Virus record (IMG/VR): IMGVR_UViG_3300025115_000016 | Span: 1-52,615 of that record | Reading direction: 5' to 3' (one strand) | DNA length: 52,615 bases | From: a virus | Lineage: Duplodnaviria > Caudoviricetes | Shown here: positions 1-52,615 of the stretch, piece after piece | How the letters are laid out: each line of letters begins with the position of its first letter | Numbering within the stretch: the stretch's first letter is position 1 | Position numbers and translations under genes: made by a program | The notes under the pieces: model-generated | What the model was told of the DNA's origin: nothing | Seen by the model: only the letters and a program-made list of their open reading frames with translations | Databases searched by the model: none

Positions 1-131
1 CGGCAATGTTCTGCACAAGGGCGCTCTTCCCAAGCCCGGTGTCTCCAAGTATTGTCACAAATTCTTCCCGGTAGACGTAGAAATTTTCCTCCAGCGGAAG
101 GACCTTCTTCATATCCAGGAGAATGTTCTTT
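1..131. repeat. Terminal direct repeat (circular assembly overlap), left copy
   Basis: 1-131 matches 52485-52615 with one mismatch at position 5 (A vs G). It lies inside the primase-helicase gene, so it is an assembly overlap rather than a physical end. Confidence 0.95.
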
Positions 132-1177
132 GTATGCATTACGGAGAATATTCTGAGTTTCTCTTCAAGGCTCTGAGCGTCTTCCGGCTGTGCGGAGTTG
201 AATGACTTCTTCTTAAAGAACATACAGCGGTCGTCGCACCACTGATGCATGATCTCGTCGTGGCACGAATAGGTGTAGTTCTTTTTGAAGACGTCTCCGA
301 CCTTCTTGCGTATCTCTCCGACTTCCAGTTGACCCCTCGTCCATTCTCTCATCATCACTTCAATTCCAGACTGAGGAATTCCCGCACGTTTGAACGCGCT
401 GATCATCCTGAGCATGGAAATGTGTCTGGTTCCTATCTTTGGATCGGACGTATAGAGTTTCTGCATACAGGTTACGATCGGAGAGAAGCCGTCCGCTGCC
501 ATCGGATTGGTGTCCGTCAGGACTTCTTTCGGCCTGCGTTTAAGCCTTTCAAGTGGAAACCCATCAAACTCAAATGGCGGGAATGTGAAGTTGTTTCTCG
601 GCTGCTGCGACGCTTCGATGATTTCGCTGATGCTTGAGTTCATGAGTTCGCCGTTCTCAAGCGGTATCTTGTATCTTCCCGTTTTGTAGTTGACGGTATT
701 GGCCACTCTGATGAGTCTTGCCTTGTCGTAGATAGTATCGCATTCGGGGAACATATTCACGAGGGTTTCTTTGACCTCTTCATGCGATTCGAAGTTCCAT
801 AGGTTCGGAAGAACGAAGTGAAATCCGCTTCCGGAATAGTACGAACGAATATTTATTTCGTCGATGTCGTGCATCTCTTTGAGTTGAATGAACAGGTTCT
901 TTGCCCTTCGATGCACCATTTCGTCGCTGTCGCCTTTCTTGTCGACGTCCAGCGTAATGATTTCAATGATGGGCTTTCCGAGGTATCCTTTGACGGTCTT
1001 GAATGCACGCAGGTGATCTTTGAGGGTTTCGTCGAACAGATAGTAAGAGCGGTACAGTTCCATATTGCTTTTTTGTGCATCGAGTTGATGCCGTCCTATT
1101 TCAGACAGCGCAATTGGAATTCCCCTGTGAGAGAGGCTTCCTTTGGCGAGTTCAATGTACCGCACTTGGTTTGCCAT
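1..1177 (-). CDS. N-terminal part of an AEP primase(-polymerase) / PriL-like Cys domain / helicase fusion (about 637 aa, continues across the junction)
   Basis: Missing from the ORF track; translated by hand from ATG 1177 (MANQVRYIELAKG). AEP motifs: ITLDVD (DxD), YYSGSGFHF, DKARLIRVANTVN. Then TCMQ...YSCHDEIMHQWCDDRC. Runs in frame into MKKVLPLEE at 112 (=52596). Confidence 0.85.
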   Translation of the reverse strand, partial: MANQVRYIELAKGSLSHRGIPIALSEIGRHQLDAQKSNMELYRSYYLFDETLKDHLRAFKTVKGYLGKPIIEIITLDVDKKGDSDEMVHRRAKNLFIQLKEMHDIDEINIRSYYSGSGFHFVLPNLWNFESHEEVKETLVNMFPECDTIYDKARLIRVANTVNYKTGRYKIPLENGELMNSSISEIIEASQQPRNNFTFPPFEFDGFPLERLKRRPKEVLTDTNPMAADGFSPIVTCMQKLYTSDPKIGTRHISMLRMISAFKRAGIPQSGIEVMMREWTRGQLEVGEIRKKVGDVFKKNYTYSCHDEIMHQWCDDRCMFFKKKSFNSAQPEDAQSLEEKLRIFSVMHTKNILLDMKKVLPLEENFYVYREEFVTILGDTGLGKSALVQNIA

Positions 1178-1245
1178 GCTTTACCCCTTTATTGTAAATT
1201 GTTGAATTTGATTTTTATAGGAACGAATTTTTTTAGGCACCGCAC

Positions 1246-1271
1246 AAGGGGAGAGGACTTCCCCTCCCCTT
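1246..1271 (-). terminator. GC-rich hairpin downstream of the SSB-like gene
   Basis: Minus strand AAGGGGAGGGG-AAGT-CCTCTCCCCTT; the U-tail is weak. Confidence 0.45.
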
Positions 1272-1286
1272 ATGTGGAATTATGCC

Positions 1287-1880
1287 TTAAAATGACTTCG
1301 GCGCTTCAGCCTCTTCGTGAGGCGTCGGGAACGACAGGTCGTCCTCGATCGGCTTCACGTAGCCTGCTGCAACGTCGCTGTCGTACTTCGCACGAATGAC
1401 GTCCCTGACCGAGCGTCCGTCCTTGTCCTTCCAGTTAACCGGGAAGACCTCTCTGTACGTACGGTACTTGTTCTTTCCCGTCTCCTCGTTCTTTGCGTAG
1501 GGATATTGAAGACGAACGATCTTCTTTCCGACCAACTGCGACAGAACGTCGTCCGGAATGGAGTTGTCGGGATTCAGATGTTTCCACGAGACCTTCAAGC
1601 GGTTCAAGAGGATCTTCACGCTCGTTGCCGAGGACCACTGAAGTTTTCCGTTCTCGTCGCGTTTGAGATTTCCGGCGATGGTGAATTTCGGTTTGAAGTT
1701 CTGTCCGACTTCGAGTTCCATTTCGATGCCGACGTCAACCGGCTTTCCGTTCTTGTAGATGTCCTCATTCGATACGCTGCGTGCCGACACAATTTCCGCT
1801 TCTCCGATGAAGATTCCGTTGAAGTTGGAATCGTTGCTCAGAAGGTTTTCATCGTGCGATTGTCCGTTTGTTGCTGACAT
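1287..1880 (-). CDS. Putative single-stranded DNA-binding protein
   Basis: Sits between the AAA_24 ATPase and the primase; beta-rich with an acidic tail (IEDDLSF...EEAEAPKSF). Confidence 0.5.
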   Translation of the reverse strand: MSATNGQSHDENLLSNDSNFNGIFIGEAEIVSARSVSNEDIYKNGKPVDVGIEMELEVGQNFKPKFTIAGNLKRDENGKLQWSSATSVKILLNRLKVSWKHLNPDNSIPDDVLSQLVGKKIVRLQYPYAKNEETGKNKYRTYREVFPVNWKDKDGRSVRDVIRAKYDSDVAAGYVKPIEDDLSFPTPHEEAEAPKSF

Positions 1881-1892
1881 GGTGCTTCTCCT

Positions 1893-2591
1893 TTAAGATT
1901 GATAGTTGATGATTGATTGACGTACAAGTCCAAGATCGTTTGGTATCCTGTTTTCCTTGAACATTCCGTACGGTGATTTTGCGGTACATGTGCCGTCCGC
2001 ATTGGTGATGAAGTAGTACTTTGTGGTTCCGTTGACGTTATTTCGTTCTGCTCCTGCAAATAATACGACAGTGAAGAGTCCTTCCATTGTGATGGTATTG
2101 TCCAGCATCTTCCCAAGCGTCTTTATCTTGCGTTCTCCGTTGTCTCCGAGTTCGTCGTGGTAGAGAAAGAAGATGTACAGTTCCCTTTTGAGTTCCCTGG
2201 CTTTGTCGATGGGCTTGAACCCTATCTCTGCAAGTTCGGAAAACTTGTCGTATCCTTTCACCCTGGCTTTGTCCATGTAGGCGAATGCCATGATGTACTG
2301 TGCGTCATCGATGACGATGTTCTCTATTTCCGGTCTTGACTTGTCGATGAATTCAAGCACGTCCACGATGGTCTTCATGTCGTCCGTTTCAATGTAGTTT
2401 CCTCCTTTCGAAATCGGCATAGTGGTATCAAAATGTTTCTTCCATCCCTTTGTCGGCAAGGCTTTGTTTGCGACGTTGATGATCGCCGTCTTCTTTGGAT
2501 CGAGACCGGTGATGTTGAGTTCTGGGAACGGAAGAATTGCGGTGGACTTTCCTTTGCCGGACGGGCCGACGATTGCAATGACTTGACTCAA
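1893..2591 (-). CDS. AAA_24 / Sak4-like ATPase (recombination/annealing)
   Basis: Walker A GPSGKGKS, IVIDDAQY, KTLGKMLD...EGLFTVVL, TAKSPYGMF; typical of this family in Bacteroidota phages. Confidence 0.85.
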   Translation of the reverse strand: MSQVIAIVGPSGKGKSTAILPFPELNITGLDPKKTAIINVANKALPTKGWKKHFDTTMPISKGGNYIETDDMKTIVDVLEFIDKSRPEIENIVIDDAQYIMAFAYMDKARVKGYDKFSELAEIGFKPIDKARELKRELYIFFLYHDELGDNGERKIKTLGKMLDNTITMEGLFTVVLFAGAERNNVNGTTKYYFITNADGTCTAKSPYGMFKENRIPNDLGLVRQSIINYQS

Positions 2592-2744
2592 GATATGCTC
2601 CTATAAGTTAGTGATGGGAATGAAATGTAGGTAATTTAAGAGAAGTGGTCAATAGTCATTTCGTACAATAAAATCCGCACTTTTTCGCCGTCGTCGCCCG
2701 GTGCAAAGGTCATCTGCTCAATTTCGTTGAGCATCACATAGACG

Positions 2745-3062
2745 CTAAGTTCCCGCTTCAAGAGCGCCTGGAATATCTTCCTGGCTCTTTCCTGAGAGTC
2801 CCCAAACATGGACAAGCCTCTGAGTGAGAGAGCAGTGGCGTCTGCCTTTTGAACAGACAAGTCCTGCTTCTCTGAGTTCGAACATTCGTCCGGTGACGAC
2901 GTTGATGGGAAGACCCGATGCCCTTGATATTTCCATATTGCTCAAGGCGTGGTCGGGATGCTGCATGAGGAAGGAAAGAATTTGTTTCTGTCTGCCATGC
3001 ACCTTTCCTTCTGCGTGGGTCAGTTCATACGACTGATCTCTGGTGTCGGTTGCTGTTTCCAT
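2745..3062 (-). CDS. Winged helix-turn-helix protein
   Basis: QILSFL...SNMEISRASGLPINVVTGRMFELREAGLV pattern. Confidence 0.7.
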   Translation of the reverse strand: METATDTRDQSYELTHAEGKVHGRQKQILSFLMQHPDHALSNMEISRASGLPINVVTGRMFELREAGLVCSKGRRHCSLTQRLVHVWGLSGKSQEDIPGALEAGT

Positions 3063-3066
3063 TTGG

Positions 3067-3447
3067 CTACTCCTTCGATAGTTTGCCCGTTACATTTTTG
3101 ATGAGTTCGTTTACATCCTTTGCGTTGAGCGTTCCAAGCACAATTTCCGATCTGATTTTGTTCTTCACATCGTAAGATACCCCGCGACAATACCCAAGTT
3201 TTAGCAATATCTTATTTGCCAAAATTTCCGCCACCTCTGTATTGGTATAACTCTTTTTACCATAGTTTGCGATCATTTCATTGGGGATCAGTCGATATGC
3301 TTTGCGTATTTCTGCGGCTTTTGCTGCAAGACCGAGATTCATTATACATTCCGAGACCTTTTTGTCGTACTTCTTTTCCTTCTTCGCACTGAGGTCGTCG
3401 TATATCTTGTCAATAAGCGCTTCGACTTGCTGTTGGTTGAGTTTCAT
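3067..3447 (-). CDS. Hypothetical protein
   Basis: ORF with an AGGAG RBS in a tightly packed leftward operon. Confidence 0.7.
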   Translation of the reverse strand: MKLNQQQVEALIDKIYDDLSAKKEKKYDKKVSECIMNLGLAAKAAEIRKAYRLIPNEMIANYGKKSYTNTEVAEILANKILLKLGYCRGVSYDVKNKIRSEIVLGTLNAKDVNELIKNVTGKLSKE

Positions 3448-3546
3448 TTACTTCTCCTTTGATAGTTGTTGAAAGAAATTTGAGATGTCGCTCGAGGTAA
3501 GTGAGTCCTCACGAGCAACCGTTGCCTCACTCCCGTTCTCAAATTG

Positions 3547-3756
3547 TTATTTGGACACCGGGAAGCTCTTCTGATTGAACATCGCCACCGCATCGAAGAG
3601 TTCTTCGAAGGTCACCTCAAGACGTACGCCTTTTCGGTCTATCCTTACGATGTCGGTATCGAGGTAGATATTGATTTGAATGTTTGCTTCAACGTCAACA
3701 GCTTCAATCAAAGAGCCTTCGATACGCGTCTGTTTGTACAGCGTTGCTATTGCCAT
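3547..3756 (-). CDS. Hypothetical protein
   Basis: ORF with GGGGA RBS in the operon. Confidence 0.65.
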   Translation of the reverse strand: MAIATLYKQTRIEGSLIEAVDVEANIQINIYLDTDIVRIDRKGVRLEVTFEELFDAVAMFNQKSFPVSK

Positions 3757-3766
3757 CTATTCCCCC

Positions 3767-4060
3767 TTAAGAGAACAGTTCGCTCAGCGTTGCCGAGAGG
3801 TTCTCTTTGGTCAGGTGAAGGACCATCAGATCGTTCCGGCGTTCCACAAGGTCCGAAATGTTCAGCGGATATTTCCCGGCTGTTTCATTCAAAGCGACCT
3901 CAGCCTGGGCGATCTCGATGTTGACCTTTGCGATCTCGAGTTGCAGCGACTGTTTGACTTCTGCTGCACGCAGGGGGGCCAATTCCTTTTCGCTCTCTTT
4001 TTTGGTTTGACTGAGCAGATCGATGTACTTCTTTGAGAAAGAAAACAGTTTGGTTGGCAT
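3767..4060 (-). CDS. Hypothetical coiled-coil protein
   Basis: AGGAG RBS; heptad-rich sequence. Confidence 0.7.
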   Translation of the reverse strand: MPTKLFSFSKKYIDLLSQTKKESEKELAPLRAAEVKQSLQLEIAKVNIEIAQAEVALNETAGKYPLNISDLVERRNDLMVLHLTKENLSATLSELFS

Positions 4061-4087
4061 AACTACTCCTTTTGTTTATTGGTTAAT

Positions 4088-4471
4088 TTATTTGGACAGT
4101 ACCCTTTGTGCTACCAAAAGTTTTGTTGCGGGCGAACGGTTGAAGGCCGAAAGGGCAAAGAACTCCTTGTACTTATCGGGAACGGTTGCTTGTTCCAAAA
4201 TGAGACGTAACGCATCGCAACCGTTATTGTTCTCCGTTAATATGTTCGCTGTTTGCCAGAAACTTCGACTTAACGTACCCGACCATAGGAAGAATTGATC
4301 GATGAGATCTGAAATAGAATCATCGGTCGTCTTTGTATTACATTTCACATTTCTTTCGAAAATTTCATAGTGGGCACATTTCCATATCGGATGCAGTCCT
4401 TCTTCTATGAATCTCTTTTCGAGACTCAAAAACAGATTGTCCCGATCGGTATATTCGCTTTGTTTTTTCAT
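4088..4471 (-). CDS. Hypothetical protein
   Basis: ORF in the operon. Confidence 0.65.
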   Translation of the reverse strand: MKKQSEYTDRDNLFLSLEKRFIEEGLHPIWKCAHYEIFERNVKCNTKTTDDSISDLIDQFFLWSGTLSRSFWQTANILTENNNGCDALRLILEQATVPDKYKEFFALSAFNRSPATKLLVAQRVLSK

Positions 4472-4475
4472 TGGT

Positions 4476-4832
4476 TTATTCCTTTGGTTTAACGACTTGA
4501 CGTTCCCACGAAGTAAGTCCCCTGATTTTGCTCACGGAGACTCTTCGCGCGATGTGGCCGGTTGATTCGTTCTCGAGGTCGAACCTCAGTCCGAGCTTGG
4601 TGCTCTTTCTGATTTTGATGATGCGATAGACGTTTGATTTGATGTCGTTCTCAAACACGATGGGAGTGTGGAACAGCACGAGTGCTGTCCTCGAATAGGG
4701 ATCGTGTGCTCCGAAGTCCGGGATGAGCATGTTGTCGGTGACGAGAACGTCTTTGGCATCAATCTCTTTTTCAAACAGACTGAACCAAAACAATTTGAGT
4801 GCTTCGATGAATTTATACCATATCTTCTTCAT
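4476..4832 (-). CDS. Hypothetical protein
   Basis: ORF in the operon. Confidence 0.65.
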   Translation of the reverse strand: MKKIWYKFIEALKLFWFSLFEKEIDAKDVLVTDNMLIPDFGAHDPYSRTALVLFHTPIVFENDIKSNVYRIIKIRKSTKLGLRFDLENESTGHIARRVSVSKIRGLTSWERQVVKPKE

Positions 4833-5274
4833 TGTTCATTCCTTTCGTTTTAATTTTTTGTTTTGAAAGATGCCGTTCCAGTTTGCGAATGTGGCCTTCG
4901 AGTTCTTTAATTCGAAGCATGATTGCCGATGCAAGTTCGTGTCCACTTGCATCTGCCATTCTTCCGAGAGTACCTGTATCATCGGAAAAACAAGGATACA
5001 AGCCATCCTCGTCTGGTGTTTTTATTCCTTTGACAAATCCCCAAATGCAATTTGTGCAGTCTGGATACACCCCTAATTTTTTTAATTCTTCTTTACCGTT
5101 GGGAATAGTAGCAATACAAAGACTGCATGTTTTTATAGTGCCAAAGCCGGTCAATTTGGGTAAGACATCCCGGCCAGAACCACGACTGAGTTGTCCGAGA
5201 GTAATGGACTTGTATCTTTTCAAGAGGTTCTTTGCAGCTACCAGACCATATTTCAATCGAGATTTTGCTTTCAT
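4813..5274 (-). CDS. Hypothetical protein with two CxxC motifs (possible Zn binding)
   Basis: Likely start MKAKSR at 5274, coupled to the upstream stop; CSLC and CTNC. Confidence 0.6.
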   Translation of the reverse strand: MKAKSRLKYGLVAAKNLLKRYKSITLGQLSRGSGRDVLPKLTGFGTIKTCSLCIATIPNGKEELKKLGVYPDCTNCIWGFVKGIKTPDEDGLYPCFSDDTGTLGRMADASGHELASAIMLRIKELEGHIRKLERHLSKQKIKTKGMNNEEDMV

Positions 5275-5402
5275 TTGCTGTTCCTTTCTTTGTCTTCTTG
5301 TTCCTGTTCTATATCGATAACGCTGTTCATCGCCATCAGCGCCCATATTGCCAAATAGACGACGATGACGACAGCGCCTATGACGAGTGTGATTTCTACC
5401 AT
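5271..5402 (-). CDS. Small single-pass membrane protein (43 aa)
   Basis: Translated by hand: MVEITLVIGAVVIVVYLAIWALMAMNSVIDIEQEQEDKERNSK; overlaps neighbours at start and stop. Confidence 0.55.
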   Translation of the reverse strand: MVEITLVIGAVVIVVYLAIWALMAMNSVIDIEQEQEDKERNSK

Positions 5403-5554
5403 ATATTATCCTTCTCCTTCCATCCGAGGTTTTTCCTCCAATGCCTTCCGAAGAAGTGCCTCATCAGTCCTTCCAGAATGTACGACATTCCAAGATAGAC
5501 GAAGAAGGCAAGGATGAGGTAGAACACAAGGTCGAGGTATTCAGTCCATTCCAT
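5396..5554 (-). CDS. Small single-pass membrane protein (52 aa)
   Basis: Translated by hand: MEWTEYLDLVFYLILAFFVYLGMSYILEGLMRHFFGRHWRK...; GGAGG RBS. Confidence 0.55.
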   Translation of the reverse strand: MEWTEYLDLVFYLILAFFVYLGMSYILEGLMRHFFGRHWRKNLGWKEKDNIW

Positions 5555-5809
5555 TTATTCCTCCAAATTGAAGTCTTCAATGCGTTCGCACAACAGAAGA
5601 AGTTGATAGAAGATATGTTCTTTCATGACCGGTCTTGCTTCGCATACCTGGATCCACGTTTGATATGAGTCGTTGCTGCTTGGCGGCTCAATCTCAAATA
5701 TTTCGCAGAAGTGCTTCATTTCATCGTTGAACATATAGTTAATGACCTTCTTCAACGCCTCGGTTGGTACATTGGTCGTTTCGATTTGCATATCTAATGT
5801 GATACTCAT
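5555..5809 (-). CDS. Hypothetical protein
   Basis: AGGAGG RBS; ATGA overlap with the upstream gene. Confidence 0.65.
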   Translation of the reverse strand: MSITLDMQIETTNVPTEALKKVINYMFNDEMKHFCEIFEIEPPSSNDSYQTWIQVCEARPVMKEHIFYQLLLLCERIEDFNLEE

Positions 5810-6033
5810 ATATCCTCCTTAAATCTTACATCGAATGTATCGTTAAATAGTTCCCACATTGGGGTTGATACCCGATTTTCAATGCGGCGATGATGCGCGT
5901 ATTCGTTCTTTCTGTCAAAGTAATCCCGCATCCCCACATTCAACCTATGCCACATCACTATCGCCTCTTCCTCTGTTTCAAGCGTTATCGTGATTGGCTG
6001 AAATGGCTTTACATCTTTCTGTTCTACTTTCAT
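5806..6033 (-). CDS. Hypothetical protein
   Basis: Likely start MKVEQK at 6033 after GGAGG. Confidence 0.65.
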   Translation of the reverse strand: MKVEQKDVKPFQPITITLETEEEAIVMWHRLNVGMRDYFDRKNEYAHHRRIENRVSTPMWELFNDTFDVRFKEDI

Positions 6034-6205
6034 ATTACCTCCCTTGTTTGTTTTAAAGTTATTAAACCGCCGGATGCAATCTTGCCCCCTCTCGTGTATT
6101 GAAGACAAGTTCCCACCCGGTTCATGCTGTTCGAGAGATGCACGCCTGTATTCGATAAATGGGTTATCCACCTAAGCGTACACGTCCCTTTCGCATTCGG
6201 TCTTT

Positions 6206-6427
6206 TTATATCGATAGTTTTTGTGACAGTTGTTTGCGGTATTCAACTTCCCGTTCCGCTTCAAAGAGAACGTCGTCGGAGACCTCGACGGCATCGCAGA
6301 GGTTGTCTTTGAGCCAGAGGAAGTATCCGGGTTCGAATTCAAGGACCTCGGAGACCTTAAAGCCCTTGTGCTTTCCGAAGTTTAGCATGCTGAATTTCTT
6401 CAGCACGCACTTTTCGTTCTCGAGCAT
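6206..6427 (-). CDS. Small FGKHKG-domain protein (DUF3820 / ExoX C-terminal-like)
   Basis: MLNFGKHKG...EPGYFLWL signature. Confidence 0.7.
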   Translation of the reverse strand: MLENEKCVLKKFSMLNFGKHKGFKVSEVLEFEPGYFLWLKDNLCDAVEVSDDVLFEAEREVEYRKQLSQKLSI

Positions 6428-6504
6428 TGTCGGACACCTTTCTGAGTTTGCGGACAGTTCGTATCATGGACTGCTGGATTTGCTGCATTGTGCGGACTTC
6501 GGGG

Positions 6505-6696
6505 CTAACCTTGTTCATAGGCGGCCTCCATCATTTCGCGTTCAAACATCTTTTCGATCGTTCGTGCTTCGTGCTTCTGATGTGTCGGGGTAAACCGCAC
6601 ACGCTCAGAAATTCTTAACAACGGCAAGGACAGCCTTATTTGTCGATTTATTTCGACCTGTACGGCTTGCCTTGTTTGTCTTTCGCGGATAGTCAT
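6505..6696 (-). CDS. Hypothetical protein
   Basis: Start MTIRER after AGGAGG. Confidence 0.5.
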   Translation of the reverse strand: MTIRERQTRQAVQVEINRQIRLSLPLLRISERVRFTPTHQKHEARTIEKMFEREMMEAAYEQG

Positions 6697-6823
6697 TTCG
6701 ATCCTCCTTTTTGATTTCCGGTTGGTAGATGTATGACGGTGCAACTTTGAATTGATTGTAGAACTGTCTCCGAAGAGAGTTTCCGATTACAGCCATTGTG
6801 TACCTCCTTGTTTGTTTGAGAGT

Positions 6824-7228
6824 TTACTCCAATTCCATCAACGGTTTTATTTTCCACAGTCTTCCATTGCGGACGTAGATTGCAGAGTCATATCGAGCGG
6901 GCGTGATATATGTTTTGCCGAACATCTGCATATTAAAATGTGGATAAAAAATTCTGGGTATATATTCATCATTTTTTTGTTTGAAAGAAATTCGCATTAC
7001 GTTATTGGTAATCTTTATATATCCAAGAGAGTCCCAGATGATAGATACGTATGCAATATCAACTTTGGTATAGTTTTGGGTTCCAACCCACCCAACACTA
7101 TCGACGATAAATATTGTCCCGCGATATGTAGATGTGGATGATGTATCAAAATACAGGTTATTTACCTGTCCATATCCGACAGAGCCGATTAGCAACAGTC
7201 CGGTAAGTAACAAGAGTGTTAGTTTCAT
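6824..7228 (-). CDS. Predicted secreted protein (signal peptide with Gln at +1)
   Basis: MKLTLLLLTGLLLIGSVGYG|QVN. Confidence 0.7.
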   Translation of the reverse strand: MKLTLLLLTGLLLIGSVGYGQVNNLYFDTSSTSTYRGTIFIVDSVGWVGTQNYTKVDIAYVSIIWDSLGYIKITNNVMRISFKQKNDEYIPRIFYPHFNMQMFGKTYITPARYDSAIYVRNGRLWKIKPLMELE

Positions 7229-7461
7229 TTTCCACCTTCGATTAGTTTGTCAATGTCGGATTTAATTGCGTATGGAAGCGGGTTTGATAAATCTTCAACA
7301 TCGCTGAATAGGTAATAACGCAACCCCTTCATTCCCTCTTTAATCCTGTTGAGTTCGGATTTCAATGCCTTAATTTCTGCGGATTGGTCATCAATCTTCT
7401 TTTGGAACACAGAAGCAATCGCATCCTCTCTGTATGTTTCCATCTTCGTTTGTTCTGTCAT
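7225..7461 (-). CDS. Hypothetical protein, paralog of 7458..8045
   Basis: Likely start MTEQTKME at 7461. Confidence 0.65.
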   Translation of the reverse strand: MTEQTKMETYREDAIASVFQKKIDDQSAEIKALKSELNRIKEGMKGLRYYLFSDVEDLSNPLPYAIKSDIDKLIEGGK

Positions 7462-8045
7462 TGGGAGTCTCCTTCCGATGTATGACCGCAAGCCCTTGCC
7501 AGTCGTTCCTTACCTTCGATTAGTTTATTTGCAAACGCCCTTAATACCGCTCCACGTGCGGGGTATGTATATCGTGCATCATCTTCATAACTTCCCTCAA
7601 AATGAATATCGGAATTGGTTACTTTCCCTCCCCTTGATTCTACGTCTGGAACACACAACAACATTTCATCATAACTATCTGCTGCAATCAGTTTCACCCC
7701 CTCTTTAATCCTGTCGAGTTCGTCAGCCAGCGTTTTTATTTTGGCTCGTAATGACGGGCTTTCAAGTCTTACTAAATTATCACAGAATGATAGGTCGATG
7801 ATTTTGCAATCCCAAAATTCAAACGGCTCGTCAATCGCCAGTACTATCGAGTATTGTTGCCGAGTAATTTCTTTTGATAATTCCGCTTTCAACGCTTCGA
7901 TTTCTGCGGCTTGGGATTGAGTGGCTTCGGTGATTGCTTTAATGAAATTGTCCTTTGTAAGGCATAGCCACGTTCGCCCATAAGAATCTAAAAACCCTTC
8001 CGAGTATTTATTCCAAAGTTCTTCCATCTTCGTTTGTTCGGTCAT
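7458..8045 (-). CDS. Hypothetical protein
   Basis: AAGGAGG RBS; starts MTEQTKME. Confidence 0.7.
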   Translation of the reverse strand: MTEQTKMEELWNKYSEGFLDSYGRTWLCLTKDNFIKAITEATQSQAAEIEALKAELSKEITRQQYSIVLAIDEPFEFWDCKIIDLSFCDNLVRLESPSLRAKIKTLADELDRIKEGVKLIAADSYDEMLLCVPDVESRGGKVTNSDIHFEGSYEDDARYTYPARGAVLRAFANKLIEGKERLARACGHTSEGDSQ

Positions 8046-8063
8046 TTCATCCTCCTTGTTGAT

Positions 8064-8375
8064 TTATTCTTCGACCTCGATCATTGTTTCTTTGATGGGA
8101 GAAATAAGGCGTTCGGCACTTGCACCGTTTCTTGCTTCATAATCAAATTGGTTTTTATAGAGTTCTGACGTTACGCCATACTCCATATAATTTGACCTTA
8201 CCCCATAAACCCACCTCCACTTTTTTACCTTCTTCTTCGGCTGTTCTTCAATAAAGCCCATATCGGCATACCCGAAGAAAATAAACTCTGGATCAACGAT
8301 TCCCCGCCCAAATTCGCAAAATCTCATCTCTCCGTATCCGTTTTTGTAAATAGCCACTCTAATCATTGCACTCAT
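8064..8375 (-). CDS. Hypothetical protein
   Basis: AAGGAGG RBS. Confidence 0.7.
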   Translation of the reverse strand: MSAMIRVAIYKNGYGEMRFCEFGRGIVDPEFIFFGYADMGFIEEQPKKKVKKWRWVYGVRSNYMEYGVTSELYKNQFDYEARNGASAERLISPIKETMIEVEE

Positions 8376-8417
8376 ATTGCCTCCTTGTTATTTTTTATAT
8401 AGGGTAACTCGTATTTA

Positions 8418-8460
8418 GAAAAACACCAAAACACAAGGGGGACAAAAGTCCCCCCGTGTT
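8418..8460 (-). terminator. Rho-independent terminator
   Basis: Minus strand GGGGGAC-TTTT-GTCCCCC followed by TTGTGTTTTGGTGTTTTT. Confidence 0.7.
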
Positions 8461-8581
8461 CACTCATGTTCAGGTCGCTCCGTAATTGCGACAAGCGTCT
8501 ACTTGCTGTCACTTTTGCCAATATTGCTGACACGGGTGCCCGCCCCTAACGTACCCTCAATGCACGAGTAAAGATTGGCAC

Positions 8582-8905
8582 TCACTCCAACGTAGCATGT
8601 CCACGTTCACCTTCAGGCTGTCCGACAAGGTACGACACTTTCCCCTTGCCGAAGGCACTTGTGAATGGGCCGTACAACGCCTTTCCCTTCTTCACCACTG
8701 CGTCACGGAGCATCTCTTCCGTGATACCGTCACCCTCATCCGGGACTGCACGCAAGGTCACACGTGCACCCGCCATGCTACCGAACTGCTGACGCAGTGC
8801 ATCGTGTTTCCCGATTGCCTCAGTCAACGTTGCACATTGCGTAACGGGAGCCAGAGACATCGAATTGTTCCCGACTTTCAGCGAAGCGGATACTGACAGT
8901 TTCAT
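8582..8905 (-). CDS. Hypothetical protein, first gene of the leftward (early) arm
   Basis: GGAG RBS; adjacent to the divergent intergenic region. Confidence 0.7.
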   Translation of the reverse strand: MKLSVSASLKVGNNSMSLAPVTQCATLTEAIGKHDALRQQFGSMAGARVTLRAVPDEGDGITEEMLRDAVVKKGKALYGPFTSAFGKGKVSYLVGQPEGERGHATLE

Positions 8906-9074
8906 ACAAACTCCATAGATTGTTATTGAGGACGGCGGTACGCTGACGAAAACTCTACCGTAAAGTTTTCATCAACCCTTTCTCAAAGGTCGCCCCGTAA
9001 ATCAAAGGGGGTGCCATTGAGATATAACTCCCGCATAAATTACAATATAATTTTGGAATTTTGTCGACAGGGTA

Positions 9075-9105
9075 TTGACAAGTCTTCAGAATTTGTTTAA
9101 TTTTG
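9075..9105 (+). promoter_or_regulatory. Host sigma-A type promoter upstream of the terminase genes
   Basis: TTGACA-N17-TAATTTTG. Confidence 0.75.
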
Positions 9106-9400
9106 CATCAGTCAGGATCGACTAATAGTGTAGCGAATCAAGGGTCCTATCCTGCTCGAGAGAGTTTAAGGTTGGCAGTCTGCCCATCTCGTATGGACAC
9201 GGGGTACGAGAGAGCCGCTCCGAGCGTTTGCTGGTTTCGTGAAAGCCAGTCATACTAGTAATAATACTTATCTTAATAAGTACACGGGTTAATACCATAA
9301 GTGTGCCTTTTCTTCTCAAACAAGTCACGTCGAATATATGTATAGTCTCCATAGGTAGATTTGAACCGCGGGTAAAGGACACTTCACCAAAGGGGAGAGA

Positions 9401-10213
9401 ATGGCTTCTTTCAAGACCAAGATGGGTTTGGAGATTGAATACTATGAGAGGGGGGAGTTCAAGGGGGTATATAAGTATTGGAAGCAGGCAAGGCCCGGGG
9501 ATCTGTGGCTGCTCTCGGACGACGGATATGTAGTGAAGGCAAGGCAGGTCAAGGAGCTCGTGGAGGTCAGAGGGAAGTCTTCAAGGACGAGGTACAGAGT
9601 CTGGTTCCAGATGGGAAAGAGATACACGCACGGCAGGAGCGTGTACAACTTCATGGAGCACGTTGCCAAGAAGGATACCATCGGATACTCTCCGAGGACA
9701 TGGTGGGAGGCTCTTGCAAGCGCAAACCCGCATCTGGTAAAGATGCTCGCAAGACTGGTTATCTCCAAGAGACTCAACATGAACAAGACCAGGAAGTACA
9801 GCCGGATGGAATACGGATACTTCGACAAAGTTGCTCTTGCGTTCTACGGGGAAGTGTCCGATCAGAAGAATTGGTACAAGATCAGGACGTTCTACAATCA
9901 CGAAGGAGTGCGTATGCTCATACAGGACGAGATCGACAAGATGCTCAAGGAGTTCGACATCACCGCTCAGAAGACTATGGAGCTGTATCAGAAGGCGGAG
10001 AGAGCGGCTGTCGCAAGCGGGAACGGAAAACTCATGCTCGCCGTCGCCCAGGAGTACAGAGACCTGCTCGGAATAAACTTGAGAAGGGCCGGAGCGCAGT
10101 CCAAGTCTCTGCCGCCCGGAACTTCGGACGCTCCGGATGAGAGACTGCTGGAAGCAATCAACAACGCTCCCGAAAGAAAGGAAATACAGGATGCCACCAT
10201 CGTCGAGTCTTAA
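9401..10213 (+). CDS. Putative terminase small subunit
   Basis: Directly upstream of and overlapping TerL; helical C-terminal half. Assignment by position. Confidence 0.5.
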   Translation: MASFKTKMGLEIEYYERGEFKGVYKYWKQARPGDLWLLSDDGYVVKARQVKELVEVRGKSSRTRYRVWFQMGKRYTHGRSVYNFMEHVAKKDTIGYSPRTWWEALASANPHLVKMLARLVISKRLNMNKTRKYSRMEYGYFDKVALAFYGEVSDQKNWYKIRTFYNHEGVRMLIQDEIDKMLKEFDITAQKTMELYQKAERAAVASGNGKLMLAVAQEYRDLLGINLRRAGAQSKSLPPGTSDAPDERLLEAINNAPERKEIQDATIVES

Positions 10214-11705
10214 AAAGGCTCTCTCTCGGCTCGCTTCAGACGTCGTTCTGTTCGGAAAGACAATTGCTCCTCATACCTTTGAATTCGACTCGCCGCCGAT
10301 ACACTACCAGATCACCGGACTGCTGCTCGACAAGACTCTGAAGCTTCTGAACATCATCGCTCCTCGCGGCATAGCCAAGACCACCCTTGCGACCATTTAT
10401 ATCCTTCATCATCTGTTCTTCGACGATCCGGGCAAGAAGAAGTTCGTCGTCATCATCTCCAAGACTCAGCCTCATGCCAAGAGCATCCTTGCTACCGTCA
10501 AGAACATCCTCGAGTACTCAAGGGGATTCCGCCAGCTCTTCGGCTATCACGGGGAACACAATGCAAAGACTTGGAGAGAAGACACCATTGTGCTCGATAC
10601 GGGAGACGGCATCGTCACCAGAGGTACGGGACAGCCTGTACGCGGACTGAACCTTCTGTCTCAGCGTCCGACGCTCATCATCATCGATGATCCGGAGGAC
10701 GAGAACAACACCAAGACCATCGAGATGATGGACAAGAACCTTACGTGGCTCTTGAACGGAGTCGTTCCTTCGGTCGATGCGATGCGCGGAAGAGTCATCT
10801 GCATCGGAACTCCGCTTCACGAGAAGTGCATCGTCTCCATGCTCTCGCAGATGAGGAACTGGACGACCTTCCACTACGGGAACGACATCGAAGCAGGCGT
10901 CGCCCTGTGGCCGGAAACAAGGTCGCTTGAGTGGCTCACGCTTGAACTCGAAGCAAAGCGCGACGTCGGACTTGAAAGACAGTACTATCAGGAGTACGAA
11001 TGTAAACTCATTCCGGGATCCGATGCGATGTTCAAGCCGGACTACATCCGCTACTACGACGAAGAGATGAAACTCGTCGGGGATCCGATGGAACGATACC
11101 TTGAATTCTCCGGAGTGAGGATTCCCGTCAACGTGTATATGGGGATCGATCCCGCTTCCCGCGTAGAGAAGAGCGCGGACTATTCGGTCATCATGCCCGT
11201 CGCGGTGGACAAAGACTTCAACATCTACGTCCTTCCGTACTTCCGCGCAAGAGTCACTCCGCTGGACCTCGCCAATGCGATCGAAGACTACTACAAGACG
11301 TACATGCCGGCTCTGACACTCATCGAGTCGACAGGGTATCAGGAGATGCTCCGCCAGTACATGCGCACGAAGATGTTCATTCCCGGTCTTGAGATCAAAG
11401 AGAATCCCAGGGACAAGAAGTCCGTCAGGCTTGAGATGCTTCAGCCGTTCTTCGCTCAGGGAAAAGTCTTCATCTCCAAGAGGATGGAAGACCTGCGAAT
11501 GGAACTCATTATGTATCCGAAGTCAAAACACGACGACCTTCTCGACGCACTGTTCTATGCGGTCAAGAGGGCCAGGGCGGCGGCTCACGTGGTCTATGAA
11601 CAGCCGGAGCAACTGCCTGAACATCATCAGGTCCTGATCGAGTACTACAAACAGGAAGAACCCCTGGACGACTTCTTTGCAGCCGACGACGAGGATTTCA
11701 TTTGA
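10191..11705 (+). CDS. terL: Terminase large subunit
   Basis: Walker A APRGIAKT, Walker B LIIIDDPE, coupling motif IGTP, nuclease motifs GIDPA...DYS...HDDLLDA. Likely start ATG 10191. Confidence 0.95.
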   Translation: MPPSSSLKKALSRLASDVVLFGKTIAPHTFEFDSPPIHYQITGLLLDKTLKLLNIIAPRGIAKTTLATIYILHHLFFDDPGKKKFVVIISKTQPHAKSILATVKNILEYSRGFRQLFGYHGEHNAKTWREDTIVLDTGDGIVTRGTGQPVRGLNLLSQRPTLIIIDDPEDENNTKTIEMMDKNLTWLLNGVVPSVDAMRGRVICIGTPLHEKCIVSMLSQMRNWTTFHYGNDIEAGVALWPETRSLEWLTLELEAKRDVGLERQYYQEYECKLIPGSDAMFKPDYIRYYDEEMKLVGDPMERYLEFSGVRIPVNVYMGIDPASRVEKSADYSVIMPVAVDKDFNIYVLPYFRARVTPLDLANAIEDYYKTYMPALTLIESTGYQEMLRQYMRTKMFIPGLEIKENPRDKKSVRLEMLQPFFAQGKVFISKRMEDLRMELIMYPKSKHDDLLDALFYAVKRARAAAHVVYEQPEQLPEHHQVLIEYYKQEEPLDDFFAADDEDFI

Positions 11706-11732
11706 CACAATCAAACTAATCGCGTATCTTTG
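11702..11732 (+). promoter_or_regulatory. Host sigma-A type promoter
   Basis: TTGACA-N17-TATCTTTG; the -35 overlaps the terL stop codon. Confidence 0.75.
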
Positions 11733-11746
11733 CGAAAGGTGAACTT

Positions 11747-12304
11747 ATGGAAATAGGCATATTCGACTTCGAAACGTCCGGCTTCTACGCCGACAATTCA
11801 ATCATCTTATGCTGTTCCTCCAAAGCATACAAACTGCCGACGATCACCACAATTCGCGCAGACAGATACAAAACGTGGAAGACCAATAAGACCAACGAGA
11901 AACTTGTCGTGGAAGCGATCTCGAAGGAACTCGACAAGTACGACATCCTCATCGCGCACAACGGACAGTGGTTCGACAAGGGCTTCTTCAATGCGAAGTG
12001 CCTTGAGTACGGAGTCAAGCCCGTTCTGAGATGGAAGAAACTCATCGATCCTGTTCTCATCGCACGAAGGCACATGAGGCTCGGAAGGAACTCGCTCACG
12101 GCGATCATCGACTACCTTCAAGTGCCGACTCACAAGACACCCATCGAACTCAACGAGTGGCGAAAAGCCAGCCACAACTCGGATATAAAAAGTATGAACA
12201 AGATCGTTCTGCATTGCGAGAAGGACATCATTGCGCTGGAAGAAGTCTATGCAAAGATGCGCCTGCTTGTTGACAGAATCGACAATCAAGGGAGCAGCCG
12301 ATGA
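11747..12304 (+). CDS. RNase H-fold DnaQ-like 3'-5' exonuclease (RNase_H_2/YprB-like)
   Basis: ExoI FDFET, ExoII HNGQWFD, ExoIII HCEKD. Confidence 0.85.
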   Translation: MEIGIFDFETSGFYADNSIILCCSSKAYKLPTITTIRADRYKTWKTNKTNEKLVVEAISKELDKYDILIAHNGQWFDKGFFNAKCLEYGVKPVLRWKKLIDPVLIARRHMRLGRNSLTAIIDYLQVPTHKTPIELNEWRKASHNSDIKSMNKIVLHCEKDIIALEEVYAKMRLLVDRIDNQGSSR

Positions 12305-12540
12305 GTATCGCAAATCTTATTAGGAAGCAAACAGAAATTGGATTATATTCTGGCAAGGATGCCGAGACAATACGGGACATCTCCGAGCAACTCGGATACA
12401 GCCTCCAGCGCACCAGAGAAGTCGTCAACACCTTCGTTCATAACGGAGTGCTCGAGAGAGTGTACATCAGGGTTCCCGGTTGCAGAGTTCCGGTACCTGC
12501 ATACATCAAAGTGAAGAAACCTAAACGAGGTAAAAAATGA
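12301..12540 (+). CDS. Small HTH DNA-binding protein
   Basis: TIRDISEQLGYSLQRTREVV; basic tail. Confidence 0.6.
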   Translation: MSIANLIRKQTEIGLYSGKDAETIRDISEQLGYSLQRTREVVNTFVHNGVLERVYIRVPGCRVPVPAYIKVKKPKRGKK

Positions 12541-14783
12541 GTATCACCGAGCAATCATACGATGTCTTCGGACACTCTCCGACAGAGAGCGCTCCGCAGT
12601 CCGAACCTCAAGAGCAGGACACCTCTCCGCAGAACGAGGCTCTGTACTCCAAGAAACTTCTCGAAAGCGCAAAGAGCACGCAGCAGGAGTGGCGCAATCA
12701 AATGGTCGAAGACCAGGACTTCTACGACGCGGCCCAGACGTCGCAGAAGGAAAAGGAAGTCGATACAAAGCGCCGGCAGAAGACCTACAACGTGGACATC
12801 ATCTACGAGGTGGTTGAACAGGCGATCAGTTTGCTCACCGCAAACAGACCGAAGTTCACCGCCACCGGAACCGAAGACAGCGACACCAAGATCGCTCAGG
12901 TGCACTCGTTCATCATGCAGCACGTGTGGAAGCGTTCCAAGGCGACCATGAAACTCAAGCAGTCCATCAGAGAGTACTATGTGAAGTCGGTGGGCTGGCT
13001 TCATCTGTACTGGGACGAACTTGCCTGCTATTCGAAGGGAGACTTTACGATCGATTCTCTTCCTCCGGAAAGAGTGTTCGTCATCGGAGAAGGAGAGATG
13101 GACTTCTTCTTCCTCAACGCTCCGCACATGATCATACAGTCCTTCCTGTCAACCGAACAACTTCAGATCGAGTACGGGTACGACCTCGAGCAGATCGCAT
13201 CGTTCCAGCAAAGCCAGAGAGACATCGATACGTCCACGCGTTCGAGCGAGATCAGCTCCGCTTCGTCCGACAATCAGTATTCGACCGAACCCGTCTATGA
13301 ACGGCTTGACCGCTATTCAAGGGTGAAGTCTCAGGTCCTGTTTCTTGAGAAGGAAGACGAACGCTACGAGCAGGTGCTCGACATCGAATATGCGATGGAG
13401 CGCATGCGTTCAACGACGACCATTGTGTCCCGCCGCGGAAACATCACGACGCATTTTGCGCATCCAAGGAACGTCAACTCGGTCGGCAATCTCCTCCGGC
13501 AATTCGGGAGCGTCTTCCATGAGATCATCGATCCGGACGGTCAAACACAGATCGTCTCGGGTGTGGAAGGTCAGATCACCTATCCGGAAGGCGTTCAGTT
13601 CGTGGAAGGCTCAACGACATATCTTGAGCTGTCAACTCTCTACGACTTCGTAAAGAAGGGAAGGGTCTCCGTCCGCAAGGTGTGGGCAGACAGAATCAAG
13701 CACGTTGCATCGATCGAAAACCAGGTGCTGTTCGAAAAGATCGTTCCGACCAACAACTTCCCGCTGGTACCGATCATCAACAACTTCAACAGGAAGATTC
13801 AGTCCATTTCCGACGTACGCCGCGTCAAGCGGGAACAGGAATTCATCAATTCGATCAGAAGGATCGTCGTCAGCCATGCGGCCCGTACGACAAACTACAA
13901 GATCGCATATCCGGGCGGACGGTACAATCAGAAGCAGCTCGCAGAGATATGGGGAAGCAGCACCGATCCGTTCATTCCGTACGATCAGGAAGTGGGGACA
14001 AGCGGTCTTCAGGTAATCGCTCCTCCTCCGCTTCCAAACCATCTCTATACGCTCGAACAGCAGGCGCGTCAGAACATCCGCGAACGGCTTGGCATCTTCC
14101 AGATGATGCAGGGTTCTCCGCAGGACTCTCCCAATACGTACAAAGGTACGGTTGCATTGGACGAATACGGACAGCGCAGGATCCGTTCGAAGAGAGAGGA
14201 CATCGAAGAGGCCATCAATCAACTTGGTGCCGTTCTCGAAGATCTTCTGCCGTACTACTACACCGATACGAGAGTATTGGACATCGTGGGACCAAACGAC
14301 AAGCCGCTCTCGATTACTCTCAGGAACGACTCGTCCTTCACGAACCTGTACGAAGGAAACGAGTACAGAATTCAGGACATCACCGTTTCCAAGTACGACA
14401 TTCAGATCGTCTCCGGTTCGACGCTCCCCTCAAACAGATGGGCGCTTCTGGATTCATACATGGCTCTCTACGAAAAGGGCATCATCGACCAGGAAGAAGT
14501 CCTTCGCAAGACCGAGGTTGCGGATACCGAGAAGGTGCTCGAAAGGACGTCTCTGATCAACCGTCTTCAGAGTATGCTTGCCGAAGCACAAGAGAAGATC
14601 AAAATGCTCTCCGGCGACATGCAGACCGCTCAGCGCGAAGTCATCAGCGCACGGCGCGACACAGAGGTTGAACGCATGAAGATCGGACTCAAGGAGCAGG
14701 AGATCAAGGCAACGGCCGCAAGGATGGTCTACGAGAAGAACCTTGAGGTACTCAAACAATTGCAAACAGTGAAAGGAAAATGA
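12537..14783 (+). CDS. Portal protein (podovirus type)
   Basis: 748 aa between terL and scaffold/capsid; DQDFY...GWL, FPLVP, and a C-terminal coiled coil as in P22-like portals. Confidence 0.85.
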   Translation: MSITEQSYDVFGHSPTESAPQSEPQEQDTSPQNEALYSKKLLESAKSTQQEWRNQMVEDQDFYDAAQTSQKEKEVDTKRRQKTYNVDIIYEVVEQAISLLTANRPKFTATGTEDSDTKIAQVHSFIMQHVWKRSKATMKLKQSIREYYVKSVGWLHLYWDELACYSKGDFTIDSLPPERVFVIGEGEMDFFFLNAPHMIIQSFLSTEQLQIEYGYDLEQIASFQQSQRDIDTSTRSSEISSASSDNQYSTEPVYERLDRYSRVKSQVLFLEKEDERYEQVLDIEYAMERMRSTTTIVSRRGNITTHFAHPRNVNSVGNLLRQFGSVFHEIIDPDGQTQIVSGVEGQITYPEGVQFVEGSTTYLELSTLYDFVKKGRVSVRKVWADRIKHVASIENQVLFEKIVPTNNFPLVPIINNFNRKIQSISDVRRVKREQEFINSIRRIVVSHAARTTNYKIAYPGGRYNQKQLAEIWGSSTDPFIPYDQEVGTSGLQVIAPPPLPNHLYTLEQQARQNIRERLGIFQMMQGSPQDSPNTYKGTVALDEYGQRRIRSKREDIEEAINQLGAVLEDLLPYYYTDTRVLDIVGPNDKPLSITLRNDSSFTNLYEGNEYRIQDITVSKYDIQIVSGSTLPSNRWALLDSYMALYEKGIIDQEEVLRKTEVADTEKVLERTSLINRLQSMLAEAQEKIKMLSGDMQTAQREVISARRDTEVERMKIGLKEQEIKATAARMVYEKNLEVLKQLQTVKGK

Positions 14784-15379
14784 TCATGGACTTCCTGAAA
14801 GAAGCGGTGCAGGCGCGAAGCGATGAACTTGGATTCCAATACGTCCCGTCCCAATCGGAGATCATGGAGTCCATACAAGCCGACAGCAACCGGCGATTCA
14901 GCGAACCGACTCTGTTCGAAGAAGCGACCGGAGGCAGTACGCAAAGCGAAACCCAAGAGAGATTTCCCGAAGAGGGATTCTCCAGTGTGCCGCAGGCACG
15001 CATCGAGATATTAGGTAAGCAGTTCCTCTCCGCAAAGAAGCAGGACAGAAGGGCTCTGTTCAACGAGGCGTTCAAAGAAGCGCGAAGAGCGGGGATGCAG
15101 GAGTTCTCGTTTGCAGGCAGGCGCTATACAACCGAACTTGCCGTGCCGGCCCCTAAGCCGAAGATCATTCCTGTTCCAATCCCGGTCGAGGACGCTCGCG
15201 GGAAAGCCCAAATGACGGATGCCACAAAGGCAGAGTTCGATCGGTTCCACGGACTCGGAATGACTCCACCGAAAGAAGTTAATCTTCGCCAAAATAATTC
15301 CAGATTGGAATATGGGGTGAACAAAGAGCAGGTTGGCAGGATGCTTCAGGGATTATTCGGAACTAAACTATGGTATTGA
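14780..15379 (+). CDS. Hypothetical, possibly virion-associated protein
   Basis: Contains FNEAFKEARRAGMQEFSFAGRRYTT, a short module of a type recurrent in phage proteins. Confidence 0.65.
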   Translation: MIMDFLKEAVQARSDELGFQYVPSQSEIMESIQADSNRRFSEPTLFEEATGGSTQSETQERFPEEGFSSVPQARIEILGKQFLSAKKQDRRALFNEAFKEARRAGMQEFSFAGRRYTTELAVPAPKPKIIPVPIPVEDARGKAQMTDATKAEFDRFHGLGMTPPKEVNLRQNNSRLEYGVNKEQVGRMLQGLFGTKLWY

Positions 15380-15407
15380 CTTTGCTTCACTAAATCACTT
15401 ATATTTG
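15376..15407 (+). promoter_or_regulatory. Host sigma-A type promoter for scaffold/capsid
   Basis: TTGACT-N18-TATATTTG; the -35 overlaps the upstream stop codon. Confidence 0.75.
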
Positions 15408-15438
15408 TACCGTACTATATACAGAAAGGATACTCACA

Positions 15439-16296
15439 ATGAGTACCAATGCAAACAGAGCAGGCGTTGCTGATCCGACATATCCAGGGACTGTGTTGGA
15501 CCCAAACGATGTTCATGACGCAGCAGATGAACCGGGACAAGATGTGCTGTCTCAATTCGGCGAACAGATCACTCCTCCGGCGAAGCCCGCCGCAAAGCCG
15601 AATGCTGAGCAAGACATCGATGTTGATGAACACGGTGTTCCTGTCGATCCCAAACTTCGGGGACGATATGAATATCATCAATCCCGCGCAGGCAAGGCGG
15701 AAGCCCGGATCAAAGAACTCGAAGAACAACTCAGCGGAGTTAAACCTATTCTGCCCCTGATCGAAGCAATGAGGCGAGACGAATCGTTGCTGCGAGATGT
15801 ACAAACTCGTCTTACGGGTACTAAGCCGTTGGAAGCGCCACAGAGGCCGGACAATTACAGCGAGGCCGAAGCGTACTCCAATCCTGAGTCCACATCCTTC
15901 AAGTATCGCGTCGAGTACGACAAGTACCGCGATGCAAAGATCGCGCAGGTCGAAAATGCTCTTGCGAAGCGTGCCGAAGCAGATCGCCAGCAGTACGAAA
16001 TGGCGAGACAGCAGCAGGCCGAACAGCAGAGGCTCCTTGAATTCCAGAATGAGATGGTCAAACTCGGACTGCCTCAGGAAGAGTTCAATGAGTTCTTCAC
16101 GACCATCGACAAAGCGTCGCCTGAAGAGATGTTAGAGTTCTACAATCTCAAAAAATCAAGGGCCAGTTCACGATCACAGACTCCGAGATTTAACGGCCGT
16201 CCCGGACAAGGCAGCGCTCCCAGGAGACCTGTCGCGTACGACGAGGATCCGAATGTCTTCGGAGACCAGCTTGTGAATCTGGCTAAACTCCTCTAA
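15439..16296 (+). CDS. Capsid scaffolding protein
   Basis: Acidic, disordered N-terminus and coiled coils; directly upstream of the capsid gene. Confidence 0.7.
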   Translation: MSTNANRAGVADPTYPGTVLDPNDVHDAADEPGQDVLSQFGEQITPPAKPAAKPNAEQDIDVDEHGVPVDPKLRGRYEYHQSRAGKAEARIKELEEQLSGVKPILPLIEAMRRDESLLRDVQTRLTGTKPLEAPQRPDNYSEAEAYSNPESTSFKYRVEYDKYRDAKIAQVENALAKRAEADRQQYEMARQQQAEQQRLLEFQNEMVKLGLPQEEFNEFFTTIDKASPEEMLEFYNLKKSRASSRSQTPRFNGRPGQGSAPRRPVAYDEDPNVFGDQLVNLAKLL

Positions 16297-16313
16297 CAGA
16301 AAGGGTATAAGTT

Positions 16314-17699
16314 ATGGCAACCATCACCGAACCTCGGACCCTGAGCAGAGGGCTTGACGATTCCACCGGCTTATCCGGGATTCTATTCACAGATCAGCGG
16401 CAATTCTACGTCAACCCTTTTCAGTATTCCGAACTCTGGCAATCAGCCACACCTTTCATCTCGGCAATGATCGAGCGGGCAAAGGTCATCACAAACCTTC
16501 CCGATCCGCTCTTCAAAATGTTCGAGCATGAAAATCCGTGGCGCAAACAGGAACTTGTCGTCGGAACAGGCGGCACGATTCCTAATGACGACACCGGTCT
16601 TGTCAATACGATCATCTTCGCATCGGCAACCGGACTGTTCTCAACCCAACACGTTTCCCTGAAGAACCTCATGTTCGAAGTATGGGATGCGACCAAGACG
16701 ACCAAGCGCGGCGTCGCTCTCTGTACGGGAGTCGGCTCAACCACAACGATGAACTTCAAGTCGATGAAAGCAGCGACCATCGCAGTGGAAACAGGCGACA
16801 TCTTCGTATGCATCGGCAGCGCGTATGGAACCGGCTCGGAAGCAGGCGAAGCGTGGGCGGACGATCTGAAGGTCGTATGGGGTTCCACGGGCATCCATCG
16901 TACTCCGGTGGAGATCGAAGGAACGCTTCTGGAAGCATCGCTTCGCGGTGCGAACAAGGAGCTTTCCCGTCTGCGTCTTCAGAAGTTGTACGAACACAAG
17001 ATCAACGAAAACCGGCGCCTCATGCGTTCGGTCAACCTGATCGGAACGAACCTGAAGAACAACGAATCGTTCACGGATAAAACCCGTACGGGCGCAACGA
17101 ACGGTTTGGGCGGGACATTCACACCGGCCAACCGCGTACGTACCCCTTACGGTCTGATACCGATGATCGAAGACTACGGGTCTGAAAGCGAAGACGACGA
17201 CACGCAAAATGTGTTCAATCGGAGCGGCGGACTTCAGTGGAATCAGTTCGTTGACGACGCCGAGAAGGTCATGCAGTACCAGAACTACGACGGTATGCGC
17301 GACTTCTTCGTCGGTCCGAAAGCAATGTCCTACTTCTCGAAGATCGATACTCAGGCGACCAACACCCGTCTGAAACTCGGCTTCGACATCAAGATGTCGG
17401 AAATGAGAAACAGCAAGCCCAACAGCCAGGGCTACAACTTCCGGTATCTCGAAACTCCGTTCGGCATCTGGCGCTTGATCCTCGATCCTTCGATGAAGTT
17501 CGAGTACAGCAACTACATGGTTTCTCCCACGTGGAACAACCTGTACTATGCTGTCTATCGCAGCTTCGTCTGGAAGACCGCCATCAAGGACAGCAAGTTC
17601 AATGGCTACGATGGAGTTAAGGACGAATATTTCAACGACACCGGTGTCGGTGCGACTCTCATCAAGTCACACTGCATCTACAAAGTGCCTACGGCATAA
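16314..17699 (+). CDS. Major capsid protein (HK97 fold)
   Basis: 461 aa after the scaffold; TPFISAM, FKMFEHE, TGIHRTPVEIEGT, HKINENRRLM, ETPFG; strongly biased codons. Confidence 0.85.
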   Translation: MATITEPRTLSRGLDDSTGLSGILFTDQRQFYVNPFQYSELWQSATPFISAMIERAKVITNLPDPLFKMFEHENPWRKQELVVGTGGTIPNDDTGLVNTIIFASATGLFSTQHVSLKNLMFEVWDATKTTKRGVALCTGVGSTTTMNFKSMKAATIAVETGDIFVCIGSAYGTGSEAGEAWADDLKVVWGSTGIHRTPVEIEGTLLEASLRGANKELSRLRLQKLYEHKINENRRLMRSVNLIGTNLKNNESFTDKTRTGATNGLGGTFTPANRVRTPYGLIPMIEDYGSESEDDDTQNVFNRSGGLQWNQFVDDAEKVMQYQNYDGMRDFFVGPKAMSYFSKIDTQATNTRLKLGFDIKMSEMRNSKPNSQGYNFRYLETPFGIWRLILDPSMKFEYSNYMVSPTWNNLYYAVYRSFVWKTAIKDSKFNGYDGVKDEYFNDTGVGATLIKSHCIYKVPTA

Positions 17700-17716
17700 G
17701 AAAGGAAAACACCACT

Positions 17717-18271
17717 ATGAAGAAGCTATTAACAGTAATCCTTCTTGTGCTTGTTGCGTTCTCTTTCGCACAGGCACAGAAACCTTGGGTTGAAGGGAAC
17801 ATCGTCGGCGTCAAAGCATTCATGACCGGAAAGGTCTCGCTTGCTCTGGCCGACACCGCGACCTGCGACACGACCAAGGGAACAAGCGCCATCAACAGCG
17901 CCACGCTCTCCGGAGCAGCGATCAACCGAAAGAACATCCTCGTCGGATGGCAGGTGGTTGATACTGCAATCGCCGGAACGACAACGACCAATCCTACCGC
18001 ACGCATCGACGTTCAGGCGTCGTTCAACGGTACGTACTGGTTTCCTGTCAAAGACAGCGCAGTGACGAGCAAGGCGTTCAACAGCAAGGCCGCAACAGGG
18101 ATCCGCGGAGGCGGGTTCTTGACAGAGGTCGATGCAACGAGCTGGCAGTATCCGTACTACCGGCTGGTGCTGACGCCCACAAACGGCACTCTTGGAACTC
18201 AATCGACCGGCATCACTTCCGCCATTTGGAAGGTCGGACGGTTCCGTTTCGTAGTTGTACCGAAGTTCTAA
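17717..18271 (+). CDS. Signal-peptide-bearing beta-rich protein at the capsid-decoration position
   Basis: MKKLLTVILLVLVAFSFAQA|Q; VQASFNGTYWF...YPYYRLV resembles small jelly-roll-type phage accessory proteins. Lies between the capsid gene and its terminator. Confidence 0.75.
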   Translation: MKKLLTVILLVLVAFSFAQAQKPWVEGNIVGVKAFMTGKVSLALADTATCDTTKGTSAINSATLSGAAINRKNILVGWQVVDTAIAGTTTTNPTARIDVQASFNGTYWFPVKDSAVTSKAFNSKAATGIRGGGFLTEVDATSWQYPYYRLVLTPTNGTLGTQSTGITSAIWKVGRFRFVVVPKF

Positions 18272-18305
18272 GGGGGTGGGGAGGGTAACCTCCCCCTTCT
18301 CTCTA
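18272..18305 (+). terminator. Hairpin terminator after the capsid unit
   Basis: GGGAGG-GTAA-CCTCCC followed by a pyrimidine run. Confidence 0.6.
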
Positions 18306-18325
18306 CCTAAACAAACGAGGTTCCT

Positions 18326-19132
18326 ATGGCAGAAGTTATGTGGAGAACGCACGTTGAATCGCTTATTCAAACGGACCTTTCCCCCTTGAACGATCAGGCA
18401 AGCCTGTGGCTGAATCAATCCGCGCGTAAACTCCTGAACGTGGCACGCATCGACGATCCTGAACTCAAGCCGACAAAGAATACCGATAGTGGGACCGGAG
18501 TATCCATTGCGTACGACAACCGGGTTCTGTTTGCGGAAAAGAACGGACGCAGATGTTTGGTCGCACCGCAGGCAGACTATGGGAAATATGCCGATACAAA
18601 CAGCCTGATGCAGGCTCACGCATACACACCCGTTCTCGTCGTCAAGGACGACGGCAAGGCGTATGTATTGCCGTTGGGCGGCAACGTCTATACGATCAGC
18701 GCAGCAGCATACGACGACATTACCGATACAAACAATGCAGGGCTGTGGGGATCGTCCTCTCTTGGCAATCTTGCTATTATCGACGCCGCATTGCAGGCAA
18801 TGGGATACCTTATTGGAGTGCTTGAGGCAGACAGCCTCGACACCCAGTACGGCGCCCTGGACAGCGAGTACGCATCCTTATTAACGCAATATACCGCTCT
18901 GGCAACCGACCTCGACACCCAGGAAGACGTTGAACTTGCAACAGCCAAACTTAACGAGATCGGAACGAGACTTCAGGAAATGAAGGTCCGGCTGGATGCG
19001 CGTCTTGCCGACATCAAGAGCCGCATGGAGCTCTCAGGAATGAGCGTCGCCGGATACAAGGAGAAACTCGGAATGCTCAAACTGCGCTTCGACGAAGAAC
19101 TCAAACTTTATCTTATGAGGTCAATACAATGA
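18326..19132 (+). CDS. Putative head-tail adaptor / ring protein
   Basis: Position; N-terminal helix pair, beta core and C-terminal coiled coil. Confidence 0.55.
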   Translation: MAEVMWRTHVESLIQTDLSPLNDQASLWLNQSARKLLNVARIDDPELKPTKNTDSGTGVSIAYDNRVLFAEKNGRRCLVAPQADYGKYADTNSLMQAHAYTPVLVVKDDGKAYVLPLGGNVYTISAAAYDDITDTNNAGLWGSSSLGNLAIIDAALQAMGYLIGVLEADSLDTQYGALDSEYASLLTQYTALATDLDTQEDVELATAKLNEIGTRLQEMKVRLDARLADIKSRMELSGMSVAGYKEKLGMLKLRFDEELKLYLMRSIQ

Positions 19133-19833
19133 CGACTCAACACATCATCGACCTTGTACACATTCATCATCCCAACCTCGGCGTAAGCCTTCTCGTTTCT
19201 TTGATCAACGCTTCTCAGAGGCGCTTTGTAAAGGAGTCCTACTGCCTTCCGGTAACCCAGCAGCTTCTCATCGGAGCGGGCAACGTGATCTTAAGCGGTT
19301 CAACCAGACTAAACCTCATTGAACTGAACAACTCAGACAGCTCCTTTACTCTTGAAGCCTATAAGGACGATACAGCTGATACCATCACGATAATTCCTTC
19401 GACATTGGTACTGTTCTATACGGGATTCACTCAGAGGGCCGCTGACGGACACATTATCAACGTCATATCGGTAATGATCAATGAGGACGGTACGGTGTAC
19501 TTCTACGATCAGTACGGCAACGGCATCAGCGAATTTCCAAGCGACCTTGCCTACCTGGACGTACACTATGTGGCGGTTCCTACGACGTTGACCACTACGA
19601 CGTTGACAACTGCATTGGACATCGATCAAGACTATCGGGAAGCGATCGCCAACGAGATCATCGGGAACTACTATGTCGGTAAACAGGGAATGCCTGCGCT
19701 GGATCAACTGACGACTGCCAAGCACTTCAAGAACCTGTATCTCGAGCAACTCAACAAGGCGCGTTCATACTATCGCAAGAGTAAGAGTACGATCAGTGTG
19801 ACGGTGCCTGCATCAGAGGAATTCTCCTCGTGA
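19129..19833 (+). CDS. Putative tail adaptor / ring protein
   Basis: MTTQHIIDLV...LINASQRRF...HYVAVP...LDIDQDYREAI, typical of podovirus adaptors. Confidence 0.65.
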   Translation: MTTQHIIDLVHIHHPNLGVSLLVSLINASQRRFVKESYCLPVTQQLLIGAGNVILSGSTRLNLIELNNSDSSFTLEAYKDDTADTITIIPSTLVLFYTGFTQRAADGHIINVISVMINEDGTVYFYDQYGNGISEFPSDLAYLDVHYVAVPTTLTTTTLTTALDIDQDYREAIANEIIGNYYVGKQGMPALDQLTTAKHFKNLYLEQLNKARSYYRKSKSTISVTVPASEEFSS

Positions 19834-21011
19834 CGAGACTCGGAAGAACAATCGATGAACTCGACGAACTTTCTCTCGGAAGCATCTCCGATGCGTCGCT
19901 GCTTGCCATGCGCGACATGTCCTTGCCGAAGACTCACCCAAACGCCACAAAGTACTTCTCTGTCGCCGCACTCAAGTCCCTGATCGCTGCTATCGGGGAC
20001 TCCGCACTCCGCAAGGGGACGGTCTCGCTGACAGCGAACACTCCGACGTCGGTAGTCTTCTCTCAGCCGTTTACGAATCCATACTTCCTTGCCGTCAAAC
20101 GAGGTGAAGACTCCGCCGGCAGTCAGATAGGATGCGTTGTCAGCGAAGAAGGACAGGGCGGCTTCACGGTCACAGCAATGGAAGACTGCACGTTCTACTA
20201 CCTTGCCGTACAGAACATCGTGGGGATCGATCTTGAAGACATCATCTCTCCGGTTGACATTACCGACGTTCAGGACGACGACATACTTCGATATGATGCA
20301 TCGGAGGGAGTATGGAAGAATGTTCAACTTGAATCCGGCGACGCCAATGATCCTGGCGATATTTTTTTTATCAGAGATGACTTTGCTATTGGCAACGCAA
20401 CTTCCGGCAACGTCGGAGAACTCAGGTGGAGCTGGGCTACATCCATTGGCGGCAATGCGGTGCGACTCATTGATGAGATTGGTGCGATCGGACTATTTCA
20501 ACTGCAAACAGGGGCACAGCTCGCAAGCAATATAAGACTGTACTCTTTAGGCACAGGGCTTACGTTGAAATTTATACCTACTCAGCCGAATCAAACGCTG
20601 AAATGGAGAATTAAACTTGGACAGGCATCGGGAGCTCTGTTCAATGCGTACATCGGACTCGCTCAGGATTACGATACTCCCACGGGTGGAGGCAAAGACT
20701 TTGTTGGATTTCAATACTCTGCAAACAATGCAAATTGGCTATGTGTTTGTACGACGAGTTTCAGCGGTACAGAGCATACCAACAGCGGTGTTCCCGTTTC
20801 TACCGATTGGGTCACACTTGAGATCAGAACGAATTCGGATGCAACAGCGTACCAATTTTATATCAATGGCAATCTCGTTGTTACCCGCACAACCGATCTT
20901 CCATCTGCGACGTCCTGTTCTCCGCTTGTATGGCTTGGGAATACAGAGACAGCCGGAAAGACGCTCACGGTAGATTATTTCTACTATAAAATTACAGGGC
21001 TAACAAGATGA
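19830..21011 (+). CDS. Tail fibre with a C-terminal lectin-like beta-sandwich
   Basis: Fibre motif DITDVQDDDILRYDASEGVWKN; WVTLEI...FYING...LTVDYF. No signal peptide. Confidence 0.7.
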   Translation: MTRLGRTIDELDELSLGSISDASLLAMRDMSLPKTHPNATKYFSVAALKSLIAAIGDSALRKGTVSLTANTPTSVVFSQPFTNPYFLAVKRGEDSAGSQIGCVVSEEGQGGFTVTAMEDCTFYYLAVQNIVGIDLEDIISPVDITDVQDDDILRYDASEGVWKNVQLESGDANDPGDIFFIRDDFAIGNATSGNVGELRWSWATSIGGNAVRLIDEIGAIGLFQLQTGAQLASNIRLYSLGTGLTLKFIPTQPNQTLKWRIKLGQASGALFNAYIGLAQDYDTPTGGGKDFVGFQYSANNANWLCVCTTSFSGTEHTNSGVPVSTDWVTLEIRTNSDATAYQFYINGNLVVTRTTDLPSATSCSPLVWLGNTETAGKTLTVDYFYYKITGLTR

Positions 21012-24000
21012 AAAATAAATTAGCATTGATATTTATACTGCTTTGTTCGATTTCCTATTCGCAGACGACGATCAAGATCAAAGCTCTGTACACCGACACT
21101 CTTCGCTCGAATATGGATACGGTACGCGTACAGTCGTATACGAGGTTCTATCGTCCTGCGTTCTTCGACTCGACGGTCAGGTTTCTTCCTTCGGCTTTAT
21201 TCAGATCTTCTTCCGACACCCTGGCAACGAGAGCATACGCGCGTTCTATTTCCGGTTCCGGCAGTGGGAGCGACGCACTTTTAGACTCGCTCCAAAGGCA
21301 CACAGACACACTGCTTGCTCACAACATCAGGATCAACGCAAAGCAAGATGCAAGCCAGAACCTAACGGACATCTCTTCCGCATCTACCGGGGATGACTTT
21401 CTACTTCAGTATGTTTCCGGAGCGGGAGCATGGGTCGGAAGAACTCCCGCGCAAGTAGCGTCTACAATGGGATTGAACTCTGCTTCGTACGTTGACTCTC
21501 TTCGTCTGATGACGCTCGATAAGACAGAGACCGCAACCGGACTAAAGACATTCGTCGAAGGAATTCTTGTCGGGGTGGCTGCTAACGATCAGGGCTATGT
21601 ATCGTTCTCAAATCCTACGACGACGAACCGTGTGGTACTTCAGTCTGCCACTGCAACAGCAACGAGGACGCAGACTCTTCAGAACAAATCCGGGACAGTG
21701 ATGCTCACCTCAGACACAACGTCTCTTTCCAACAGGATCAACGCTGTTCCCGATTCTTCTTACTACGTCACCAAGGGCACAACACAGGTTCTTACCGCTA
21801 CGAAGTATTTTACAAGGGGCATAAATACTGATACAATACGTTCTACCAACCCATCAGTAGGAATAAAAATGGATGGTTACTTTGATACACAAGATGCACC
21901 TGTAAAATTTGGAAGAACGAGCGTATATGGTGGAAGTATTGAATTGATAAGTGGTAGTCTCACATCCAAATCTTCGGTGATTGATTTTCAGGGCGTTGGA
22001 AATCAAGCACATACATTTCCAGACGCAAGCGGAACGCTGGCGCTTGTTGCCGATTCTGCCATAGTAGCCGCAGGTTACGGTCTTGACCTATCTCAATCGT
22101 TGCACACGTTCACGTTGACCGTTGACACTACGAATGAGATAGCGACGCTGTATGATGTATCGCAGAAACTCAACTCTGCCGACACCACATCATTGTCTAA
22201 TCGCATAAACCTAAAACTCACAGCATCCGATACAGCGTATTTCGTTTCGGTGGCAAAGCAAAATGCAACAACGCGGTTTGACTCTGTTCAGATCGGATTG
22301 GCTACCGCATACGGTGGGGTTATCAGAATGACGGACGGTGCAAGCGGGGTGCTTCGGATTGTTTCACCGCTAATATATTCTGGCGATTACATTGATACCC
22401 TTCCCAATGCAAGCGGAACATTTATGCTTCGGGGTGATACTTTGTCCTTGTCAAACAGGATCAACACGAAACTTAATGCATCCGATACAGCGTATTTCGT
22501 ATCAGTGGCAAAACAAAACGCCTCGACACGGTTTGACTCTGTTAGAGTCGGTAAAGAGCAAGAGGTTGAGGGTTCTATTCTTTTTAGCGACGGCGGTAAC
22601 GATTGGGGTAAATTGTATATTGGGAATTTATCTTCAGATAAAACATGGAGATTGCCCGATTCAACGGGAACGGTTGCGTTACTATCAAATCTACAACCGA
22701 TACCAAATCCCCTGTATCTTGGAAACGGCTCAGAGGCAGGTGAAATTATATTAAATTCTGGAACTGGTGAAGCACCGCAATCTTATACTCGCATAAGTTC
22801 TACACATAATACGGGCGATACAATCTTTATATCGTTCCCAATAGAATCAGGCGATCTGATGTTGCGGAGCGATACAACTTCATTAAATGACAGGATAAAC
22901 TTAAAACTTAACTCTTCTGACACAACTTATTTTGTCTCAAGAGGAAAGCAGAACAACAATACTTCCTTTGACACTGTTCTTGTTGGTATTTCATCTGCAC
23001 AAACAGGCGGTGTGAAATTCTCCGACGGTGCATCTGGCTATGGTATTTTAACAAACAAGAACGGTGCTAACGGGAAGGTGTGGACGTTACCCGACAGCAG
23101 CGGAACTCTTGCACTCAAAGAATATACGCTTAATCCGACACAGGTCGGAACTGCCTCTTACATGGATTCCAACCGTGTAGTAACAAACGATGAACAGAAC
23201 ACAAGAACACGCTTCGACTCGATACAGGTCGGACTTGCAACGGCACATCGTGGCTCTGTTGTGTTTACCGATGGTGCAAGTGGTAGTGGAAGGGTTGTTG
23301 CGCCGCTTATTTGGACTGCCTATCACACACAGACACTTCAAGATAAGTCTGGAAATATAATGCTGACTTCCGATACCGTATCTTTATCAAATCGCATTGA
23401 TACAAAATTTGCGAAATCAGATACGACATATCTTCACGCCTTAAAATTTGCAAACATTACTGATTCATTGTTGGCACATAGAAATTATATGGGGGCAAAC
23501 AGAGACTCGATTAAAAGGCACACGGATAGTTTGCTGTCTCACAACACAAGAATTAACGCAAAACAAAATACGATCCCGAACCTTGCGGATACGTCAAAAT
23601 ATATCGAATATGCCGACACAACGCTGTCGATCGCTATGCAATGGGAACTCAATAGAAAGTTGTGGATTACTGATACAACAGGTAAGTGGGCACCGAAAGG
23701 GATTTATATATTTCCTTCCGATACCGTATCTTTGTCTAATCGCATAAACCTGAAACTTAACGCAAGCGATACAGCGTCTCTTTCCAATAGAATAAATCTG
23801 AAACTTAACGCAAGCGATACAGCGTCTCTTTCCAATAGAATAAATCTGAAACTCAACGCATCTGACACAACTTATTTTGTCTCAAGAGGAAAGCAGAACA
23901 ACAGAACACGCTTCGACTCGATACAGGTCGGACTTGAAACGGCACATCGTGGCTCTGTTGTGTTTACCGACGGTGCAAGTGGTAGTGGAAGAGTTGTTGC

Positions 24001-27000
24001 ACCGATTACTTGGAGTGCCTATCACACACAGACGCTTCAAGATAAGTCTGGAAATATAATGCTGACTTCCGATACCGTATCTTTGTCTAATCGCATAAAT
24101 CTGAAACTCAACGCAAGCGATACAGCGTCTCTTTCCAATAGAATAAATCTGAAACTTAACGCAAGCGATACCAACAGAATTGTAACCATTGACAAAGACC
24201 AATTAAGCATATCTGGCAAAAAGGGATTCTCCGACTCAATTTATGTCGGAACAGAACAGATTAGTGCTGGTGTGGTATATTTCTCTGATGGCGGGCAAAA
24301 TTGGGGTAGGCTGACACCTGGAAATCTAACCGCAGACAGAACGTGGAAACTTCCCAATGGCGATGGAACTCTTGCATTTACCGCCGATACTTCTTTGATG
24401 CTTCAAAACCCGTTGTATCTTGGTAATGGCGGTGAAGCAGGTGAAATTATTTTGAACAGTGGAACAGGAGAACCGCAACAGTCGTGGACAAGAATAACAC
24501 CGACCAATGGTGGTGCAAACGATACCGCATATATTCTTTTGCCGTCAAGCGATGGAACTCTTGCGCTTGTCGCCGACTCTGCCGAAGTAGCGGCAGGTTA
24601 CGGTATCTCTGTAAGCCAATCCAATCATACGGCTACGGTGTCGGCGGATTCATCTGTTCTCGTCACCAAAGGCACGACACAGGTTATTACCGCTCCGAAG
24701 CACTATACTCAACCGCAGTTTATCACAACATCATCAGACTCGGCTTTAATCTTATCGCACACAGGAACTACGTCGGCAGGACCGATAATCCCGCTGAGGA
24801 TTGCGATAGCAGGCTCACAGACGGCTTACCCTGAAATCAAGGCAATCAACTACACGCCTACGGGGAATTGGGGGAATATTGGTAATCACTACGGCATCTA
24901 CTCTGACTTGTCTGGTGTTAGTTACGATGATTTATTGGGTGATGAAGGCGCAATTTACGGTAACTCACCGAGTGGTATCGGTGTTCAAGGCGTTTCAACA
25001 AACAATTACGGTGTTTACGGTTCTTCGGTAGGCAGTATCGGTGTTGCTGGTCTTTCAACAAACAGTTATGGTGTTGTTGGTAACTCAGGAAATAACTACG
25101 ACGGCTACTTTATAGATTCAGTCTACGTCGGAAAGAGAATAACCGTTCCAACTGGTTTTGTGGAAGCGGACTCGTTCAGAAGCAATTATGTAACTCGTCT
25201 GACCTCCGGCTCTTGGCACGCTGGACTCGGTGCATCGTCTTTAGGAAACATATCTACTGGTTCAATTACCGGAACGGGTGCAACGGCTGGCGAAGTATTG
25301 TATGAATTTAATAACTCACAGGCAAGGGCGGCAAACAATCGCTCGGCTATTGCATTAAGGTTATCGAACAATTCAAATTCTCGTTTTAGGATTCGGCACG
25401 TTCAGGCATCTGCGACAGACGACGATTCTTACCTTGATTTTCAACAGCCGAACGGTTCAACGATTGCCGTTTTGACAAGGGCGGGGGTATTTACACTCGG
25501 CTCTGTTTCGGGGACTGGCTCAACGGCGTTCAATGCAGGTGCTATCTCTGGCACTACGGGGACGTTTAGTCAGACAAGCGATGGTTTAGAAATAACCCCA
25601 CTAACATTACAAAATAATGCTAATTCCTATGCAACGGCAAGCAGGATAATCATAGCATCTACGAATAACATTGGTGCAAATCAAAATGGGCGGATTGACC
25701 TATTATCGTTTCGCCATACTTCGGGTGCGATGAGTCTTAACTTTTTGTTATCGCCAGGTTCTTCTGTTGCCCCAACATCAAGACTATACATTGACAGTCT
25801 TGGAAATGTGGGAATTGGAACGACAACGCCAAATTCAAAATTACAGGTCAACGGCACACTCTCCGCCACTACGGGGACGTTTACAGGAAATATGCTGTTT
25901 AACAAATCGTCTGGCGATTTAACAACAACGCTTCGAGTGCCAAACCTAACAGATGATAATTACATTGTATTTCAAAAGGCGGGATTATCAAAGTGGGCAT
26001 TGTGGCATCGTGCAAATCAGTTTAGAATTTGGAACTACTCAACAGGAACTACGGCATTAGCAATAGATTCAACTGATAACAGTGTAACGCTGACAGGCGG
26101 ACTCTCCGCCACTACGGGGACGTTCAGCGGTGCTGTATCTATTACTCCATCACCAACAACAAATCCGCACCTAATTGTTCGCTCAAATGTAACTGGTTCG
26201 GGGGCAAACATACAATTAAACAACGCCGAAAACGGGAAATACTATGAGTTTCGTGTTGGCGGTTCATTATCTTCTCTGGGTAATGGGATCTTGGGCGTCA
26301 CAACGCTTGGTGCTGCTGCAACCGTTGTAAAGTGGGACACGTTGGGCAATCAAACTTTAACAGGCGGACTCTCTGGCACTACGGGGACGTTTAGTTCTAC
26401 TGTCCGTGTATCAACCGATGGACAGGGATTTTTGGCATCCGCGTCGTTGACCTCTATGCCCTCTGGAATCAGCAACATTTTCAACAACTTTAACAATAAT
26501 AAGGGGCTGGTGTTACGCAGAACTGGTGCTGGAACGGGTGACTTTATTGATATGCAGAATAGTTCGTCTCTTACCGTTGCTTCTATAAATTCAAGTGGTG
26601 ATTATACGGGCGGTTCTGGTTCGTTCACTACGGGGACGTTCAGCGGTAAAACTCAATCTGGCGGTCTTACTTCCGTCGGTGCTTTCGGTATGGCGAACAT
26701 CGTTGACACAGTTACCTACGCAGGCGTTAACAGCAGTATAGCCGCTAAAAATCTCACATCAACCGCTGGTATGTATCGGCTGACCTACACAATGGCGACA
26801 ACTACGGCGGGGACGGGTGGGACGGTTACGGTTACTCTATCGCACAACAACGGAGCGGCGCAAACATTAACATCGGTTATACAACTTAATTCAACGTCGG
26901 CTGCGTCTGGCGGCGTATCATCGGGACAGTTTGTTTATTACGTCGCAAGCGGGACTCCGACAATATCTACAACTGTCGCGGGTGCATCCGGTTCACCCGT

Positions 27001-27037
27001 TTATCGTCTGGACGCAATATCGGAGAGAATAAAATGA
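21008..27037 (+). CDS. Giant modular fibre/adhesin-like protein with a signal peptide (2009 aa)
   Basis: MKNKLALIFILLCSISYS|Q; DTxSLSNRINLKLNAS repeats; GVxGxS repeats; GNVGIGTTTPNSKLQVNG; TTGTF-delimited modules. Confidence 0.85.
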   Translation: MKNKLALIFILLCSISYSQTTIKIKALYTDTLRSNMDTVRVQSYTRFYRPAFFDSTVRFLPSALFRSSSDTLATRAYARSISGSGSGSDALLDSLQRHTDTLLAHNIRINAKQDASQNLTDISSASTGDDFLLQYVSGAGAWVGRTPAQVASTMGLNSASYVDSLRLMTLDKTETATGLKTFVEGILVGVAANDQGYVSFSNPTTTNRVVLQSATATATRTQTLQNKSGTVMLTSDTTSLSNRINAVPDSSYYVTKGTTQVLTATKYFTRGINTDTIRSTNPSVGIKMDGYFDTQDAPVKFGRTSVYGGSIELISGSLTSKSSVIDFQGVGNQAHTFPDASGTLALVADSAIVAAGYGLDLSQSLHTFTLTVDTTNEIATLYDVSQKLNSADTTSLSNRINLKLTASDTAYFVSVAKQNATTRFDSVQIGLATAYGGVIRMTDGASGVLRIVSPLIYSGDYIDTLPNASGTFMLRGDTLSLSNRINTKLNASDTAYFVSVAKQNASTRFDSVRVGKEQEVEGSILFSDGGNDWGKLYIGNLSSDKTWRLPDSTGTVALLSNLQPIPNPLYLGNGSEAGEIILNSGTGEAPQSYTRISSTHNTGDTIFISFPIESGDLMLRSDTTSLNDRINLKLNSSDTTYFVSRGKQNNNTSFDTVLVGISSAQTGGVKFSDGASGYGILTNKNGANGKVWTLPDSSGTLALKEYTLNPTQVGTASYMDSNRVVTNDEQNTRTRFDSIQVGLATAHRGSVVFTDGASGSGRVVAPLIWTAYHTQTLQDKSGNIMLTSDTVSLSNRIDTKFAKSDTTYLHALKFANITDSLLAHRNYMGANRDSIKRHTDSLLSHNTRINAKQNTIPNLADTSKYIEYADTTLSIAMQWELNRKLWITDTTGKWAPKGIYIFPSDTVSLSNRINLKLNASDTASLSNRINLKLNASDTASLSNRINLKLNASDTTYFVSRGKQNNRTRFDSIQVGLETAHRGSVVFTDGASGSGRVVAPITWSAYHTQTLQDKSGNIMLTSDTVSLSNRINLKLNASDTASLSNRINLKLNASDTNRIVTIDKDQLSISGKKGFSDSIYVGTEQISAGVVYFSDGGQNWGRLTPGNLTADRTWKLPNGDGTLAFTADTSLMLQNPLYLGNGGEAGEIILNSGTGEPQQSWTRITPTNGGANDTAYILLPSSDGTLALVADSAEVAAGYGISVSQSNHTATVSADSSVLVTKGTTQVITAPKHYTQPQFITTSSDSALILSHTGTTSAGPIIPLRIAIAGSQTAYPEIKAINYTPTGNWGNIGNHYGIYSDLSGVSYDDLLGDEGAIYGNSPSGIGVQGVSTNNYGVYGSSVGSIGVAGLSTNSYGVVGNSGNNYDGYFIDSVYVGKRITVPTGFVEADSFRSNYVTRLTSGSWHAGLGASSLGNISTGSITGTGATAGEVLYEFNNSQARAANNRSAIALRLSNNSNSRFRIRHVQASATDDDSYLDFQQPNGSTIAVLTRAGVFTLGSVSGTGSTAFNAGAISGTTGTFSQTSDGLEITPLTLQNNANSYATASRIIIASTNNIGANQNGRIDLLSFRHTSGAMSLNFLLSPGSSVAPTSRLYIDSLGNVGIGTTTPNSKLQVNGTLSATTGTFTGNMLFNKSSGDLTTTLRVPNLTDDNYIVFQKAGLSKWALWHRANQFRIWNYSTGTTALAIDSTDNSVTLTGGLSATTGTFSGAVSITPSPTTNPHLIVRSNVTGSGANIQLNNAENGKYYEFRVGGSLSSLGNGILGVTTLGAAATVVKWDTLGNQTLTGGLSGTTGTFSSTVRVSTDGQGFLASASLTSMPSGISNIFNNFNNNKGLVLRRTGAGTGDFIDMQNSSSLTVASINSSGDYTGGSGSFTTGTFSGKTQSGGLTSVGAFGMANIVDTVTYAGVNSSIAAKNLTSTAGMYRLTYTMATTTAGTGGTVTVTLSHNNGAAQTLTSVIQLNSTSAASGGVSSGQFVYYVASGTPTISTTVAGASGSPVYRLDAISERIK
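23204..24166 (+). repeat. Internal duplications in the fibre gene
   Basis: About 180 bp near-identical at 23204-23384 and 23903-24083; 48-bp tandem units at 23720-23863 (x3) and 24071-24166 (x2). Confidence 0.9.
25552..26640 (+). repeat. Five identical 15-bp repeats CACTACGGGGACGTT separating unique modules
   Basis: Copies at 25552, 25867, 26110, 26377 and 26626. Confidence 0.9.
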
Positions 27038-28056
27038 AAAACATAATTTTACTTTTACTATTTGTTACTGTCGCATATTCTCAGCCATTCTCCCCACGTT
27101 TGAAAGGTTCAAACGGCATTGACTATAAACTCGTCAATCAGACAGCCGTAGGCGACAGTATCATGATAACAGCCGCAGATACCAACAGAATTGTAATGGT
27201 TGATAAAGATCAATACATCGGGGGATTCAAGACATTCTACGATTCCATTGAAGTGGGTGAGCCGCTTAATGTTGTTGGTGTTGTCCGTTTTTCTGACGGT
27301 GATCAGGGAACGGGAAGACTTCTTGGTGCATTGGGTGGAAGCTATAATTGGCGACTTCCCGTCGGTGATGGCACGCTTGCGAGAACATCTGATATTCCAG
27401 TGGTTATTACAGACACCAATCGAATTGTTGATACAGATCAAGCACAGACTATAACTGGTGCAAAGACGTTTAACGCTCGTCCATATCTTTTTGACGGCCT
27501 GAAATTCTACGGCGACTTGAATGACGGTTCATTGGTTTCTCCATCGCTAACCGATATTAGAACTTGGACGCTTCCCAACACAACGGGAACTATTGCTTTG
27601 ACGGACGGAAATCAGAACTTCAACGATGTTGCAAATATCACGGCAGACTCAATAAAAGTATCTGGCGGTATAAACGCAGATAAAATGTCCGACTTTGACT
27701 CCATTCAGGTTGGAATAGCGACGGCGGAGGTTGGTGTTATTCGTCTGTCTGACGGTGCGAGTGGTTATGCAAGAATTTACAATAGTGCAAACTCGGCACA
27801 TATATCCCTTCCATCCGAGAGCGGTGAAATGCTTGTTTCTTCAAGGTCTGGCATAGCAACCGTTGGTGGTGGTGATAGTGTTCAGGTTTCATACACGGGG
27901 TTCACCACTGATGGTATAGTTATGTTGACATACGAGGGTGGTAATATTGCATATACAAAGATTCCCGTCGTTGGATATAAAAGGACTGATGGATTCACAA
28001 TTTACGCAGACGCTTCTTTCAATGTTGCTTGGTTCGTGGTAAAAAAGGGGGATTAA
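27034..28056 (+). CDS. Second signal-peptide-bearing fibre-like protein
   Basis: MKNIILLLLFVTVAYS|Q; shares DTNRIV, FDSIQVG and SDGASG modules with the 2009-aa protein. Confidence 0.8.
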   Translation: MKNIILLLLFVTVAYSQPFSPRLKGSNGIDYKLVNQTAVGDSIMITAADTNRIVMVDKDQYIGGFKTFYDSIEVGEPLNVVGVVRFSDGDQGTGRLLGALGGSYNWRLPVGDGTLARTSDIPVVITDTNRIVDTDQAQTITGAKTFNARPYLFDGLKFYGDLNDGSLVSPSLTDIRTWTLPNTTGTIALTDGNQNFNDVANITADSIKVSGGINADKMSDFDSIQVGIATAEVGVIRLSDGASGYARIYNSANSAHISLPSESGEMLVSSRSGIATVGGGDSVQVSYTGFTTDGIVMLTYEGGNIAYTKIPVVGYKRTDGFTIYADASFNVAWFVVKKGD

Positions 28057-28297
28057 GTGAGTGAGAAGGAGAATTGATTGATATATGGTTTGAGATTGAA
28101 ATATATGTTTGGGATAGTGGATAAAATAATTGGTATTGAGAAAGATATGATGTATTGGAAATGATTTATGTATGGAAAATATTTTGAGTAGATAATGAGT
28201 TGATTTGAGTATATTTGTGGGAGTATTTATATGTGATTGTTCGTTGGAAAATATGTGTGGAAATATGTGAGGATAGAATGAATTGAAAAGAAATATA
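28036..28297 (+). other. C-depleted non-coding tract
   Basis: No C in 28036-28241 and one C (28242) in 262 nt. Confidence 0.9.
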
Positions 28298-28359
28298 CTG
28301 ATGATATACCTATTCTGGCTAATGTGAGGGAGCAAATAAGGGAGTAAATGAGGGAGTAA

Positions 28360-28782
28360 ATGATTTACCTATTTTGGTTCATACATCTTGTCTGCGGTGC
28401 GTTGACTGACGCTCGTATGTGGGGCAAGAAAGAGGACGATCCTGAATGGGTTGCGGAATACACGGATGCCTTTTGGCTTGGATATTTCACATTAAGCCCG
28501 TTCTTGATTGCGTGGCTTGTGTCAATGGGTGTTCCGATACTCTCGTGGGAATCGCTGGCAATCGGTTTCGGTATGTCGGTGTTTTGGGACTTGACGTTCA
28601 CGAAGATTGAACAGGGCAAATGGGTTGCACCGATACCGTTGTGGCTCATCATACCCAATCCCTTCTCAAAAGCGGACACTTGGTATGGACGCAGGATTGT
28701 AATAGGTTTCAACACGGTCAACGGTATGATTGACTTCAACTTGTTCAGGATATTGATTTTATTACTAACACTTATCTTTTAA
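28360..28782 (+). CDS. Multi-pass membrane protein
   Basis: Three to four hydrophobic segments; GGGAG RBS. Confidence 0.7.
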   Translation: MIYLFWFIHLVCGALTDARMWGKKEDDPEWVAEYTDAFWLGYFTLSPFLIAWLVSMGVPILSWESLAIGFGMSVFWDLTFTKIEQGKWVAPIPLWLIIPNPFSKADTWYGRRIVIGFNTVNGMIDFNLFRILILLLTLIF

Positions 28783-28804
28783 CGCAATGCAACAGGGGAA
28801 GAAA

Positions 28805-28945
28805 ATGCCACGCCAAAGTTCACAACAGATGATCGTCGAAGAACTGCGAATAATCCAGAATGACGTGAAGGGTTTATCAGGTTTCAGGGGCGACAATGAA
28901 TTGGAGAGAAATATACTGAGCGCGGTTACTAATATAATCTATTGA
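28805..28945 (+). CDS. Small hypothetical protein (46 aa)
   Basis: Translated by hand: MPRQSSQQMIVEELRIIQNDVKG...TNIIY; GGGGA RBS. Confidence 0.45.
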   Translation: MPRQSSQQMIVEELRIIQNDVKGLSGFRGDNELERNILSAVTNIIY

Positions 28946-28972
28946 CTGTACGGATGCTTTTGTCTAACTTTG
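28942..28972 (+). promoter_or_regulatory. Host sigma-A type promoter for the lysis/tail/ejection genes
   Basis: TTGACT-N17-TAACTTTG. Confidence 0.75.
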
Positions 28973-28989
28973 CATAACGAAACGAAAGG

Positions 28990-29304
28990 ATGATCGAAAT
29001 GTCTTCTTCTAACGGTACTCAGAACTTGCCAACGTGGGCGAAGGTAGCACTCGCTCTCCTGGGAGTAGCCATGACAGCAGGGGGGACATTGGCGACATTC
29101 GCAACGAAAACAGAAGTCTCGGAAGCAAAGATCGAGATGGAACGAAAGATCCTCATTGAAAAGTCGGACCGGCTGGATTGGCAGAAAGACTTCAAGAAGG
29201 ACTATCGTGAGGACATGGATAAAGTACAGAAGAAACTCGACGACATTATTCACGCTCTTGCAGACAAGCAAGATCGGAAAGAAACTCAACGTAACACAAA
29301 ATAA
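28990..29304 (+). CDS. Membrane-anchored coiled-coil protein (holin/antiholin-like)
   Basis: One TM segment plus coiled coil, upstream of the endolysin. Confidence 0.55.
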   Translation: MIEMSSSNGTQNLPTWAKVALALLGVAMTAGGTLATFATKTEVSEAKIEMERKILIEKSDRLDWQKDFKKDYREDMDKVQKKLDDIIHALADKQDRKETQRNTK

Positions 29305-29316
29305 AAGGAGCAATAC

Positions 29317-29712
29317 ATGGATTACCAACAGATGTTCATCTCTCTTGCCAAACTCGGCATCTTCGCGGCGTTCATCGCCGCCACAATCGAAGTAATAAAG
29401 GTAGTCGCTGCGAAAGGACTACTCCTTCTGGTCAAAGAGGTCGTTGTCTCTCTCTGGAGGAATACGGAACTGTCCGCTGAGAGCGTGAAGGTTCTGAACT
29501 TCGTCATCGCCCTGATATACTGCAAGGTCTTCCACTACGGAGTCATGCAGGACATTCTCGGACTCACCTTCAACATGGACAACGGTGGAAGCATGCAGTA
29601 CTTCCTTGACTATGTAGGAACTTCATCCGTCGTCTTCATGGGGGCCGGCTGGTTCTACGACAAGATCATGGAGATCAAAAAGAAAATTGAAACCCCCGTG
29701 GTGAAGAAATGA
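29317..29712 (+). CDS. Putative holin
   Basis: Three hydrophobic segments, charged C-terminus, adjacent to the endolysin. Confidence 0.6.
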   Translation: MDYQQMFISLAKLGIFAAFIAATIEVIKVVAAKGLLLLVKEVVVSLWRNTELSAESVKVLNFVIALIYCKVFHYGVMQDILGLTFNMDNGGSMQYFLDYVGTSSVVFMGAGWFYDKIMEIKKKIETPVVKK

Positions 29713-30032
29713 TATATCTTAAAGACACGGTACGGTTCAAGATCCTTCTGCCGGAGATATGGATTCTCTTTCCGATCATCGACGAGGTGTGGAGAGTGCT
29801 GGCCGGAAAGAATCCTACGATCACCTCTGCGAACGACAGCAGACACGGCACAAAGAGTCTTCATTTCAAAGATCAGGCAATCGACATTCGGTCAAAAGAC
29901 CTGAACGAAGACCAGAAAGACCTCATATTTTCAGAACTCAAGAAGCGTCTCAATCCGATCGGATACGACGTTCTGCTTGAGTATCGAGGACAAGACAATG
30001 AGCATTTTCACGTTGAGTACGATCCCAAATGA
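29709..30032 (+). CDS. Endolysin, peptidase M15-type (Zn)
   Basis: ITSANDSRH...SLHFKDQAIDIR...HFHVEYDP (H-x6-D...HxH). Confidence 0.85.
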   Translation: MIYLKDTVRFKILLPEIWILFPIIDEVWRVLAGKNPTITSANDSRHGTKSLHFKDQAIDIRSKDLNEDQKDLIFSELKKRLNPIGYDVLLEYRGQDNEHFHVEYDPK

Positions 30033-30140
30033 TTACCACACGGAGGACCATGTGGACAGCGGTACCTCCCCCCTTCCACCTTCGTTGAATGAGGGGCCGG
30101 AAGTATTCCGGAACGTAATGGTCCAATACGGAGAACAGCC

Positions 30141-30632
30141 ATGCAGCGTACAACCATAGTCCTCATAATCCTGTGCATAGTATTGGCGCTGTGCACGGGA
30201 TACCTATATCGCAACCAGGGACGCCAAAGTACATCTGTCGTAGGACATGTCATCGAGATACCGGTCGATCTTCCTCCGGTGTACATACAGGGCCCTGCTG
30301 TCCCTTATCCGGTCAAAGACACAACTGATTTTCAAAAGTACTTGGATAGCCTGCTTCGTCAGACTGAGGATCAGAAGGACTCTGCGATCACGAGTTTGTC
30401 TCAGCCATTCAACATCAACGGCGAACAGGGAATCATCAAATACGACATCACTGCGTTTCCTCAACTCAACATGAGAACGATCGAAGCAATCTTCGACGTC
30501 AATCCGTTTAAGGTCGATACGACGTTAATGGACACAACGCTGATCGTAAAGAACAACAGCGATTGGTACGTCTTCACCCTGATCGGTTCGGTAGTGACAT
30601 TCATACTATTGGCAATTACCGGAGGCCTCTAA
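30141..30632 (+). CDS. Spanin-like membrane protein
   Basis: N- and C-terminal TM segments; follows the endolysin. Confidence 0.5.
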   Translation: MQRTTIVLIILCIVLALCTGYLYRNQGRQSTSVVGHVIEIPVDLPPVYIQGPAVPYPVKDTTDFQKYLDSLLRQTEDQKDSAITSLSQPFNINGEQGIIKYDITAFPQLNMRTIEAIFDVNPFKVDTTLMDTTLIVKNNSDWYVFTLIGSVVTFILLAITGGL

Positions 30633-33600
30633 TGCCGAGAGAAGCATATACCATAGGTAGATTTGACAGAGGCATCATCTCTGCGGTCGAAGGAGCAGAC
30701 CTTCCGAAGGAGTCTTCTCCGTGGAGCATCGATCAGGACTGCGAAGGCCCGCTTGGAGTCCTTCGCGGAAGGAACAACGACGAAGCGTTCGTCTCCCATG
30801 CCTCAAGGGGAAACAACGCTCAGGCATACGGATGGATCGTAAGGGAAGACGGAAAGCGCGACCTGATATACTACGACGCTGCAAACGGAGACGTAAAGTA
30901 CATCACCGACTTCCACGGCACAAAAGGATATGGCACCTCATTCAGTCCGGGAACAGGCAAGACAGTCTCGATTGAATCTGTCAACAGAGGCGTGCGCGTG
31001 GCCGTAGGAGACGCAGACGTAAAGTTTATCGGCTACATCGACCACGAGCAGTTCGGCGGGAGCGTTCCGAGCGGACTTCAATGCGTCGATGCAAAACTGT
31101 CCAACCAAACCTCTTTTCCCTACGTTCACAAGATGGTCGGACAAGACAGTCTATATGGATATGCGATTGAATGGCAGGGAAAGAAAGTCTTCAAAGTTAC
31201 TCTCTCAAGCGGAGCGTTCGTTCTCTCTGAACGATCCTTTGGCTCTCTCCAGGGGATTTGCGAAGACGGCACGTATATCTACGTCTACGATGCATCGATA
31301 GGAACATATGGCACTCTCTACAAACTGAATCAGTCTCTTGAGGTGGAAACAAGCTATCCTCTTTCCGGCTTTGGAAGCGTAGGAAATGAATTCGGCGGCA
31401 CTCAGGCTGGAATTGTCACCGACATCGAACTAAGCGCCGACAACTCCACTGTATGGTTTACGGGAGTGCCGAGCATCCCTATCACCGCGGCATCTTCGTG
31501 GAACGAGGCTGGTTCAAAATTCATCTTCTCTCAAGACATATCGTCTCTCAACGACGGTCAGTCAATAGTTCCCGTCGATAGAACGCCGTCGATGGCGCTG
31601 GATGTTTCAGAGGGAAGATTCAAGTCAACCGGAATAGTTCGTCCCGCAATGCGCGGCTTTGTCAAACTTACCACCGGAACCGAGATCGGAATATTCTGCT
31701 CCATCGAACAGAACGTGTACTACGACGGAACGGCTTCGGATGGAAAGCCGTATCTTGGCATATTGATTCTCAACACATCGTTTGTGGTTTCTTCCGGTTT
31801 CAACTCTGCGAATTCAAGGTTCATTGCCGTCGATGCTACAAACATGGTTCCGTCTCCCAGCGCTCCCGACAGTTGGTCTCCGATCAACGCCATCTACTGT
31901 CCGAATGGATCGGGGGAAGACGTTCTTGTCATCGCGGACAACGCAAACCTCTTGACTGAAGAGTGCGCTCTTGCAGACAATAAAAATCTTACGATTGGCG
32001 CAGCCGGCTCGGCGTTCGCCTGGGATGCGTCGGGATGGAAAACAATCTCGGTTGATGACGACAGCGAGGCTATTGACGACGAGCTCACAAATGCATCGAT
32101 CATGTTCAACAAGTACGACGGAGTCTCGGAGCTGAACGAATGCTACGTCTTTCCAGCCTATCAGTACCATGATGATCCCCTTACTGTCAACGTCGATCAG
32201 TCTCCGAGAATGTACAAACTATTCATCGGCGACGACGCATCTTTCTCGGCGGAACCTCATGTATATGTCAAGAGAAGCGATGCATGGATAACAGCGGAGA
32301 TCAACAACAATGAACCGGGAAGTCTTGGCGGGAAAGTTTACTTCTACAAATATGCGTTCATCTACGATGGATACCAATATTCTCCGCTTGAGAATTTCAA
32401 CGAACCGTTTAGGATCATCATTGGCAGCGGAAGTTACTCAACAAGGGTAACGGTTACGCTTAGAGACAATGTATTGAATGCGAGAATTACCGATGTTGCA
32501 ATATTCAGGGCCGAGGCGGCATCAAGCACATCTCTTCGTCCGACGACATCCTATCGTCTCATCAACACGATCAGTCTCAGGCAGAAGTGGGCGTTGAACA
32601 GCAGCGGCAAGTTCTCCGACTTCTATCAGGAGAGCGTCTACGATACGGGAAACTTCGGCGGTGCGTATGAAACAGAGTCCGGCATCGATGCGTCCAATCC
32701 GAACAACTTCATGCGCTATTCAATATCCGCTCAGGGGAACGGATACTTTTTTGTCGGTCAGTGTTTCAACGAAGAGTTCGACGACAACTCTCTTGCAAAC
32801 TTCCTGTTCCGTTCAAAGCAGAACGCTCCCGATACGTACGACTGGTCAACAGACTTCCTCGTGCTTCCGACCAAGCCCGTCGCACTTCACTTCTTCAGAG
32901 GGCTTCTGTACGCCTTTGACGTAGCCAGAATGTACGTGATCGATCCGAACAACTTCCAGATCATCCAGGTAGTCGAAGGGATGGGCGTTGAGGACCAGCG
33001 ATGCGTCGTGTCAAATGAAACGGCGATGTTCTTCGGAAACAGGAACAATGCGTACATGCACGACGGAAAGACTCCGACGATCATCTCCACGCCGGTGAAT
33101 GTCTCTTCCGATTCGACCATAGGTGGAACGGCAATCATTTCGTATAGGGCTACATTTGTAAATTCATACGAAATGTCCATTGCTATTCACTCAAAGAGAA
33201 ACCTTGTCTTGTTCTGTTTTTCGAAGACGGGAGCATCAACGTATATCCTTGGATTTCACTATCCGACCGGCTCATGGTACTTCTGGCAATTTGCCTCAAG
33301 TATCGATGGAACGATCCTGCCAAACGGTACCGGTAAAAAGATGGTTCTTGTCGATGGATATGGACAGGCATATCTTTCGACCGCCGGTGGCCTTCTCAGC
33401 ATCAACTCTGCTGCTACCTATAAAGCATGTACATGGTACAGCCACATCATCGACGGCGGGACTGTCAACGCCATCAAGAAGTTCTACATGATCATCCTGG
33501 ACGGTACGGCAGGAACGACCAAGCAGGTGGCATACAACGGAAGCACGACGTTCTCCACAGACTTCACTTCCGGAACATATCTTGATACGACGACCAAGAG

Positions 33601-33694
33601 GTCTTCGATGTGGATAAAACTTGTCCTTACCACGACGGATACTATTCGCGGGCTTACCGTACTATACAGAAAGATGATTGGAGAGCGGGCATGA
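30632..33694 (+). CDS. Tail nozzle / stabilisation (muzzle) protein
   Basis: About 1020 aa, beta-propeller-like; start MPREAYTIGRFDRGI; precedes the ejection proteins. Confidence 0.7.
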   Translation: MPREAYTIGRFDRGIISAVEGADLPKESSPWSIDQDCEGPLGVLRGRNNDEAFVSHASRGNNAQAYGWIVREDGKRDLIYYDAANGDVKYITDFHGTKGYGTSFSPGTGKTVSIESVNRGVRVAVGDADVKFIGYIDHEQFGGSVPSGLQCVDAKLSNQTSFPYVHKMVGQDSLYGYAIEWQGKKVFKVTLSSGAFVLSERSFGSLQGICEDGTYIYVYDASIGTYGTLYKLNQSLEVETSYPLSGFGSVGNEFGGTQAGIVTDIELSADNSTVWFTGVPSIPITAASSWNEAGSKFIFSQDISSLNDGQSIVPVDRTPSMALDVSEGRFKSTGIVRPAMRGFVKLTTGTEIGIFCSIEQNVYYDGTASDGKPYLGILILNTSFVVSSGFNSANSRFIAVDATNMVPSPSAPDSWSPINAIYCPNGSGEDVLVIADNANLLTEECALADNKNLTIGAAGSAFAWDASGWKTISVDDDSEAIDDELTNASIMFNKYDGVSELNECYVFPAYQYHDDPLTVNVDQSPRMYKLFIGDDASFSAEPHVYVKRSDAWITAEINNNEPGSLGGKVYFYKYAFIYDGYQYSPLENFNEPFRIIIGSGSYSTRVTVTLRDNVLNARITDVAIFRAEAASSTSLRPTTSYRLINTISLRQKWALNSSGKFSDFYQESVYDTGNFGGAYETESGIDASNPNNFMRYSISAQGNGYFFVGQCFNEEFDDNSLANFLFRSKQNAPDTYDWSTDFLVLPTKPVALHFFRGLLYAFDVARMYVIDPNNFQIIQVVEGMGVEDQRCVVSNETAMFFGNRNNAYMHDGKTPTIISTPVNVSSDSTIGGTAIISYRATFVNSYEMSIAIHSKRNLVLFCFSKTGASTYILGFHYPTGSWYFWQFASSIDGTILPNGTGKKMVLVDGYGQAYLSTAGGLLSINSAATYKACTWYSHIIDGGTVNAIKKFYMIILDGTAGTTKQVAYNGSTTFSTDFTSGTYLDTTTKRSSMWIKLVLTTTDTIRGLTVLYRKMIGERA

Positions 33695-33939
33695 TAAAGG
33701 GGACAACGGGCGATCCAAAGACAGACTCAATCCTGAGAGACCTCGACGCTCAGATCGAGGCGCTGAAAGAGAAACTTCAAGCGGTCTCCGGAAGCGCACC
33801 TTCGAACACTCAGGGAAGCGAAGGAAGCATACGTATTGTAAATATGGGAAACGATTTGTATGTTGTTGCAGTGAAGTCTAAGGACGGCTGGCTTGTTTCC
33901 GATACAACGACATTCACATTCAAAACAAAACTCGATTAG
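33691..33939 (+). CDS. Small tail-associated protein
   Basis: Start MIKGTTG with ATGA overlap; coiled coil plus GSIR...DGW beta tip. Confidence 0.6.
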   Translation: MIKGTTGDPKTDSILRDLDAQIEALKEKLQAVSGSAPSNTQGSEGSIRIVNMGNDLYVVAVKSKDGWLVSDTTTFTFKTKLD

Positions 33940-33948
33940 AGGCGCACT

Positions 33949-34782
33949 ATGGATCCACTTACTATCGGACTGATCATGGGCGGGGGAAGCATCCTTGGCA
34001 AGATGTTCAGCAAGACCCCCGACTTCCAGCGTCTGGACAGAGCAAACTACATGCTCGGTTCAGACTACGAATACGATCCCGAAACCGACTTCGGACAATC
34101 TACTGCTGCCGACAACATGTCCAGATACGGCATGGGCGGCGCGTACAACTCCTACATCAAGGGAGAAACAGAAGCCCTTCGCAAGTCTGAGATGAACCGC
34201 ATACTCAAGATGGCTACCAGCATGGTCCCGGGAATGGCTTCCTTGAGGGGCGGAGTGTCTGCCCAGGGAGCAGGGGGAAGCGTCTCGAACGTCATTGCAA
34301 GACAGCAAAGAGAGCAGATGCAGGGACGCGCCCTTGACGCGGCAGACTCGATGTACGAGAAGTCTGTCGGAGGCATCAACATGGCTGAACTGAACATGCT
34401 CTCGGACAGCGAGAAGATGCGATATAGCTCTTCGCAAGACTACATGAAGGCGGTAGGAATGGGAACAGAGGCGAAGAACCAAGCCCTCAGATTCAACGTC
34501 GGCAACCGCTTTGAACGAGACCGGCTCAACATGTCGAATGCCCTTAGCATTGAACAGTTCAACCGCACCGGACAAATGAAGGCAGATGAAATGCGCTTCG
34601 GCAAATGGAACAGCATCTTCGACGACCTTGGAGGCATGGGAGGCACGATGCTCGGACATTGGGCGGGAAGCTATGATTTTAATGGAGAAAGCGACCTGGA
34701 CTATTTTAAGAAACCAATAACTATTGACCAAAGGAAAGAAGTTGATTGGAATAAATTTGGATTTGGTGGAAGGAAAAGGTGA
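33949..34782 (+). CDS. Ejection / pilot protein 1
   Basis: MDPLTIGLIMGGGSILGKMF N-terminus; Gly/Met/Gln-rich. Confidence 0.75.
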   Translation: MDPLTIGLIMGGGSILGKMFSKTPDFQRLDRANYMLGSDYEYDPETDFGQSTAADNMSRYGMGGAYNSYIKGETEALRKSEMNRILKMATSMVPGMASLRGGVSAQGAGGSVSNVIARQQREQMQGRALDAADSMYEKSVGGINMAELNMLSDSEKMRYSSSQDYMKAVGMGTEAKNQALRFNVGNRFERDRLNMSNALSIEQFNRTGQMKADEMRFGKWNSIFDDLGGMGGTMLGHWAGSYDFNGESDLDYFKKPITIDQRKEVDWNKFGFGGRKR

Positions 34783-35810
34783 CTAATATGGGAGCACTTT
34801 CAGAGAACTTCGCACGAGCATTCTCTCAGTCCTTTGCACAACGTAAGGAAGACGAGAAGCTCGAAGAGTCTGTTCGTATGCAGGAGATCAGAGAGAAGAA
34901 CGAACAGGACTATCGCAACGAGCAGATCAATCTATCCCTGCAACAGCTTCGAATGACCGAACAGAACAACATCCAGAACAACAACCGGATGATGCTCTCT
35001 GAGGCCAATCGTCAGTTTGTTACAACCGGGGAGAATGATCCCATTCTAAGATTTGGAGGACTCAAACCTCAAAACTCCGAGTATCTAAATGCTGCCGGAC
35101 CGCTGGCAAAACTGGATACAGGAAATGTCGCTGTCGATAGATCGGTATATGAGAAAATGGCTTTTGCGTATATCGAACAAATGAGGCAGGATTCCCGTGG
35201 AAGCGAAGTCTCAAAGATGCAGGAAAATCTCATGTCTCTTGAGAATGCGGCCAACAGCATGTCTCCGACATTCACATCGAAGGGTTCTCTTCCGACAATA
35301 GCGCTTCGCAAGTCGGTTACGAATCAGCAAAGACTTGTTATGGGCGATGCCGGCAGATGGGCTGCCAACTACGGCATTGCTGTCTATGACGATCCGAACC
35401 GTCCTATGACAATCGAGGGTACGAAGCAGGTGTCTCAAGAGGTTCTCGATCCTAACTATCTTGAGAATGTTGCAAAAATAATCGAGCGTATGCGTGGAGA
35501 GGGACTTCGCGCCAACAACCGTCAGCTTGGAATAAATGTGGACGAATACATCAGACCTGTCGAACGCTCATGGTTTGACAACGTGATGAAACACTACAAC
35601 ACGATCGATGCGGAAAAAGTCAGCCCTGCCGTTCGCGCGTTATTCAATCGTCTCCAAAGAACAAACATGATGGAGGCAAACGCACAGCAGATGCAGAGGA
35701 TGAAAGAAGTCTCGAGTATCCTATCAATGATGAAGGCTGCCGGAGATGTATCCAGCGAGTACAAAGAACCGGCTAAATCAATGGTCTCACCATATATCGG
35801 CGGACAATAA
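34779..35810 (+). CDS. Ejection protein 2
   Basis: Helical and Gln/Asn/Met-rich; lies between the pilot and the giant protein. Confidence 0.65.
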   Translation: MTNMGALSENFARAFSQSFAQRKEDEKLEESVRMQEIREKNEQDYRNEQINLSLQQLRMTEQNNIQNNNRMMLSEANRQFVTTGENDPILRFGGLKPQNSEYLNAAGPLAKLDTGNVAVDRSVYEKMAFAYIEQMRQDSRGSEVSKMQENLMSLENAANSMSPTFTSKGSLPTIALRKSVTNQQRLVMGDAGRWAANYGIAVYDDPNRPMTIEGTKQVSQEVLDPNYLENVAKIIERMRGEGLRANNRQLGINVDEYIRPVERSWFDNVMKHYNTIDAEKVSPAVRALFNRLQRTNMMEANAQQMQRMKEVSSILSMMKAAGDVSSEYKEPAKSMVSPYIGGQ

Positions 35811-35814
35811 TCTT

Positions 35815-38800
35815 ATGGCAAAACTTCAACTGCTATACGGGACGCAGGCCCCGCAAGAAACCTCAACGGAGCGTCCTTCATGGGACGCTTCGTCGTTTAT
35901 CGGACAGTTCATGGCCGGATACGTGGAAGGACTCACGACATTCGACGTATTGGACAACTACGACATCGTAAAGAACAACGCCGACACCGAGGCAGAATAC
36001 ATCGCCAGAAGTCTCGGAAGCGTTCTTGGGTTCATCGGATTCCTGCCGTTTCCCGGAACAGGCACGTTCACACGACTCGGCTTTTCCACTGCCGCCAAGG
36101 CAATGAAGCTCGTCGGACAGGCAGACAAAGCAAAGAGCCTTGCCGCAGAAGCCAGGGCTGTCAAGATGACCATGACCTCTATCCCGATGATTACCGGAAG
36201 AGTGATGAGCGGAGGAGTAATGAGGATGCTTGAGTCCGGAGCCGCCAAGTCTGCGCTTCAGTTCGGAGAGCAGGCGATAGGAAGAAGTCTTTCTGCCGGA
36301 GCGAAAGCAAGAATATCCTCTTATACCGAAACGGGTTTGTTTATGGGTTTTGCCTCAGCCGCAGCTGCTCGCCCAATGAATCCTATGGACATCTTCAGCG
36401 AAGGATGGGACGAGCGATGGGAAGCAGCGAAGTACGGCATGGCATACGGCGTAGGACAGCAGGCGATCGCATCGTTCTTCTCTCCGAAACTCATGGAGAA
36501 ACTTGGAGCGAAGAACTTCAAGGAGCTCATGCAGAAGGAGCCGGACAAAGCCGAATTCATGCTCAAGTCTCTTCGCGGAGTTTCTACCGGCCTTGTGATG
36601 GGCGGATATGCGGCAGCCGAAGGGTTCCCAAACGAACTTGTGCTGTACGAAACTCTTGTCAACGGTGTCTTCGGATACAGAGAGCTTCCCTGGTACAACA
36701 AGCAGGCGATGAAACTGATGAACAAGCACCTTCGTGAAGAGAAGGTTGCGGACTATCTGCTCATGCAGAAGACTCCCGAGAAGTACCTTGAGTCTGTCGG
36801 AGAGACCGATCTTCCGCCCGAGGTCATCAACTCGTTCTCAATAGCCGCCACCGCTCACTTTGGGAACACCGTCAAAACCGCATCTGCCTACATCGAAGCG
36901 ATGAAAAAGACCGAAGCCGCACGCAGAGGCGTGGACGTGGAATCTCTCGGAGACGAATTCATATCTGAAATGATACAGTCCGGAGACATCACCAAGGCGA
37001 AGGCATGGCAATCCCTTCTTGAGTACGATCAGATCATGAAGATGGAGACCGACAAGGCGGTCAACACATTCGAAGAGGTTCACAAGAGAAAGCCCAGCGA
37101 AGAGGAGATGCACGACATCTCGGATGCTGCCAAAGACAATGCGGACGCCATCAGCGTCGATCTCTGGTACAACAACGACGACGCGATCAGGATCATCAAG
37201 GACGTCGCCAAGAGGGTGCACTACGAACAGGAGATGACTCAGCAGACTCCCGATCAGCTTCTCAAGGTGGCTTCCTCGATGAGAGAGGCGGGCATCTCGA
37301 TGCAGGCGGCCGAATTCGTCACGACGCTCAGCGACGTCCTCGGCAAGGAACATCGCGGCTTTGAGACCTTGCGCACGATCAACGAGATCATTCGTACCAA
37401 CAAGCGCGACGGACAAAAGAACTACATTCCCGTCAGGGATCAACTTACCGGAAAGTTCGGCATCACGTTGACCAAAGAGCAGGACAATGCGTTCAGGCAT
37501 CTGTGGGCCATGTACTCCAACAGCAAGACCAGAAAGATGCTCAAGGTCAACCTGTCCGACTACGACGTCTTCAGGCCGACAGAGCACCTTGCAGACGGCA
37601 CGTTCAAGGCGGAGATCGACAACGTGACTCCGATCGAAAAGATGACCGGTCTCGAAGCAATGTATCTGAAGACAGCGGTGGATAAAAAGACGGACGTTCC
37701 GATCCACTCTTCGAAGGTCAACGCTTCCCGGCTGATGGTGGAGTCCTTCAAGAAGAACTGGTGGTATTTCTCCGGCAAGAAGGACAATCACCACATGGTC
37801 TTCTTCGACATGACAGAGGCCAAATTTGAGCCAGGAGACTTCAATTTAGCCAAGGAGGCCTTAGCCATAGATGCGGTCTTAAAACCGCTCCAAGACCCCT
37901 CTAAAGGCGATTATGTGCCATTTTTAGAGCAGTATGCGAAGGACAAAGCCCTTTTTGTGGCTGAAGCCCTGAGAGACGTCCCTGAAGGCAAGGCAATAGG
38001 CGAAAAGATAGCCGCAGAGAAGGCATACGACGCCCTGTACAGCTTCAACGCTGTCCAGTGGAAGAAGTTCAACCATGCGGAGACCCTTGCTGAACTGTTT
38101 GCAGACAGGGATGCGTTCTCGATTACCGATGTGACGAAGTTCAACAAGCGTACTCAGTTGATGTTCGACGTCGGCATTCCGATGGATCCGAGCGTCGTCG
38201 GAAGGGAGAAGCTCAGCGCCAGGGTGGCAGAGTGGACCCCGGAGTCTCTCGGTCTGTTCAAGACTGAGTTCGGTCGAATGTTCGGAGGAAAGAACCCCTT
38301 GCAGTACGACGGCGTTGCGTGGGTGCGAAGAGAGGCCGCCAAGGCATTCGGCTCGTACTCCGGAAACGAAGAGGGGGGATTTCACAAGATCGCTGCCGTT
38401 CACTCCGACGACCTTGGAGGACTCTTAGGCAAGCAAGGCTTCCACGTAATGACTGCGAAGGAAGAGTCGATGCTCGATAAGTCCGGCATCAGCGACGACA
38501 TCGTGTTCTTTGAGAGCGCCACAAAACTCAAAGGGAAGCGTCCTGTAACCAAACTGACCTTATCCAAAGAAGGCATCACTCACGACGCTACTGAAGTGAT
38601 CAACCCGGAAGACCCGCTCGGCAAGAGGACAGGCGGCTCGTTCGAGATTCCCGTAGAGTCGATACGTCTGAACCTGTCGGCAGCGGAAGATCCGACGATC
38701 AAGCCTGCTCACATCGCCAAACCGCTCTTGAACCACTTTGAAGAGTCTCCCGAACTCTCAAGGCTCATCATGGAGAAGTACGTGCTTCCGGGATTTGAAG

Positions 38801-41800
38801 GGGATGCGTTGCCGGAGAACTCTCCTGCTGAAGCGATTGCAAAGACCAACACCGGAGTCTTCAGGGCGGGCAAAGATCAGCCAATGACCAAAGAGCTCGG
38901 CGTTGACATCGACAAGGTTCCGCTGAAGGACCTGTTTGAAGTGATGAAGGACATGCCGAACGACGCACGTCTGAACACTCTTGCAAGGAAGTTGATGCGC
39001 TATCAGTTTGAACGTGGAGACGAGATCGAGTCGGATGAGATGGGCGAGTGGAAGCAGATCGAAGACCTCATTTCAGACAGGAGTAACATTGCCAAGAAGA
39101 TGTCGATGATGGGCGAACTCGATCCTGCGTTTTTGGCTCAGGCAGACATCCATCGGTATATGGAGCAAGCCCTGTACAAGTATGCTTTGGACAGAGTGCA
39201 TCGTCCGAAGGCGCCGAACTCATTCAAGGCAAAGCTCGGCTATCTGTCTCCGATTGAACTGATGGAATACGAGTCTTCAGGCAAGCAGTTTAAGCCCGGA
39301 GACATTCTCCTTGAGGGCGGTCTGAAGAAGACGCCCATTGAACTTCCTGCTGAATTCAGAGGGCTGTTCGATGGAAAAGAAAAAACGACGCTTGGAGAGA
39401 TGTGGGAGAGGTTGCAGGCAGAGAGCAATCAGTCTCTTCAGGACTTCTTCGACAATGCGGTGGCGGTGCGCGTTCCTTTGTCCGATCTGTCCGGAGCAAG
39501 GGCGATGAAGATGGCGGGATTTACCAAGGGAAAGGGATTCAGAACCTACGTTCATCCGTACGACATGCAGTACATGGACGGAGCGGACCTTGACGGAGAT
39601 TCGATGTTCATGTACTTCGGTCTTGAGCGTCCCCTGGTCGATCATCTCAAGAAGACCGATGTGAAGCACCGGTTCACTCATTGGAGCGACAAGTCGGGAA
39701 GAGACCTCTACGATGCGTACAGCGTGCCGCCTGAACTCGTGGACTCTCCCTTGCTGGAGAAGCGCTTCACGATGGACAAAGCGGGCAACGAGGCGCTGCT
39801 GGCCGGCGATCAGGCTCAGTACGACTTCCTGAAGAACCCTGCATCGATGTTTTCTCCGTATGCAAGGAACCTCGTGAACAGGATCGCCACTATGGGCAAA
39901 GGCAACCTCGGGCCCGGACTCGTCGCTGCTCTTCGCGGAAAGCAGTTGTACAAGTACGCCAACGGAAAGCCGATCGTCACTCAGATCGAGGACGTAGGAG
40001 AGGTCACTCTCGTGCCGAAGGGACTCAGAGCGCAGAGGATGACTCAGGCTCAGACGGTGAACCTTTCGGCAGACGCAGCGGACGGACATGCAATGGCGGA
40101 CGTAAACCACATCAGGGCGGCCAACGTGCTGTCTCCGTTCAGAGTATTCGTTGACGGGAAAGAGCTCTCTCCCAAAGAGTACGTGCCGCTGTTCTCCAAG
40201 TCGAAGACCTTCTACATCAAAGGCAGAGAGGTCAAGTCTCCCTATCTGAACAGGCTTCCTTTGATCAAGACGCTGGCCGAGTTCGACGGCGCTCTTCGCA
40301 ACAGGGACTTCGAAGGCAACCTGAGAAACCTTCAGGACATCATGGCGAAGATCAGGAACGTCTCCACGAGGGTAGAGGACATCAACTTCGACAACACATG
40401 GTACAATACGTCGAAACTCCTTGCCACGCTGGATTACAGACCGCATCCCGCATCGTTCATGAATTACCTGTCGAGAAAGGTCGTCTTTGAGTCGCTGGAT
40501 ACGTTCTTCAAGTCGTTCAAGCGCGTACTGGGAGCGGAGAAAGAGCGCGCGGTCGGAGAATTCATCATGTCGCTGATGGGACGCAGGGGGCTGTCGTTCA
40601 CGAAGTCGAAGATAACAGATACCAATGAGTGGAAGATCCTCGAAAGAGAACTCGACGTATACCACAAGAACGATCTCAAGAGCGCCAAGGGATACACCGG
40701 CTCGAAGGCATATCTGGACGACTTTATCAACAGCGAAGACTTCCGCTTGAGCAAGTTGTGGGAGATCTCGAAGAACTTTCCTTCTGCGGACAGGAAGTCC
40801 ACGACGGACAGGACTCCGTTTTTGATGAAGGAGCTCGCCGAGCTCTCGCTGTACGCAGACAACGATCTGGTGAAGTACAACATGGAGAAGGTCGTCGCTC
40901 ACTATACGAATGAAGGCGGCAAGCCGGGATGGCTGACATTCGACCGATTCAACAACTTCGATCAGAATGTCAAAGACCTCGAAGCCACGATGGAAGCCAA
41001 GGGCATCAACAAGTACGAAGTGTCCTATCTGCCAAGAACGGAAGGAGAGCAGGTCATTGAAGCCAGATCGCTGTTTGTGAAGGACCTTCACGACGTCGCA
41101 TCGCTGAAGATGATGAACGAGGTGCTCTCGAAGTACGTTGCGGACAGCAATCCGAAGGATGTCAGGGAATTCCTTGACAAAGACCTTCATCCGTTTCTCC
41201 GGACGATCTCCACATACAGGAGCCAGCTCATCGAGTCTCAGCAGGACGTCTTCTCTTCCTACGGTCCGAACAGGGCGGGCAAGAGCAAGGCTTATCAGGC
41301 AAAACTCAAGGAGATTAGAGCGTACAGAGCCAGACTCTCCGACGACAAACGCCCGGTCTTCGACGCTCAGTTTCTCTCTTCGTTCCAGCCCGATCCGATC
41401 GGAGACGAGGCAACAGAGAGATATAACGCTCTGTATTCAAAGGAGTATGCCAGGGCGAATGCGAAGACGCTCGCAATGTACGCGGGCAAGAAATTGCCGA
41501 TGGAGAAACTCAAGGAGATCGTTTCAAAGAACACTCTGAACAGGTGGCTGTATGCAAGCAAGTTCGCTCAGACTCCGATGTTCGCAGGCGTCGTTTCGGA
41601 CGGCATGCTCAGGAAGTACTACGACGGATTCTCTGAGGTCTCGAAGATCATCGAGACTCCGCTCGACCAACTGAACATAAGAACGGTGAAGGACGACCTG
41701 AACATCGATACCGGGCGCATGCTTCCTGCGTATCTTGCAGCCGATCCTGAGGTGCAGATCATGGAGACCAAGCAGCCGACCAAAACGAGGGTGAGTAAGA

Positions 41801-44800
41801 TGGCCGGCCCCTTGAAGAAACTCGTTGCAGATGCATCCGAAGGTCTCGACAAGAAAGGACGCCTGAAGAACCTTCAGGAGGACGCGGAGTACTCTCAGAT
41901 CACCAAAGACCTGACAGACATCTTCCTTCGTCACAAGGACGTTGCAGACCAGATCGCGTGGATATTCCCGACCATCGTTGCCGAGCGCACCGGAGGAAAG
42001 GTGCACCGAACGATGGACCTTGCCACAAAGAGGGATTGGCAGGACTTCATCAGAATGTTCAAGACCGCGGACGGACGGATGAAGCAGGATGTCGGAGAGC
42101 CGATCGCAGTGAAGAATTCGTGGTTCTTCAAGTTCTTCTCCCGCGTGGCGAAGGAGAACAGGATGAAGTCCGTTGATAAGGACGGCAATCTGAACATCTT
42201 TACCCTTGAGTATCCGGCCCACGTAAACACTCCCGACGGGAAGGTCGATCTGAACGTGCGCAGGATCGTCGGAGCGCTTGAGATAGCAGGCATCCACGGA
42301 GAGGCTCTTACTGCGACCAAGAACGCCATCGACGGAATGCTCAAGGCAACATTGGCGGACAGGTTCGACCTCTACGAGAAACTCAACAAGATCGACGGCC
42401 TTGGACTGAAGATGTTTGAAGCGGTTGTCGGCGTCATCGAAGGACCGCTTGGCGATCCGCAGGTCACTCCGAAGGGATGGGAGCTGTACCAGAGGAACGG
42501 CAGAGAGGCAATGCAGACGATCGCCTCGATGAAGAAGAAGTATGCCAATGGCGTACTGGTTCAGGACGCCAAAGGGAAGACCATAAAGATGAGCATCGAC
42601 AACATCGTGATGGAGATGAAGAACAAAGTGGGTGAGTATCTCGACGACATCTACCGGAGACTTGAAGCGATGGAAGACGACGCCGTGCTCTCTGTGTACT
42701 ATACCGGAGAGACATACGGAAAAGTGAAGTTTCCGATGCTCAACGTCGACGCTCTCTCGGACAAGGCGATGGGCATCGAGGCAGAGAAAGGTCTTCTGAT
42801 GACTCCATCGAAGAAGTTCAGTTCAATTGTAGCGGTCAACGACATGCTGAAGTCTCACAAGATAAAGTACTATGTGACGAAGACTCAGGATGTGATCTTT
42901 GCCGACGAGATGAGCAAGGCGAAGAACAGGGCGATCGAGGAAGCGCTCTCCAAGGGAAACGAGGACATCAGGCAGGAAGAGAAGTTCTTCCACGAACTCA
43001 GCGAACCGATGAGGCACAAGTTCATCGACAAGATGACCTTGGATGGTTACGTGATGGGATTCCCCTTCACGGCAGACCTTCAGCCCTTAAAGCAGATGTG
43101 GTTTCCACACATGCACCTTTCGGAGAAGGAGGTCACCGCGCAATTGCAGGAGCGCGTCGCCAAACTCGTGCCGAAGTTGCCGGAGTCTCAGGTGAAGGAG
43201 CTCTCCCTTGAGACGATCAGGATCCTTCTTGGCTACAAGGACCAACTGTACTCCCAGAACGAAGGACAGAACATCTTCAATCGCATTAACGGAAGAGCCG
43301 ACGTGTTGACTACCTTGCGCTATGAGAACAAGCATCTCAAGGGAAGAGACCATTCGTTCTTCGGTCCGCTGGACGGATGGGACAGAAGTCCCCTGGCTCT
43401 GCACAGCGCGTACGAGAAGATTGCCAAGGAGAACGCAGACATGTTCTTCGCCGTCGTTGCAAAGAACATACTCCGCAGGCAGACAGAGAAGCAGGTTTAT
43501 GGAGACAACACTCTCCACATTGCAAGGTTCACCGAACGCTACTTCAGGCAGGCTCTCGGATATGCCGACACTATTCCGCAGGAGTGGCTCGCTCCCGGCG
43601 AAGATGCGTATAAATACGGGATGAAGAACAACATGTGGAAGTTTCACTCCGATCAGTACTGGATGAACAAGATTCAAGAGGTCGGCAACACGTACTTTGG
43701 AGGCAAGATCACCGGAGACTTCAAATCGATCGACAACATCGCCAACGCCCTTGAGTTCGACGATCCGAAGACCAAGCAGGCGTGGATCAACGAAGGCAAG
43801 AGAGTCCTTGCCGAAAGGAAGCTCTCGTGGTTCTCGCAGATGGAGGCGAAGTATTCGCTGCTGTCCTTGCTAACCTCCACAAAGACCTTCACGACCAACG
43901 TGGCGTCGGCAGGCATCATGACGCTCATCAACACCTCCACGGATGACTTCAGGAGAGCGTTCTCGTTAAAGGCGATGCAGGACGAGGCGGGAAGCCACAA
44001 CATCAAGTCTTCGGGAGACATCGACAAGATGGTTGCGGCAGGAGGCGGTCTGGAAGGAATGTTCCAGCAGGAGATCAACATGCACGGAGCCTTGGGATAC
44101 GTCGGTAAAGAGACGGTGGGAAGGCTTCTGACTGAGATCAAGCGCAAGGGCGTCGATGCAGACGTCAAGGGAATACTCGTCAAGCAGGGAGTCTTCAGCC
44201 GGCTCGTGGATGCCGGCGCGTACATGATGAAGAAGTCGGAGATGATCGCCAGAAAGCACTCGTATCTTGCTCACTACATGAACGCCAGAAGGAGTTTCAG
44301 GATGCAGGGCTTCGAGCTCGAGTACGACGATCCGTGGATTACCAAGATAGCCAGAGACGGAGTTGCTGCAAGCCAGTACCTGTACTCCAATGCAAACCGT
44401 CCCGCGTTCATGGGTTCCCTGATAGGGAAAGTGTTCCATCGGTTCCAACTATTTGCCTACAACTCGGTCGAGTTCCGTCTGAATGCGATGGAAAGAGCCA
44501 GACAGATAGGAGTTCTTCCCGGAAGCGACGACTACCGGAAGTTCGAGAGGATGATGGCTGCGGACATGTTCATGTTCGGCATGGCGTCCGTCCTTCCGTT
44601 CTCGATATTCAACACCATGTTGCCTCCGCCATACAACTATCTGACGGACTATACTCAGTTCTTCTTCGGAGGAAGCATTGAAGACAGGCAGAACGCGTTC
44701 TATACGGGCTTGCCGTATCCCCTGAACATCACTCAGCCGTTGACTCCGGCAAGCGCCAGGATCTTCGTCTCGCTTCTTGGGTATGCCTACGACAAGGATG

Positions 44801-45087
44801 CGGAGAAACTCACCAAGGGCGTCGTATCGCTTGCTCCGGGACATCGTTTGATACGGGACGTCTATCGTTCGTACGATCAAATATCCAAAGGAAGGAATCC
44901 CGCGATCATCATCGACAACATGACGGGCATTCCTTTGGTGAACTCGGGAAGCGTCATCAAGAAGCTCAACAAGGAGGGCGGGATCGATCTCTACCTGAAG
45001 CGGTATGAACACGGGCCTTATTTAGAAGACATGAAAAAAAACGAGGAAGAGATCGACGAATTTCTCCGTCAATATTCTTCCCCGTAA
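35815..45087 (+). CDS. Giant ejection protein containing a single-chain double-psi-beta-barrel RNA polymerase (putative virion RNAP, about 3090 aa)
   Basis: YDGVAW (38305), K-x12-K in HKIAAVHSDDLGGLLGKQGF, FESATK, then RVP (39469) and GADLDGD (39580-39600). Likely start ATG 35815. Confidence 0.8.
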   Translation: MAKLQLLYGTQAPQETSTERPSWDASSFIGQFMAGYVEGLTTFDVLDNYDIVKNNADTEAEYIARSLGSVLGFIGFLPFPGTGTFTRLGFSTAAKAMKLVGQADKAKSLAAEARAVKMTMTSIPMITGRVMSGGVMRMLESGAAKSALQFGEQAIGRSLSAGAKARISSYTETGLFMGFASAAAARPMNPMDIFSEGWDERWEAAKYGMAYGVGQQAIASFFSPKLMEKLGAKNFKELMQKEPDKAEFMLKSLRGVSTGLVMGGYAAAEGFPNELVLYETLVNGVFGYRELPWYNKQAMKLMNKHLREEKVADYLLMQKTPEKYLESVGETDLPPEVINSFSIAATAHFGNTVKTASAYIEAMKKTEAARRGVDVESLGDEFISEMIQSGDITKAKAWQSLLEYDQIMKMETDKAVNTFEEVHKRKPSEEEMHDISDAAKDNADAISVDLWYNNDDAIRIIKDVAKRVHYEQEMTQQTPDQLLKVASSMREAGISMQAAEFVTTLSDVLGKEHRGFETLRTINEIIRTNKRDGQKNYIPVRDQLTGKFGITLTKEQDNAFRHLWAMYSNSKTRKMLKVNLSDYDVFRPTEHLADGTFKAEIDNVTPIEKMTGLEAMYLKTAVDKKTDVPIHSSKVNASRLMVESFKKNWWYFSGKKDNHHMVFFDMTEAKFEPGDFNLAKEALAIDAVLKPLQDPSKGDYVPFLEQYAKDKALFVAEALRDVPEGKAIGEKIAAEKAYDALYSFNAVQWKKFNHAETLAELFADRDAFSITDVTKFNKRTQLMFDVGIPMDPSVVGREKLSARVAEWTPESLGLFKTEFGRMFGGKNPLQYDGVAWVRREAAKAFGSYSGNEEGGFHKIAAVHSDDLGGLLGKQGFHVMTAKEESMLDKSGISDDIVFFESATKLKGKRPVTKLTLSKEGITHDATEVINPEDPLGKRTGGSFEIPVESIRLNLSAAEDPTIKPAHIAKPLLNHFEESPELSRLIMEKYVLPGFEGDALPENSPAEAIAKTNTGVFRAGKDQPMTKELGVDIDKVPLKDLFEVMKDMPNDARLNTLARKLMRYQFERGDEIESDEMGEWKQIEDLISDRSNIAKKMSMMGELDPAFLAQADIHRYMEQALYKYALDRVHRPKAPNSFKAKLGYLSPIELMEYESSGKQFKPGDILLEGGLKKTPIELPAEFRGLFDGKEKTTLGEMWERLQAESNQSLQDFFDNAVAVRVPLSDLSGARAMKMAGFTKGKGFRTYVHPYDMQYMDGADLDGDSMFMYFGLERPLVDHLKKTDVKHRFTHWSDKSGRDLYDAYSVPPELVDSPLLEKRFTMDKAGNEALLAGDQAQYDFLKNPASMFSPYARNLVNRIATMGKGNLGPGLVAALRGKQLYKYANGKPIVTQIEDVGEVTLVPKGLRAQRMTQAQTVNLSADAADGHAMADVNHIRAANVLSPFRVFVDGKELSPKEYVPLFSKSKTFYIKGREVKSPYLNRLPLIKTLAEFDGALRNRDFEGNLRNLQDIMAKIRNVSTRVEDINFDNTWYNTSKLLATLDYRPHPASFMNYLSRKVVFESLDTFFKSFKRVLGAEKERAVGEFIMSLMGRRGLSFTKSKITDTNEWKILERELDVYHKNDLKSAKGYTGSKAYLDDFINSEDFRLSKLWEISKNFPSADRKSTTDRTPFLMKELAELSLYADNDLVKYNMEKVVAHYTNEGGKPGWLTFDRFNNFDQNVKDLEATMEAKGINKYEVSYLPRTEGEQVIEARSLFVKDLHDVASLKMMNEVLSKYVADSNPKDVREFLDKDLHPFLRTISTYRSQLIESQQDVFSSYGPNRAGKSKAYQAKLKEIRAYRARLSDDKRPVFDAQFLSSFQPDPIGDEATERYNALYSKEYARANAKTLAMYAGKKLPMEKLKEIVSKNTLNRWLYASKFAQTPMFAGVVSDGMLRKYYDGFSEVSKIIETPLDQLNIRTVKDDLNIDTGRMLPAYLAADPEVQIMETKQPTKTRVSKMAGPLKKLVADASEGLDKKGRLKNLQEDAEYSQITKDLTDIFLRHKDVADQIAWIFPTIVAERTGGKVHRTMDLATKRDWQDFIRMFKTADGRMKQDVGEPIAVKNSWFFKFFSRVAKENRMKSVDKDGNLNIFTLEYPAHVNTPDGKVDLNVRRIVGALEIAGIHGEALTATKNAIDGMLKATLADRFDLYEKLNKIDGLGLKMFEAVVGVIEGPLGDPQVTPKGWELYQRNGREAMQTIASMKKKYANGVLVQDAKGKTIKMSIDNIVMEMKNKVGEYLDDIYRRLEAMEDDAVLSVYYTGETYGKVKFPMLNVDALSDKAMGIEAEKGLLMTPSKKFSSIVAVNDMLKSHKIKYYVTKTQDVIFADEMSKAKNRAIEEALSKGNEDIRQEEKFFHELSEPMRHKFIDKMTLDGYVMGFPFTADLQPLKQMWFPHMHLSEKEVTAQLQERVAKLVPKLPESQVKELSLETIRILLGYKDQLYSQNEGQNIFNRINGRADVLTTLRYENKHLKGRDHSFFGPLDGWDRSPLALHSAYEKIAKENADMFFAVVAKNILRRQTEKQVYGDNTLHIARFTERYFRQALGYADTIPQEWLAPGEDAYKYGMKNNMWKFHSDQYWMNKIQEVGNTYFGGKITGDFKSIDNIANALEFDDPKTKQAWINEGKRVLAERKLSWFSQMEAKYSLLSLLTSTKTFTTNVASAGIMTLINTSTDDFRRAFSLKAMQDEAGSHNIKSSGDIDKMVAAGGGLEGMFQQEINMHGALGYVGKETVGRLLTEIKRKGVDADVKGILVKQGVFSRLVDAGAYMMKKSEMIARKHSYLAHYMNARRSFRMQGFELEYDDPWITKIARDGVAASQYLYSNANRPAFMGSLIGKVFHRFQLFAYNSVEFRLNAMERARQIGVLPGSDDYRKFERMMAADMFMFGMASVLPFSIFNTMLPPPYNYLTDYTQFFFGGSIEDRQNAFYTGLPYPLNITQPLTPASARIFVSLLGYAYDKDAEKLTKGVVSLAPGHRLIRDVYRSYDQISKGRNPAIIIDNMTGIPLVNSGSVIKKLNKEGGIDLYLKRYEHGPYLEDMKKNEEEIDEFLRQYSSP

Positions 45088-45134
45088 GGTTTCACTTTTA
45101 ATGCTCGCTGATTTTACTCTTTCAAGTTTTCACG

Positions 45135-45461
45135 TCACTCTCCTAATTTGGTTAGTATATCTTTGTGGAGAAGGTCGAGTCTTTCCCTGAACTTCTCCTT
45201 TGTAGATTTAAACTCTGGATTTAAAAATATCATGTCGTTGTATTTCCTCGATACGTTTATCATGTCGCCGTTCTGGATTTCCAATGTAAGAATGTCTCTT
45301 CCTTTGACCTCTGTTACAAGGATAAAGAAGTCCATTCCCTTCACATGAAAGACCTCGCCGACGAGCGATTTGTACTGCTTGATGAGTTCCCTGTCAAGAT
45401 TCTTCCTTAGAGCCTTGATCTGGTCCTCGATCTCTTTTGATTTCGTAGACTCCATAGGCAA
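45135..45461 (-). CDS. Hypothetical protein
   Basis: Last ORF of the leftward arm. Confidence 0.65.
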   Translation of the reverse strand: MPMESTKSKEIEDQIKALRKNLDRELIKQYKSLVGEVFHVKGMDFFILVTEVKGRDILTLEIQNGDMINVSRKYNDMIFLNPEFKSTKEKFRERLDLLHKDILTKLGE

Positions 45462-45639
45462 ATATCATTCCGGAGGCAAACAGTGTCAGGAGTGGAAGTG
45501 CGATCTGTTCATGCAAGAACCTTGCAAGGTCTCCATACGGAATTCCCCCGAATATGAGGTTGCTGATGACCGATGTGGACACTGAGAACAGGAACATTCC
45601 GACTCCAAGAGCGATGACTCCAAATGTTTTATGACTCAT
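45394..45639 (-). CDS. Two-TM membrane protein
   Basis: AGGAG RBS; two hydrophobic segments. Confidence 0.65.
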   Translation of the reverse strand: MSHKTFGVIALGVGMFLFSVSTSVISNLIFGGIPYGDLARFLHEQIALPLLTLFASGMIFAYGVYEIKRDRGPDQGSKEES

Positions 45640-45649
45640 TTTTCTCCTT

Positions 45650-45701
45650 AAAAATTAAGCCGGGGAAGCGGCAAGATGCTCGGTATGCATCTTTCCCCGG
45701 C
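45650..45701 (-). terminator. Long hairpin terminator after the ParB-domain gene
   Basis: Minus strand GCCGGGGAAAGATGC-ATACCGA-GCATCTT(GCCGC)TTCCCCGGC-TTAATTTTT. Confidence 0.7.
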
Positions 45702-45718
45702 GCGTTGGAGGTTGCCAA

Positions 45719-47224
45719 CTATTTCTTTTTGTTTCTCTTTGCTGCGGCTTTCGCGTCTGACTGACGTTTGATCCTTTCGGCTTCCTTCTCCTGCTGCTCT
45801 TTCTTCTTGGCTTCGACCATCGTCTTGCGGACACTTGCGCTGATTGCATCGACGTTTACCGACACGAGTTTGGCAAGTTGCGTATGGTCTGATGCGATCT
45901 GCCGGGACAACAGCAGTTTCAGGAGCGCGTTCAGCGGCTCATCTTTCGAGAAGTGCTTCAGCACGACTTCCTGCGCCTTTCCAAATCCGACCTTTGAGTA
46001 CTCTTCTTTGGACAGAATCCGACGAAGGTATCCGCTGATGAACGAATAGGGAACGATTTCGTTGACGATGTACGTGAGCATTCCTCTGTCGAAGTTCTTC
46101 ACAAGGTCTGCTTCCATGACCTTCTGTCCGAACTGACGAACAGTCTCGTTGGTCACTTTGTTTTCGAATATCTTCGCCGATCGTTCCGCTTTATCTTTCT
46201 CCTTCTGTTTGGGCGTGCGGTTGTCTGCTTTCTTCTGAGCGTTCGGATTCACCTTGATGTACTGTACGAGCATTCCCGCTTTGGGGCCGTCGATCATAAC
46301 TCCCTCTTTGATGGACTTCTCGTCGTCTTCATCGTCTGCCGCCCTCCACTGCTGAACTCCGAGAATGTCTCCGCTGTATACATTGGAAACAGACAATTGC
46401 TGCACCTCTTTGATGACTCGCAGCGTCTTTTTGATCTCCTTCAGTTTGTCTTCGGAGACCGCTACTCGTATTCCAAGCGTATTGGACTTCTCATCCAGAT
46501 ATTTGTCGATGGCTTTGTCAAGTGCGACCTGTCCAAGTTTGTCGTTGACAACCTTGAATGCATCTTCCGGGCTGATTGTCCCTTCGAAGAATGCATCGCT
46601 CATTGCGTTGCGAACCCTTGATTCCAATTGGTCCTCTGTCCACGAAACGAACACAGTCGGCTTTCCGTCCACCGTTTCTTTTGTCACACAAAGTTTCCAA
46701 AGTTGCTTCTGCATCGTCTTGGGTATGCGTGCAAAGATGAAGACCATTCTTTCGCTCAAGCCAACGGCGGTTCCTTGAATGGCTTCGACGATCTCTTCCG
46801 TCAGATTGCTCAGGTTCATCCTTCGTACGACGTAGTTTGTCGACTTGTTCAGTTTCTTCGCAACGGCTCCGGTGTCCATCGTTTTGAGCAATTCGCTGAT
46901 GACCTGATATTCCTCGTACATGTTCATGTTCTTGCGATGGATGTTGTCCACCAGCAGCAGCGCATTTGACGTCTGTTCGTCGATGCCCTCCTGAACGATG
47001 ACCGGAACCTTTGCCAGCTTCAGTTGTTTTGCGGCTTCAAAGCGTCGTTCTCCCGAGATGATGATGTATTTGTCGGACGCTCCGTTGGTCTTGACGAGCA
47101 GCGGATTCTTAATTCCAAATTCCTTAATTGAGCTGACGAGTTCTGCATCGGGTGTTCTGCTCTGCGGATTCAGTGGGTTTCTCTCCAATTGAGAGAGTTG
47201 TACTTCGATGAGTTGTTGACTCAT
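45719..47224 (-). CDS. ParB/Spo0J-domain protein with HTH and long C-terminal extension
   Basis: Start MSQQLIE; NP.NP..R, LVSSIKEFGIKNPLLV, IISGERRFEA, DNIHRKNM, VAKKLNKS..YV.RR. Confidence 0.85.
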   Translation of the reverse strand: MSQQLIEVQLSQLERNPLNPQSRTPDAELVSSIKEFGIKNPLLVKTNGASDKYIIISGERRFEAAKQLKLAKVPVIVQEGIDEQTSNALLLVDNIHRKNMNMYEEYQVISELLKTMDTGAVAKKLNKSTNYVVRRMNLSNLTEEIVEAIQGTAVGLSERMVFIFARIPKTMQKQLWKLCVTKETVDGKPTVFVSWTEDQLESRVRNAMSDAFFEGTISPEDAFKVVNDKLGQVALDKAIDKYLDEKSNTLGIRVAVSEDKLKEIKKTLRVIKEVQQLSVSNVYSGDILGVQQWRAADDEDDEKSIKEGVMIDGPKAGMLVQYIKVNPNAQKKADNRTPKQKEKDKAERSAKIFENKVTNETVRQFGQKVMEADLVKNFDRGMLTYIVNEIVPYSFISGYLRRILSKEEYSKVGFGKAQEVVLKHFSKDEPLNALLKLLLSRQIASDHTQLAKLVSVNVDAISASVRKTMVEAKKKEQQEKEAERIKRQSDAKAAAKRNKKK

Positions 47225-47282
47225 GATGAGTGCTCCTTTTAGATGAATAAAAACACCCGCCCTTTCGAGCGGGTATATGTGA

Positions 47283-47498
47283 TTACCTTCTTCGTGAACA
47301 GTAGGTACTGTAGAATTTCTCTCCAAGTTCTCTTGCCTGCTTTATGTTTCGTGCGTAGATGGTTTTGACGAGTATCATTGTGGCGTGGTATCGTTCCTCT
47401 TTGTACCCTGTGTACATCGTGCAGTTGTGTATTCTCCACTGTCGCGCGGTGTTCGGATACGGAGGAAAGTAGATTTCGAGTGTATATTCCTTTTTCAT
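47283..47498 (-). CDS. Hypothetical protein
   Basis: ATGA-coupled ORF. Confidence 0.55.
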   Translation of the reverse strand: MKKEYTLEIYFPPYPNTARQWRIHNCTMYTGYKEERYHATMILVKTIYARNIKQARELGEKFYSTYCSRRR

Positions 47499-48817
47499 AG
47501 CGGATAGGCGTTGATGGTCTTCATGTATCCGACGAATTCTTCGATGATTGCAGTCTGCATCTCCCTGGTCTTATCTGTGGTGCTGTATTTCAGGTGTATG
47601 TACTCTTCGATGATGGTAGCGACCATTTCGTTGACTCCTTTGTTCTCCAATATCTCGGACAAATAGATCGACATGTCGTCCTCATTGGCAAATCCATACA
47701 GATCCGACTTCGGAGAATTGAAGAACTTGATTGGATACGAGATGTGGGGAAATTTGCATTCCTGAAGAAAGTGCATCGCGTTCTTGAGCATTGCCTTCAT
47801 TAGCGGCGTTCCTTCGACAACCTTGTAGGCAAATTCTCCCTTTCTCTTGATCGTTCTGAACGGCGTGTTTTCTTCCGGTATCCACTTTGCATTGTAGAAT
47901 TCGTCGAATATCGAAGTGTCCAGGAAGCAGTACATCTTCACTTCGTCTTCGTCCATTTGGCTGAGCATTGAGCGTGGGGCAAGTTTATAGGTTGAAAGGA
48001 GTTCCCTGAATTCCTTCGAAGCATATAGCGTCAGGTTTGAATACGACGTTATTGTCGGGACATCCGTTTCCACGGTTCTTCCCCACATCTGATAAGAATG
48101 ATCGAGGAAGAGTTTCTGCAACACCTCTTTTGAAGTGCAACTCACGAGCAGTTCCCATATATGCTGACCGATCTTCCACGAGTACATCACTCTTCGATTT
48201 TCATCCAGCGTCGCATCAGGAATATCGTAATCAAACATGCTCTTAATGTGTCCGTCGAAACATCTGATGCCCTTGCGATATAGATTGACGGTATCGGTGA
48301 TCTTGGGATATATCTTTCCGTGTATGCCTTCGAACAGAGGTTTGCGCCTCTCATTGAAGTACAGGTCGAATTTTTCGAACATGGTGTACAGCGGATCATT
48401 CTCCTTGAGTTCAATGTACACGTAAGTTTTTCCCACATACGGCTTGATTTCGTTGGTCATCTGTATCAGAGCGCCCCCTTCGTCGATTGCATTGGAGTAC
48501 AGTTCTCTAACCGCTTCCCACAACTGCCAGTTCGGTCCCATGTCCGTGGTCAGCGACGTCTCCTTGCCGTCAACGGTGATCATGTTGAACGACCTGTCCT
48601 TGAACACAACCTCTTTCGTTCCCACTTCGATCTCTTTTCCGTCGCTGAATATTCTGATCTTGTATCCATTGCGTATGAAGTATGCCAATGCGTATTTGTT
48701 TCCGCTTCCGAACATTCCGATCTTCGTTGCATCGCCCCGCTTGGTGGACGCGCCCATGAGCGTCAATGCTCCTGATTCGATCGCACCCTCGTTGACGACA
48801 CAAAGGTATTTATGCAT
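47495..48817 (-). CDS. GHKL-type ATPase with permuted motif order
   Basis: STK...IGMFGSGNKYAL precedes AVRELYSNAID; C-terminal TIIEEYIH. Likely start MHKYL at 48817. Confidence 0.75.
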   Translation of the reverse strand: MHKYLCVVNEGAIESGALTLMGASTKRGDATKIGMFGSGNKYALAYFIRNGYKIRIFSDGKEIEVGTKEVVFKDRSFNMITVDGKETSLTTDMGPNWQLWEAVRELYSNAIDEGGALIQMTNEIKPYVGKTYVYIELKENDPLYTMFEKFDLYFNERRKPLFEGIHGKIYPKITDTVNLYRKGIRCFDGHIKSMFDYDIPDATLDENRRVMYSWKIGQHIWELLVSCTSKEVLQKLFLDHSYQMWGRTVETDVPTITSYSNLTLYASKEFRELLSTYKLAPRSMLSQMDEDEVKMYCFLDTSIFDEFYNAKWIPEENTPFRTIKRKGEFAYKVVEGTPLMKAMLKNAMHFLQECKFPHISYPIKFFNSPKSDLYGFANEDDMSIYLSEILENKGVNEMVATIIEEYIHLKYSTTDKTREMQTAIIEEFVGYMKTINAYPL

Positions 48818-48996
48818 CGTTAAAGCATCTGCCTTGCTGAATGAATTTTCCGTATAAGATGTCATTGAAATATTTCCTCATTGATTGGTATGTTGTGGAA
48901 GAATCGTCGACAAGCGAATGATCGATCAGTCTTCCGTTTTCTGTTAGTGTAAGGTGGTGACGCGATATAATCAGCGGATTCAAGACGAATATTACT

Positions 48997-49278
48997 TCAA
49001 TCTCTTTGTTCGTCGACAGGATCTTCCGGATACTCGTCTGGGTTAAAGGTGTCCTCGGGGAATTCGCAGTCGCACCCGCATTTCCCGCATTTTGAGCAGG
49101 AGAGGTACTGTTTTGCTTCTTCAATTTCTCTGTCATATTGTTCCTGAGTTATATAAAGACAATAATCCCCACAACGGGAGCATAGACCGAGATCTTCGTC
49201 ATCGCAGTCCACGCCCCCATGGGGATCCATGTGTGGCTTTGCTCCTGCGCCACAGCAGTTACTTACGTTTCTTGACAT
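48997..49278 (-). CDS. Cys-rich zinc-finger-like protein
   Basis: SNCCGA...CSRCGDYC...CSKCGKCGCDC. Confidence 0.65.
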   Translation of the reverse strand: MSRNVSNCCGAGAKPHMDPHGGVDCDDEDLGLCSRCGDYCLYITQEQYDREIEEAKQYLSCSKCGKCGCDCEFPEDTFNPDEYPEDPVDEQRD

Positions 49279-49508
49279 TGTGCTTCCTTTTGTTTTTCCC
49301 ACCATGCCTCATTCATTGCTTTGCTGCTTTGGTAAAAATTCACCTTCAGTTTGTTGAATTGAGAATATGTCAATGATTTACTTCCATAGGGAGAGCCATC
49401 TATCCAACTAAAATAAAACAGTTGAACACTATGTTTTAAGAATTCAATTCGGCATTGATTTTCAATGTTTCCATTCTCATCCATTATATGTGCAAATGGC
49501 ATTGTCAT
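49263..49508 (-). CDS. Hypothetical protein
   Basis: AT-rich ORF with AAGGA RBS. Confidence 0.55.
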   Translation of the reverse strand: MTMPFAHIMDENGNIENQCRIEFLKHSVQLFYFSWIDGSPYGSKSLTYSQFNKLKVNFYQSSKAMNEAWWEKQKEAQCQET

Positions 49509-49527
49509 AATTATGTTCCTTTTGTGA

Positions 49528-50046
49528 TTATAGATTGCTTCGTCTTGCCCACTCAGCGATGAGTATTCCGTCCATGTCCGCGTGCCTTCCGATTGCCTGC
49601 GGAAACAGACGGCTTCCTACTTCCCTGGAAGCAAGTTTCAGTTGATCTGCTCCTTTGAGTCCTTTGGGAAGAAGCAACTTCTGCCAGGACTTCGAGTCGC
49701 AGTATTCGTACGCATATCCAAGATCTTCAATCGCAATGAGTGTTGCTTCCAACGCGGCAGACGCCGAGATCGACGCCTGAAAGCGGAACGAGTTGATCAT
49801 CGGTCGTTCGAGCAGCACCTTGACCTCAAGTTGCTGGAAGTCCGGAACGTCAAAGTTGATCGCCTTGCCGAGGACAGCAACAAGTTTCGGAAAGTCAACC
49901 CTCGTTCTATAACGAACGAGAGTCTTCGTATAAGACAGTTTACTGACCGTGGGCATGCTTGCGAAGTGAATGAGAGTTCCCTTGTCGGTAAGCATCCCTA
50001 TTGAGCCGGTAACACCATTGTCAATTCCGATATAGACTTTATTCAT
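49528..50046 (-). CDS. RuvC-like Holliday junction resolvase
   Basis: YIGIDNG.TG, LLERP, KSWQK, DGILIA. Start MNKVY. Confidence 0.85.
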   Translation of the reverse strand: MNKVYIGIDNGVTGSIGMLTDKGTLIHFASMPTVSKLSYTKTLVRYRTRVDFPKLVAVLGKAINFDVPDFQQLEVKVLLERPMINSFRFQASISASAALEATLIAIEDLGYAYEYCDSKSWQKLLLPKGLKGADQLKLASREVGSRLFPQAIGRHADMDGILIAEWARRSNL

Positions 50047-50521
50047 ATGTTTCTTTTGCTTCAATTGCTTTGTATTTTGTATTCCAGCATTCATTACAAT
50101 AAACGCCCGCAAAATATCGCTGAGTGTTTATCAAACGATACTCTTGTTGTTTTCCGCATCCGGAACAATTGATGAATCCTCGGGTAAAGTCTTCCGTCGT
50201 CTTTGCCAAGAGATGATAATTTTCATCTGTCAATCTTTCGTCTCTGATGTCTTGCGAAAGAGATACAATAGCCGTATTACCGGCTGCATTCCACAACGTG
50301 ATCAACCACTCGGTTGAAGAACAATAATTTACACTGAAGCAAAATATATCTCCAAAGAGATTAGACCACTTCAGTATTGAATTATCCCAAGTATATCCTG
50401 TTGCCTTCTTGAGTTTCTTTCTGATTTCATTGTAAGAATCTTCTTCGGGGCTGCCGTCAATAAACCATTTCAATGGTCTAAGCATAACTTCTTGCTGTTC
50501 GATAATTAGTGCTGGTTTCAT
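50039..50521 (-). CDS. Hypothetical protein with C-terminal Zn finger
   Basis: CSGC...CNEC. Confidence 0.65.
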   Translation of the reverse strand: MKPALIIEQQEVMLRPLKWFIDGSPEEDSYNEIRKKLKKATGYTWDNSILKWSNLFGDIFCFSVNYCSSTEWLITLWNAAGNTAIVSLSQDIRDERLTDENYHLLAKTTEDFTRGFINCSGCGKQQEYRLINTQRYFAGVYCNECWNTKYKAIEAKETYE

Positions 50522-51348
50522 ACGTCCTTTCCTTTCTGAAGTATTTTGAATTGTTTTTCGTTGAAACAAACTCCGACCAGTTTATTCCTCTTTAGGAACT
50601 TCGCATATCGTTTTACGAATTCCACCACCTTTTCTTCTTCGATGTTCCTGGTCAATCGCATCATCGGACCTTCTTTGTGAGTGTGTTCTGAGAAAAGCAG
50701 ATTGCAACCTTTCATTCCACACAACGGCCCATGCTGTCTTTCCATCCTTTCTATTTCGTATTCAGACAGCATTCCGCTGTCAGAATATTTAAGATGTTTA
50801 CCTGTTATCATGTACAGATGAGGATCAAATTCATACGATTGAATGGCTTCAAAGATCAAGCCGTAGGTTTCTTCAACTTTCGTTCTCTTGAAGAAGTTCA
50901 TAATGAATTCTTCTTTCGAACCCTTCGGCCACTCCATGAACTGCTCATAGACATCCCAACTTATTCTATCTCCCTTGGGGAACAATCCTGAAACTTCCAT
51001 TCGGTCTTCCCTGGTGGCAATTTCCTGATTGCATACGTTCTCGATCTTCCAGCCGATGCCTATCCATTCAAACTTATCAAGACCGTCTCTTTTCTCTTTC
51101 CCTGGTTTCAGATCCGTATAGTCGTGACACAATTTCCCAATGCGAAAGAGCTGTTCCGTGCTGAGTTGTTCGAGAAGTTCTGCTTCCGGTTTGTCGATCT
51201 TGATGTTGAGGTTGTGTTCTTGATGCTTGTCTTTGAGTGATACTGCCAATAAGGTAACGATGGTTCGTTCTGTTTCAGTGAACTTTGCTATTTTTGGCAC
51301 GACAAACTCTTTCCATGCCCGTTCATAGTTGAATTCTTTACTGCTCAT
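50518..51348 (-). CDS. Hypothetical protein
   Basis: Coupled ORF; H...H...CGMKGC...H cluster. Confidence 0.7.
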   Translation of the reverse strand: MSSKEFNYERAWKEFVVPKIAKFTETERTIVTLLAVSLKDKHQEHNLNIKIDKPEAELLEQLSTEQLFRIGKLCHDYTDLKPGKEKRDGLDKFEWIGIGWKIENVCNQEIATREDRMEVSGLFPKGDRISWDVYEQFMEWPKGSKEEFIMNFFKRTKVEETYGLIFEAIQSYEFDPHLYMITGKHLKYSDSGMLSEYEIERMERQHGPLCGMKGCNLLFSEHTHKEGPMMRLTRNIEEEKVVEFVKRYAKFLKRNKLVGVCFNEKQFKILQKGKDV

Positions 51349-51683
51349 ATTTTCCTTTCTGTTGATTTGTATGCATCGTAGAGTTCAAATGGATAGTAGT
51401 AAACGGGTTTCCCTATCTTCTTCGCAAACTCAACCTCCTTGTCTGCTCCGCTGCTTTCGCCGTCAAGACGAAGAACGCAGTCACATACCTTTATCCATTC
51501 CAAATCTATTTCCAGCCATTGTTGATACGGCCTTGGATGCACCATGTGTTGAAAGTGGCTGTACAGAGGTGCGAACGGCGCAAATCCCTTCTCCATCAAT
51601 CTGTCAGCCATGTCGATCTGCCTCTTTACGTTGACAGCAACGTCCCCGATCGTGTATGGGCTTGCTATGTAAACTTTAATCAT
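51345..51683 (-). CDS. Nucleoside 2-deoxyribosyltransferase-fold protein (DUF1937/DUF4406-like)
   Basis: VYIASPY...CD.V..L.GESSGA..EV.FA...GKPV. Confidence 0.8.
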   Translation of the reverse strand: MIKVYIASPYTIGDVAVNVKRQIDMADRLMEKGFAPFAPLYSHFQHMVHPRPYQQWLEIDLEWIKVCDCVLRLDGESSGADKEVEFAKKIGKPVYYYPFELYDAYKSTERKI

Positions 51684-51747
51684 TCCACTCTCTCGTATAT
51701 TGTAATTGTGCCTGCTATCTGTCCATAGAGGATCCTTATGCCCAGAC

Positions 51748-52615
51748 TCAACGAATGAGTCCCGTTGCCGGGTTCGTCTTGCCCGAAGACGACAAAGATC
51801 GCAATTGACCGCCAGAGGAGATCAAGACTTGCTCCGGTCGGTCCGTAGTAGAAGTTGACGATTCGTCGTTTGATAGTGTTCCTTCCTTTCTCAGCGGTGT
51901 GAATTTGAATGTTGTTTCTGCCTCATAGTTCATCCACACTTCGAACGGAGACTCGTCTCTTGCCTTCGCGCTCGCAATCTTCCTCAAGGGCTTTTTGATG
52001 TCTCCCTCGAAGACGATGACCTTATCGGACTGATCCTCAACCGCCTTGGCTCCTTTGCCTGAGTGCATGTTGAGCGCCTTTCTCTTTCCCATCGGGTCCT
52101 GCGCCGCATGTTTCGAAACGTGGTGAACGACGATGTTGGCAAGTTTATATTTCTTGGCGATGCGTTTCATTTCGTGAGCAAGGAATTCTGTTCGAGGGGT
52201 AATCTCGGTGATTCCGGGGGTTGTAAAACATTCCAGCGTGTCGATGATAACGATGTCGTAGATCTCAGATGATAAGACGTGTTCCAATGCATGCGTTGTC
52301 ATTCTTTCGGAGACCATCTTAATATGTTCAATCTTGCCCGTCAGGTTCGACGGACTCTTCGTTTGATAGTGCTCCATTACTTCGCTCTTGGTCATGTCGT
52401 TGGCGATCTGCACAAAGCGTCTGTACATGAGGATCTCGCCTATTTCAAAGTTCAGGTAGAGTATTTTTCGTTCGGGGTATGCAACGGCGATGTTCTGCAC
52501 AAGGGCGCTCTTCCCAAGCCCGGTGTCTCCAAGTATTGTCACAAATTCTTCCCGGTAGACGTAGAAATTTTCCTCCAGCGGAAGGACCTTCTTCATATCC
52601 AGGAGAATGTTCTTT
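51748..52615 (-). CDS. C-terminal RecA-fold (SF4/DnaB-like) helicase domain of the primase-helicase
   Basis: Walker A GDTGLGKS, LYLNFE, Walker B IVIIDT, VHHVSK, KAR. In frame with 1..1177. Confidence 0.85.
   Translation of the reverse strand, partial: KNILLDMKKVLPLEENFYVYREEFVTILGDTGLGKSALVQNIAVAYPERKILYLNFEIGEILMYRRFVQIANDMTKSEVMEHYQTKSPSNLTGKIEHIKMVSERMTTHALEHVLSSEIYDIVIIDTLECFTTPGITEITPRTEFLAHEMKRIAKKYKLANIVVHHVSKHAAQDPMGKRKALNMHSGKGAKAVEDQSDKVIVFEGDIKKPLRKIASAKARDESPFEVWMNYEAETTFKFTPLRKEGTLSNDESSTSTTDRPEQVLISSGGQLRSLSSSGKTNPATGLIR
52485..52615. repeat. Terminal direct repeat, right copy
   Basis: Copy of 1-131. Confidence 0.95.

Follow-up and report, generated by a model that had tools for sequence, protein, structure and literature searches.

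The main result of our analysis is that three proteins encoded in the virion-structure block of an uncultured phage, the 184-aa P0001, the 2009-aa P0002 and the 340-aa P0003, probably leave the cytoplasm, which is unexpected for parts of a tailed virus. The prevailing view is that tailed phages are put together entirely in the cytoplasm and that host periplasmic systems leave fibres and decoration proteins unmodified. The phage is represented by a complete 52.6-kb metagenomic virus record, IMGVR_UViG_3300025115_000016, all of which was analysed here (the window, 52,615 nucleotides, 42 curated genes). There is good support for the three proteins being Sec and signal peptidase I substrates in a Bacteroidota host and, short of proof, for their export followed by periplasmic glycosylation. 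Two observations underlie this: the signal and the Gln at position +1 are conserved while the hydrophobic core varies, and an O-glycosylation motif is enriched only in signal-bearing proteins. No tailed phage whose virion parts are exported by Sec is known to us, and a literature search found none. Relative to the first-pass annotation of this DNA, the glycosylation motif, a fourth and a fifth exported protein and the recurrence in an unrelated phage lineage are new.

N-termini were classified with a strict rule (K/R in residues 2-7, a hydrophobic 9-mer and small residues at -1 and -3), which is our own heuristic and not SignalP. The rule matches five of the 42 curated genes, namely those for P0001, P0002, P0003, the 134-aa P0039 and the 163-aa spanin-like P0038, and four of the five have Gln at +1. 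P0001, P0002 and P0003 each start with M-K-(K/N); 12-16 hydrophobic residues come next, positions -3 and -1 are occupied by small residues, and Gln follows. The first-pass annotation had reported such signals on exactly these three proteins and none on their neighbours. Both statements were borne out, the ORFs being as described and the 234-aa adaptor-like, 268-aa and 393-aa proteins being unmatched by the rule. As for the starts, the next in-frame Met of the three ORFs lies 35-43 codons further downstream, in P0001 it would fall within sequence conserved among homologues, and the start of each fibre gene overlaps the stop upstream of it (21008 vs 21011; 27034 vs 27037). P0039 (6824..7228, reverse strand) belongs to the leftward, early block and has a signal with Gln at +1; the features described below are all on the forward strand. 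The Gln+1 rule is described as Bacteroidetes-specific (PMC5837995). The host phylum is one that we infer, and of the related contigs only one sits in a named genome bin, labelled Candidatus Peregrinibacteria, probably a binning artefact.

On the capsid side, the gene for the major capsid protein (461 aa; 16314..17699; Pfam SU10_MCP, E 3e-8), which has no signal peptide, is followed by that for P0001 (17717..18271), in which signal residues 1-20 (nt 17717-17776) precede a jelly-roll domain. Candidate cleavage sites lie after residue 18 and after residue 20, with Gln exposed either way, and the alignment favours Gln21 as +1. The signal is found in all 14 P0001 relatives and Gln occupies the cleavage column in 13 of the 14. 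P0001 adjoins the 3' side of the capsid gene in the window and also in two other phages, L003 and L089, so that homologues keep both the signal and the gene order; the capsid protein homologues in L003, L005 and L089 are 64-69% identical. Seven nucleotides past the P0001 stop lies a G+C-rich hairpin (18278..18295; seven pairs, six of them G-C, and a loop of 4), a possible terminator or attenuator. P0001 had been placed earlier between the capsid gene and its terminator. The hairpin is indeed there, and its role as a terminator is only plausible, given a weak T-tail; terminator-like sites in the region are not in excess over shuffled sequences (13 vs 12.7).

The predicted structure of P0001 is a soluble jelly roll (pLDDT 78.9). 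Its top match is XepA (PDB 6i56; Z 8.4, rmsd 3.0, 103 aligned residues, 16% identity), tied with many jelly rolls, and the BPP-1 cement protein (3j4u_H; Z 7.9, rmsd 3.0, 114 of 140 residues aligned) is likewise tied at the top with unrelated jelly rolls, scores of this level being common among them. Carbohydrate-binding modules and XepA match the model as well as cement proteins do. Only one domain of XepA aligns to P0001. The PDB title describes XepA as exported and assigns it to the defective prophage PBSX, in which it is encoded in the lysis module; its host is Gram-positive and, unlike P0001, it is not capsid-adjacent. The BPP-1 protein, Bbp16 (3j4u chain H), is a small jelly roll like the P0001 model and is not known to have a signal peptide. 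Weak Bbp16 leads (11-21% of cluster members) appear in the ESM Atlas for P0001 and for its positional counterpart in G001, a complete relative whose capsid protein is 64% (best tblastn segment) to 66% (alignment) identical, and no Pfam Bbp16 match was found. This counterpart, the gene after the capsid gene in G001, lacks a signal, and no sequence similarity between it and P0001 could be detected.

On the fibre side, P0040 (393 aa; 19830..21011) has no signal and an anchor-like N-terminus, and its stop overlaps the start of P0002 (21008..27037; signal residues 1-18, nt 21008-21061), which in turn overlaps P0003 (27034..28056; signal residues 1-16, nt 27034-27081). P0002 and P0003 are fibre-like, and their repeat modules share 50% identity over 87 aa (E 2e-18). 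The signal is present in 8 of 11 large P0002 relatives, and the L089 homologue keeps both the signal and the mature N-terminus. For P0003, the two full-length relatives each carry a signal with Gln at +1, and a third match is a fragment. Among 72 5'-complete fibre relatives on IMG/VR contigs, 12 bear a signal, every one of them with Gln at +1. The usual N-terminal anchor motif is found in the 60 signal-less relatives and is absent from the signal-bearing fibres, which have a different N-terminus that is conserved in its mature form, while their distal ends differ or are swapped. Shaft modules are common to both kinds of fibre. The hydrophobic core of the signals varies freely, whereas the signal as such and Gln at +1 are conserved. 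The C-terminal chaperone domain Peptidase_S74 has no Pfam match in P0002 or P0003 and does occur in signal-bearing relatives, namely the L008 fibre (E 1e-14) and, according to precomputed PF13884 assignments, P0022, P0024 and P0029.

Short anchor-motif proteins are encoded directly upstream of signal-bearing fibres in L089 and L020. P0040 itself weakly matches a ConA-like lectin profile (Laminin_G_3, E 0.0057) and its short L089 homologue weakly matches H_lectin (E 0.0018), both below the cut-off. A cassette of the holin/endolysin/spanin type comes after the fibre genes. It includes candidate lysis genes at 28990..30032, which we read from the sequence as encoding a pair of small membrane proteins plus a protein of 107 aa whose motif we take to be metallopeptidase-like (no family match was found for these genes), and P0038 (30141..30632), which has an N-terminal signal- or lipoprotein-like segment and a C-terminal membrane helix as in unimolecular spanins. 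A signal-bearing fibre together with two to three small signal-bearing proteins is also found beside lysis genes in a second, unrelated and abundant phage lineage. With a G+C content of 0.44-0.48, the fibre region lies below the rest of the structural block (0.52-0.53), which suggests acquisition.

The second mark of export is independent of the signals. The O-glycosylation motif D-(S/T)-(A/I/L/V/M/T) is described in two reports as acting only on non-cytoplasmic proteins and as enriched in them in Bacteroidota (PMC12871550; PMC8550257). The five exported proteins together hold 64 motifs vs 15.0 expected (4.3-fold), whereas the other 37 proteins hold 21 vs 35.7 expected (0.6-fold). Individually, P0001 has 4 motifs (0.6 expected; none of 500 shuffles reaches 4) and P0002 has 47 (11.4 expected; none of 500 shuffles reaches 47), of which 41 lie within the first 1200 residues. 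P0038 has 5 (0.76 expected; 3 of 500 shuffles), P0039 has 3 (0.35 expected; 7 of 500) and P0003, a weaker case, has 5 (2.1 expected; 23 of 500 shuffles reach 5). The motif is conserved across the P0001 family, and control motifs in which D is replaced by E or N are flat, with no enrichment. The same division is seen in homologous fibres on IMG/VR contigs, where 10 signal-bearing proteins reach 2.67-fold (1.60-3.39) vs 0.56-fold (0-1.35) for 37 signal-less ones, the two ranges being disjoint, and in five loci of the second phage lineage, where the ratio is 2.9-3.7 for exported proteins vs 0.3-1.0 for others. The 593-aa signal-bearing fibre of G001 is not clearly enriched (4 motifs vs 2.3 expected; 57 of 300 shuffles).

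The sequence evidence supports a course in which, late in infection, P0001, P0002 and P0003 pass via Sec to the periplasm, where the signal would be cut, leaving Gln as the new N-terminus to be converted into pyroglutamate by the host, and where the general O-glycosylation system of the host would modify the many D-(S/T)-(A/I/L/V/M/T) motifs. The DNA-filled particle would be built in the cytoplasm from the signal-less capsid, portal and adaptor proteins and P0040. Only after the action of holin, endolysin and spanin has joined the compartments could the particle meet the exported parts. These would be peripheral virion add-ons, with P0001 as a jelly-roll cement or decoration protein of the capsid and P0002 and P0003 as distal fibres. 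Docking would proceed via the conserved mature N-termini, possibly onto the small anchor- or lectin-like protein encoded just upstream. The phage might benefit in that the virion parts most exposed to the environment would be coated with glycans and blocked at the N-terminus. Export, pyroglutamate formation, glycosylation and then docking at lysis seem to us the best explanation of the data as a whole, one that we hold tentatively and rate at somewhat less than an even chance. The earlier reading, export followed by loading onto virions, gained in its first half, owing to the conserved signals and the independent motif enrichment; its second half, the joining of virions at lysis, might about equally well be right or wrong.

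The genomic context is consistent with the virion step in several ways. P0001 lies beside the capsid gene in a conserved order, and its predicted jelly roll yields leads toward capsid cement proteins. P0002 and P0003 are linked by start/stop overlaps in one chain with the tail gene P0040, anchor-like genes lie upstream, and the lysis-type cassette follows downstream. At the sequence level, the shaft modules are those of ordinary fibres, a relative ends in Peptidase_S74, and a fixed mature N-terminus combined with varied distal ends would be the usual pattern of virion attachment. Late, separate attachment is also physically possible, as indicated by T4 Hoc, Soc and long tail fibres, the P22 tailspike and phage L Dec, all of which can be joined in vitro to completed particles. 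These proteins represent the same classes of parts and have a similar gene position, but their synthesis and attachment take place in the cytoplasm, and they are not known to have a signal peptide. Glycans are known on exposed virion proteins of mycobacteriophages, where phage glycosyltransferases put them on in the cytoplasm; here the route would instead be host periplasmic O-glycosylation after Sec export.

The most serious competitor, which we nonetheless consider unlikely, is that the proteins are exported and glycosylated, never enter the particle and are freed at lysis as soluble fibre-like binders and a carbohydrate-binding jelly roll. They could, for example, bind or strip glycans on neighbours or debris, or cover receptors on debris and thereby spare the progeny. 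Several observations speak in favor of such release, some of which also count against the virion step. The N-terminal anchor usual for fibres is gone from the signal-bearing ones, and the same genomes encode signal-less fibre candidates (P0040 here; proteins of 192, 411 and 366 aa in G001), so that the exported proteins might not be needed for a complete particle. The fold matches of the P0001 model stay at the common jelly-roll level and fit carbohydrate-binding modules and the exported XepA as well as cement proteins, and in the second lineage the signal-bearing proteins adjoin lysis genes. Free non-virion tailspike enzymes and the T5 receptor blocker Llp are known. Also counting against docking are the lack of precedent, the G001 gene next to the capsid gene, signal-less and dissimilar to P0001, the motif count of the G001 593-aa fibre, which is not clearly raised, and dilution at lysis, which would hinder assembly. 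Against soluble release stand the conserved mature N-terminal module with swapped distal ends, pointing to a fixed docking partner, as well as the conserved placement of P0001 between the capsid gene and the hairpin. A 2009-aa protein would be costly as an accessory, and profile searches with Pfam and NCBIfam found no enzymatic domain in the exported proteins.

Distinctly less probable is the alternative offered in the first-pass annotation, that these are moron-like envelope proteins of the infected or lysogenic cell, active in superinfection exclusion, receptor masking or adhesion. Lambda Lom and Bor, phi80 and N15 Cor and T5 Llp are signal-bearing proteins of the host envelope, and the genes of several lie within the tail-fibre region or next to it. 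All are small, either lipoproteins or proteins of the outer membrane, do not have the architecture of fibres and are not known to be coupled to structural genes by start/stop overlaps. No sequence or fold relation between them and the exported proteins was found, and the P0001 model is a soluble jelly roll and not an outer-membrane barrel. No notable promoter-like site precedes the three genes, which overlap late genes. Cell-surface display would lack a visible outer-membrane route, since none of the three proteins has a lipobox and no C-terminal T9SS sorting domain was found in Pfam (E up to 0.01) or NCBIfam (E up to 10), where a very divergent one could escape. Their size and fibre architecture are unlike those of known exclusion proteins, and a scan of 10 early or large proteins, out of about 42, found no integrase. 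The early-block P0039 does fit a moron-like role, and the lower G+C content of the fibre region suggests acquisition. A further parallel comes from Porphyromonas gingivalis prophages, which likewise encode Sec signals predicted to expose Gln, read there as an adaptation to Bacteroidota export and the genes as host-surface modifiers (PMC10367356). In the part of that report available to us, the genes number five, belong to temperate phages, have no assigned function and are neither described as fibre-like or capsid-adjacent nor linked to O-glycosylation motifs, and the signal-like N-termini predicted on the capsid proteins are taken to be cut off by the prohead protease and not to serve export (PMC10367356).

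Two readings without release into the periplasm fare worse. In one, which is very unlikely, the hydrophobic N-termini play no part in export: the proteins fold and trimerise in the cytoplasm before Sec can engage them, or the phage shuts export down, and the segment is repurposed or tolerated. Nothing speaks for this directly except the general rule of cytoplasmic assembly of tailed virions, whereas Gln at +1 and small residues at -1 and -3 are conserved across otherwise unrelated families and the glycosylation motif is enriched only where a signal is present; the maintenance of both argues for passage through the periplasm. Least probable of all is that the segment stays uncleaved as a signal-anchor and holds the proteins at the inner membrane, for instance as an assembly platform or lysis accessory, since, although P0038 is clearly a membrane-tethered lysis-type protein and the P0001 model ties with XepA from the PBSX lysis module, the hydrophobic cores are short (12-16 residues) and are followed by a conserved cleavage motif with Gln at +1, a mark of cleaved signals and not of anchors.

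Whichever fate awaits the exported proteins, passage through the periplasm is marked in two independent ways in a class of fibres and in a jelly-roll family encoded beside the capsid gene. It is tempting to generalize docking at lysis to a widespread class of Bacteroidota phages with two-compartment assembly and outer parts coated with host glycans, possibly docking through these glycans, even if we would sooner bet against so broad a view than for it. If the proteins are in the virion, assembly would be split between compartments, and phages of a phylum dominant in gut, sea and soil would wear host-type glycan coats, with effects on host range, mucus binding, protease resistance and immune recognition. 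Should they stay outside the virion, large glycosylated fibre-like proteins freed at lysis would represent a class of phage products not yet described. In either case, the combination of signal and motif is a simple searchable marker, which may offer a cheap way of assigning uncultured phages to Bacteroidota hosts.

Three proteins of the structural gene block had been described in the first-pass annotation as carrying a signal peptide followed by Gln at position +1, the residue exposed by signal peptidase I cleavage under the Bacteroidota Q-rule. All three ORFs, with the N-termini described, are confirmed, and our analysis strengthens the observation. A strict N-terminus rule, run over the 42 curated genes of the window, selects five. 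These include P0001 (17717-18271, plus strand), the 184-aa protein encoded directly after the major capsid gene, and the fibre-like P0002 (2009 aa; 21008-27037, plus strand) and P0003 (340 aa; 27034-28056, plus strand), whose start codons each overlap the stop codon of the preceding gene. As also described earlier, the adaptor-like proteins and P0040, the 393-aa protein encoded before P0002, have no signal peptide and are passed over by the rule. The fourth selected protein, P0039 (134 aa; 6824-7228, minus strand), belongs to the early genes of the leftward block. It has a signal, Gln at +1 and three O-glycosylation motifs, matches no family, and may serve in exclusion or in the envelope. The fifth, P0038 (163 aa; 30141-30632, plus strand), combines an N-terminal signal or lipoprotein-like segment with a C-terminal membrane helix and on these features would be like a unimolecular spanin. 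P0001, P0002 and P0003 match no family in PHROGs, Pfam or NCBIfam, and a PDB sequence search returned nothing meaningful. Type IX secretion cargo was considered and rejected, since no C-terminal sorting domain was found in Pfam (E up to 0.01) or NCBIfam (E up to 10). As for the terminator proposed to follow P0001, a strong hairpin is indeed present 7 nt after the gene, but its T-tail is weak and the region shows no excess of terminator-like sites.

The signal is kept in homologues. Relatives of P0001 are few: four matches, P0001 itself included, among 5.8 billion clusters, one more on an IMG/VR contig, and eleven listed, nine of them new, in a profile search of 1.84 billion representatives. 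All 14 aligned members of the family start with M-K/R, followed by a hydrophobic core that varies in sequence and a cleavage motif of small residues, and 13 of the 14 have Gln in the Gln21 column. The gene follows the capsid gene also in two related contigs, L003 and L089, the L089 copy being interrupted by an internal stop or frameshift. P0003 has three relatives, a fragment and two full-length proteins that both carry the signal and Gln at +1. When the N-terminal 420 residues of P0002 were used as a query, 11 large proteins were found, eight of which start with a signal and Gln at +1. Among the three without a signal, one is seemingly cut at its 5' end and one starts within the conserved mature N-terminal module, so that the starts of these two are doubtful. 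The P0002 homologue in L089 retains both the signal and the first mature residues. G001, a complete relative of the window phage (53,182 bp, with terminal repeats), has, directly before a conserved 1065-aa gene, a gene for a fibre-like protein of 593 aa that likewise carries a signal and Gln at +1.

An independent second mark of export comes from O-glycosylation. According to PMC12871550 and PMC8550257, Bacteroidota glycosylate Ser/Thr in the motif D-(S/T)-(A/I/L/V/M/T) in non-cytoplasmic proteins only; such proteins are enriched in the motif, and an engineered copy of it suffices. We compared motif counts with 500 composition-preserving shuffles per protein. The observed count was never reached by shuffles of P0001 (4 motifs, 0.6 expected) or P0002 (47, 11.4 expected), and was reached by 23 of 500 for P0003 (5, 2.1 expected), 7 of 500 for P0039 (3, 0.35 expected) and 3 of 500 for P0038 (5, 0.76 expected). 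Pooled, the five signal-bearing proteins have 64 motifs versus 15.0 expected, whereas the remaining 37 have 21 versus 35.7, and a giant protein of 3113 aa has 2 versus 8.5. The enrichment disappears when D is replaced by E or N; reversing the motif gives flat counts in the P0001 family and a modest rise in some fibres. Of the 47 motifs in P0002, 34 are found outside the repeated SLSNRI unit and 41 fall within the first 1200 residues. The best-conserved short motifs of the P0001 family are the sequons themselves, and for 10 of its 14 members no more than 9 of 500 shuffles reach the count. The signal-bearing 593-aa fibre of G001 is not clearly enriched (4 motifs versus 2.3 expected).

To compare fibres with and without a signal, we used P0029, a signal-bearing fibre relative, as a query against IMG/VR contigs and retained 80 loci. 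The pool of mosaic fibres is large, with at least 575 relatives matching this single query, and at least six N-terminal types stand in front of the same shaft modules on viral contigs (L015, L033, L035, L046 and others). Of the fibre ORFs, 72 have an intact 5' end; 12 of these carry a signal, invariably with Gln at +1, and 60 have ordinary fibre N-termini. When fibres intact at both ends are compared, in a sample drawn with a signal-bearing query, the 10 with a signal, seven of them close kin, have a motif ratio of 2.67 (1.60-3.39), versus 0.56 (0-1.35) for the 37 without, which were pooled irrespective of host. Thus it is the signal, and not the fold of the fibre, that the motif tracks.

The arrangement recurs in a second phage lineage, represented by six loci (L008, L010, L013, L020, L021 and L031) on contigs of about 20-35 kb and distantly related to Nonlabens phage P12024L (capsid protein 29% identical, E 3e-8). 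Here a signal-bearing fibre closes the structural gene run; after it come one to three small proteins with a signal, together with a lipoprotein and a lysozyme-like gene. The small proteins (73-144 aa), with signal, Gln at +1 and glycosylation motifs, are encoded between fibre and lysis genes (L008 13755-14352; L010 11397-11994; L020 13177-13753; L031 12924-13358). Inside each of five loci the motif ratio is 2.9-3.7 for exported proteins versus 0.3-1.0 for the others. The fibres have conserved mature N-termini and divergent distal ends, and one ends in a Peptidase_S74 tail-fibre chaperone domain (E 1e-14). In P12024L, the nearest cultured relative, the fibre at the same position is signal-less.

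What P0001 might do was approached through its predicted structure. A first model from 4 sequences was poor (pLDDT 55.7) and was left out of fold searches; the model from 14 sequences (pLDDT 78.9, pTM 0.74) has a helix corresponding to the signal and then a sandwich of eight or nine strands. Foldseek against PDB and BFVD returned only generic jelly rolls (TM 0.3-0.5), among them carbohydrate-binding modules and the Eph ligand-binding domain, as well as small phage proteins that are uncharacterised. An exhaustive aligner put three matches level at the top, namely PBSX XepA at Z 8.4, a module of GH115 at Z 8.0 and, at Z 7.9 over 114 of 140 residues, the BPP-1 capsid cement protein; Z values of this size are common. 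The ESM Atlas gave small viral proteins and weak Bbp16 leads both for P0001 and for the signal-less post-capsid protein of G001, two proteins with no detectable similarity to each other (BLASTP E 0.023 over 16 residues; hhalign probability 0.06). The modelled fold is consistent with a cement or decoration protein. Modelling of mature P0001 in complex with the capsid protein, run without controls, points neither way (score 0.00, mark 0.32). An outer-membrane barrel, considered for the aromatic last residue, was rejected, as that ending is not kept in homologues and the predicted fold is that of a soluble jelly roll.

The genes around the fibres offer candidates for an anchor and for lysis. The N-terminus of P0040 looks like an anchor, and the protein weakly matches a ConA-like lectin. 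Its L089 homologue is only 153 aa long, weakly matches an H-type lectin and overlaps the start of the signal-bearing fibre. By eye, the N-terminal motif of a 121-aa protein directly upstream of the L020 fibre resembles that of P0040; the similarity between the two proteins is not significant (E 0.34). This suggests a cytoplasmic anchor and an exported shaft encoded as separate proteins. A candidate lysis cassette (28990-30632) comprises two small membrane proteins, a 107-aa protein and P0038. The 107-aa protein has no Pfam or PHROG match; its His/Asp motif we take to resemble a metallopeptidase motif.

The window is a complete IMG/VR virus record (52,615 bp, completeness rated 100%). Along its rightward block (approximately 9.4 to 45 kb, plus strand) lie genes for the large terminase (PHROG 38, E 2e-81), the P22-type portal, the SU10-type major capsid protein, a protein that weakly matches the SU10 adaptor and the 3113-aa protein (35746-45087, plus strand), which has no Pfam or PHROG match and is conserved in G001 (3081 aa) along with the three preceding genes. 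Genes of replication and recombination (DnaB-like helicase, Sak4, resolvase, ParB-like protein) occupy the leftward blocks at the two ends. When the capsid protein, P0001, P0002 and P0003 were run by tblastn against 50,697 phage records, no similar cultured phage was detectable; P0029 matches only by its C-terminal chaperone domain, to fibres of cyanophages and Pelagibacter phages. The G+C content of the fibre and lysis genes (20000-30000) is 0.44-0.48, versus 0.52-0.53 elsewhere in the structural block, suggesting a swapped-in module. After the fibre genes, a 300-bp purine-rich non-coding stretch (28057-28359) with strong positive G-C skew and short direct repeats immediately upstream of the next ORF may be a promoter or regulatory region. 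The L089 capsid gene (9103-11185) is split between residues 1-70 and 71-461 by about 690 bp containing a 167-aa ORF with a LAGLIDADG-like motif (read by eye), and this interruption may be an intron or intein-type insertion. L089 is the sole related contig in the species-genome collection; its bin label, Candidatus Peregrinibacteria, is at odds with the Bacteroidota marks on its proteins and probably reflects an error of binning.

Judged by sequence, the signal, the Gln rule and the glycosylation motifs are all conserved and all co-vary. From the established behaviour of Sec and signal peptidase I, of glutaminyl cyclase (PMC10653852) and of the O-glycosylation system, we infer that P0001, P0002 and P0003 would be exported via Sec late in infection and cleaved, that the exposed Gln would become pyroglutamate and that the proteins would be O-glycosylated in the periplasm. 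At lysis, for which the 28990-30632 cassette is the candidate, they would meet cytoplasmic particles and attach. The first-pass annotation had proposed periplasmic export with possible loading onto virions. Its export half is supported by the conserved signal, the Gln rule and the co-varying motif, and export is in our judgement very probably real; for the virion half the chances are about even, and the whole chain from export to attachment at lysis falls somewhat short of that. Free release of the exported proteins at lysis is unlikely, though it deserves consideration. Envelope-acting morons, a role P0039 may have, are clearly less probable. The absence of any export, set against the same three marks, is very improbable, and uncleaved membrane anchors, which would leave the N-terminal hydrophobic core in place despite the conserved cleavage motif, are the least probable of all.

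Other systems provide known cases of exported morons, of add-on virion proteins and of virion glycosylation in the cytoplasm. On the safe reading, phage-encoded exported proteins as such are already known and the set in the window is a variant of these. P. gingivalis prophages carry Gln-rule signal genes of unknown function that may alter the host surface (PMC10367356), two Bacteroides rumen phages are reported to have 2 and 1 signal peptides, on genes that the passages in question leave unnamed (PMC5723332), and phage DGR target proteins have been described as lacking signal peptides (PMC6199706). In the literature that we searched on exported virion parts, glycosylated phage particles and phage proteins in Bacteroidota glycoproteomes, we did not find this arrangement described: neither a signal on fibre-like and capsid-adjacent proteins, nor its coupling to the O-glycosylation motif, nor its recurrence across phage lineages. 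The word 'phage' is absent from the O-glycosylation review (PMC12871550). If the exported proteins do end up on the virion, the arrangement would be categorically new.

Follow-up and report, generated by a model that had tools for sequence, protein, structure and literature searches.

Five codon-identical linkers separate divergent modules in the fibre tip of a podovirus-like phage and may act as recombination joints

The distal part of a tail-fibre-like gene in the phage genome analysed here contains five exact, in-frame copies of the 15-mer CACTACGGGGACGTT, each encoding Thr-Thr-Gly-Thr-Phe with the same codons and each standing between modules that have no DNA similarity past the linker. 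The protein has no need of identical codons, and the identity of the linkers is explained neither by chance nor by protein sequence. We propose, with confidence that is evenly balanced, that the linkers serve as joints for recombination or conversion between host-binding fibre modules.

The window, i.e. the whole 52,615-nucleotide stretch of DNA that was analysed, is a complete, podovirus-like genome of 52.6 kb, many of whose ORFs have no family assignment. Genes for SU10-type capsid and adaptor proteins directly precede the fibre gene, which belongs to the virion module (Table 1). Its product, P0001, matches no Pfam family at E<=0.01, and the fibre tip matches none at E<=10; at these thresholds Pfam reveals no sequence similarity to T-even gp37/gp38, and no match of the tip to the Phage_fiber_2 profile (PF03406, E<=10). 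Distant homologues of P0001 are giant fibre-like proteins with GNVGIGT repeats, some of which carry Peptidase_S74 or Phage_fiber_2; the PF03406 match in one of them (P0008, residues 891-925) is to a peptide other than TTGTF. DNA repeats of 94-98% identity occur within the fibre gene, whose GC3 (0.42) is lower than that of core genes (0.69-0.71). Judging from these internal repeats and deviant GC3, the gene appears to be recombinationally active.

Table 1. Positions of the fibre gene, its linkers and modules, and candidate recombination genes in the window.
Feature	Position	Strand	Remarks
Sak4-like single-strand annealing protein, candidate general recombination function	1893..2591	-	PF13479 E=2e-7; phrog_2872 E=6.5e-53
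Tail-fibre-like gene, 2009 aa (P0001)	21008..27037	+	ORF listing; signal-peptide-like N-terminus, many internal repeats
Module M0, 105 aa, before first linker	25238..25552	+	30% identical to M1 over 76 aa
Linker copy 1 (CACTACGGGGACGTT)	25552..25566	+	Context ...AISG-TTGTF-SQ
Module M1, 105 aa	25553..25867	+	Ends in widespread GNVGIGTTTP..KLQVNG motif
Linker copy 2	25867..25881	+	Context ...TLSA-TTGTF-TG
Module M2, 81 aa	25868..26110	+	63-66% identical to stretches of P0035 and P0048
Linker copy 3	26110..26124	+	Context ...GLSA-TTGTF-SG
Module M3, 89 aa	26111..26377	+	Weakly similar to M1 and M4
Linker copy 4	26377..26391	+	Context ...GLSG-TTGTF-SS
Module M4, 83 aa	26378..26626	+	64% identical over 58 aa, to P0009 only
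Linker copy 5	26626..26640	+	Context ...GSF-TTGTF-SGK
Module M5, 136 aa, C-terminal beta-sandwich tip domain	26627..27034	+	47-67% identical to C-termini of 11/13 relatives
Holliday-junction resolvase-like protein	49528..50112	-	phrog_1770 E=8e-9

A motif scan confirmed the five copies, their common frame and their spacings of 315, 243, 267 and 249 nt, all of which had been described from the letters of the sequence alone. No reverse-complement copy of the 15-mer was found on the minus strand, and all five are direct repeats. When up to three mismatches were allowed, seven matches were obtained against a shuffle mean of 1.07, and none of 100 shuffles reached seven. Every copy reads xxC ACT ACG GGG ACG TTy; given the codon usage of the gene itself, five identical codon sets have an analytic probability of 6e-9. 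Codons for the same residue are identical in 40 of 40 pairs, which none of 200,000 codon-usage simulations achieved. Immediately 5' of the core every copy has a C, even though this is the wobble position of codons for Gly, Ala, Ala, Gly and Phe in turn. Synonymous variation sets in right beside the block, with Ser as TCT, TCC or TCG on the 5' side and Phe as TTT or TTC and Ser as AGT or AGC on the 3' side, and other peptides repeated in the fibre gene have diverged at wobble sites in the ordinary way, as in LSNR (9 copies), with a wobble identity of 0.38.

The flanks of the linkers behave differently from the core. The sequence-only reading had described them as combinatorially shared; literal runs that include the flanks do extend to 26 nt (copies 1 and 4), 24 nt (copies 2 and 3) and 22 nt (copies 3 and 5), but the sharing does not exceed chance, since the observed agreement of flank codons (15 of 36 pairs) was reached by 32,544 of 200,000 simulations (p=0.16). 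Selection maintaining a fixed word would account for the sharp block edges and this non-significant flank sharing no less well than conversion tracts of variable length.

Viral fibre genes commonly contain an 11-residue shaft repeat with TTGTF as its core, and they write this peptide in many codon sets. In IMG/VR fibre ORFs of uncultured viruses the consensus of the repeat is approximately SGAVSGTTGTF, or [GA][LIV]S[GA]TTGTF[ST]G for the core and its flanks; we know of no name for this repeat. The linkers of the window have the same peptide core and flanks but a different arrangement, in that the IMG/VR units stand in tandem or a few residues apart, whereas those of the window are single, 81-105 aa apart and DNA-identical. 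The likening of the locus to a repeat-spacer array therefore survives only as a picture, the linkers being single units of a common structural shaft repeat in coding sequence.

The same peptide in other fibres provides a control for the codon identity. At least 143 TTGTFSG sites from at least 120 IMG/VR loci comprise at least 67 different 12-mers, and the codon set of the linker is absent from the TTGTFSG sites listed; the exact 15-mer was found in the same peptide context at 4 of 23 IMG/VR loci that are otherwise unrelated. In control fibre ORFs with copies at least 50 aa apart, the 12-nt core is common to one of 11 pairs, and that sole pair sits within a long DNA repeat. All ten linker pairs in the window share the core, with a flank identity of just 0.15-0.40. 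These controls, like the simulations, uphold the earlier contention that protein-level selection is insufficient to fix the wobble positions. Neighbouring units with the same core codons and differing flanks do occur elsewhere (L034, L069 and L113).

At the DNA level the modules are as unrelated as the sequence-only reading had supposed, their longest exact matches being 14-21 nt and all located at the linker. As proteins, however, they are 24-31% identical over most of their length, and they appear to be old, weakly related paralogues. Recent tandem duplication of the modules is ruled out by this degree of protein identity and by the lack of DNA similarity, in agreement with the first description of the locus. 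In a search of 1.84 billion representative proteins the closest relatives of the modules were 47-67% identical; most of the 8216 matches cover just query residues ~160-230, which correspond to the GNVGIGTTTP..KLQVNG motif. An AF2 model of M5 (alignment A1, pLDDT 79) predicts a sandwich at residues 20-136, with the linker part (1-19) below pLDDT 50. Phage tail-needle knobs, carbohydrate-binding modules and the lambda J tip match the fold of the model weakly, and the best viral match of the model (TM 0.73) was to uncharacterised Caudovirales proteins. For the whole 599-aa tip, AF2 without an alignment produced an unusable model (pLDDT 39).

Searching relatives for each module, as had been suggested from the sequence alone, returned independent distributions. 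Among 13 relatives, M5 occurs in 11, M4 in one and M2 in two, and these two (P0035 and P0048) have an M2-like stretch in other neighbouring sequence and lack M5. None of the 13 has an M3-specific counterpart, and M0 aligns with part of P0041 at 38% identity over 89 aa. The homology edges of M2 and M4 fall at the linker or a few residues from it; in P0009 the M4 homology begins right behind a degenerate linker. The modules thus appear to be mosaic, occurring in differing combinations and contexts across related fibres. Nine of the ten relatives looked up stem from Logan or ENA assemblies.

Breakpoints within two of these relatives were placed at the protein level. Residues 479-518 of P0023 are identical to P0016 at 35 of 40 positions and to P0022 at 11 of 40, whereas its linker and neck (26 of 27) and its M5 (103 of 109) are identical to P0022. 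P0023 is clearly a recombinant, with a breakpoint directly 5' of a linker-like motif. P0055 is just as clearly a second recombinant, with its breakpoint at an IVDTVTY motif away from the linker. Judged by these alignments, tip swapping has evidently occurred among the relatives.

The linkers of the relatives differ in amino acids (TTATF, TSATF, STGTF, VTGTF, GTGSF and GAGTF), and at the junction before M5 four relatives have a motif, which reads GTGSF, GAGTF or DVGTF, against TTGTF in the window; the linkers of the present genome look homogenised even as peptides. Because these linkers differ even in amino acids, the exact 15-mer is no family-wide crossover site, and exchange with those relatives could not have relied on 15 identical bases. 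The earlier idea of linkers as crossover points is accordingly borne out in part, by the mosaic modules, the M2 and M4 edges and the P0023 breakpoint, but not by P0055 and not as a site shared by the family. Amino-acid variation in the relatives' linkers and the position of the P0055 break both weigh against reading the linkers as joints.

Wider searches were negative within their scope. Two 15-mers 228-258 nt apart had no match in viral, metagenome or genome contigs, and neither the tip protein nor the portal protein, as single queries, had a match in viral contigs. Alignment A1 of M5 gave no confirmed locus in viral, metagenome and genome contigs (31, 83 and 17 unconfirmed pattern matches, respectively), alignment A2 of M2 gave none in viral contigs (301 unconfirmed pattern matches), and a tblastn search with the tip found no match among 50,697 phage records.

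We can now outline how the linkers might function as joints. The five words encode the core of single 11-residue shaft units, which separate six globular, beta-rich modules in the distal part of the fibre. These units would have been made, and would be kept identical, by recombination with one another, whether through short-patch conversion, template switching or unequal crossover, and the agent could be general homologous recombination, for example by the phage's Sak4-like annealase. It is the identity of the linkers that leads us to see them as probable in-frame joints, at which modules may be lost, duplicated or exchanged. Recombination at the 15-mer itself, the enzyme responsible and the effect on host binding are what we infer. 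The presence of the Sak4-like protein, proposed from the sequence alone, is supported by both profile matches, and the phage encodes a resolvase as well as this annealase, which we count in favour of recombination joints. Stretches of 15-26 nt are short for efficient homologous recombination. Only one sequencing run was found to contain this DNA, and it is probably the source sample. Its assembled contigs contain no alternative joints, variants or loose ends, although contigs cannot reveal rare variants.

The identity of the linkers might instead be a scar of recent assembly, with no ongoing role. The source would have been a DNA-homogeneous tandem array of 33-nt shaft repeats, or several donors that had one in common, and the five words would be identical by descent, too young to have diverged. 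Potential sources exist, in that other viral fibre ORFs contain tandem 11-residue units with identical DNA (nine units in the L045 family; also L033, L069 and L039) and the relative P0021 has two such units side by side; the fibre locus is moreover compositionally foreign (GC3 0.42 against ~0.70), which suggests fairly recent acquisition. Against this, the modules have diverged both from their closest relatives and from one another, and the wobble sites beside the block vary already. With old modules and varying adjacent wobble sites, recency would have to be confined to the 15 nt alone, and we consider a scar unlikely.

We judge it rather more unlikely that selection on the nucleic acid maintains the word for reasons unrelated to recombination, such as a translational pause at domain boundaries that assists co-translational folding of the trimer, or a protein- or RNA-binding site. 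The block edges are sharp, the 5' wobble C is constant over three different amino acids, and the word contains GGG, the rarest Gly codon (14% of Gly codons in the fibre gene, 11% in other genes), all of which would suit such selection. However, the same peptide at the same type of junction is written in at least 67 codon sets in other phages, with this set absent among the sites listed, the pairing probability of the linkers (0.52-0.77) is set against a background of 0.53 +/- 0.15 and their predicted structures differ, and no linker sub-word is enriched elsewhere in the genome.

A stronger version of the joint reading holds that the 15-mer is a dedicated joint in current use, and that recombination between linkers, maybe guided by a factor that recognises the word, keeps yielding phage subpopulations with fibres of varied tip-module number or order. 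We regard this as quite improbable; if true, host recognition would be diversified inside one phage lineage by a 'domain cassette array' built on direct repeats. Less probable still is a programmed system, in which a site-specific factor recognises the word and brings about high-frequency deletion, duplication or exchange of modules in the manner of a shufflon or invertase. An exact, sharp-edged word in five in-frame copies does resemble a recognition site, and the many ORFs without family assignment could accommodate such a factor, but the repeats are direct throughout with no inverted copy, and no integrase, invertase or reverse-transcriptase family was detected among the 36 larger ORFs scanned (small ORFs were covered only in part). 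This matches the earlier remark that no dedicated site-specific recombinase is visible. Finally, although the peptide is a conserved structural motif and the exact 15-mer recurs at a few unrelated loci, chance, codon bias, protein constraint alone or an assembly artefact is close to refuted as an explanation, given the codon statistics, the control fibres and an independent k=31 assembly of one run that matches positions 24142-28100 with 0 differences, at a k for which repeats of <=26 nt cannot make false joins.

Several other candidates were considered and rejected. A common RNA structure at the linkers was discarded with pairing near background and predicted folds that are unlike, and a genome-wide Chi-like word with linker sub-words that are not enriched outside the linkers. 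For a diversity-generating retroelement, no reverse-transcriptase family was found, nor a second DNA copy of any module in the gene. As for frameshifting at the linker, no slippery heptamer is present, and of the five copies just 1 and 4 have a stop in the shifted frame TAC GGG GAC GTT TAG.

Fibre tips largely set the host range of phages, and how they are rebuilt is of practical interest to phage engineering. The locus offers a very clean natural example: an exact 15-nt word recurs five times in frame, the modules are old and have separate histories, and control fibres show that other phages leave these codons free to vary. If the joints are used as we propose, fibres of a little-known freshwater podovirus group could be engineered domain by domain, with the joints as ready in-frame splice points.

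Shufflons and fibre switches of the Gin/Cin type use inverted repeats and an adjacent dedicated recombinase. They resemble the present gene in that short repeated DNA words, lying within a fibre or adhesin gene in its 3' part, bound alternative C-terminal segments, and they differ in that the repeats described here are all direct and the 36 larger ORFs scanned include no such enzyme. In receptor-binding proteins of Streptococcus thermophilus phages, collagen-like repeats flank a variable host-range region and are a proposed site of recombination; there too a structural repeat borders a variable region, although both the type of repeat and the phage group are different.

The closest parallel is with T-even phages. 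In the account given by Trojet et al. 2011 (PMC3157838), glycine-rich motifs (GRMs) separate the hypervariable segments of gp38, His boxes occur in gp37, and recombination takes place at the motifs; Tetart et al. 1996 and 1998 are cited in that paper. As described by Trojet et al., the T-even genes resemble the present one in that short conserved motifs alternate with segments that vary (here five TTGTF units and M0-M5) and, in the T-even case, bear specificity, and chimeras among relatives are found in the present fibres too. In contrast, the present fibre has no sequence relationship to gp37/gp38 (no Pfam match), and its units part whole domains of 81-136 aa, whereas the gp38 motifs of that account part loops within one domain. 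The same source reports that deletion of single gp38 segments is not tolerated, whereas fibres related to the present one naturally have fewer modules. The identity described here, moreover, lies within one gene and is exact at wobble sites, a comparison made within this phage and not between phages, and conservation of a motif at the DNA level beyond the need of the protein is thereby seen inside a single genome. The principle of motif joints is already known from T-even phages, and the value of the present locus therefore lies not in a new mechanism but in a clean and well-controlled instance of it.

The 15-nt linker word CACTACGGGGACGTT occurs in five exact copies in the window, all on the + strand and within the final quarter of the ORF for the 2009-aa protein P0001 (21008-27037), at spacings of 315, 243, 267 and 249 nt. 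This observation, first made by a sequence-only reading, was confirmed, coordinates included, by an exact match search. Each linker lies in frame as xxC ACT ACG GGG ACG TTy, encoding Thr-Thr-Gly-Thr-Phe. Given the codon usage of the gene itself, agreement at the four codons in five copies has a probability of 6e-9, and same-residue codon pairs are identical in 40/40 cases, a score equalled by 0/200,000 simulations that kept the peptides. The edges of this frozen block are sharp: the adjoining Ser is encoded by TCT, TCC or TCG, the Phe by TTT or TTC and the following Ser by AGT or AGC. The base 5' of the core is C in 5/5 copies, though this wobble position belongs to codons for Gly, Ala, Ala, Gly and Phe. 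Repeated peptides elsewhere in the P0001 gene diverge normally at wobble positions (LSNR, nine copies, wobble identity 0.38), with full codon identity confined to recent long DNA repeats. The proposed combinatorial sharing of flanks is literally present, as exact runs of 26, 24 and 22 nt in three copy pairs, but carries little weight, since codon sharing in the pooled flanks (15/36 pairs, p=0.16) is within chance.

Control pairs were TTGTF copies separated by 50 aa or more in other ORFs, with redundant IMG/VR loci (L061 and L108, equal to L045; L131, equal to L039) and L045 tandem-array pairs more than 22 aa apart left out. The 12-nt core is common to 1/11 of these pairs, and the sole match belongs to a long DNA repeat with an exact run of 71 nt and 85-87% identity in the flanks. 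Among the window's linkers the core is common to 10/10 pairs, at a flank identity of 0.15-0.40. Neighbouring units 10-22 aa apart in L034, L069 and L113 have like core codons and different flanks, so local homogenisation of the core is not peculiar to the window. The unusual feature is that homogenisation here reaches across whole modules.

A degenerate search for DNA coding TTGTFSG in IMG/VR returned at least 120 loci, with at least 111 long ORFs carrying TTGTF and at least 22 carrying two or more copies. In these loci TTGTF very frequently forms the core of a tandem unit of 11 residues, ~SGAVSGTTGTF, and the window linkers ([GA][LI]S[AG]TTGTF[ST]G) are single units of this shaft repeat. Domain comparison ruled out Pfam Phage_fiber_2 as the identity of the repeat. 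One fibre-like ORF (L045) holds a tandem array with identical core codons, and a viral ORF (L092) has a different, duplication-based arrangement of the peptide (table). A possible but unlikely alternative is that linker identity is a scar left when the array was recently assembled from a homogeneous shaft array, which demands recency for 15 nt only.

The four-codon core takes 67 different forms over the 143 sites among the matches listed, and the window's form was not found among those sites. The 15-mer by itself occurs at 23 IMG/VR loci, four of which (L016, L026, L019 and L023, with L016 equal to L026 there) place it in an [AG]TTGTFSG context; no further similarity to P0001 was found in these four, which are therefore cases of a common motif whose codons agree by chance. 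Such free encoding and chance-only matches mean that there is no general nucleotide-level constraint on the peptide, and, with the codon statistics, uphold the claim that codon identity exceeds protein need. Selection of the 15-nt word for translation pausing or binding is improbable, as the peptide is freely encoded elsewhere, the linkers have no common RNA structure and the word shows no genome-wide enrichment. We give even less credence to a dedicated site-specific system acting on the 15-mer: there are no inverted repeats, and family scans of the 36 larger ORFs of the window found no recombinase, in line with the sequence-only reading. Chance or artefact is practically excluded by the codon probability, the simulations, the control pairs and the independent contigs of the run.

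The reading of the linkers as putative joints for recombination or conversion of fibre modules is partly supported by comparison of the modules and their relatives. Modules M0-M5, which surround the linkers, had been called unrelated at the DNA level; this holds, as no DNA similarity extends beyond the linker. As proteins they are weakly alike, at 24-31% identity over most of their length. They are old paralogues and not unrelated, and these same two results reject recent tandem duplication, the case named beforehand as adverse. An exhaustive phmmer search with the 599-aa tip of P0001 matched 8216 proteins at E<=0.001, most of them confined to the GNVGIGT motif at the M1 end. Among the 150 matches listed, the 13 relatives with their best stretch outside this motif were compared module by module, with linker residues stripped (table); none of the 13 matched M1 or M3 specifically. 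They are shorter fibres (186-842 aa) with a signal-peptide-like N-terminus as in P0001, and several are encoded on 43-51 kb contigs, placing them in the same phage group. M2 homology starts at the left linker in both P0035 and P0048, ending a few residues past the right linker in the former and just short of it in the latter, and M4 homology in P0009 starts directly after a degenerate linker. The monomer model of M5 is a beta-sandwich (pLDDT 79; linker part of low confidence), and its fold weakly resembles those of tail-needle knobs, carbohydrate-binding modules and the lambda J tip, with a better match (TM 0.73) to uncharacterised Caudovirales proteins.

Two related fibres are recombinants. 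In protein comparison, P0023 breaks immediately 5' of the linker motif (table); P0055 is P0013-like as far as an IVDT motif (24/27) and then P0026-like over the M5 core (98/109), breaking at this other conserved motif and not at a linker. Together they indicate that tip exchange in the phage group is real and happens at conserved motifs, of which the linker is probably one. Linker variants in relatives include TTATF, TSATF, STGTF, VTGTF, GTGSF, GAGTF and DVGTF, and the junction 5' of M5, TTGTF in the window, is one of the last three in the four relatives with a motif there. These differences are evidence against a family-wide conserved crossover word and argue for homogenisation within the window genome or its close lineage. 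The suggestion that linkers are crossover points for modules has the P0023 break and the M2 and M4 boundaries in its favour, and the P0055 break and the relatives' divergent linkers against it; recombination at the 15-mer itself would be the central step.

Features of the window, related proteins and IMG/VR loci (module matches are among the 13 relatives examined)
Feature	Position	Description
Linkers	25552, 25867, 26110, 26377, 26626 (+)
M0	25238-25552 (+)	P0041, weak, 38% identity
M1	25553-25867 (+)
M2	25868-26110 (+)	P0035 and P0048 only, both without M5; 63-66% identity
M3	26111-26377 (+)
M4	26378-26626 (+)	P0009 only, 64% identity
M5	26627-27034 (+)	11/13 relatives, 47-67% identity
Internal duplication, 203 nt	23195-23397 and 23894-24096	94% identity
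Internal duplication, 106 nt	23715-23820 and 24066-24171	98% identity
48-nt tandem units	within 23195-24171	coding SDTASLSNRINLKLNA
3113-aa ORF	35746-45087	no Pfam/PHROG family found
1043-aa ORF	30563-33694	no Pfam/PHROG family found
535-aa protein	45719-47326	ParB N-terminal and ParB HTH-like domains
P0023, upstream	residues 479-518	identical to P0016 35/40, to P0022 11/40
P0023, linker-like motif and neck	residues 519-545	identical to P0016 8/27, to P0022 26/27
P0023, M5	residues 546-654	identical to P0016 59/109, to P0022 103/109
Fibre-like ORF, 1712 aa	L045 5816-6132 (also L061, L108)	nine SGAVSGTTGTF 11-residue units in tandem, core codons identical
Viral ORF, at least 1736 aa	L092 3394-4424	four IA[IV][WY]P[IV]TTGTFS sites, spaced by 155-236 aa and embedded in long DNA repeats

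P0001 follows an adaptor gene and a 393-aa ORF and has no Pfam family. Its distant homologues are giant proteins built of GNVGIGT..P..KL.V.G repeats, some with Peptidase_S74 or Phage_fiber_2 domains, and from gene position, architecture and these homologues we infer a tail fibre. GC3 is 0.42 in its gene and 0.375 in the next ORF (27034-28056), whereas the genes for terminase, portal, capsid and the 3113-aa protein have 0.69-0.71, and TTT makes up 66% of Phe codons in the fibre gene against 24% elsewhere. The fibre locus (21008-28056) looks imported from a lower-GC lineage, and also looks recombination-prone. The gene is rich in internal DNA repeats, some at 94-98% identity, and the mid-gene duplications (23195-24171) are recent; the run's independent contigs end inside these repeats, where depth climbs from about 40 to 73-90. 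A hydrophobic, signal-peptide-like start ending in SQ is present in both P0001 (21008-21070, MKNKLALIFILLCSISYSQ) and the next ORF (27034-27090, MKNIILLLLFVTVAYSQ); most related fibres have a similar start, which is odd for tailed-phage virion proteins. VTKGTTQV[LI]TA[TP]K, a single copy near the N-terminus in relatives, occurs twice in P0001 (~residues 255 and 1225; ~21755-21800 and ~24665-24710), so that the gene gives the impression of at least two fibre bodies joined one after another.

The 52,615-bp record is 100% complete by CheckV estimate, and the sole run carrying its DNA is labelled freshwater metagenome. Its large terminase, P22-like portal, SU10-type major capsid and adaptor proteins, with a primase-like protein, Sak4-like annealase, Holliday-junction resolvase-like protein and ParB-domain protein, mark it as a podovirus-like phage. 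A 456-aa protein of family phrog_8203 (function unknown) adjoins the ParB-domain protein. The two very large ORFs may code for internal virion proteins, ejection proteins or a giant protein resembling a polymerase.

The closest known kind, as described by Trojet et al. (2011, PMC3157838), is the recombination of T-even gp37 and gp38 at conserved motifs, and tip exchange in the window's phage group likewise appears to occur at conserved motifs. The array would be a well-controlled added example of known conserved-motif fibre recombination.

Follow-up and report, generated by a model that had tools for sequence, protein, structure and literature searches.

A tract of 262 nt with a single cytosine on its plus strand follows a tail-fibre-like gene in the late operon of an uncultured freshwater phage. 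This tract is real and statistically extreme, far beyond what chance would produce, and, whether it reflects a constraint or an origin, the data indicate that only composition is involved. The window analysed here comprises an entire IMG/VR virus record (52,615 bp) that is estimated to be complete, with 99% identity between its first and last 131 nt.

Composition and surroundings of the tract

The longest run without C in the window (206 nt, 28036-28241) is followed by a single C at position 28242 and by a second C-free run of 55 nt (28243-28297), and the 262 nt together hold 96 A, 91 T, 74 G and one C. This recount reproduced the figures of the sequence-only reading from which the analysis started, including its remark that G is abundant. 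The runner-up C-free run of the window measures 53 nt (34730-34782), and the longest runs free of A, G and T measure 44, 44 and 35 nt, respectively. In 300 shuffles, the longest C-free run had a mean of 35 nt and a maximum of 53 nt. At the genome C frequency of 0.243, the expected number of chance runs of at least 206 nt is 1.6e-21; at a C frequency of 0.16, as found at fourfold sites of the neighbouring genes, it is 2e-12.

An assembly or sequencing artefact is barely conceivable as the source of the tract. The window does derive from a single metagenomic assembly, and the sole run listed with the stretch (X1, which carries a freshwater metagenome label) is probably its source sample and not an independent biological replication; no RNA run was among those listed. 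However, a separate Logan assembly of this run gave a contig (17,342 nt, depth 35) that is identical to the window over 27300-29100, with 0 differences and no gap or joint, which excludes an assembler artefact. In addition, the genes on both flanks are intact and have homologues. The read support that the sequence-only reading had put before any other check comes from an independent assembly of a public run, probably from the source sample.

The phage is a complete 52.6-kb orphan, podovirus-like and known from uncultured freshwater material; the nearest terminases among GenBank phages are less than 27% identical. Its plus-strand late operon (9401-45087, about 35 kb) encodes SU10-type major capsid and adaptor proteins besides the portal and the large terminase. 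It also contains the genes for two fibre-like proteins (2009 and 340 aa), for a protein of 1043 aa and for one of 3113 aa that matches no family. Minus-strand genes flanking the operon code for a primase and helicase, a Sak4-like annealing protein, a ParB-like nuclease and a resolvase. Strong GGAGG-type ribosome-binding sites precede the phage genes, and no tRNA genes were found in the window. Most of the tract lies in an intergenic spacer (Table 1) in which all three plus-strand frames contain stops, as had been noted earlier for the frame that follows the fibre gene. Each of the other two operon gaps longer than 200 nt is filled by an ORF (79 and 109 aa), so the spacer is the only long untranslated stretch of the operon.

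Table 1. Coordinates of the C-poor tract and of the features around it
Feature	Position	Strand	Remarks
Tail-fibre-like gene, 340 aa	27034..28056	+	Signal-peptide-like N-terminus; last 7 codons within the C-free run
Antisense ORF, 148 aa	27889..28335	-	Judged not a gene
One-C tract	28036..28297		Single C at 28242 (+ strand), hence a single G on -; C-free runs of 206 and 55 nt on either side
Untranslated spacer, 303 nt	28057..28359	+	Stops in all + frames; sole long untranslated stretch of the operon
22-nt motif GAATTGRARAGAAATATACTGA, copy 1	28280..28301	+	3' end of the tract; 58 nt before ATG 28360
3.2 tandem copies of the 12-nt unit TGAGGGAGTAAA	28325..28363	+	Each with Shine-Dalgarno-like GGGAG and TAAATG
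140-aa hydrophobic protein gene	28360..28782	+	First gene 3' of the tract; conserved phage family
22-nt motif, copy 2	28898..28919	+	618 nt downstream of copy 1; 70 nt before ATG 28990

The tract had been described as starting directly after the fibre gene. This is true of all but its first 21 nt, which are fibre codons and the stop (TAA, 28054-28056); the first 15-21 nt of the C-free run are ordinary fibre codons. The C-terminal domain of the fibre-like protein is 66-70% identical to two homologues (P0008 and P0009), and its end (...WFVVKK / ...FVVKKGD) is native, since these homologues end in ...FVVRK. At the other side, the last 18 nt of the C-free sequence form part of a 22-nt motif. With fibre codons at the 5' end and the motif at the 3' end, the anomalous core is therefore confined to about 28051-28279.

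The motif occurs twice in the window and in none of 100 shuffles, and only about 25 nt are shared between the two sites; it is a candidate regulatory site with 0 matches in viral_contigs. Between the first copy and the 140-aa gene, the tandem 12-nt units give rise to a mini-ORF (ATG AGG GAG TAA) with a stop that overlaps that gene's start. The only 9-mers common to intergenic regions were Shine-Dalgarno-like words. Terminator-like sites were absent from the plus strand between 27589 and 30700. Promoter-like sites did not exceed shuffles (7 found, 7.8 expected), and neither did those in antisense, as judged with a sigma-70-type consensus only. The antisense ORF that crosses the tract was rejected as a gene: it had no homologue at E up to 0.01 and no Pfam family, and its frame is uninterrupted in the tract solely for lack of G, without which TAG and TGA cannot occur.

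The first gene behind the tract encodes a predicted small membrane protein of a conserved phage family to which no function is assigned. Five relatives (P0002-P0006) share 66-75% identity with it; these, like the two fibre homologues, were compared as proteins from short contigs. The protein is without match in PHROG and Pfam, and its nearest cluster, which has no name and is mostly viral (score 0.89), can serve as a lead only. Nucleotide comparison of 27000-29400 with GenBank phages (blastn) gave no match, and neither did tblastn of the two flanking proteins against the same phages. Single-protein scans of viral_contigs with the two flanking proteins and the 1043-aa protein returned no relative. 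Scans with alignments of the fibre domain and of the 140-aa family found none in viral_contigs or genome_contigs, and the latter alignment detected one distant locus (L007) in metagenome_contigs.

The genes in 21008-29304 have a C frequency of 0.13-0.19 at fourfold sites, vs 0.25-0.37 in most other genes of the phage. By this distinct composition, the tract sits inside a module that has probably been exchanged. The locus could be compared in three distant relatives and at the distant homologue locus. In G001, which has a capsid protein 64% identical to that of the phage, nothing corresponds to 28057-30562, and the homologue of the 1043-aa gene follows the fibre gene immediately. The other two relatives (L009 and L010) likewise lack a spacer at this junction, and the length of their longest C-free runs matches the expectation from their composition. 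At L007, a 46% homologue of the 140-aa gene lies directly behind another gene, again with no spacer. There is thus no evidence of conservation among these four loci. The sequence-only reading had expected a comparison with relatives to separate a degraded gene from a conserved functional element; the loci compared here, all of them distant, disclosed neither a conserved tract nor, by C-degenerate alignment with G001 and L007, a source gene. On its sense strand, G001 has C-free runs of 79 and 84 nt, which are a different thing: they fall in coding sequence with many Gly, Asn, Asp and Met codons.

Duplex stability, RNA structure and information content

At window sizes of 100, 200 and 260 nt, the tract is the weakest duplex of the genome, with -1.10 to -1.14 kcal/mol per step vs a mean of -1.40 (sd 0.06-0.07), which places it about 4 sd off. 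Its GC content (27.7%) is the lowest in the genome. Examination of GC skew, which had been suggested earlier, gave a value of 0.97 for the tract; this is the genome extreme, and the next highest genome window reaches 0.43. A broader skew shift near 24-28 kb was considered as a replication signal and rejected, because it is not seen at fourfold sites.

RNA from either strand is predicted to be the least structured of the genome. Among 400 windows of 262 nt, the sense transcript of the tract has the weakest fold (-26.3 kcal/mol; mean -69.4, sd 11.5), and so does the antisense transcript (0.0 kcal/mol; mean -69.9, sd 13.7). Compared with its own shuffles, the sense RNA does not fold any better (z = -0.25). 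Rfam 15 gave 0 matches at E up to 1 in 27000-29500.

The entropy of the tract comes close to the three-letter maximum. Repeated k-mers (k = 5-10) show no excess over dinucleotide shuffles, of which a fraction of 0.06-0.35 reach the observed count, and tests for periodicity of AA, TT, G or A/T triplets all stayed below the 95% null. The earlier statement that the tract is not a simple repeat therefore holds. High entropy without repeats or periodicity is what would be expected if only composition were constrained. Nor did the tract, next to a fibre gene, resemble the template repeat of a diversity-generating retroelement: its best plain local alignment with the rest of the window scored 32, vs a shuffle mean of 32.2. 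Pfam and PHROG scans, which covered small ORFs in part, returned no reverse transcriptase.

Candidate explanations for the exclusion of C

Among the explanations considered, an unstructured spacer that would be Rho-resistant in the sense direction and rut-like in the antisense direction, as one suggestion of the sequence-only reading had it, appears to fit the measured properties best. With clearly less than even confidence, we tentatively regard the tract as a spacer constrained in composition only, which would act mainly on the RNA and, in one direction, via Rho. Ribosomes would leave the message at the fibre stop, and RNA polymerase would then cross 303 untranslated bases. Translating ribosomes protect RNA from Rho (polarity; PMC12360218). 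A C-free transcript would offer no region of C>G bias for Rho loading, and we propose that the downstream small-gene cassette would thereby escape polarity. The same transcript would be kept open ahead of the tandem ribosome-binding sites. Transcripts of the opposite strand, being G-free, without start codons or predicted structure and 28% C, could form an ideal Rho loading site. Three of these steps are inferences: transcription through the gap, use of Rho by the host, and exclusion of C by selection instead of a single event.

Several properties agree with this reading. The tract occupies the sole long untranslated gap of the operon, no terminator-like site was detected around it on the plus strand, and its predicted folds are the weakest on both strands. 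Sites of rut type are described as C>G-biased and of limited structure, and as working best at 60-90 nt (PMC12360218). The antisense strand of the tract has 28% C and 1 G in 262 nt, with 53 YC dinucleotides; its predicted fold stays at 0.0 kcal/mol across all 262 nt, well beyond 60-90 nt; and ribosomes would not shield it, as it contains 0 ATG, GTG or TTG codons and its ORF is without homologue. G makes up 28% of the tract, vs 13-23% at the fourfold sites of the two neighbouring fibre genes, which fits a bias against rut sites and not a selection for easy melting.

Other observations count against the Rho reading. Rho needs many C's, and selection based on it should deplete C, not leave 1 in 262. 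In the tract, Shine-Dalgarno-like tetramers (GGAG, GAGG, AGGA) are not above the expectation from composition. The four distant loci, all without a spacer, give no sign of conservation. The existence of the gap itself is also left unaccounted for. If selection does exclude C, the phage would make an untranslated segment Rho-invisible one way and a Rho trap the other way by composition, which would amount to a simple, testable and reusable design rule.

A one-off origin is nearly as likely as the Rho reading. The tract would then be some 230-260 nt of three-letter DNA without function, either synthesised without C (or without G, on the other strand) or left behind when one base was erased on one strand of an older non-coding stretch. 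One C in 262 nt would be natural for synthesis from three nucleotides, and the near-total exclusion of C fits a process that never used C better than it fits weak selection through Rho. The entropy near the three-letter maximum and the lack of a motif are consistent with such an event, as is the fact that the tract is unique in the genome and absent from the three distant relatives. It also sits in the block of deviant fourfold-site composition, and G001 is without the part from the spacer to the 1043-aa gene. We propose that a tract of this kind would be tolerated at a module junction because it contains no terminator, hairpin or Rho site. Against a one-off origin, the last 18 nt of the C-free sequence belong to the recurring 22-nt motif, and that part is therefore not filler. 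For the version with erasure, no residual coding signal and no C-degenerate source were found. If one event did produce the tract, it would point to a process that writes or erases one base on one strand.

Template-independent defence polymerases could supply such DNA, as they make random single-stranded products of tens to hundreds of nt. AbiK is described as giving three-letter products when one dNTP is omitted (PMC3177184), and DRT4 as preferring dATP and dGTP (PMC12783706). However, in the available accounts the products of defence polymerases are four-letter when all dNTPs are supplied, and those of DRT1 are at least 70% A, unlike the tract. Non-templated synthesis had been raised in the sequence-only reading as well. 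It is quite improbable, in our estimate, that the tract is a fixed product of untemplated or nucleotide-starved synthesis, whether captured DNA of an Abi/DRT-type polymerase or repair synthesis under a dCTP or dGTP pool emptied by defence. We know of no route by which such a product could become double-stranded and enter the genome of a phage. If an untemplated or starvation origin were true, the tract would be a physical trace in the genome of an encounter between phage and defence.

It is unlikely that the tract is an unwinding element, easily melted into strands that form no hairpins, which would either belong to a transcript-activated origin like T4 oriF/oriG or absorb superhelical stress upstream of the 22-nt motif. 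An unwinding or replication element had also been among the earlier suggestions, and the physical measurements are compatible with it: the duplex is the least stable of the genome and the lowest in GC, both single strands are the least structured, and at all three window sizes the tract is A+T-rich and easily unwound in the manner of T4-type origins. The phage also encodes a primase and helicase, the Sak4-like annealing protein and a resolvase. As described in PMC3016281, oriF and oriG of T4 need only a promoter and an A+T-rich unwinding element that is replaceable by unrelated ones, so that only composition is required. Other observations speak against it. The tract is placed centrally among the late structural genes, at a distance of over 17 kb from those for replication, and it contains no iteron array and no excess of repeats. 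The sigma-70-type scan found no site in 27900-28060, just upstream, and the two 9-of-12 matches inside the tract do not bring the total above shuffles. By nearest-neighbour energetics only, the RNA:DNA hybrid minus duplex energy is average for the sense RNA (-0.002 vs a mean of -0.020, sd 0.057) and unfavourable for the antisense RNA (+0.10). The skew change at 24-28 kb, absent from fourfold sites, carries no replication signal. Finally, selection for melting should have removed G too, yet G was retained.

The sequence-only reading had listed first a former gene degraded by processive, strand-specific C-to-T deamination, an origin of the tract that we consider very unlikely. It had pointed to the frame from GTG 28057, whose six stops are indeed five TGA, one TAG and no TAA; the chance of TGA and TAG only is about 0.05 by composition, for one frame chosen post hoc. 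However, T (34.7%) is about as frequent as A (36.6%), whereas a typical gene of this phage would near 50% T on conversion. The counts of G by codon phase are 20/19/27 (chi-square 1.7, p 0.42), and 60% of 198 gene windows exceed 5.99. A three-periodic Markov model trained on the genes of this phage after erasure of C gave the tract a score of -0.023. Its shuffles averaged -0.024, whereas 168 erased gene windows had a median of 0.047 and a 5th percentile of 0.0035, which the tract did not reach. Erasure of C to A/T agreed with erasure to T; ambiguity arose only when C was replaced by any base and in some minus-strand models. A C/T-degenerate search had been suggested as a check; C-degenerate Smith-Waterman alignments against the window, G001 and L007 did not exceed the range of 8 shuffles. 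With no T excess, no codon signal and no C-degenerate homologue, it is unlikely that the tract is a former gene.

That the tract arose by slippage, as raised earlier, or as tandem repeats of a short C-free unit that have since decayed, is just as improbable as deamination: Tandem Repeats Finder does report weak arrays in the tract (periods 18-19, 10 and 12; scores 40-54) and TGGAAA occurs four times, yet neither repeated 5- to 10-mers nor periodicity rises above its null, and decay thorough enough to erase the repeats would be expected to restore many C's unless C were selected against.

Comparison with known systems

In the literature searched, we found no description of natural cytosine-free tracts in phages. 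A natural three-letter run of about 260 nt without repeat, motif or coding is not predicted by standard annotation or mutation models. Synthetic C-less and G-less cassettes are similar to the tract in being DNA that can be transcribed without one nucleotide, but they are laboratory constructs, and the literature searched offered no natural counterpart to them. In tobacco mosaic virus, the omega leader also lacks one base, which is G and not C. Like the spacer, omega is an untranslated leader without stable stem-loops before a well-translated gene (PMC3963034); in contrast to the tract of about 260 nt in phage DNA, it is about 70 nt long, eukaryotic and located at the 5' end of an RNA genome.

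The products of AbiK, Abi-P2, AbiA, DRT1 and DRT4 resemble the tract in being random, tens to hundreds of nt long and three-letter if a dNTP is missing, and those of DRT4 are purine-biased. Unlike the tract, they are protein-linked single strands whose entry into a genome is not reported in the available accounts. The unwinding elements of T4 oriF(uvsY) and oriG(34) share with the tract that they are A+T-rich and easily unwound and that no specific sequence is required (PMC3016281). They are transcribed, according to the same source, and the tract probably is. However, the T4 elements are about 100 bp long, are immediately preceded by a defined middle promoter and are not said in the available text to lack one base, whereas the tract lies in a late operon with no promoter identified and has an average hybrid energy.

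To our knowledge, there is no case in which C has been excluded from 260 nt to avoid Rho. Regions of rut type are nevertheless close to the antisense strand of the tract, which has their C>G bias, little structure over more than 60-90 nt and no capacity to be translated (PMC12360218). Known rut regions are C-rich and G-poor, whereas the antisense strand is G-free. The sense strand is the exact opposite of a rut region, and it lies in an untranslated gap where polarity would act. The tract is at most an extreme form of a loosely known kind, that of unstructured, Rho-blind or easily melted spacers.

Repeated motifs around the small-gene cassette

The window contains exactly two copies of a 22-nt motif, GAATTGRARAGAAATATACTGA, both on the + strand; the motif was absent from 100 shuffles. 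Its first copy overlaps the 3' end of the tract with a single + strand cytosine (28036-28297). The motif may represent a promoter or an operator for the small-gene cassette, and we treat it as a candidate; a search for it in viral_contigs, a collection of viral contigs, returned no matches.

The 140-aa gene that opens this cassette is preceded by a tandem array of TGAGGGAGTAAA, whose copies form stacked ribosome-binding sites together with a three-codon mini-ORF. The mini-ORF ends in a stop that shares bases with the 140-aa gene's start. The TGAGGGAGTAAA repeat was also matched by short Logan contigs (public assemblies of sequencing runs) of other depths.

Features located in the phage record
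Feature	Coordinates	Remarks
22-nt motif GAATTGRARAGAAATATACTGA, copy 1	28280-28301	58 nt before gene start
22-nt motif GAATTGRARAGAAATATACTGA, copy 2	28898-28919	70 nt before gene start
Tandem array of TGAGGGAGTAAA	28325-28363	3.2 copies
C-poor sense strand, first gene of divergent operon (minus side)	8176-8435	GC skew -0.49
C-poor sense strand, first gene of divergent operon (+ side)	9389-9648	GC skew +0.43
Primase-like reading frame	2-1177	runs into record end
Helicase-like reading frame	51748-52596	runs into other record end
Nucleoside 2-deoxyribosyltransferase-like protein	51345-51683	phrog_355, E 4e-25
3113-aa protein gene	35746-45087	end of late operon

C-poor sequence elsewhere in the genome

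The sense strand is also C-poor in the first gene of each of the two divergent operons. RNA:DNA hybrids are favoured more strongly at the start of the + side operon than anywhere else in the genome; on the minus side, windows at 8522-8679 are among the five most favourable. The divergent control region (8906-9400) contains a TTGACA -35-like hexamer. Another C-free run, of 53 nt (34730-34782), encodes the C-terminus of a 277-aa protein, and the distant relative G001 carries an 84-nt C-free run (48393-48476) at the homologous place. The source of these two runs is coding sequence rich in Gly, Asn, Asp and Met, and not a non-coding tract.

In the region 21008-29304, which spans both fibre-like genes and the first genes of the cassette, fourfold-site C is 0.13-0.19, compared with 0.25-0.37 in most other genes; this suggests that the module was exchanged with a lower-GC phage. 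At this place G001 has shorter fibre-type genes, and it lacks a counterpart of 28057-30562. The 2009-aa fibre-like gene is made up, over 21700-26650, of internal direct repeats 29-203 nt long; these fall into several families with 2-5 copies each.

The nucleoside 2-deoxyribosyltransferase-like protein hints at an unusual nucleotide metabolism. If C or G were modified by this phage, one of the tract's strands would carry no modification.

Record ends and a giant late protein

The two ends of the record (1-131 and 52485-52615) are 99% identical over 131 nt, a pattern expected if the record has a terminal repeat or if its assembly is circular. The primase-like and helicase-like frames at these ends may belong to one gene.

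The 3113-aa protein has no Pfam or PHROG match and is conserved in G001 and in a second distant relative, L010, at 23-29% identity, the L010 match being partial. It could be a giant ejected protein like those carried by N4-like or crAss-like phages.

What the first reader, a model, noticed from the sequence alone, without database searches (positions are those of the whole stretch)
35815..45087. Putative virion-packaged two-barrel RNA polymerase inside a 3090-aa ejection protein, in a 52-kb genome
Seen: in order, YDGVAW, a K...K pair (HKIAAVHSDDLGGLLGKQGF), ESATK, then RVP and GADLDGD. Established: this layout matches the two double-psi beta-barrels (beta-like D/K/K; beta'-like RxP and DxDGD) of cellular RNAPs, QDE-1-type polymerases and the crAss-like phi14:2 virion RNAP. 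The gene is the third of three ejection-type genes, with hydrophobic Gly/Ala N-terminal and helical C-terminal regions. Inference: the polymerase is injected with the DNA and transcribes the leftward arm. The genome is about half the size of typical Crassvirales and lacks a DNA polymerase, so it may represent a distinct lineage.
Basis: partly seen in the sequence, partly recalled or inferred. Interest (0 to 1): 0.8.

Follow-up and report, generated by a model that had tools for sequence, protein, structure and literature searches.

The report
Giant phage protein hiding RNA polymerase
A 52-kb phage genome from an uncultured lineage carries one 3090-residue gene that very probably contains a cell-type (two-barrel) RNA polymerase, most likely packed in the virus particle and injected to start infection.

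Summary
ORF 35815-45087 (+) encodes 3090 aa, and every quoted motif is present in the stated order. The motifs are not chance. In P0001 plus 156 homologs, R1219, P1221 and D1258/D1260/D1262 are each kept in 145 of 145 sequences that cover them. K873 and K904 are kept in 151 of 151, K858 in 150 of 151 and D832 in 149 of 150.

Pfam, PHROGs and PDB sequence searches find nothing for the polymerase region. A family profile does align colinearly over 446 columns with the crAss-like phi14:2 gp66 virion RNAP family. The score is 42.6, and 0 of 26 reversed or shuffled controls exceed 25.2. That alignment pairs the invariant residues of both families.

The decisive fold test could not be run.

The genome is a complete circular podophage of about 52.5 kb with no deposited relatives. 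The protein family has 581 cluster representatives in metagenomes.

Virion packaging and early transcription are inferred, not shown. Verdict: a new, large, unannotated family of two-barrel RNAP fused into a giant ejection-type protein.

The parts
35815..45087 (+). Giant gene, 3090 aa (17.7% of the genome), last gene of the rightward structural arm
   Evidence: M1 invariant in A1
35815..36714 (+). Conserved N-terminal region (aa 1-300), rich in Gly/Ala/Ser, with no known relatives. Inferred to act in membrane contact or ejection
   Evidence: Invariant G35, G68, G72, S122, A180, S181, G208, Y278, F286, G287 in 37 sequences. No PDB or NCBIfam hit. Conservation map
38047..40074 (+). Putative two-barrel RNAP core (aa ~745-1420)
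   Evidence: 446-column colinear hhalign match to the gp66 family, score 42.6 vs null max 25.2. Invariant columns
38140..38157 (+). FNKRTQ motif (R779 kept in 144 of 145), aligned with the conserved K893-R894 of gp66
38305..38526 (+). Beta-like barrel motif block: D832-G833, K858, K873, K904
   Evidence: Aligned to gp66 D962, K1012, K1027, K1065, all at least 95% conserved in the gp66 family
39469..39600 (+). Beta'-like barrel motif block: R1219-V-P1221 ... G1256-A-D1258-L-D1260-G-D1262 (predicted Mg-binding triad)
   Evidence: Aligned to gp66 R1322-I-P1324 ... D1361-F-D-I-D1365 and to E. coli beta' 429-470 including NADFDGD
43732..44934 (+). Most conserved part of the protein (aa ~2640-3040): a C-terminal domain distantly related to the NCBIfam 'tail-700 / PLxRFG' domain. 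Contains the only strongly hydrophobic segment (aa 2913-2937)
   Evidence: NF032893 matches aa 2802-2930 at E 1.6e-6 and 26.9 bits, below the cut-off of 100. 34 of 36 family C-termini hit it at E<=0.01
33949..35810 (+). No family assignment
   Evidence: The 277-aa protein is conserved in 3 of 80 loci and the 343-aa protein in 0 of 80 at tblastn E<=1e-5
30563..33694 (+). 1043-aa structural-arm protein, conserved upstream of the giant gene in relatives
   Evidence: tblastn hits in 23 of 80 loci; no family hit
9401..45087 (+). Rightward structural arm: TerL 10137-11705, RNaseH-like exonuclease 11747-12304, P22-like portal 12537-14783, SU10-like MCP 16314-17699, SU10-adaptor-like 19129-19833, 2009-aa repeat protein 21008-27037
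45135..52484 (-). Leftward arm, part 1 (it continues at 1-9382 across the circular junction): ParB-like nuclease, phrog_8203 protein, Holliday-junction resolvase, nucleoside deoxyribosyltransferase-like protein, helicase half of the primase-helicase
1..9382 (-). Leftward arm, part 2: primase half, Sak4-like annealing protein and many small ORFs. The presumed early and replication genes
52485..52615 (.). Terminal overlap with 1-131 (1 mismatch): the window is a circularly closed assembly of 52,484 bp
   Evidence: An independent contig of a freshwater-metagenome run reads on past the window end

Best explanation
The 3090-aa product is a single-chain, multi-domain virion protein. Its central part (aa ~745-1420) is a two-barrel, cell-type RNA polymerase that is distantly but specifically related to the gp66 virion RNAP of crAss-like phages. 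D1258, D1260 and D1262 would hold the catalytic Mg2+. R1219/P1221 would belong to the beta'-like barrel. D832, K858, K873 and K904 would belong to the beta-like barrel facing it. The conserved N-terminal region and the very conserved C-terminal PLxRFG-like domain would serve packaging into the capsid and passage or anchoring at the cell envelope. This would resemble the N- and C-terminal domains of the unrelated N4 vRNAP. After adsorption the protein would be ejected ahead of or with the DNA. It would refold and transcribe the first genes of the leftward (minus-strand) arm, which holds the replication and recombination genes, without needing the host polymerase. Shown here: the motifs, their invariance, the remote homology to gp66, the gene's position and the size of the family. 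Inferred: the fold, the catalytic activity, the packaging, the injection and which genes are transcribed.
For: (1) Motifs are present and in order. (2) Invariance in 157 aligned sequences that share only 16-60% identity: R1219, P1221, D1258, D1260 and D1262 each 145 of 145; K873 and K904 151 of 151; K858 150 of 151; D832 149 of 150; R779 144 of 145. (3) R1219-x-P1221 lies 39 residues before D1258. This fits the filter '[RK]xPx{20,100}DxDxD' that the survey in PMC10770324 used for two-barrel RNAPs (supplementary file 8). It is also the same spacing as gp66 R1322 to D1361. (4) A family profile (155 seqs) against a gp66-family profile (120 seqs) gives one colinear alignment of 446 columns, score 42.6, E 0.001. 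The reversed target scores 20.8 and 25 block-shuffles score at most 25.2. The alignment pairs R779 with R894, D832 with D962, K858 with K1012, K873 with K1027, K904 with K1065, RVP with RIP and GADLDGD with SDFDID. All the gp66 partners are at least 95% conserved in that family. (5) Against E. coli beta', the top match is the catalytic barrel 429-470 with NADFDGD, score 26.7 vs 12 nulls at most 22.8. (6) gp66 is an experimentally shown, virion-packaged, DNA-dependent two-barrel RNAP that transcribes early genes (preprint 10.1101/2020.03.07.982082, abstract and passages). (7) The gene is last in the structural arm, as g066 is near the end of the phi14:2 structural block. (8) 5 of 14 scanned homologs carry inserted accessory domains: 2OG-Fe(II) oxygenase, cpYpsA SLOG, SF1 helicase, NADAR, DUF7831, DUF1848. 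Apart from DUF1848, these Pfam families also appear on gp66 homologs. This fits a protein delivered into the host. (9) The C-terminal domain is related to the 'tail-700/PLxRFG' domain, a label also borne by the 495-kDa protein of Lastavirus podophages (PMC9505181, passages). (10) Weak leads: the nearest named ESM-Atlas cluster is viral PF05183 RdRP at 0.85, and 1 of 40 members hits PF05183 at E 0.0084.
Against: The fold was never tested. Sequence methods find nothing: Pfam, PHROGs and PDB phmmer with the whole protein, and PDB hmmsearch with the core profile and with each barrel block. The hhalign probabilities are low (14-22%). The beta-like barrel has no match to E. coli beta (16.2, within the null). 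The N-terminal, middle and C-terminal blocks show no similarity to phi14:2 gp65-gp69. No virion proteomics or expression data exist. No early-promoter motif was found. The two small upstream genes have no ejection-protein family hit.
Confidence: 0.65

Rival explanations
1. The protein is a giant structural/ejection ('polyvalent') protein and the motif region is not a polymerase. The D..K..K..K / RxP / DxDxD pattern would then be a metal- or nucleic-acid-binding site of another fold that resembles RNAP motifs only by convergence.
For: No Pfam, PHROGs or PDB sequence hit to any polymerase. hhalign probabilities are only 14-22%. The strongest family-level hit of the whole protein is the PLxRFG tail. 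The fold is untested.
Against: A 446-column colinear alignment with the gp66 family scores far above 26 nulls and pairs the invariant residues of both families. The R-to-D spacing of 39 is identical in both. The beta' catalytic barrel is the top hit. Strict invariance of three Asp and three Lys at 16-60% identity is typical of a catalytic site.
Confidence: 0.12
2. It is a two-barrel polymerase, but its role is not early transcription from the virion. It could act in replication, as a primer-making or PolD-like DNA-synthesising enzyme that makes up for the missing DNA polymerase. It could also make RNAs from RNA or ssDNA templates, as QDE-1 does.
For: No DNA polymerase family is found among the 30 largest ORFs. 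Two-barrel enzymes include the archaeal replicase PolD (abstract of PMC7281927 in the listing) and QDE-1, which has both DNA- and RNA-dependent activity (abstract of PMC9508822). The Atlas lead points to PF05183 RdRP.
Against: The gene sits at the end of the late structural arm, on the opposite strand from the replication genes. That arrangement, with the primase-helicase convergent downstream, is kept in 61-67 of 80 related loci. A primase-helicase is already present. The closest characterised relative, gp66, is a virion DNA-dependent RNAP. Its conserved N- and C-terminal extensions, about 2,400 residues outside the core, would be hard to explain for a replication enzyme.
Confidence: 0.1
3. 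It is a virion-packaged RNAP, but it is cleaved after translation into separate ejection, polymerase and tail pieces. The giant ORF would then be a polyprotein, not one working chain.
For: [quoted passage not shown] Conservation drops between the blocks at aa 300-620 and aa 1500-2400.
Against: No protease domain was found in this protein or in the 14 homologs scanned. The length of about 2,700-3,400 aa is kept across the listed representatives.
Confidence: 0.1

Closest known systems
gp66 virion RNAP of crAss-like phage phi14:2 and its orthologs in Crassvirales (preprint 10.1101/2020.03.07.982082, abstract and passages read; record NC_021806)
   Same: Both are single-chain proteins with both barrel signatures in the same order. 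The R-x-P to DxDxD spacing of 39 is identical. The profiles align colinearly over 446 columns. Both genes lie at the end of the structural block, and both proteins have large flanking regions of unknown fold. The same set of occasional inserted domains occurs in both families: NADAR, DUF7831, cpYpsA, 2OG-Fe(II) oxygenase, SF1 helicase. 33 of 144 family members even have the crAss-type DxDID motif.
   Different: HMM searches detect no similarity. The fourth motif position is G here and in 95 of 144 members, against I/V in all crAss-like phages. The protein is 3090 aa against 2180 aa. It has no similarity to the partner proteins gp65 and gp67, and it ends in a PLxRFG-like tail. The genome is 52.5 kb against 100 kb. 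TerL, portal and MCP are unrelated at BLASTP level.
N4 gp50 and other Schitoviridae virion RNAPs (PMC13434306, abstract and passages; PMC5512222, passages)
   Same: Both are giant proteins of about 3,000-3,500 aa in a podophage. [quoted passage not shown] N4 gp50 is packed in the capsid and ejected to transcribe early genes. This is the functional model for the present protein.
   Different: The N4 polymerase is a T7-type single-subunit enzyme of an unrelated fold. No T7-type RNAP family is detected here. N4 has two defined ejection partners (gp51, gp52); none could be recognised here.
P23-45 gp96, a two-barrel virion RNAP fused to the tail tape measure protein (PMC10770324, passages and section 12 read)
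   Same: Both are two-barrel RNAPs fused into a giant virion protein that has to pass through the tail channel.
   Different: The fusion partner there is a siphovirus tape measure, whereas here it is a podophage internal-type protein. No direct comparison was run.
PLxRFG / 'tail-700' domain proteins (NCBIfam NF032893), e.g. the 495-kDa protein of Lastavirus Klebsiella podophages (PMC9505181, passages)
   Same: Both are giant proteins taking about 18-19% of a 50-60-kb podophage genome, and their C-terminal domains are related.
   Different: The match is partial (profile 306-426 of 681) and far below the curated cut-off (26.9 vs 100 bits). Whether the Lastavirus proteins hold a polymerase was not examined. 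tblastn of the C-terminus against deposited phages finds nothing.

Membership tests
Two-barrel (double-psi beta-barrel) RNA polymerase superfamily | Beta'-type signature: [RK]xP followed 20-100 residues later by DxDxD with three metal-binding Asp | tested here: met
   R1219-V-P1221 and D1258-L-D1260-G-D1262, with R 39 residues before the first Asp. Each of the five residues is kept in 145 of 145. The filter wording comes from supplementary file 8 of PMC10770324.
Two-barrel (double-psi beta-barrel) RNA polymerase superfamily | Beta-type barrel with conserved basic residues facing the active site | tested here: inconclusive
   D832, K858, K873 and K904 are invariant and align with conserved gp66 D962, K1012, K1027 and K1065. 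There is no match to E. coli beta itself. That these lysines are the active-site ones is recalled knowledge plus inference.
Two-barrel (double-psi beta-barrel) RNA polymerase superfamily | Two DPBB folds forming one cleft, with bridge helix and trigger loop downstream | not testable with these tools
   The structure job on alignment A2 failed.
Two-barrel (double-psi beta-barrel) RNA polymerase superfamily | Template-dependent RNA synthesis | not testable with these tools
   Needs biochemistry.
crAss-like gp66 virion RNAP family | Detectable sequence homology to gp66 | tested here: inconclusive
   HMM-to-sequence searches give none. Profile-profile comparison gives score 42.6 over 446 columns against 26 nulls at most 25.2, but the hhalign probability is only 21.6%.
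crAss-like gp66 virion RNAP family | DFD[IV]D: Ile or Val at the fourth motif position in all crAss-like phages (preprint passage) | tested here: not met
   The window protein has DLDGD. In the family the fourth position is G in 95, I in 33, S in 10 and A in 6 of 144.
crAss-like gp66 virion RNAP family | Crassvirales genome context: related TerL, portal and MCP, and partner proteins gp65/gp67 | tested here: not met
   BLASTP against phi14:2 TerL, portal and MCP gives no significant similarity. hhalign against gp65-gp69 scores at most 25.4.
crAss-like gp66 virion RNAP family | Presence in virions and delivery into the cell | not testable with these tools
   The phage is uncultured. Only one DNA run holds the sequence.
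N4-like (T7-type) virion RNAP | T7-like single-subunit RNAP domain | tested here: not met
   No Pfam family at E<=1 on the whole protein; no PDB sequence match.
PLxRFG 'tail-700' domain proteins (NF032893) | Score at or above the curated cut-off (100 bits) over the ~681-position domain | tested here: not met
   26.9 bits, E 1.6e-6, covering profile 306-426 only. 34 of 36 family members hit at E<=0.01. This is a distant relative, not a member by the curated rule.
Pfam LPD38 (PF18857) polyvalent-protein domain | Pfam match in the C-terminal domain | tested here: not met
   Atlas lead at 0.95, but 0 of 36 C-termini match PF18857 at E<=1.

The most novel reading that the evidence does not exclude
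The window is a complete genome from a large, unnamed, probably order-level lineage of 44-56-kb podophages. These phages replace the whole ejection and early-transcription apparatus with one ~3,000-residue chain holding a membrane-entry N-domain, a two-barrel RNAP and a PLxRFG tail. Their RNAP would form a sister family to crAss-like gp66. Members keep either the cellular-type DxDGD motif or the crAss-type DxDID motif. If so, the phage clade from which eukaryotic RNAi polymerases have been proposed to derive is much broader and older than Crassvirales. Virion two-barrel RNAPs would then be common in environmental phages of ordinary genome size.
Probability: 0.4. Interest if true: 0.75.

Novelty: new variant of a known kind. 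Interest (0 to 1): 0.66.

Why it matters
In the papers read here, virion-packaged two-barrel RNAPs are described for crAss-like phages, jumbo phages and P23-45-like Thermus phages. This case points to a further family. It has 581 cluster representatives at 50% identity and 383 stretches in IMG/VR. It sits in phages of ordinary size and is invisible to Pfam, PHROGs and PDB sequence searches.

If the inference holds, host-independent early transcription by an injected cell-type polymerase is more widespread than annotation suggests. The family would supply a bridge between the DxDGD active site of cellular and QDE-1 enzymes and the unusual DxDID site of crAss phages. It would also offer a compact one-chain model for how a ~345-kDa enzyme is packed, threaded through a short tail and reactivated. 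For annotation, it would give a name to one of the largest 'hypothetical proteins' in environmental viromes.

Tried and rejected
Structure prediction of aa 620-1500 with alignment A2 was submitted and polled up, when the job was reported as interrupted. No fold search was run, so the fold question stays open.

Whole-protein Pfam (E<=1), PHROGs and PDB phmmer gave nothing relevant. PDB hmmsearch with the core profile A2, the beta'-like block A3 and the beta-like block A4 also gave nothing relevant.

tblastn of the core, the C-terminus, the portal and the MCP against 50,697 deposited phage records found no match.

Atlas leads:
- PF05183 RdRP at 0.85 was backed by only 1 of 40 members at E 0.0084.
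- LPD38 at 0.95 was not confirmed: 0 of 36.

hhalign results:
- The N-terminal, middle and C-terminal blocks against phi14:2 gp65-gp69 all fell in the null range.
- The family profile against E. coli beta gave no match.
- As a sensitivity control, the gp66-family profile against E. coli beta' does not find the catalytic barrel either. Single-sequence targets are therefore a weak test.

The N-terminal profile A6 has no PDB or NCBIfam relative. The C-terminal profile A5 has no PDB relative.

Promoter search:
- No k-mer of 9-12 nt is shared by more than 2 of 14 intergenic regions.
- The Bacteroidota-type pattern gives 1 match against 0.45 expected.
- Sigma-70 and terminator scans of 8500-9500 and 44900-45800 showed no clear excess over shuffles: 3 promoter-like sites against 1.1 +/- 1.1 in the first region, 2 against 1.0 in the second.

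Rfam and tRNA scans found none. Earlier findings of this scan returned nothing. No RNA holder is listed for the stretch.

Literature searches found no description of this family. A search of the supplements of PMC10770324 for GADLDGD, ADLDGD and GADKDSD gave 0 files. However, the alignments of its 23 RNAP families are in a .7z file that could not be read. The final Nature version of the gp66 paper was not read either. Prior mention of this family therefore cannot be excluded.

Host: two MAG bins, Bacteroidota and Rhodothermales, hold distant relatives. This genome has Shine-Dalgarno-like 4-mers upstream of 29 of 43 genes against a 17% background. That would be unusual for a Bacteroidota host (recalled knowledge). 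The host is left open.
Full report
OBSERVATION. The window is 52,615 bases. An independent contig from a freshwater-metagenome run reads on past the window's end; that run may be the source of this DNA.

The ORF 35815-45087 (+) is open for 3090 codons. An upstream ATG at 35746 would add 23 residues. The 35815 start is the one that aligns as an invariant Met with 10 full-length homologs.
- YDGVAW at aa 831-836
- HKIAAVHSDDLGGLLGKQGF at aa 857-876
- ESATK at aa 900-904
- RVP at aa 1219-1221
- GADLDGD at aa 1256-1262, the only DxDxD in the protein

GENOME CONTEXT. PHROGs and Pfam scans of the 30 largest ORFs define two arms.

The rightward arm (9401-45087) holds:
- TerL (phrog_38, E 2e-81)
- an RNaseH-like exonuclease
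- a P22-like portal (PF16510, E 1e-32)
- an SU10-like major capsid protein (PF17236, E 3e-8)
- a weak SU10-adaptor match
- a 2009-aa repeat protein and several proteins with no family
- the giant gene as its last member

The leftward arm runs from 9382 down through the junction to 45135. It holds small ORFs, a Sak4-like annealing protein, a primase-helicase that spans the junction (638 codons stop to stop), a nucleoside deoxyribosyltransferase-like protein, a Holliday-junction resolvase, a ParB-like nuclease and a phrog_8203 protein.

No DNA polymerase family and no other RNA polymerase family was found. No tRNA and no Rfam family was found. The giant gene takes 17.7% of the genome.

IS THE MOTIF PATTERN MORE THAN CHANCE? 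The word-indexed search found 12 proteins, including the window's own, of about 1,860-3,300 aa. The exhaustive profile search found 581 cluster representatives at E<=1e-3 and 491 at E<=1e-10; most of the 150 listed are 2,600-3,700 aa and the rest are shorter fragments. IMG/VR holds 383 confirmed stretches, and the contigs of the 80 loci kept reach 56 kb at most.

I aligned P0001 plus 156 of these sequences to the core profile. Counts are over the sequences that cover each column:
- R1219, P1221, D1258, D1260, D1262: 145 of 145 each
- K873 and K904: 151 of 151
- K858: 150 of 151
- D832: 149 of 150
- R779: 144 of 145

Identity to the window protein in this set is 16-60%. The fourth motif position varies: G 95, I 33, S 10, A 6. 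All 49 of 49 full-length ORFs in the IMG/VR loci carry DxDxD at the site; L006 reads GEDNDGD.

One bias must be stated. The IMG/VR loci were fished partly with a GADxDxD pattern. The sets were not, although the profile used contains the motif.

IS IT A TWO-BARREL RNAP? Direct sequence methods are silent. Pfam at E<=1, PHROGs and PDB phmmer with the whole protein find nothing. PDB hmmsearch with the core profile and with each barrel block finds nothing relevant.

Profile-profile comparison does give a signal.
- The 40-sequence core profile against the single phi14:2 gp66 sequence gives one hit. It places RVP...GADLDGD on gp66 YRIP...SDFDID, residues 1315-1372.
- Against an 86-sequence gp66 alignment the match extends to 212 columns, E 0.0019.
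- With a 155-sequence family profile (Neff 7.3) and a 120-sequence gp66 profile it becomes one colinear alignment of 446 columns, score 42.6, E 0.001, probability 21.6%.

This last alignment pairs the following residues:
- FNKR (R779) with gp66 K893/R894
- D832 with D962
- K858 with K1012
- K873 with K1027
- K904 with K1065
- R1219/P1221 with R1322/P1324
- the Asp triad with D1361/D1363/D1365

Every gp66 residue named here is at least 95% conserved in its own family. R-to-first-Asp spacing is 39 in both families.

As an empirical null, the reversed gp66 profile scores 20.8, and 25 block-shuffled profiles score 15.3-25.2. So 0 of 26 controls come near 42.6.

Against E. coli beta' as a single sequence, the top hit is the catalytic barrel, residues 429-470 with NADFDGD. 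It scores 26.7 against 12 nulls at most 22.8. Against beta there is no hit.

A sensitivity control shows how blunt single-sequence targets are. The gp66 profile, which is structurally proven to be a two-barrel RNAP, fails to find the beta' barrel in the same test.

I take the gp66 relation as well supported and the superfamily assignment as probable. The fold itself was not tested.

WHAT THE REST OF THE PROTEIN SAYS. The conservation map over 115 full-length homologs shows four blocks:
- An N-terminal region (aa ~60-300, Gly/Ala/Ser-rich) with invariant glycines and no PDB or NCBIfam relative.
- The core, with its peak at aa 1201-1260.
- A poorly conserved helical middle (aa ~1500-2400).
- A C-terminal domain (aa ~2640-3000), which is the most conserved part of all. 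It holds the only strongly hydrophobic 19-residue window, aa 2913-2937.

NCBIfam places aa 2802-2930 on the 'tail-700 / PLxRFG' domain model NF032893, at E 1.6e-6 and 26.9 bits, far below the curated 100 bits. 34 of 36 family C-termini hit the same model at E<=0.01. Under that name the 495-kDa protein of the 62-kb Lastavirus Klebsiella podophages is annotated (PMC9505181, passages). The Atlas lead to Pfam LPD38 was not confirmed, with 0 of 36.

Five of 14 full-length homologs carry inserted enzyme domains: 2OG-Fe(II) oxygenase, cpYpsA SLOG, an SF1 helicase, NADAR, DUF7831 and DUF1848. The precomputed Pfam column for gp66 homologs lists the same families except DUF1848. Such variable add-ons on a giant late protein fit the 'polyvalent protein' idea of effectors delivered with the DNA (PMC5512222, passages). 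That paper lists only N4-type RNAP modules. The link is my inference.

The N-terminal, middle and C-terminal blocks have no similarity to phi14:2 gp65-gp69. Only the polymerase core is shared with crAss-like phages.

MECHANISM. Most likely, the protein is made late and packed into the capsid. It is then ejected through the short tail ahead of or with the DNA, anchored or refolded at the inner membrane, and transcribes the first genes of the leftward arm. This follows the cases of gp66 (preprint), crAss001 cargo proteins (PMC10172136, passages) and, by analogy only, N4 gp50 (PMC13434306).

Support for this is positional. The gene is last in the structural arm. Its arrangement with the convergent primase-helicase downstream is kept in 61-67 of 80 loci.

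I found no promoter motif and no expression data. The two small upstream genes have no family and are barely conserved: 3 and 0 of 80 loci. Calling them ejection proteins rests on composition alone.

LINEAGE. TerL has only about 25-27% identity to any of 50,697 deposited phage records. Portal, MCP, the polymerase core and the C-terminus have no tblastn match there. BLASTP against phi14:2 TerL, portal and MCP is not significant. The phage is therefore not a crassvirus by its structural genes.

Relatives sit on contigs of 44-56 kb, about half of phi14:2 (100,418 bp) or crAss001 (about 103 kb).

Two distant relatives are binned with Bacteroidota and Rhodothermales MAGs. In contrast, 29 of 43 genes here have a Shine-Dalgarno-like 4-mer upstream, against a 17% background. 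I leave the host open.

NOVELTY. Four literature searches and the passages read found no description of this family. Two gaps remain. The alignment archive of the 23 two-barrel families in PMC10770324 could not be opened, and the final journal version of the gp66 paper was not read.

I rate this a new variant of a known kind. It is a virion-type two-barrel RNAP, but it belongs to its own large family. It is fused with a PLxRFG-like tail and lies in a separate podophage lineage of ordinary genome size. Confidence in the full best explanation is 0.65. Confidence that the core is a two-barrel polymerase homolog is about 0.8.

Noticed in passing
window 1-131 and 52485-52615; minus-strand ORFs 2-1177 and 51748-52614: The terminal 131-nt overlap (1 mismatch) closes the genome to 52,484 bp. 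The primase-like and DnaB-like helicase ORFs at the two window ends join into one frame of 638 codons, stop to stop, across the junction.
   Followed up: yes
window 21008-27037 (+): 2009-aa protein with many internal direct repeats (families D1-D12, units of about 100-200 nt) and no family hit. It is probably a tail fibre or receptor-binding protein. GC drops to about 0.44-0.46 here.
   Followed up: no
window 11747-12304 (+): An RNaseH-like 3'-5' exonuclease (PF13482; phrog_403 'DNA polymerase exonuclease subunit') sits between TerL and portal in the structural arm. This is an odd place for a replication-type gene in a genome without a recognisable DNA polymerase. A homolog is present in locus L003.
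   Followed up: partly
window 47495-48865 (-): 456-aa protein that matches phrog_8203 (unknown function) end to end at E 9e-88. It has no Pfam family, and its only PDB sequence hit is insignificant (E 0.47). It is a conserved phage protein of unknown role in the replication arm.
   Followed up: partly
homologs P0012, P0078, P0103, P0140, P0144; gp66 homologs: The same optional domains (NADAR, DUF7831, cpYpsA SLOG, 2OG-Fe(II) oxygenase, SF1 helicase) are inserted in giant RNAP proteins of two phage lineages that are otherwise unrelated in their structural genes. This suggests a shared pool of injected accessory or counter-defence modules.
   Followed up: partly
window, 20 nt upstream of 43 genes: Shine-Dalgarno-like 4-mers lie upstream of 29 of 43 genes, against 17% of random positions. 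The giant gene itself has none (upstream CGGCGGACAATAATCTT). This sits uneasily with the Bacteroidota and Rhodothermales MAG bins that hold distant relatives.
   Followed up: partly
window 8906-9400: This is the divergent region between the two arms. It has about 215 nt without an ORF, then a doubtful 86-codon minus-strand ORF (9122-9382) that reads more like structured or regulatory DNA. There is no Rfam hit. The start points of both arms should lie here.
   Followed up: no
family alignment, column of P0001 residue 1261: [quoted passage not shown] The crAss-type DxDID and the cellular-type DxDGD therefore coexist within one family.
   Followed up: partly
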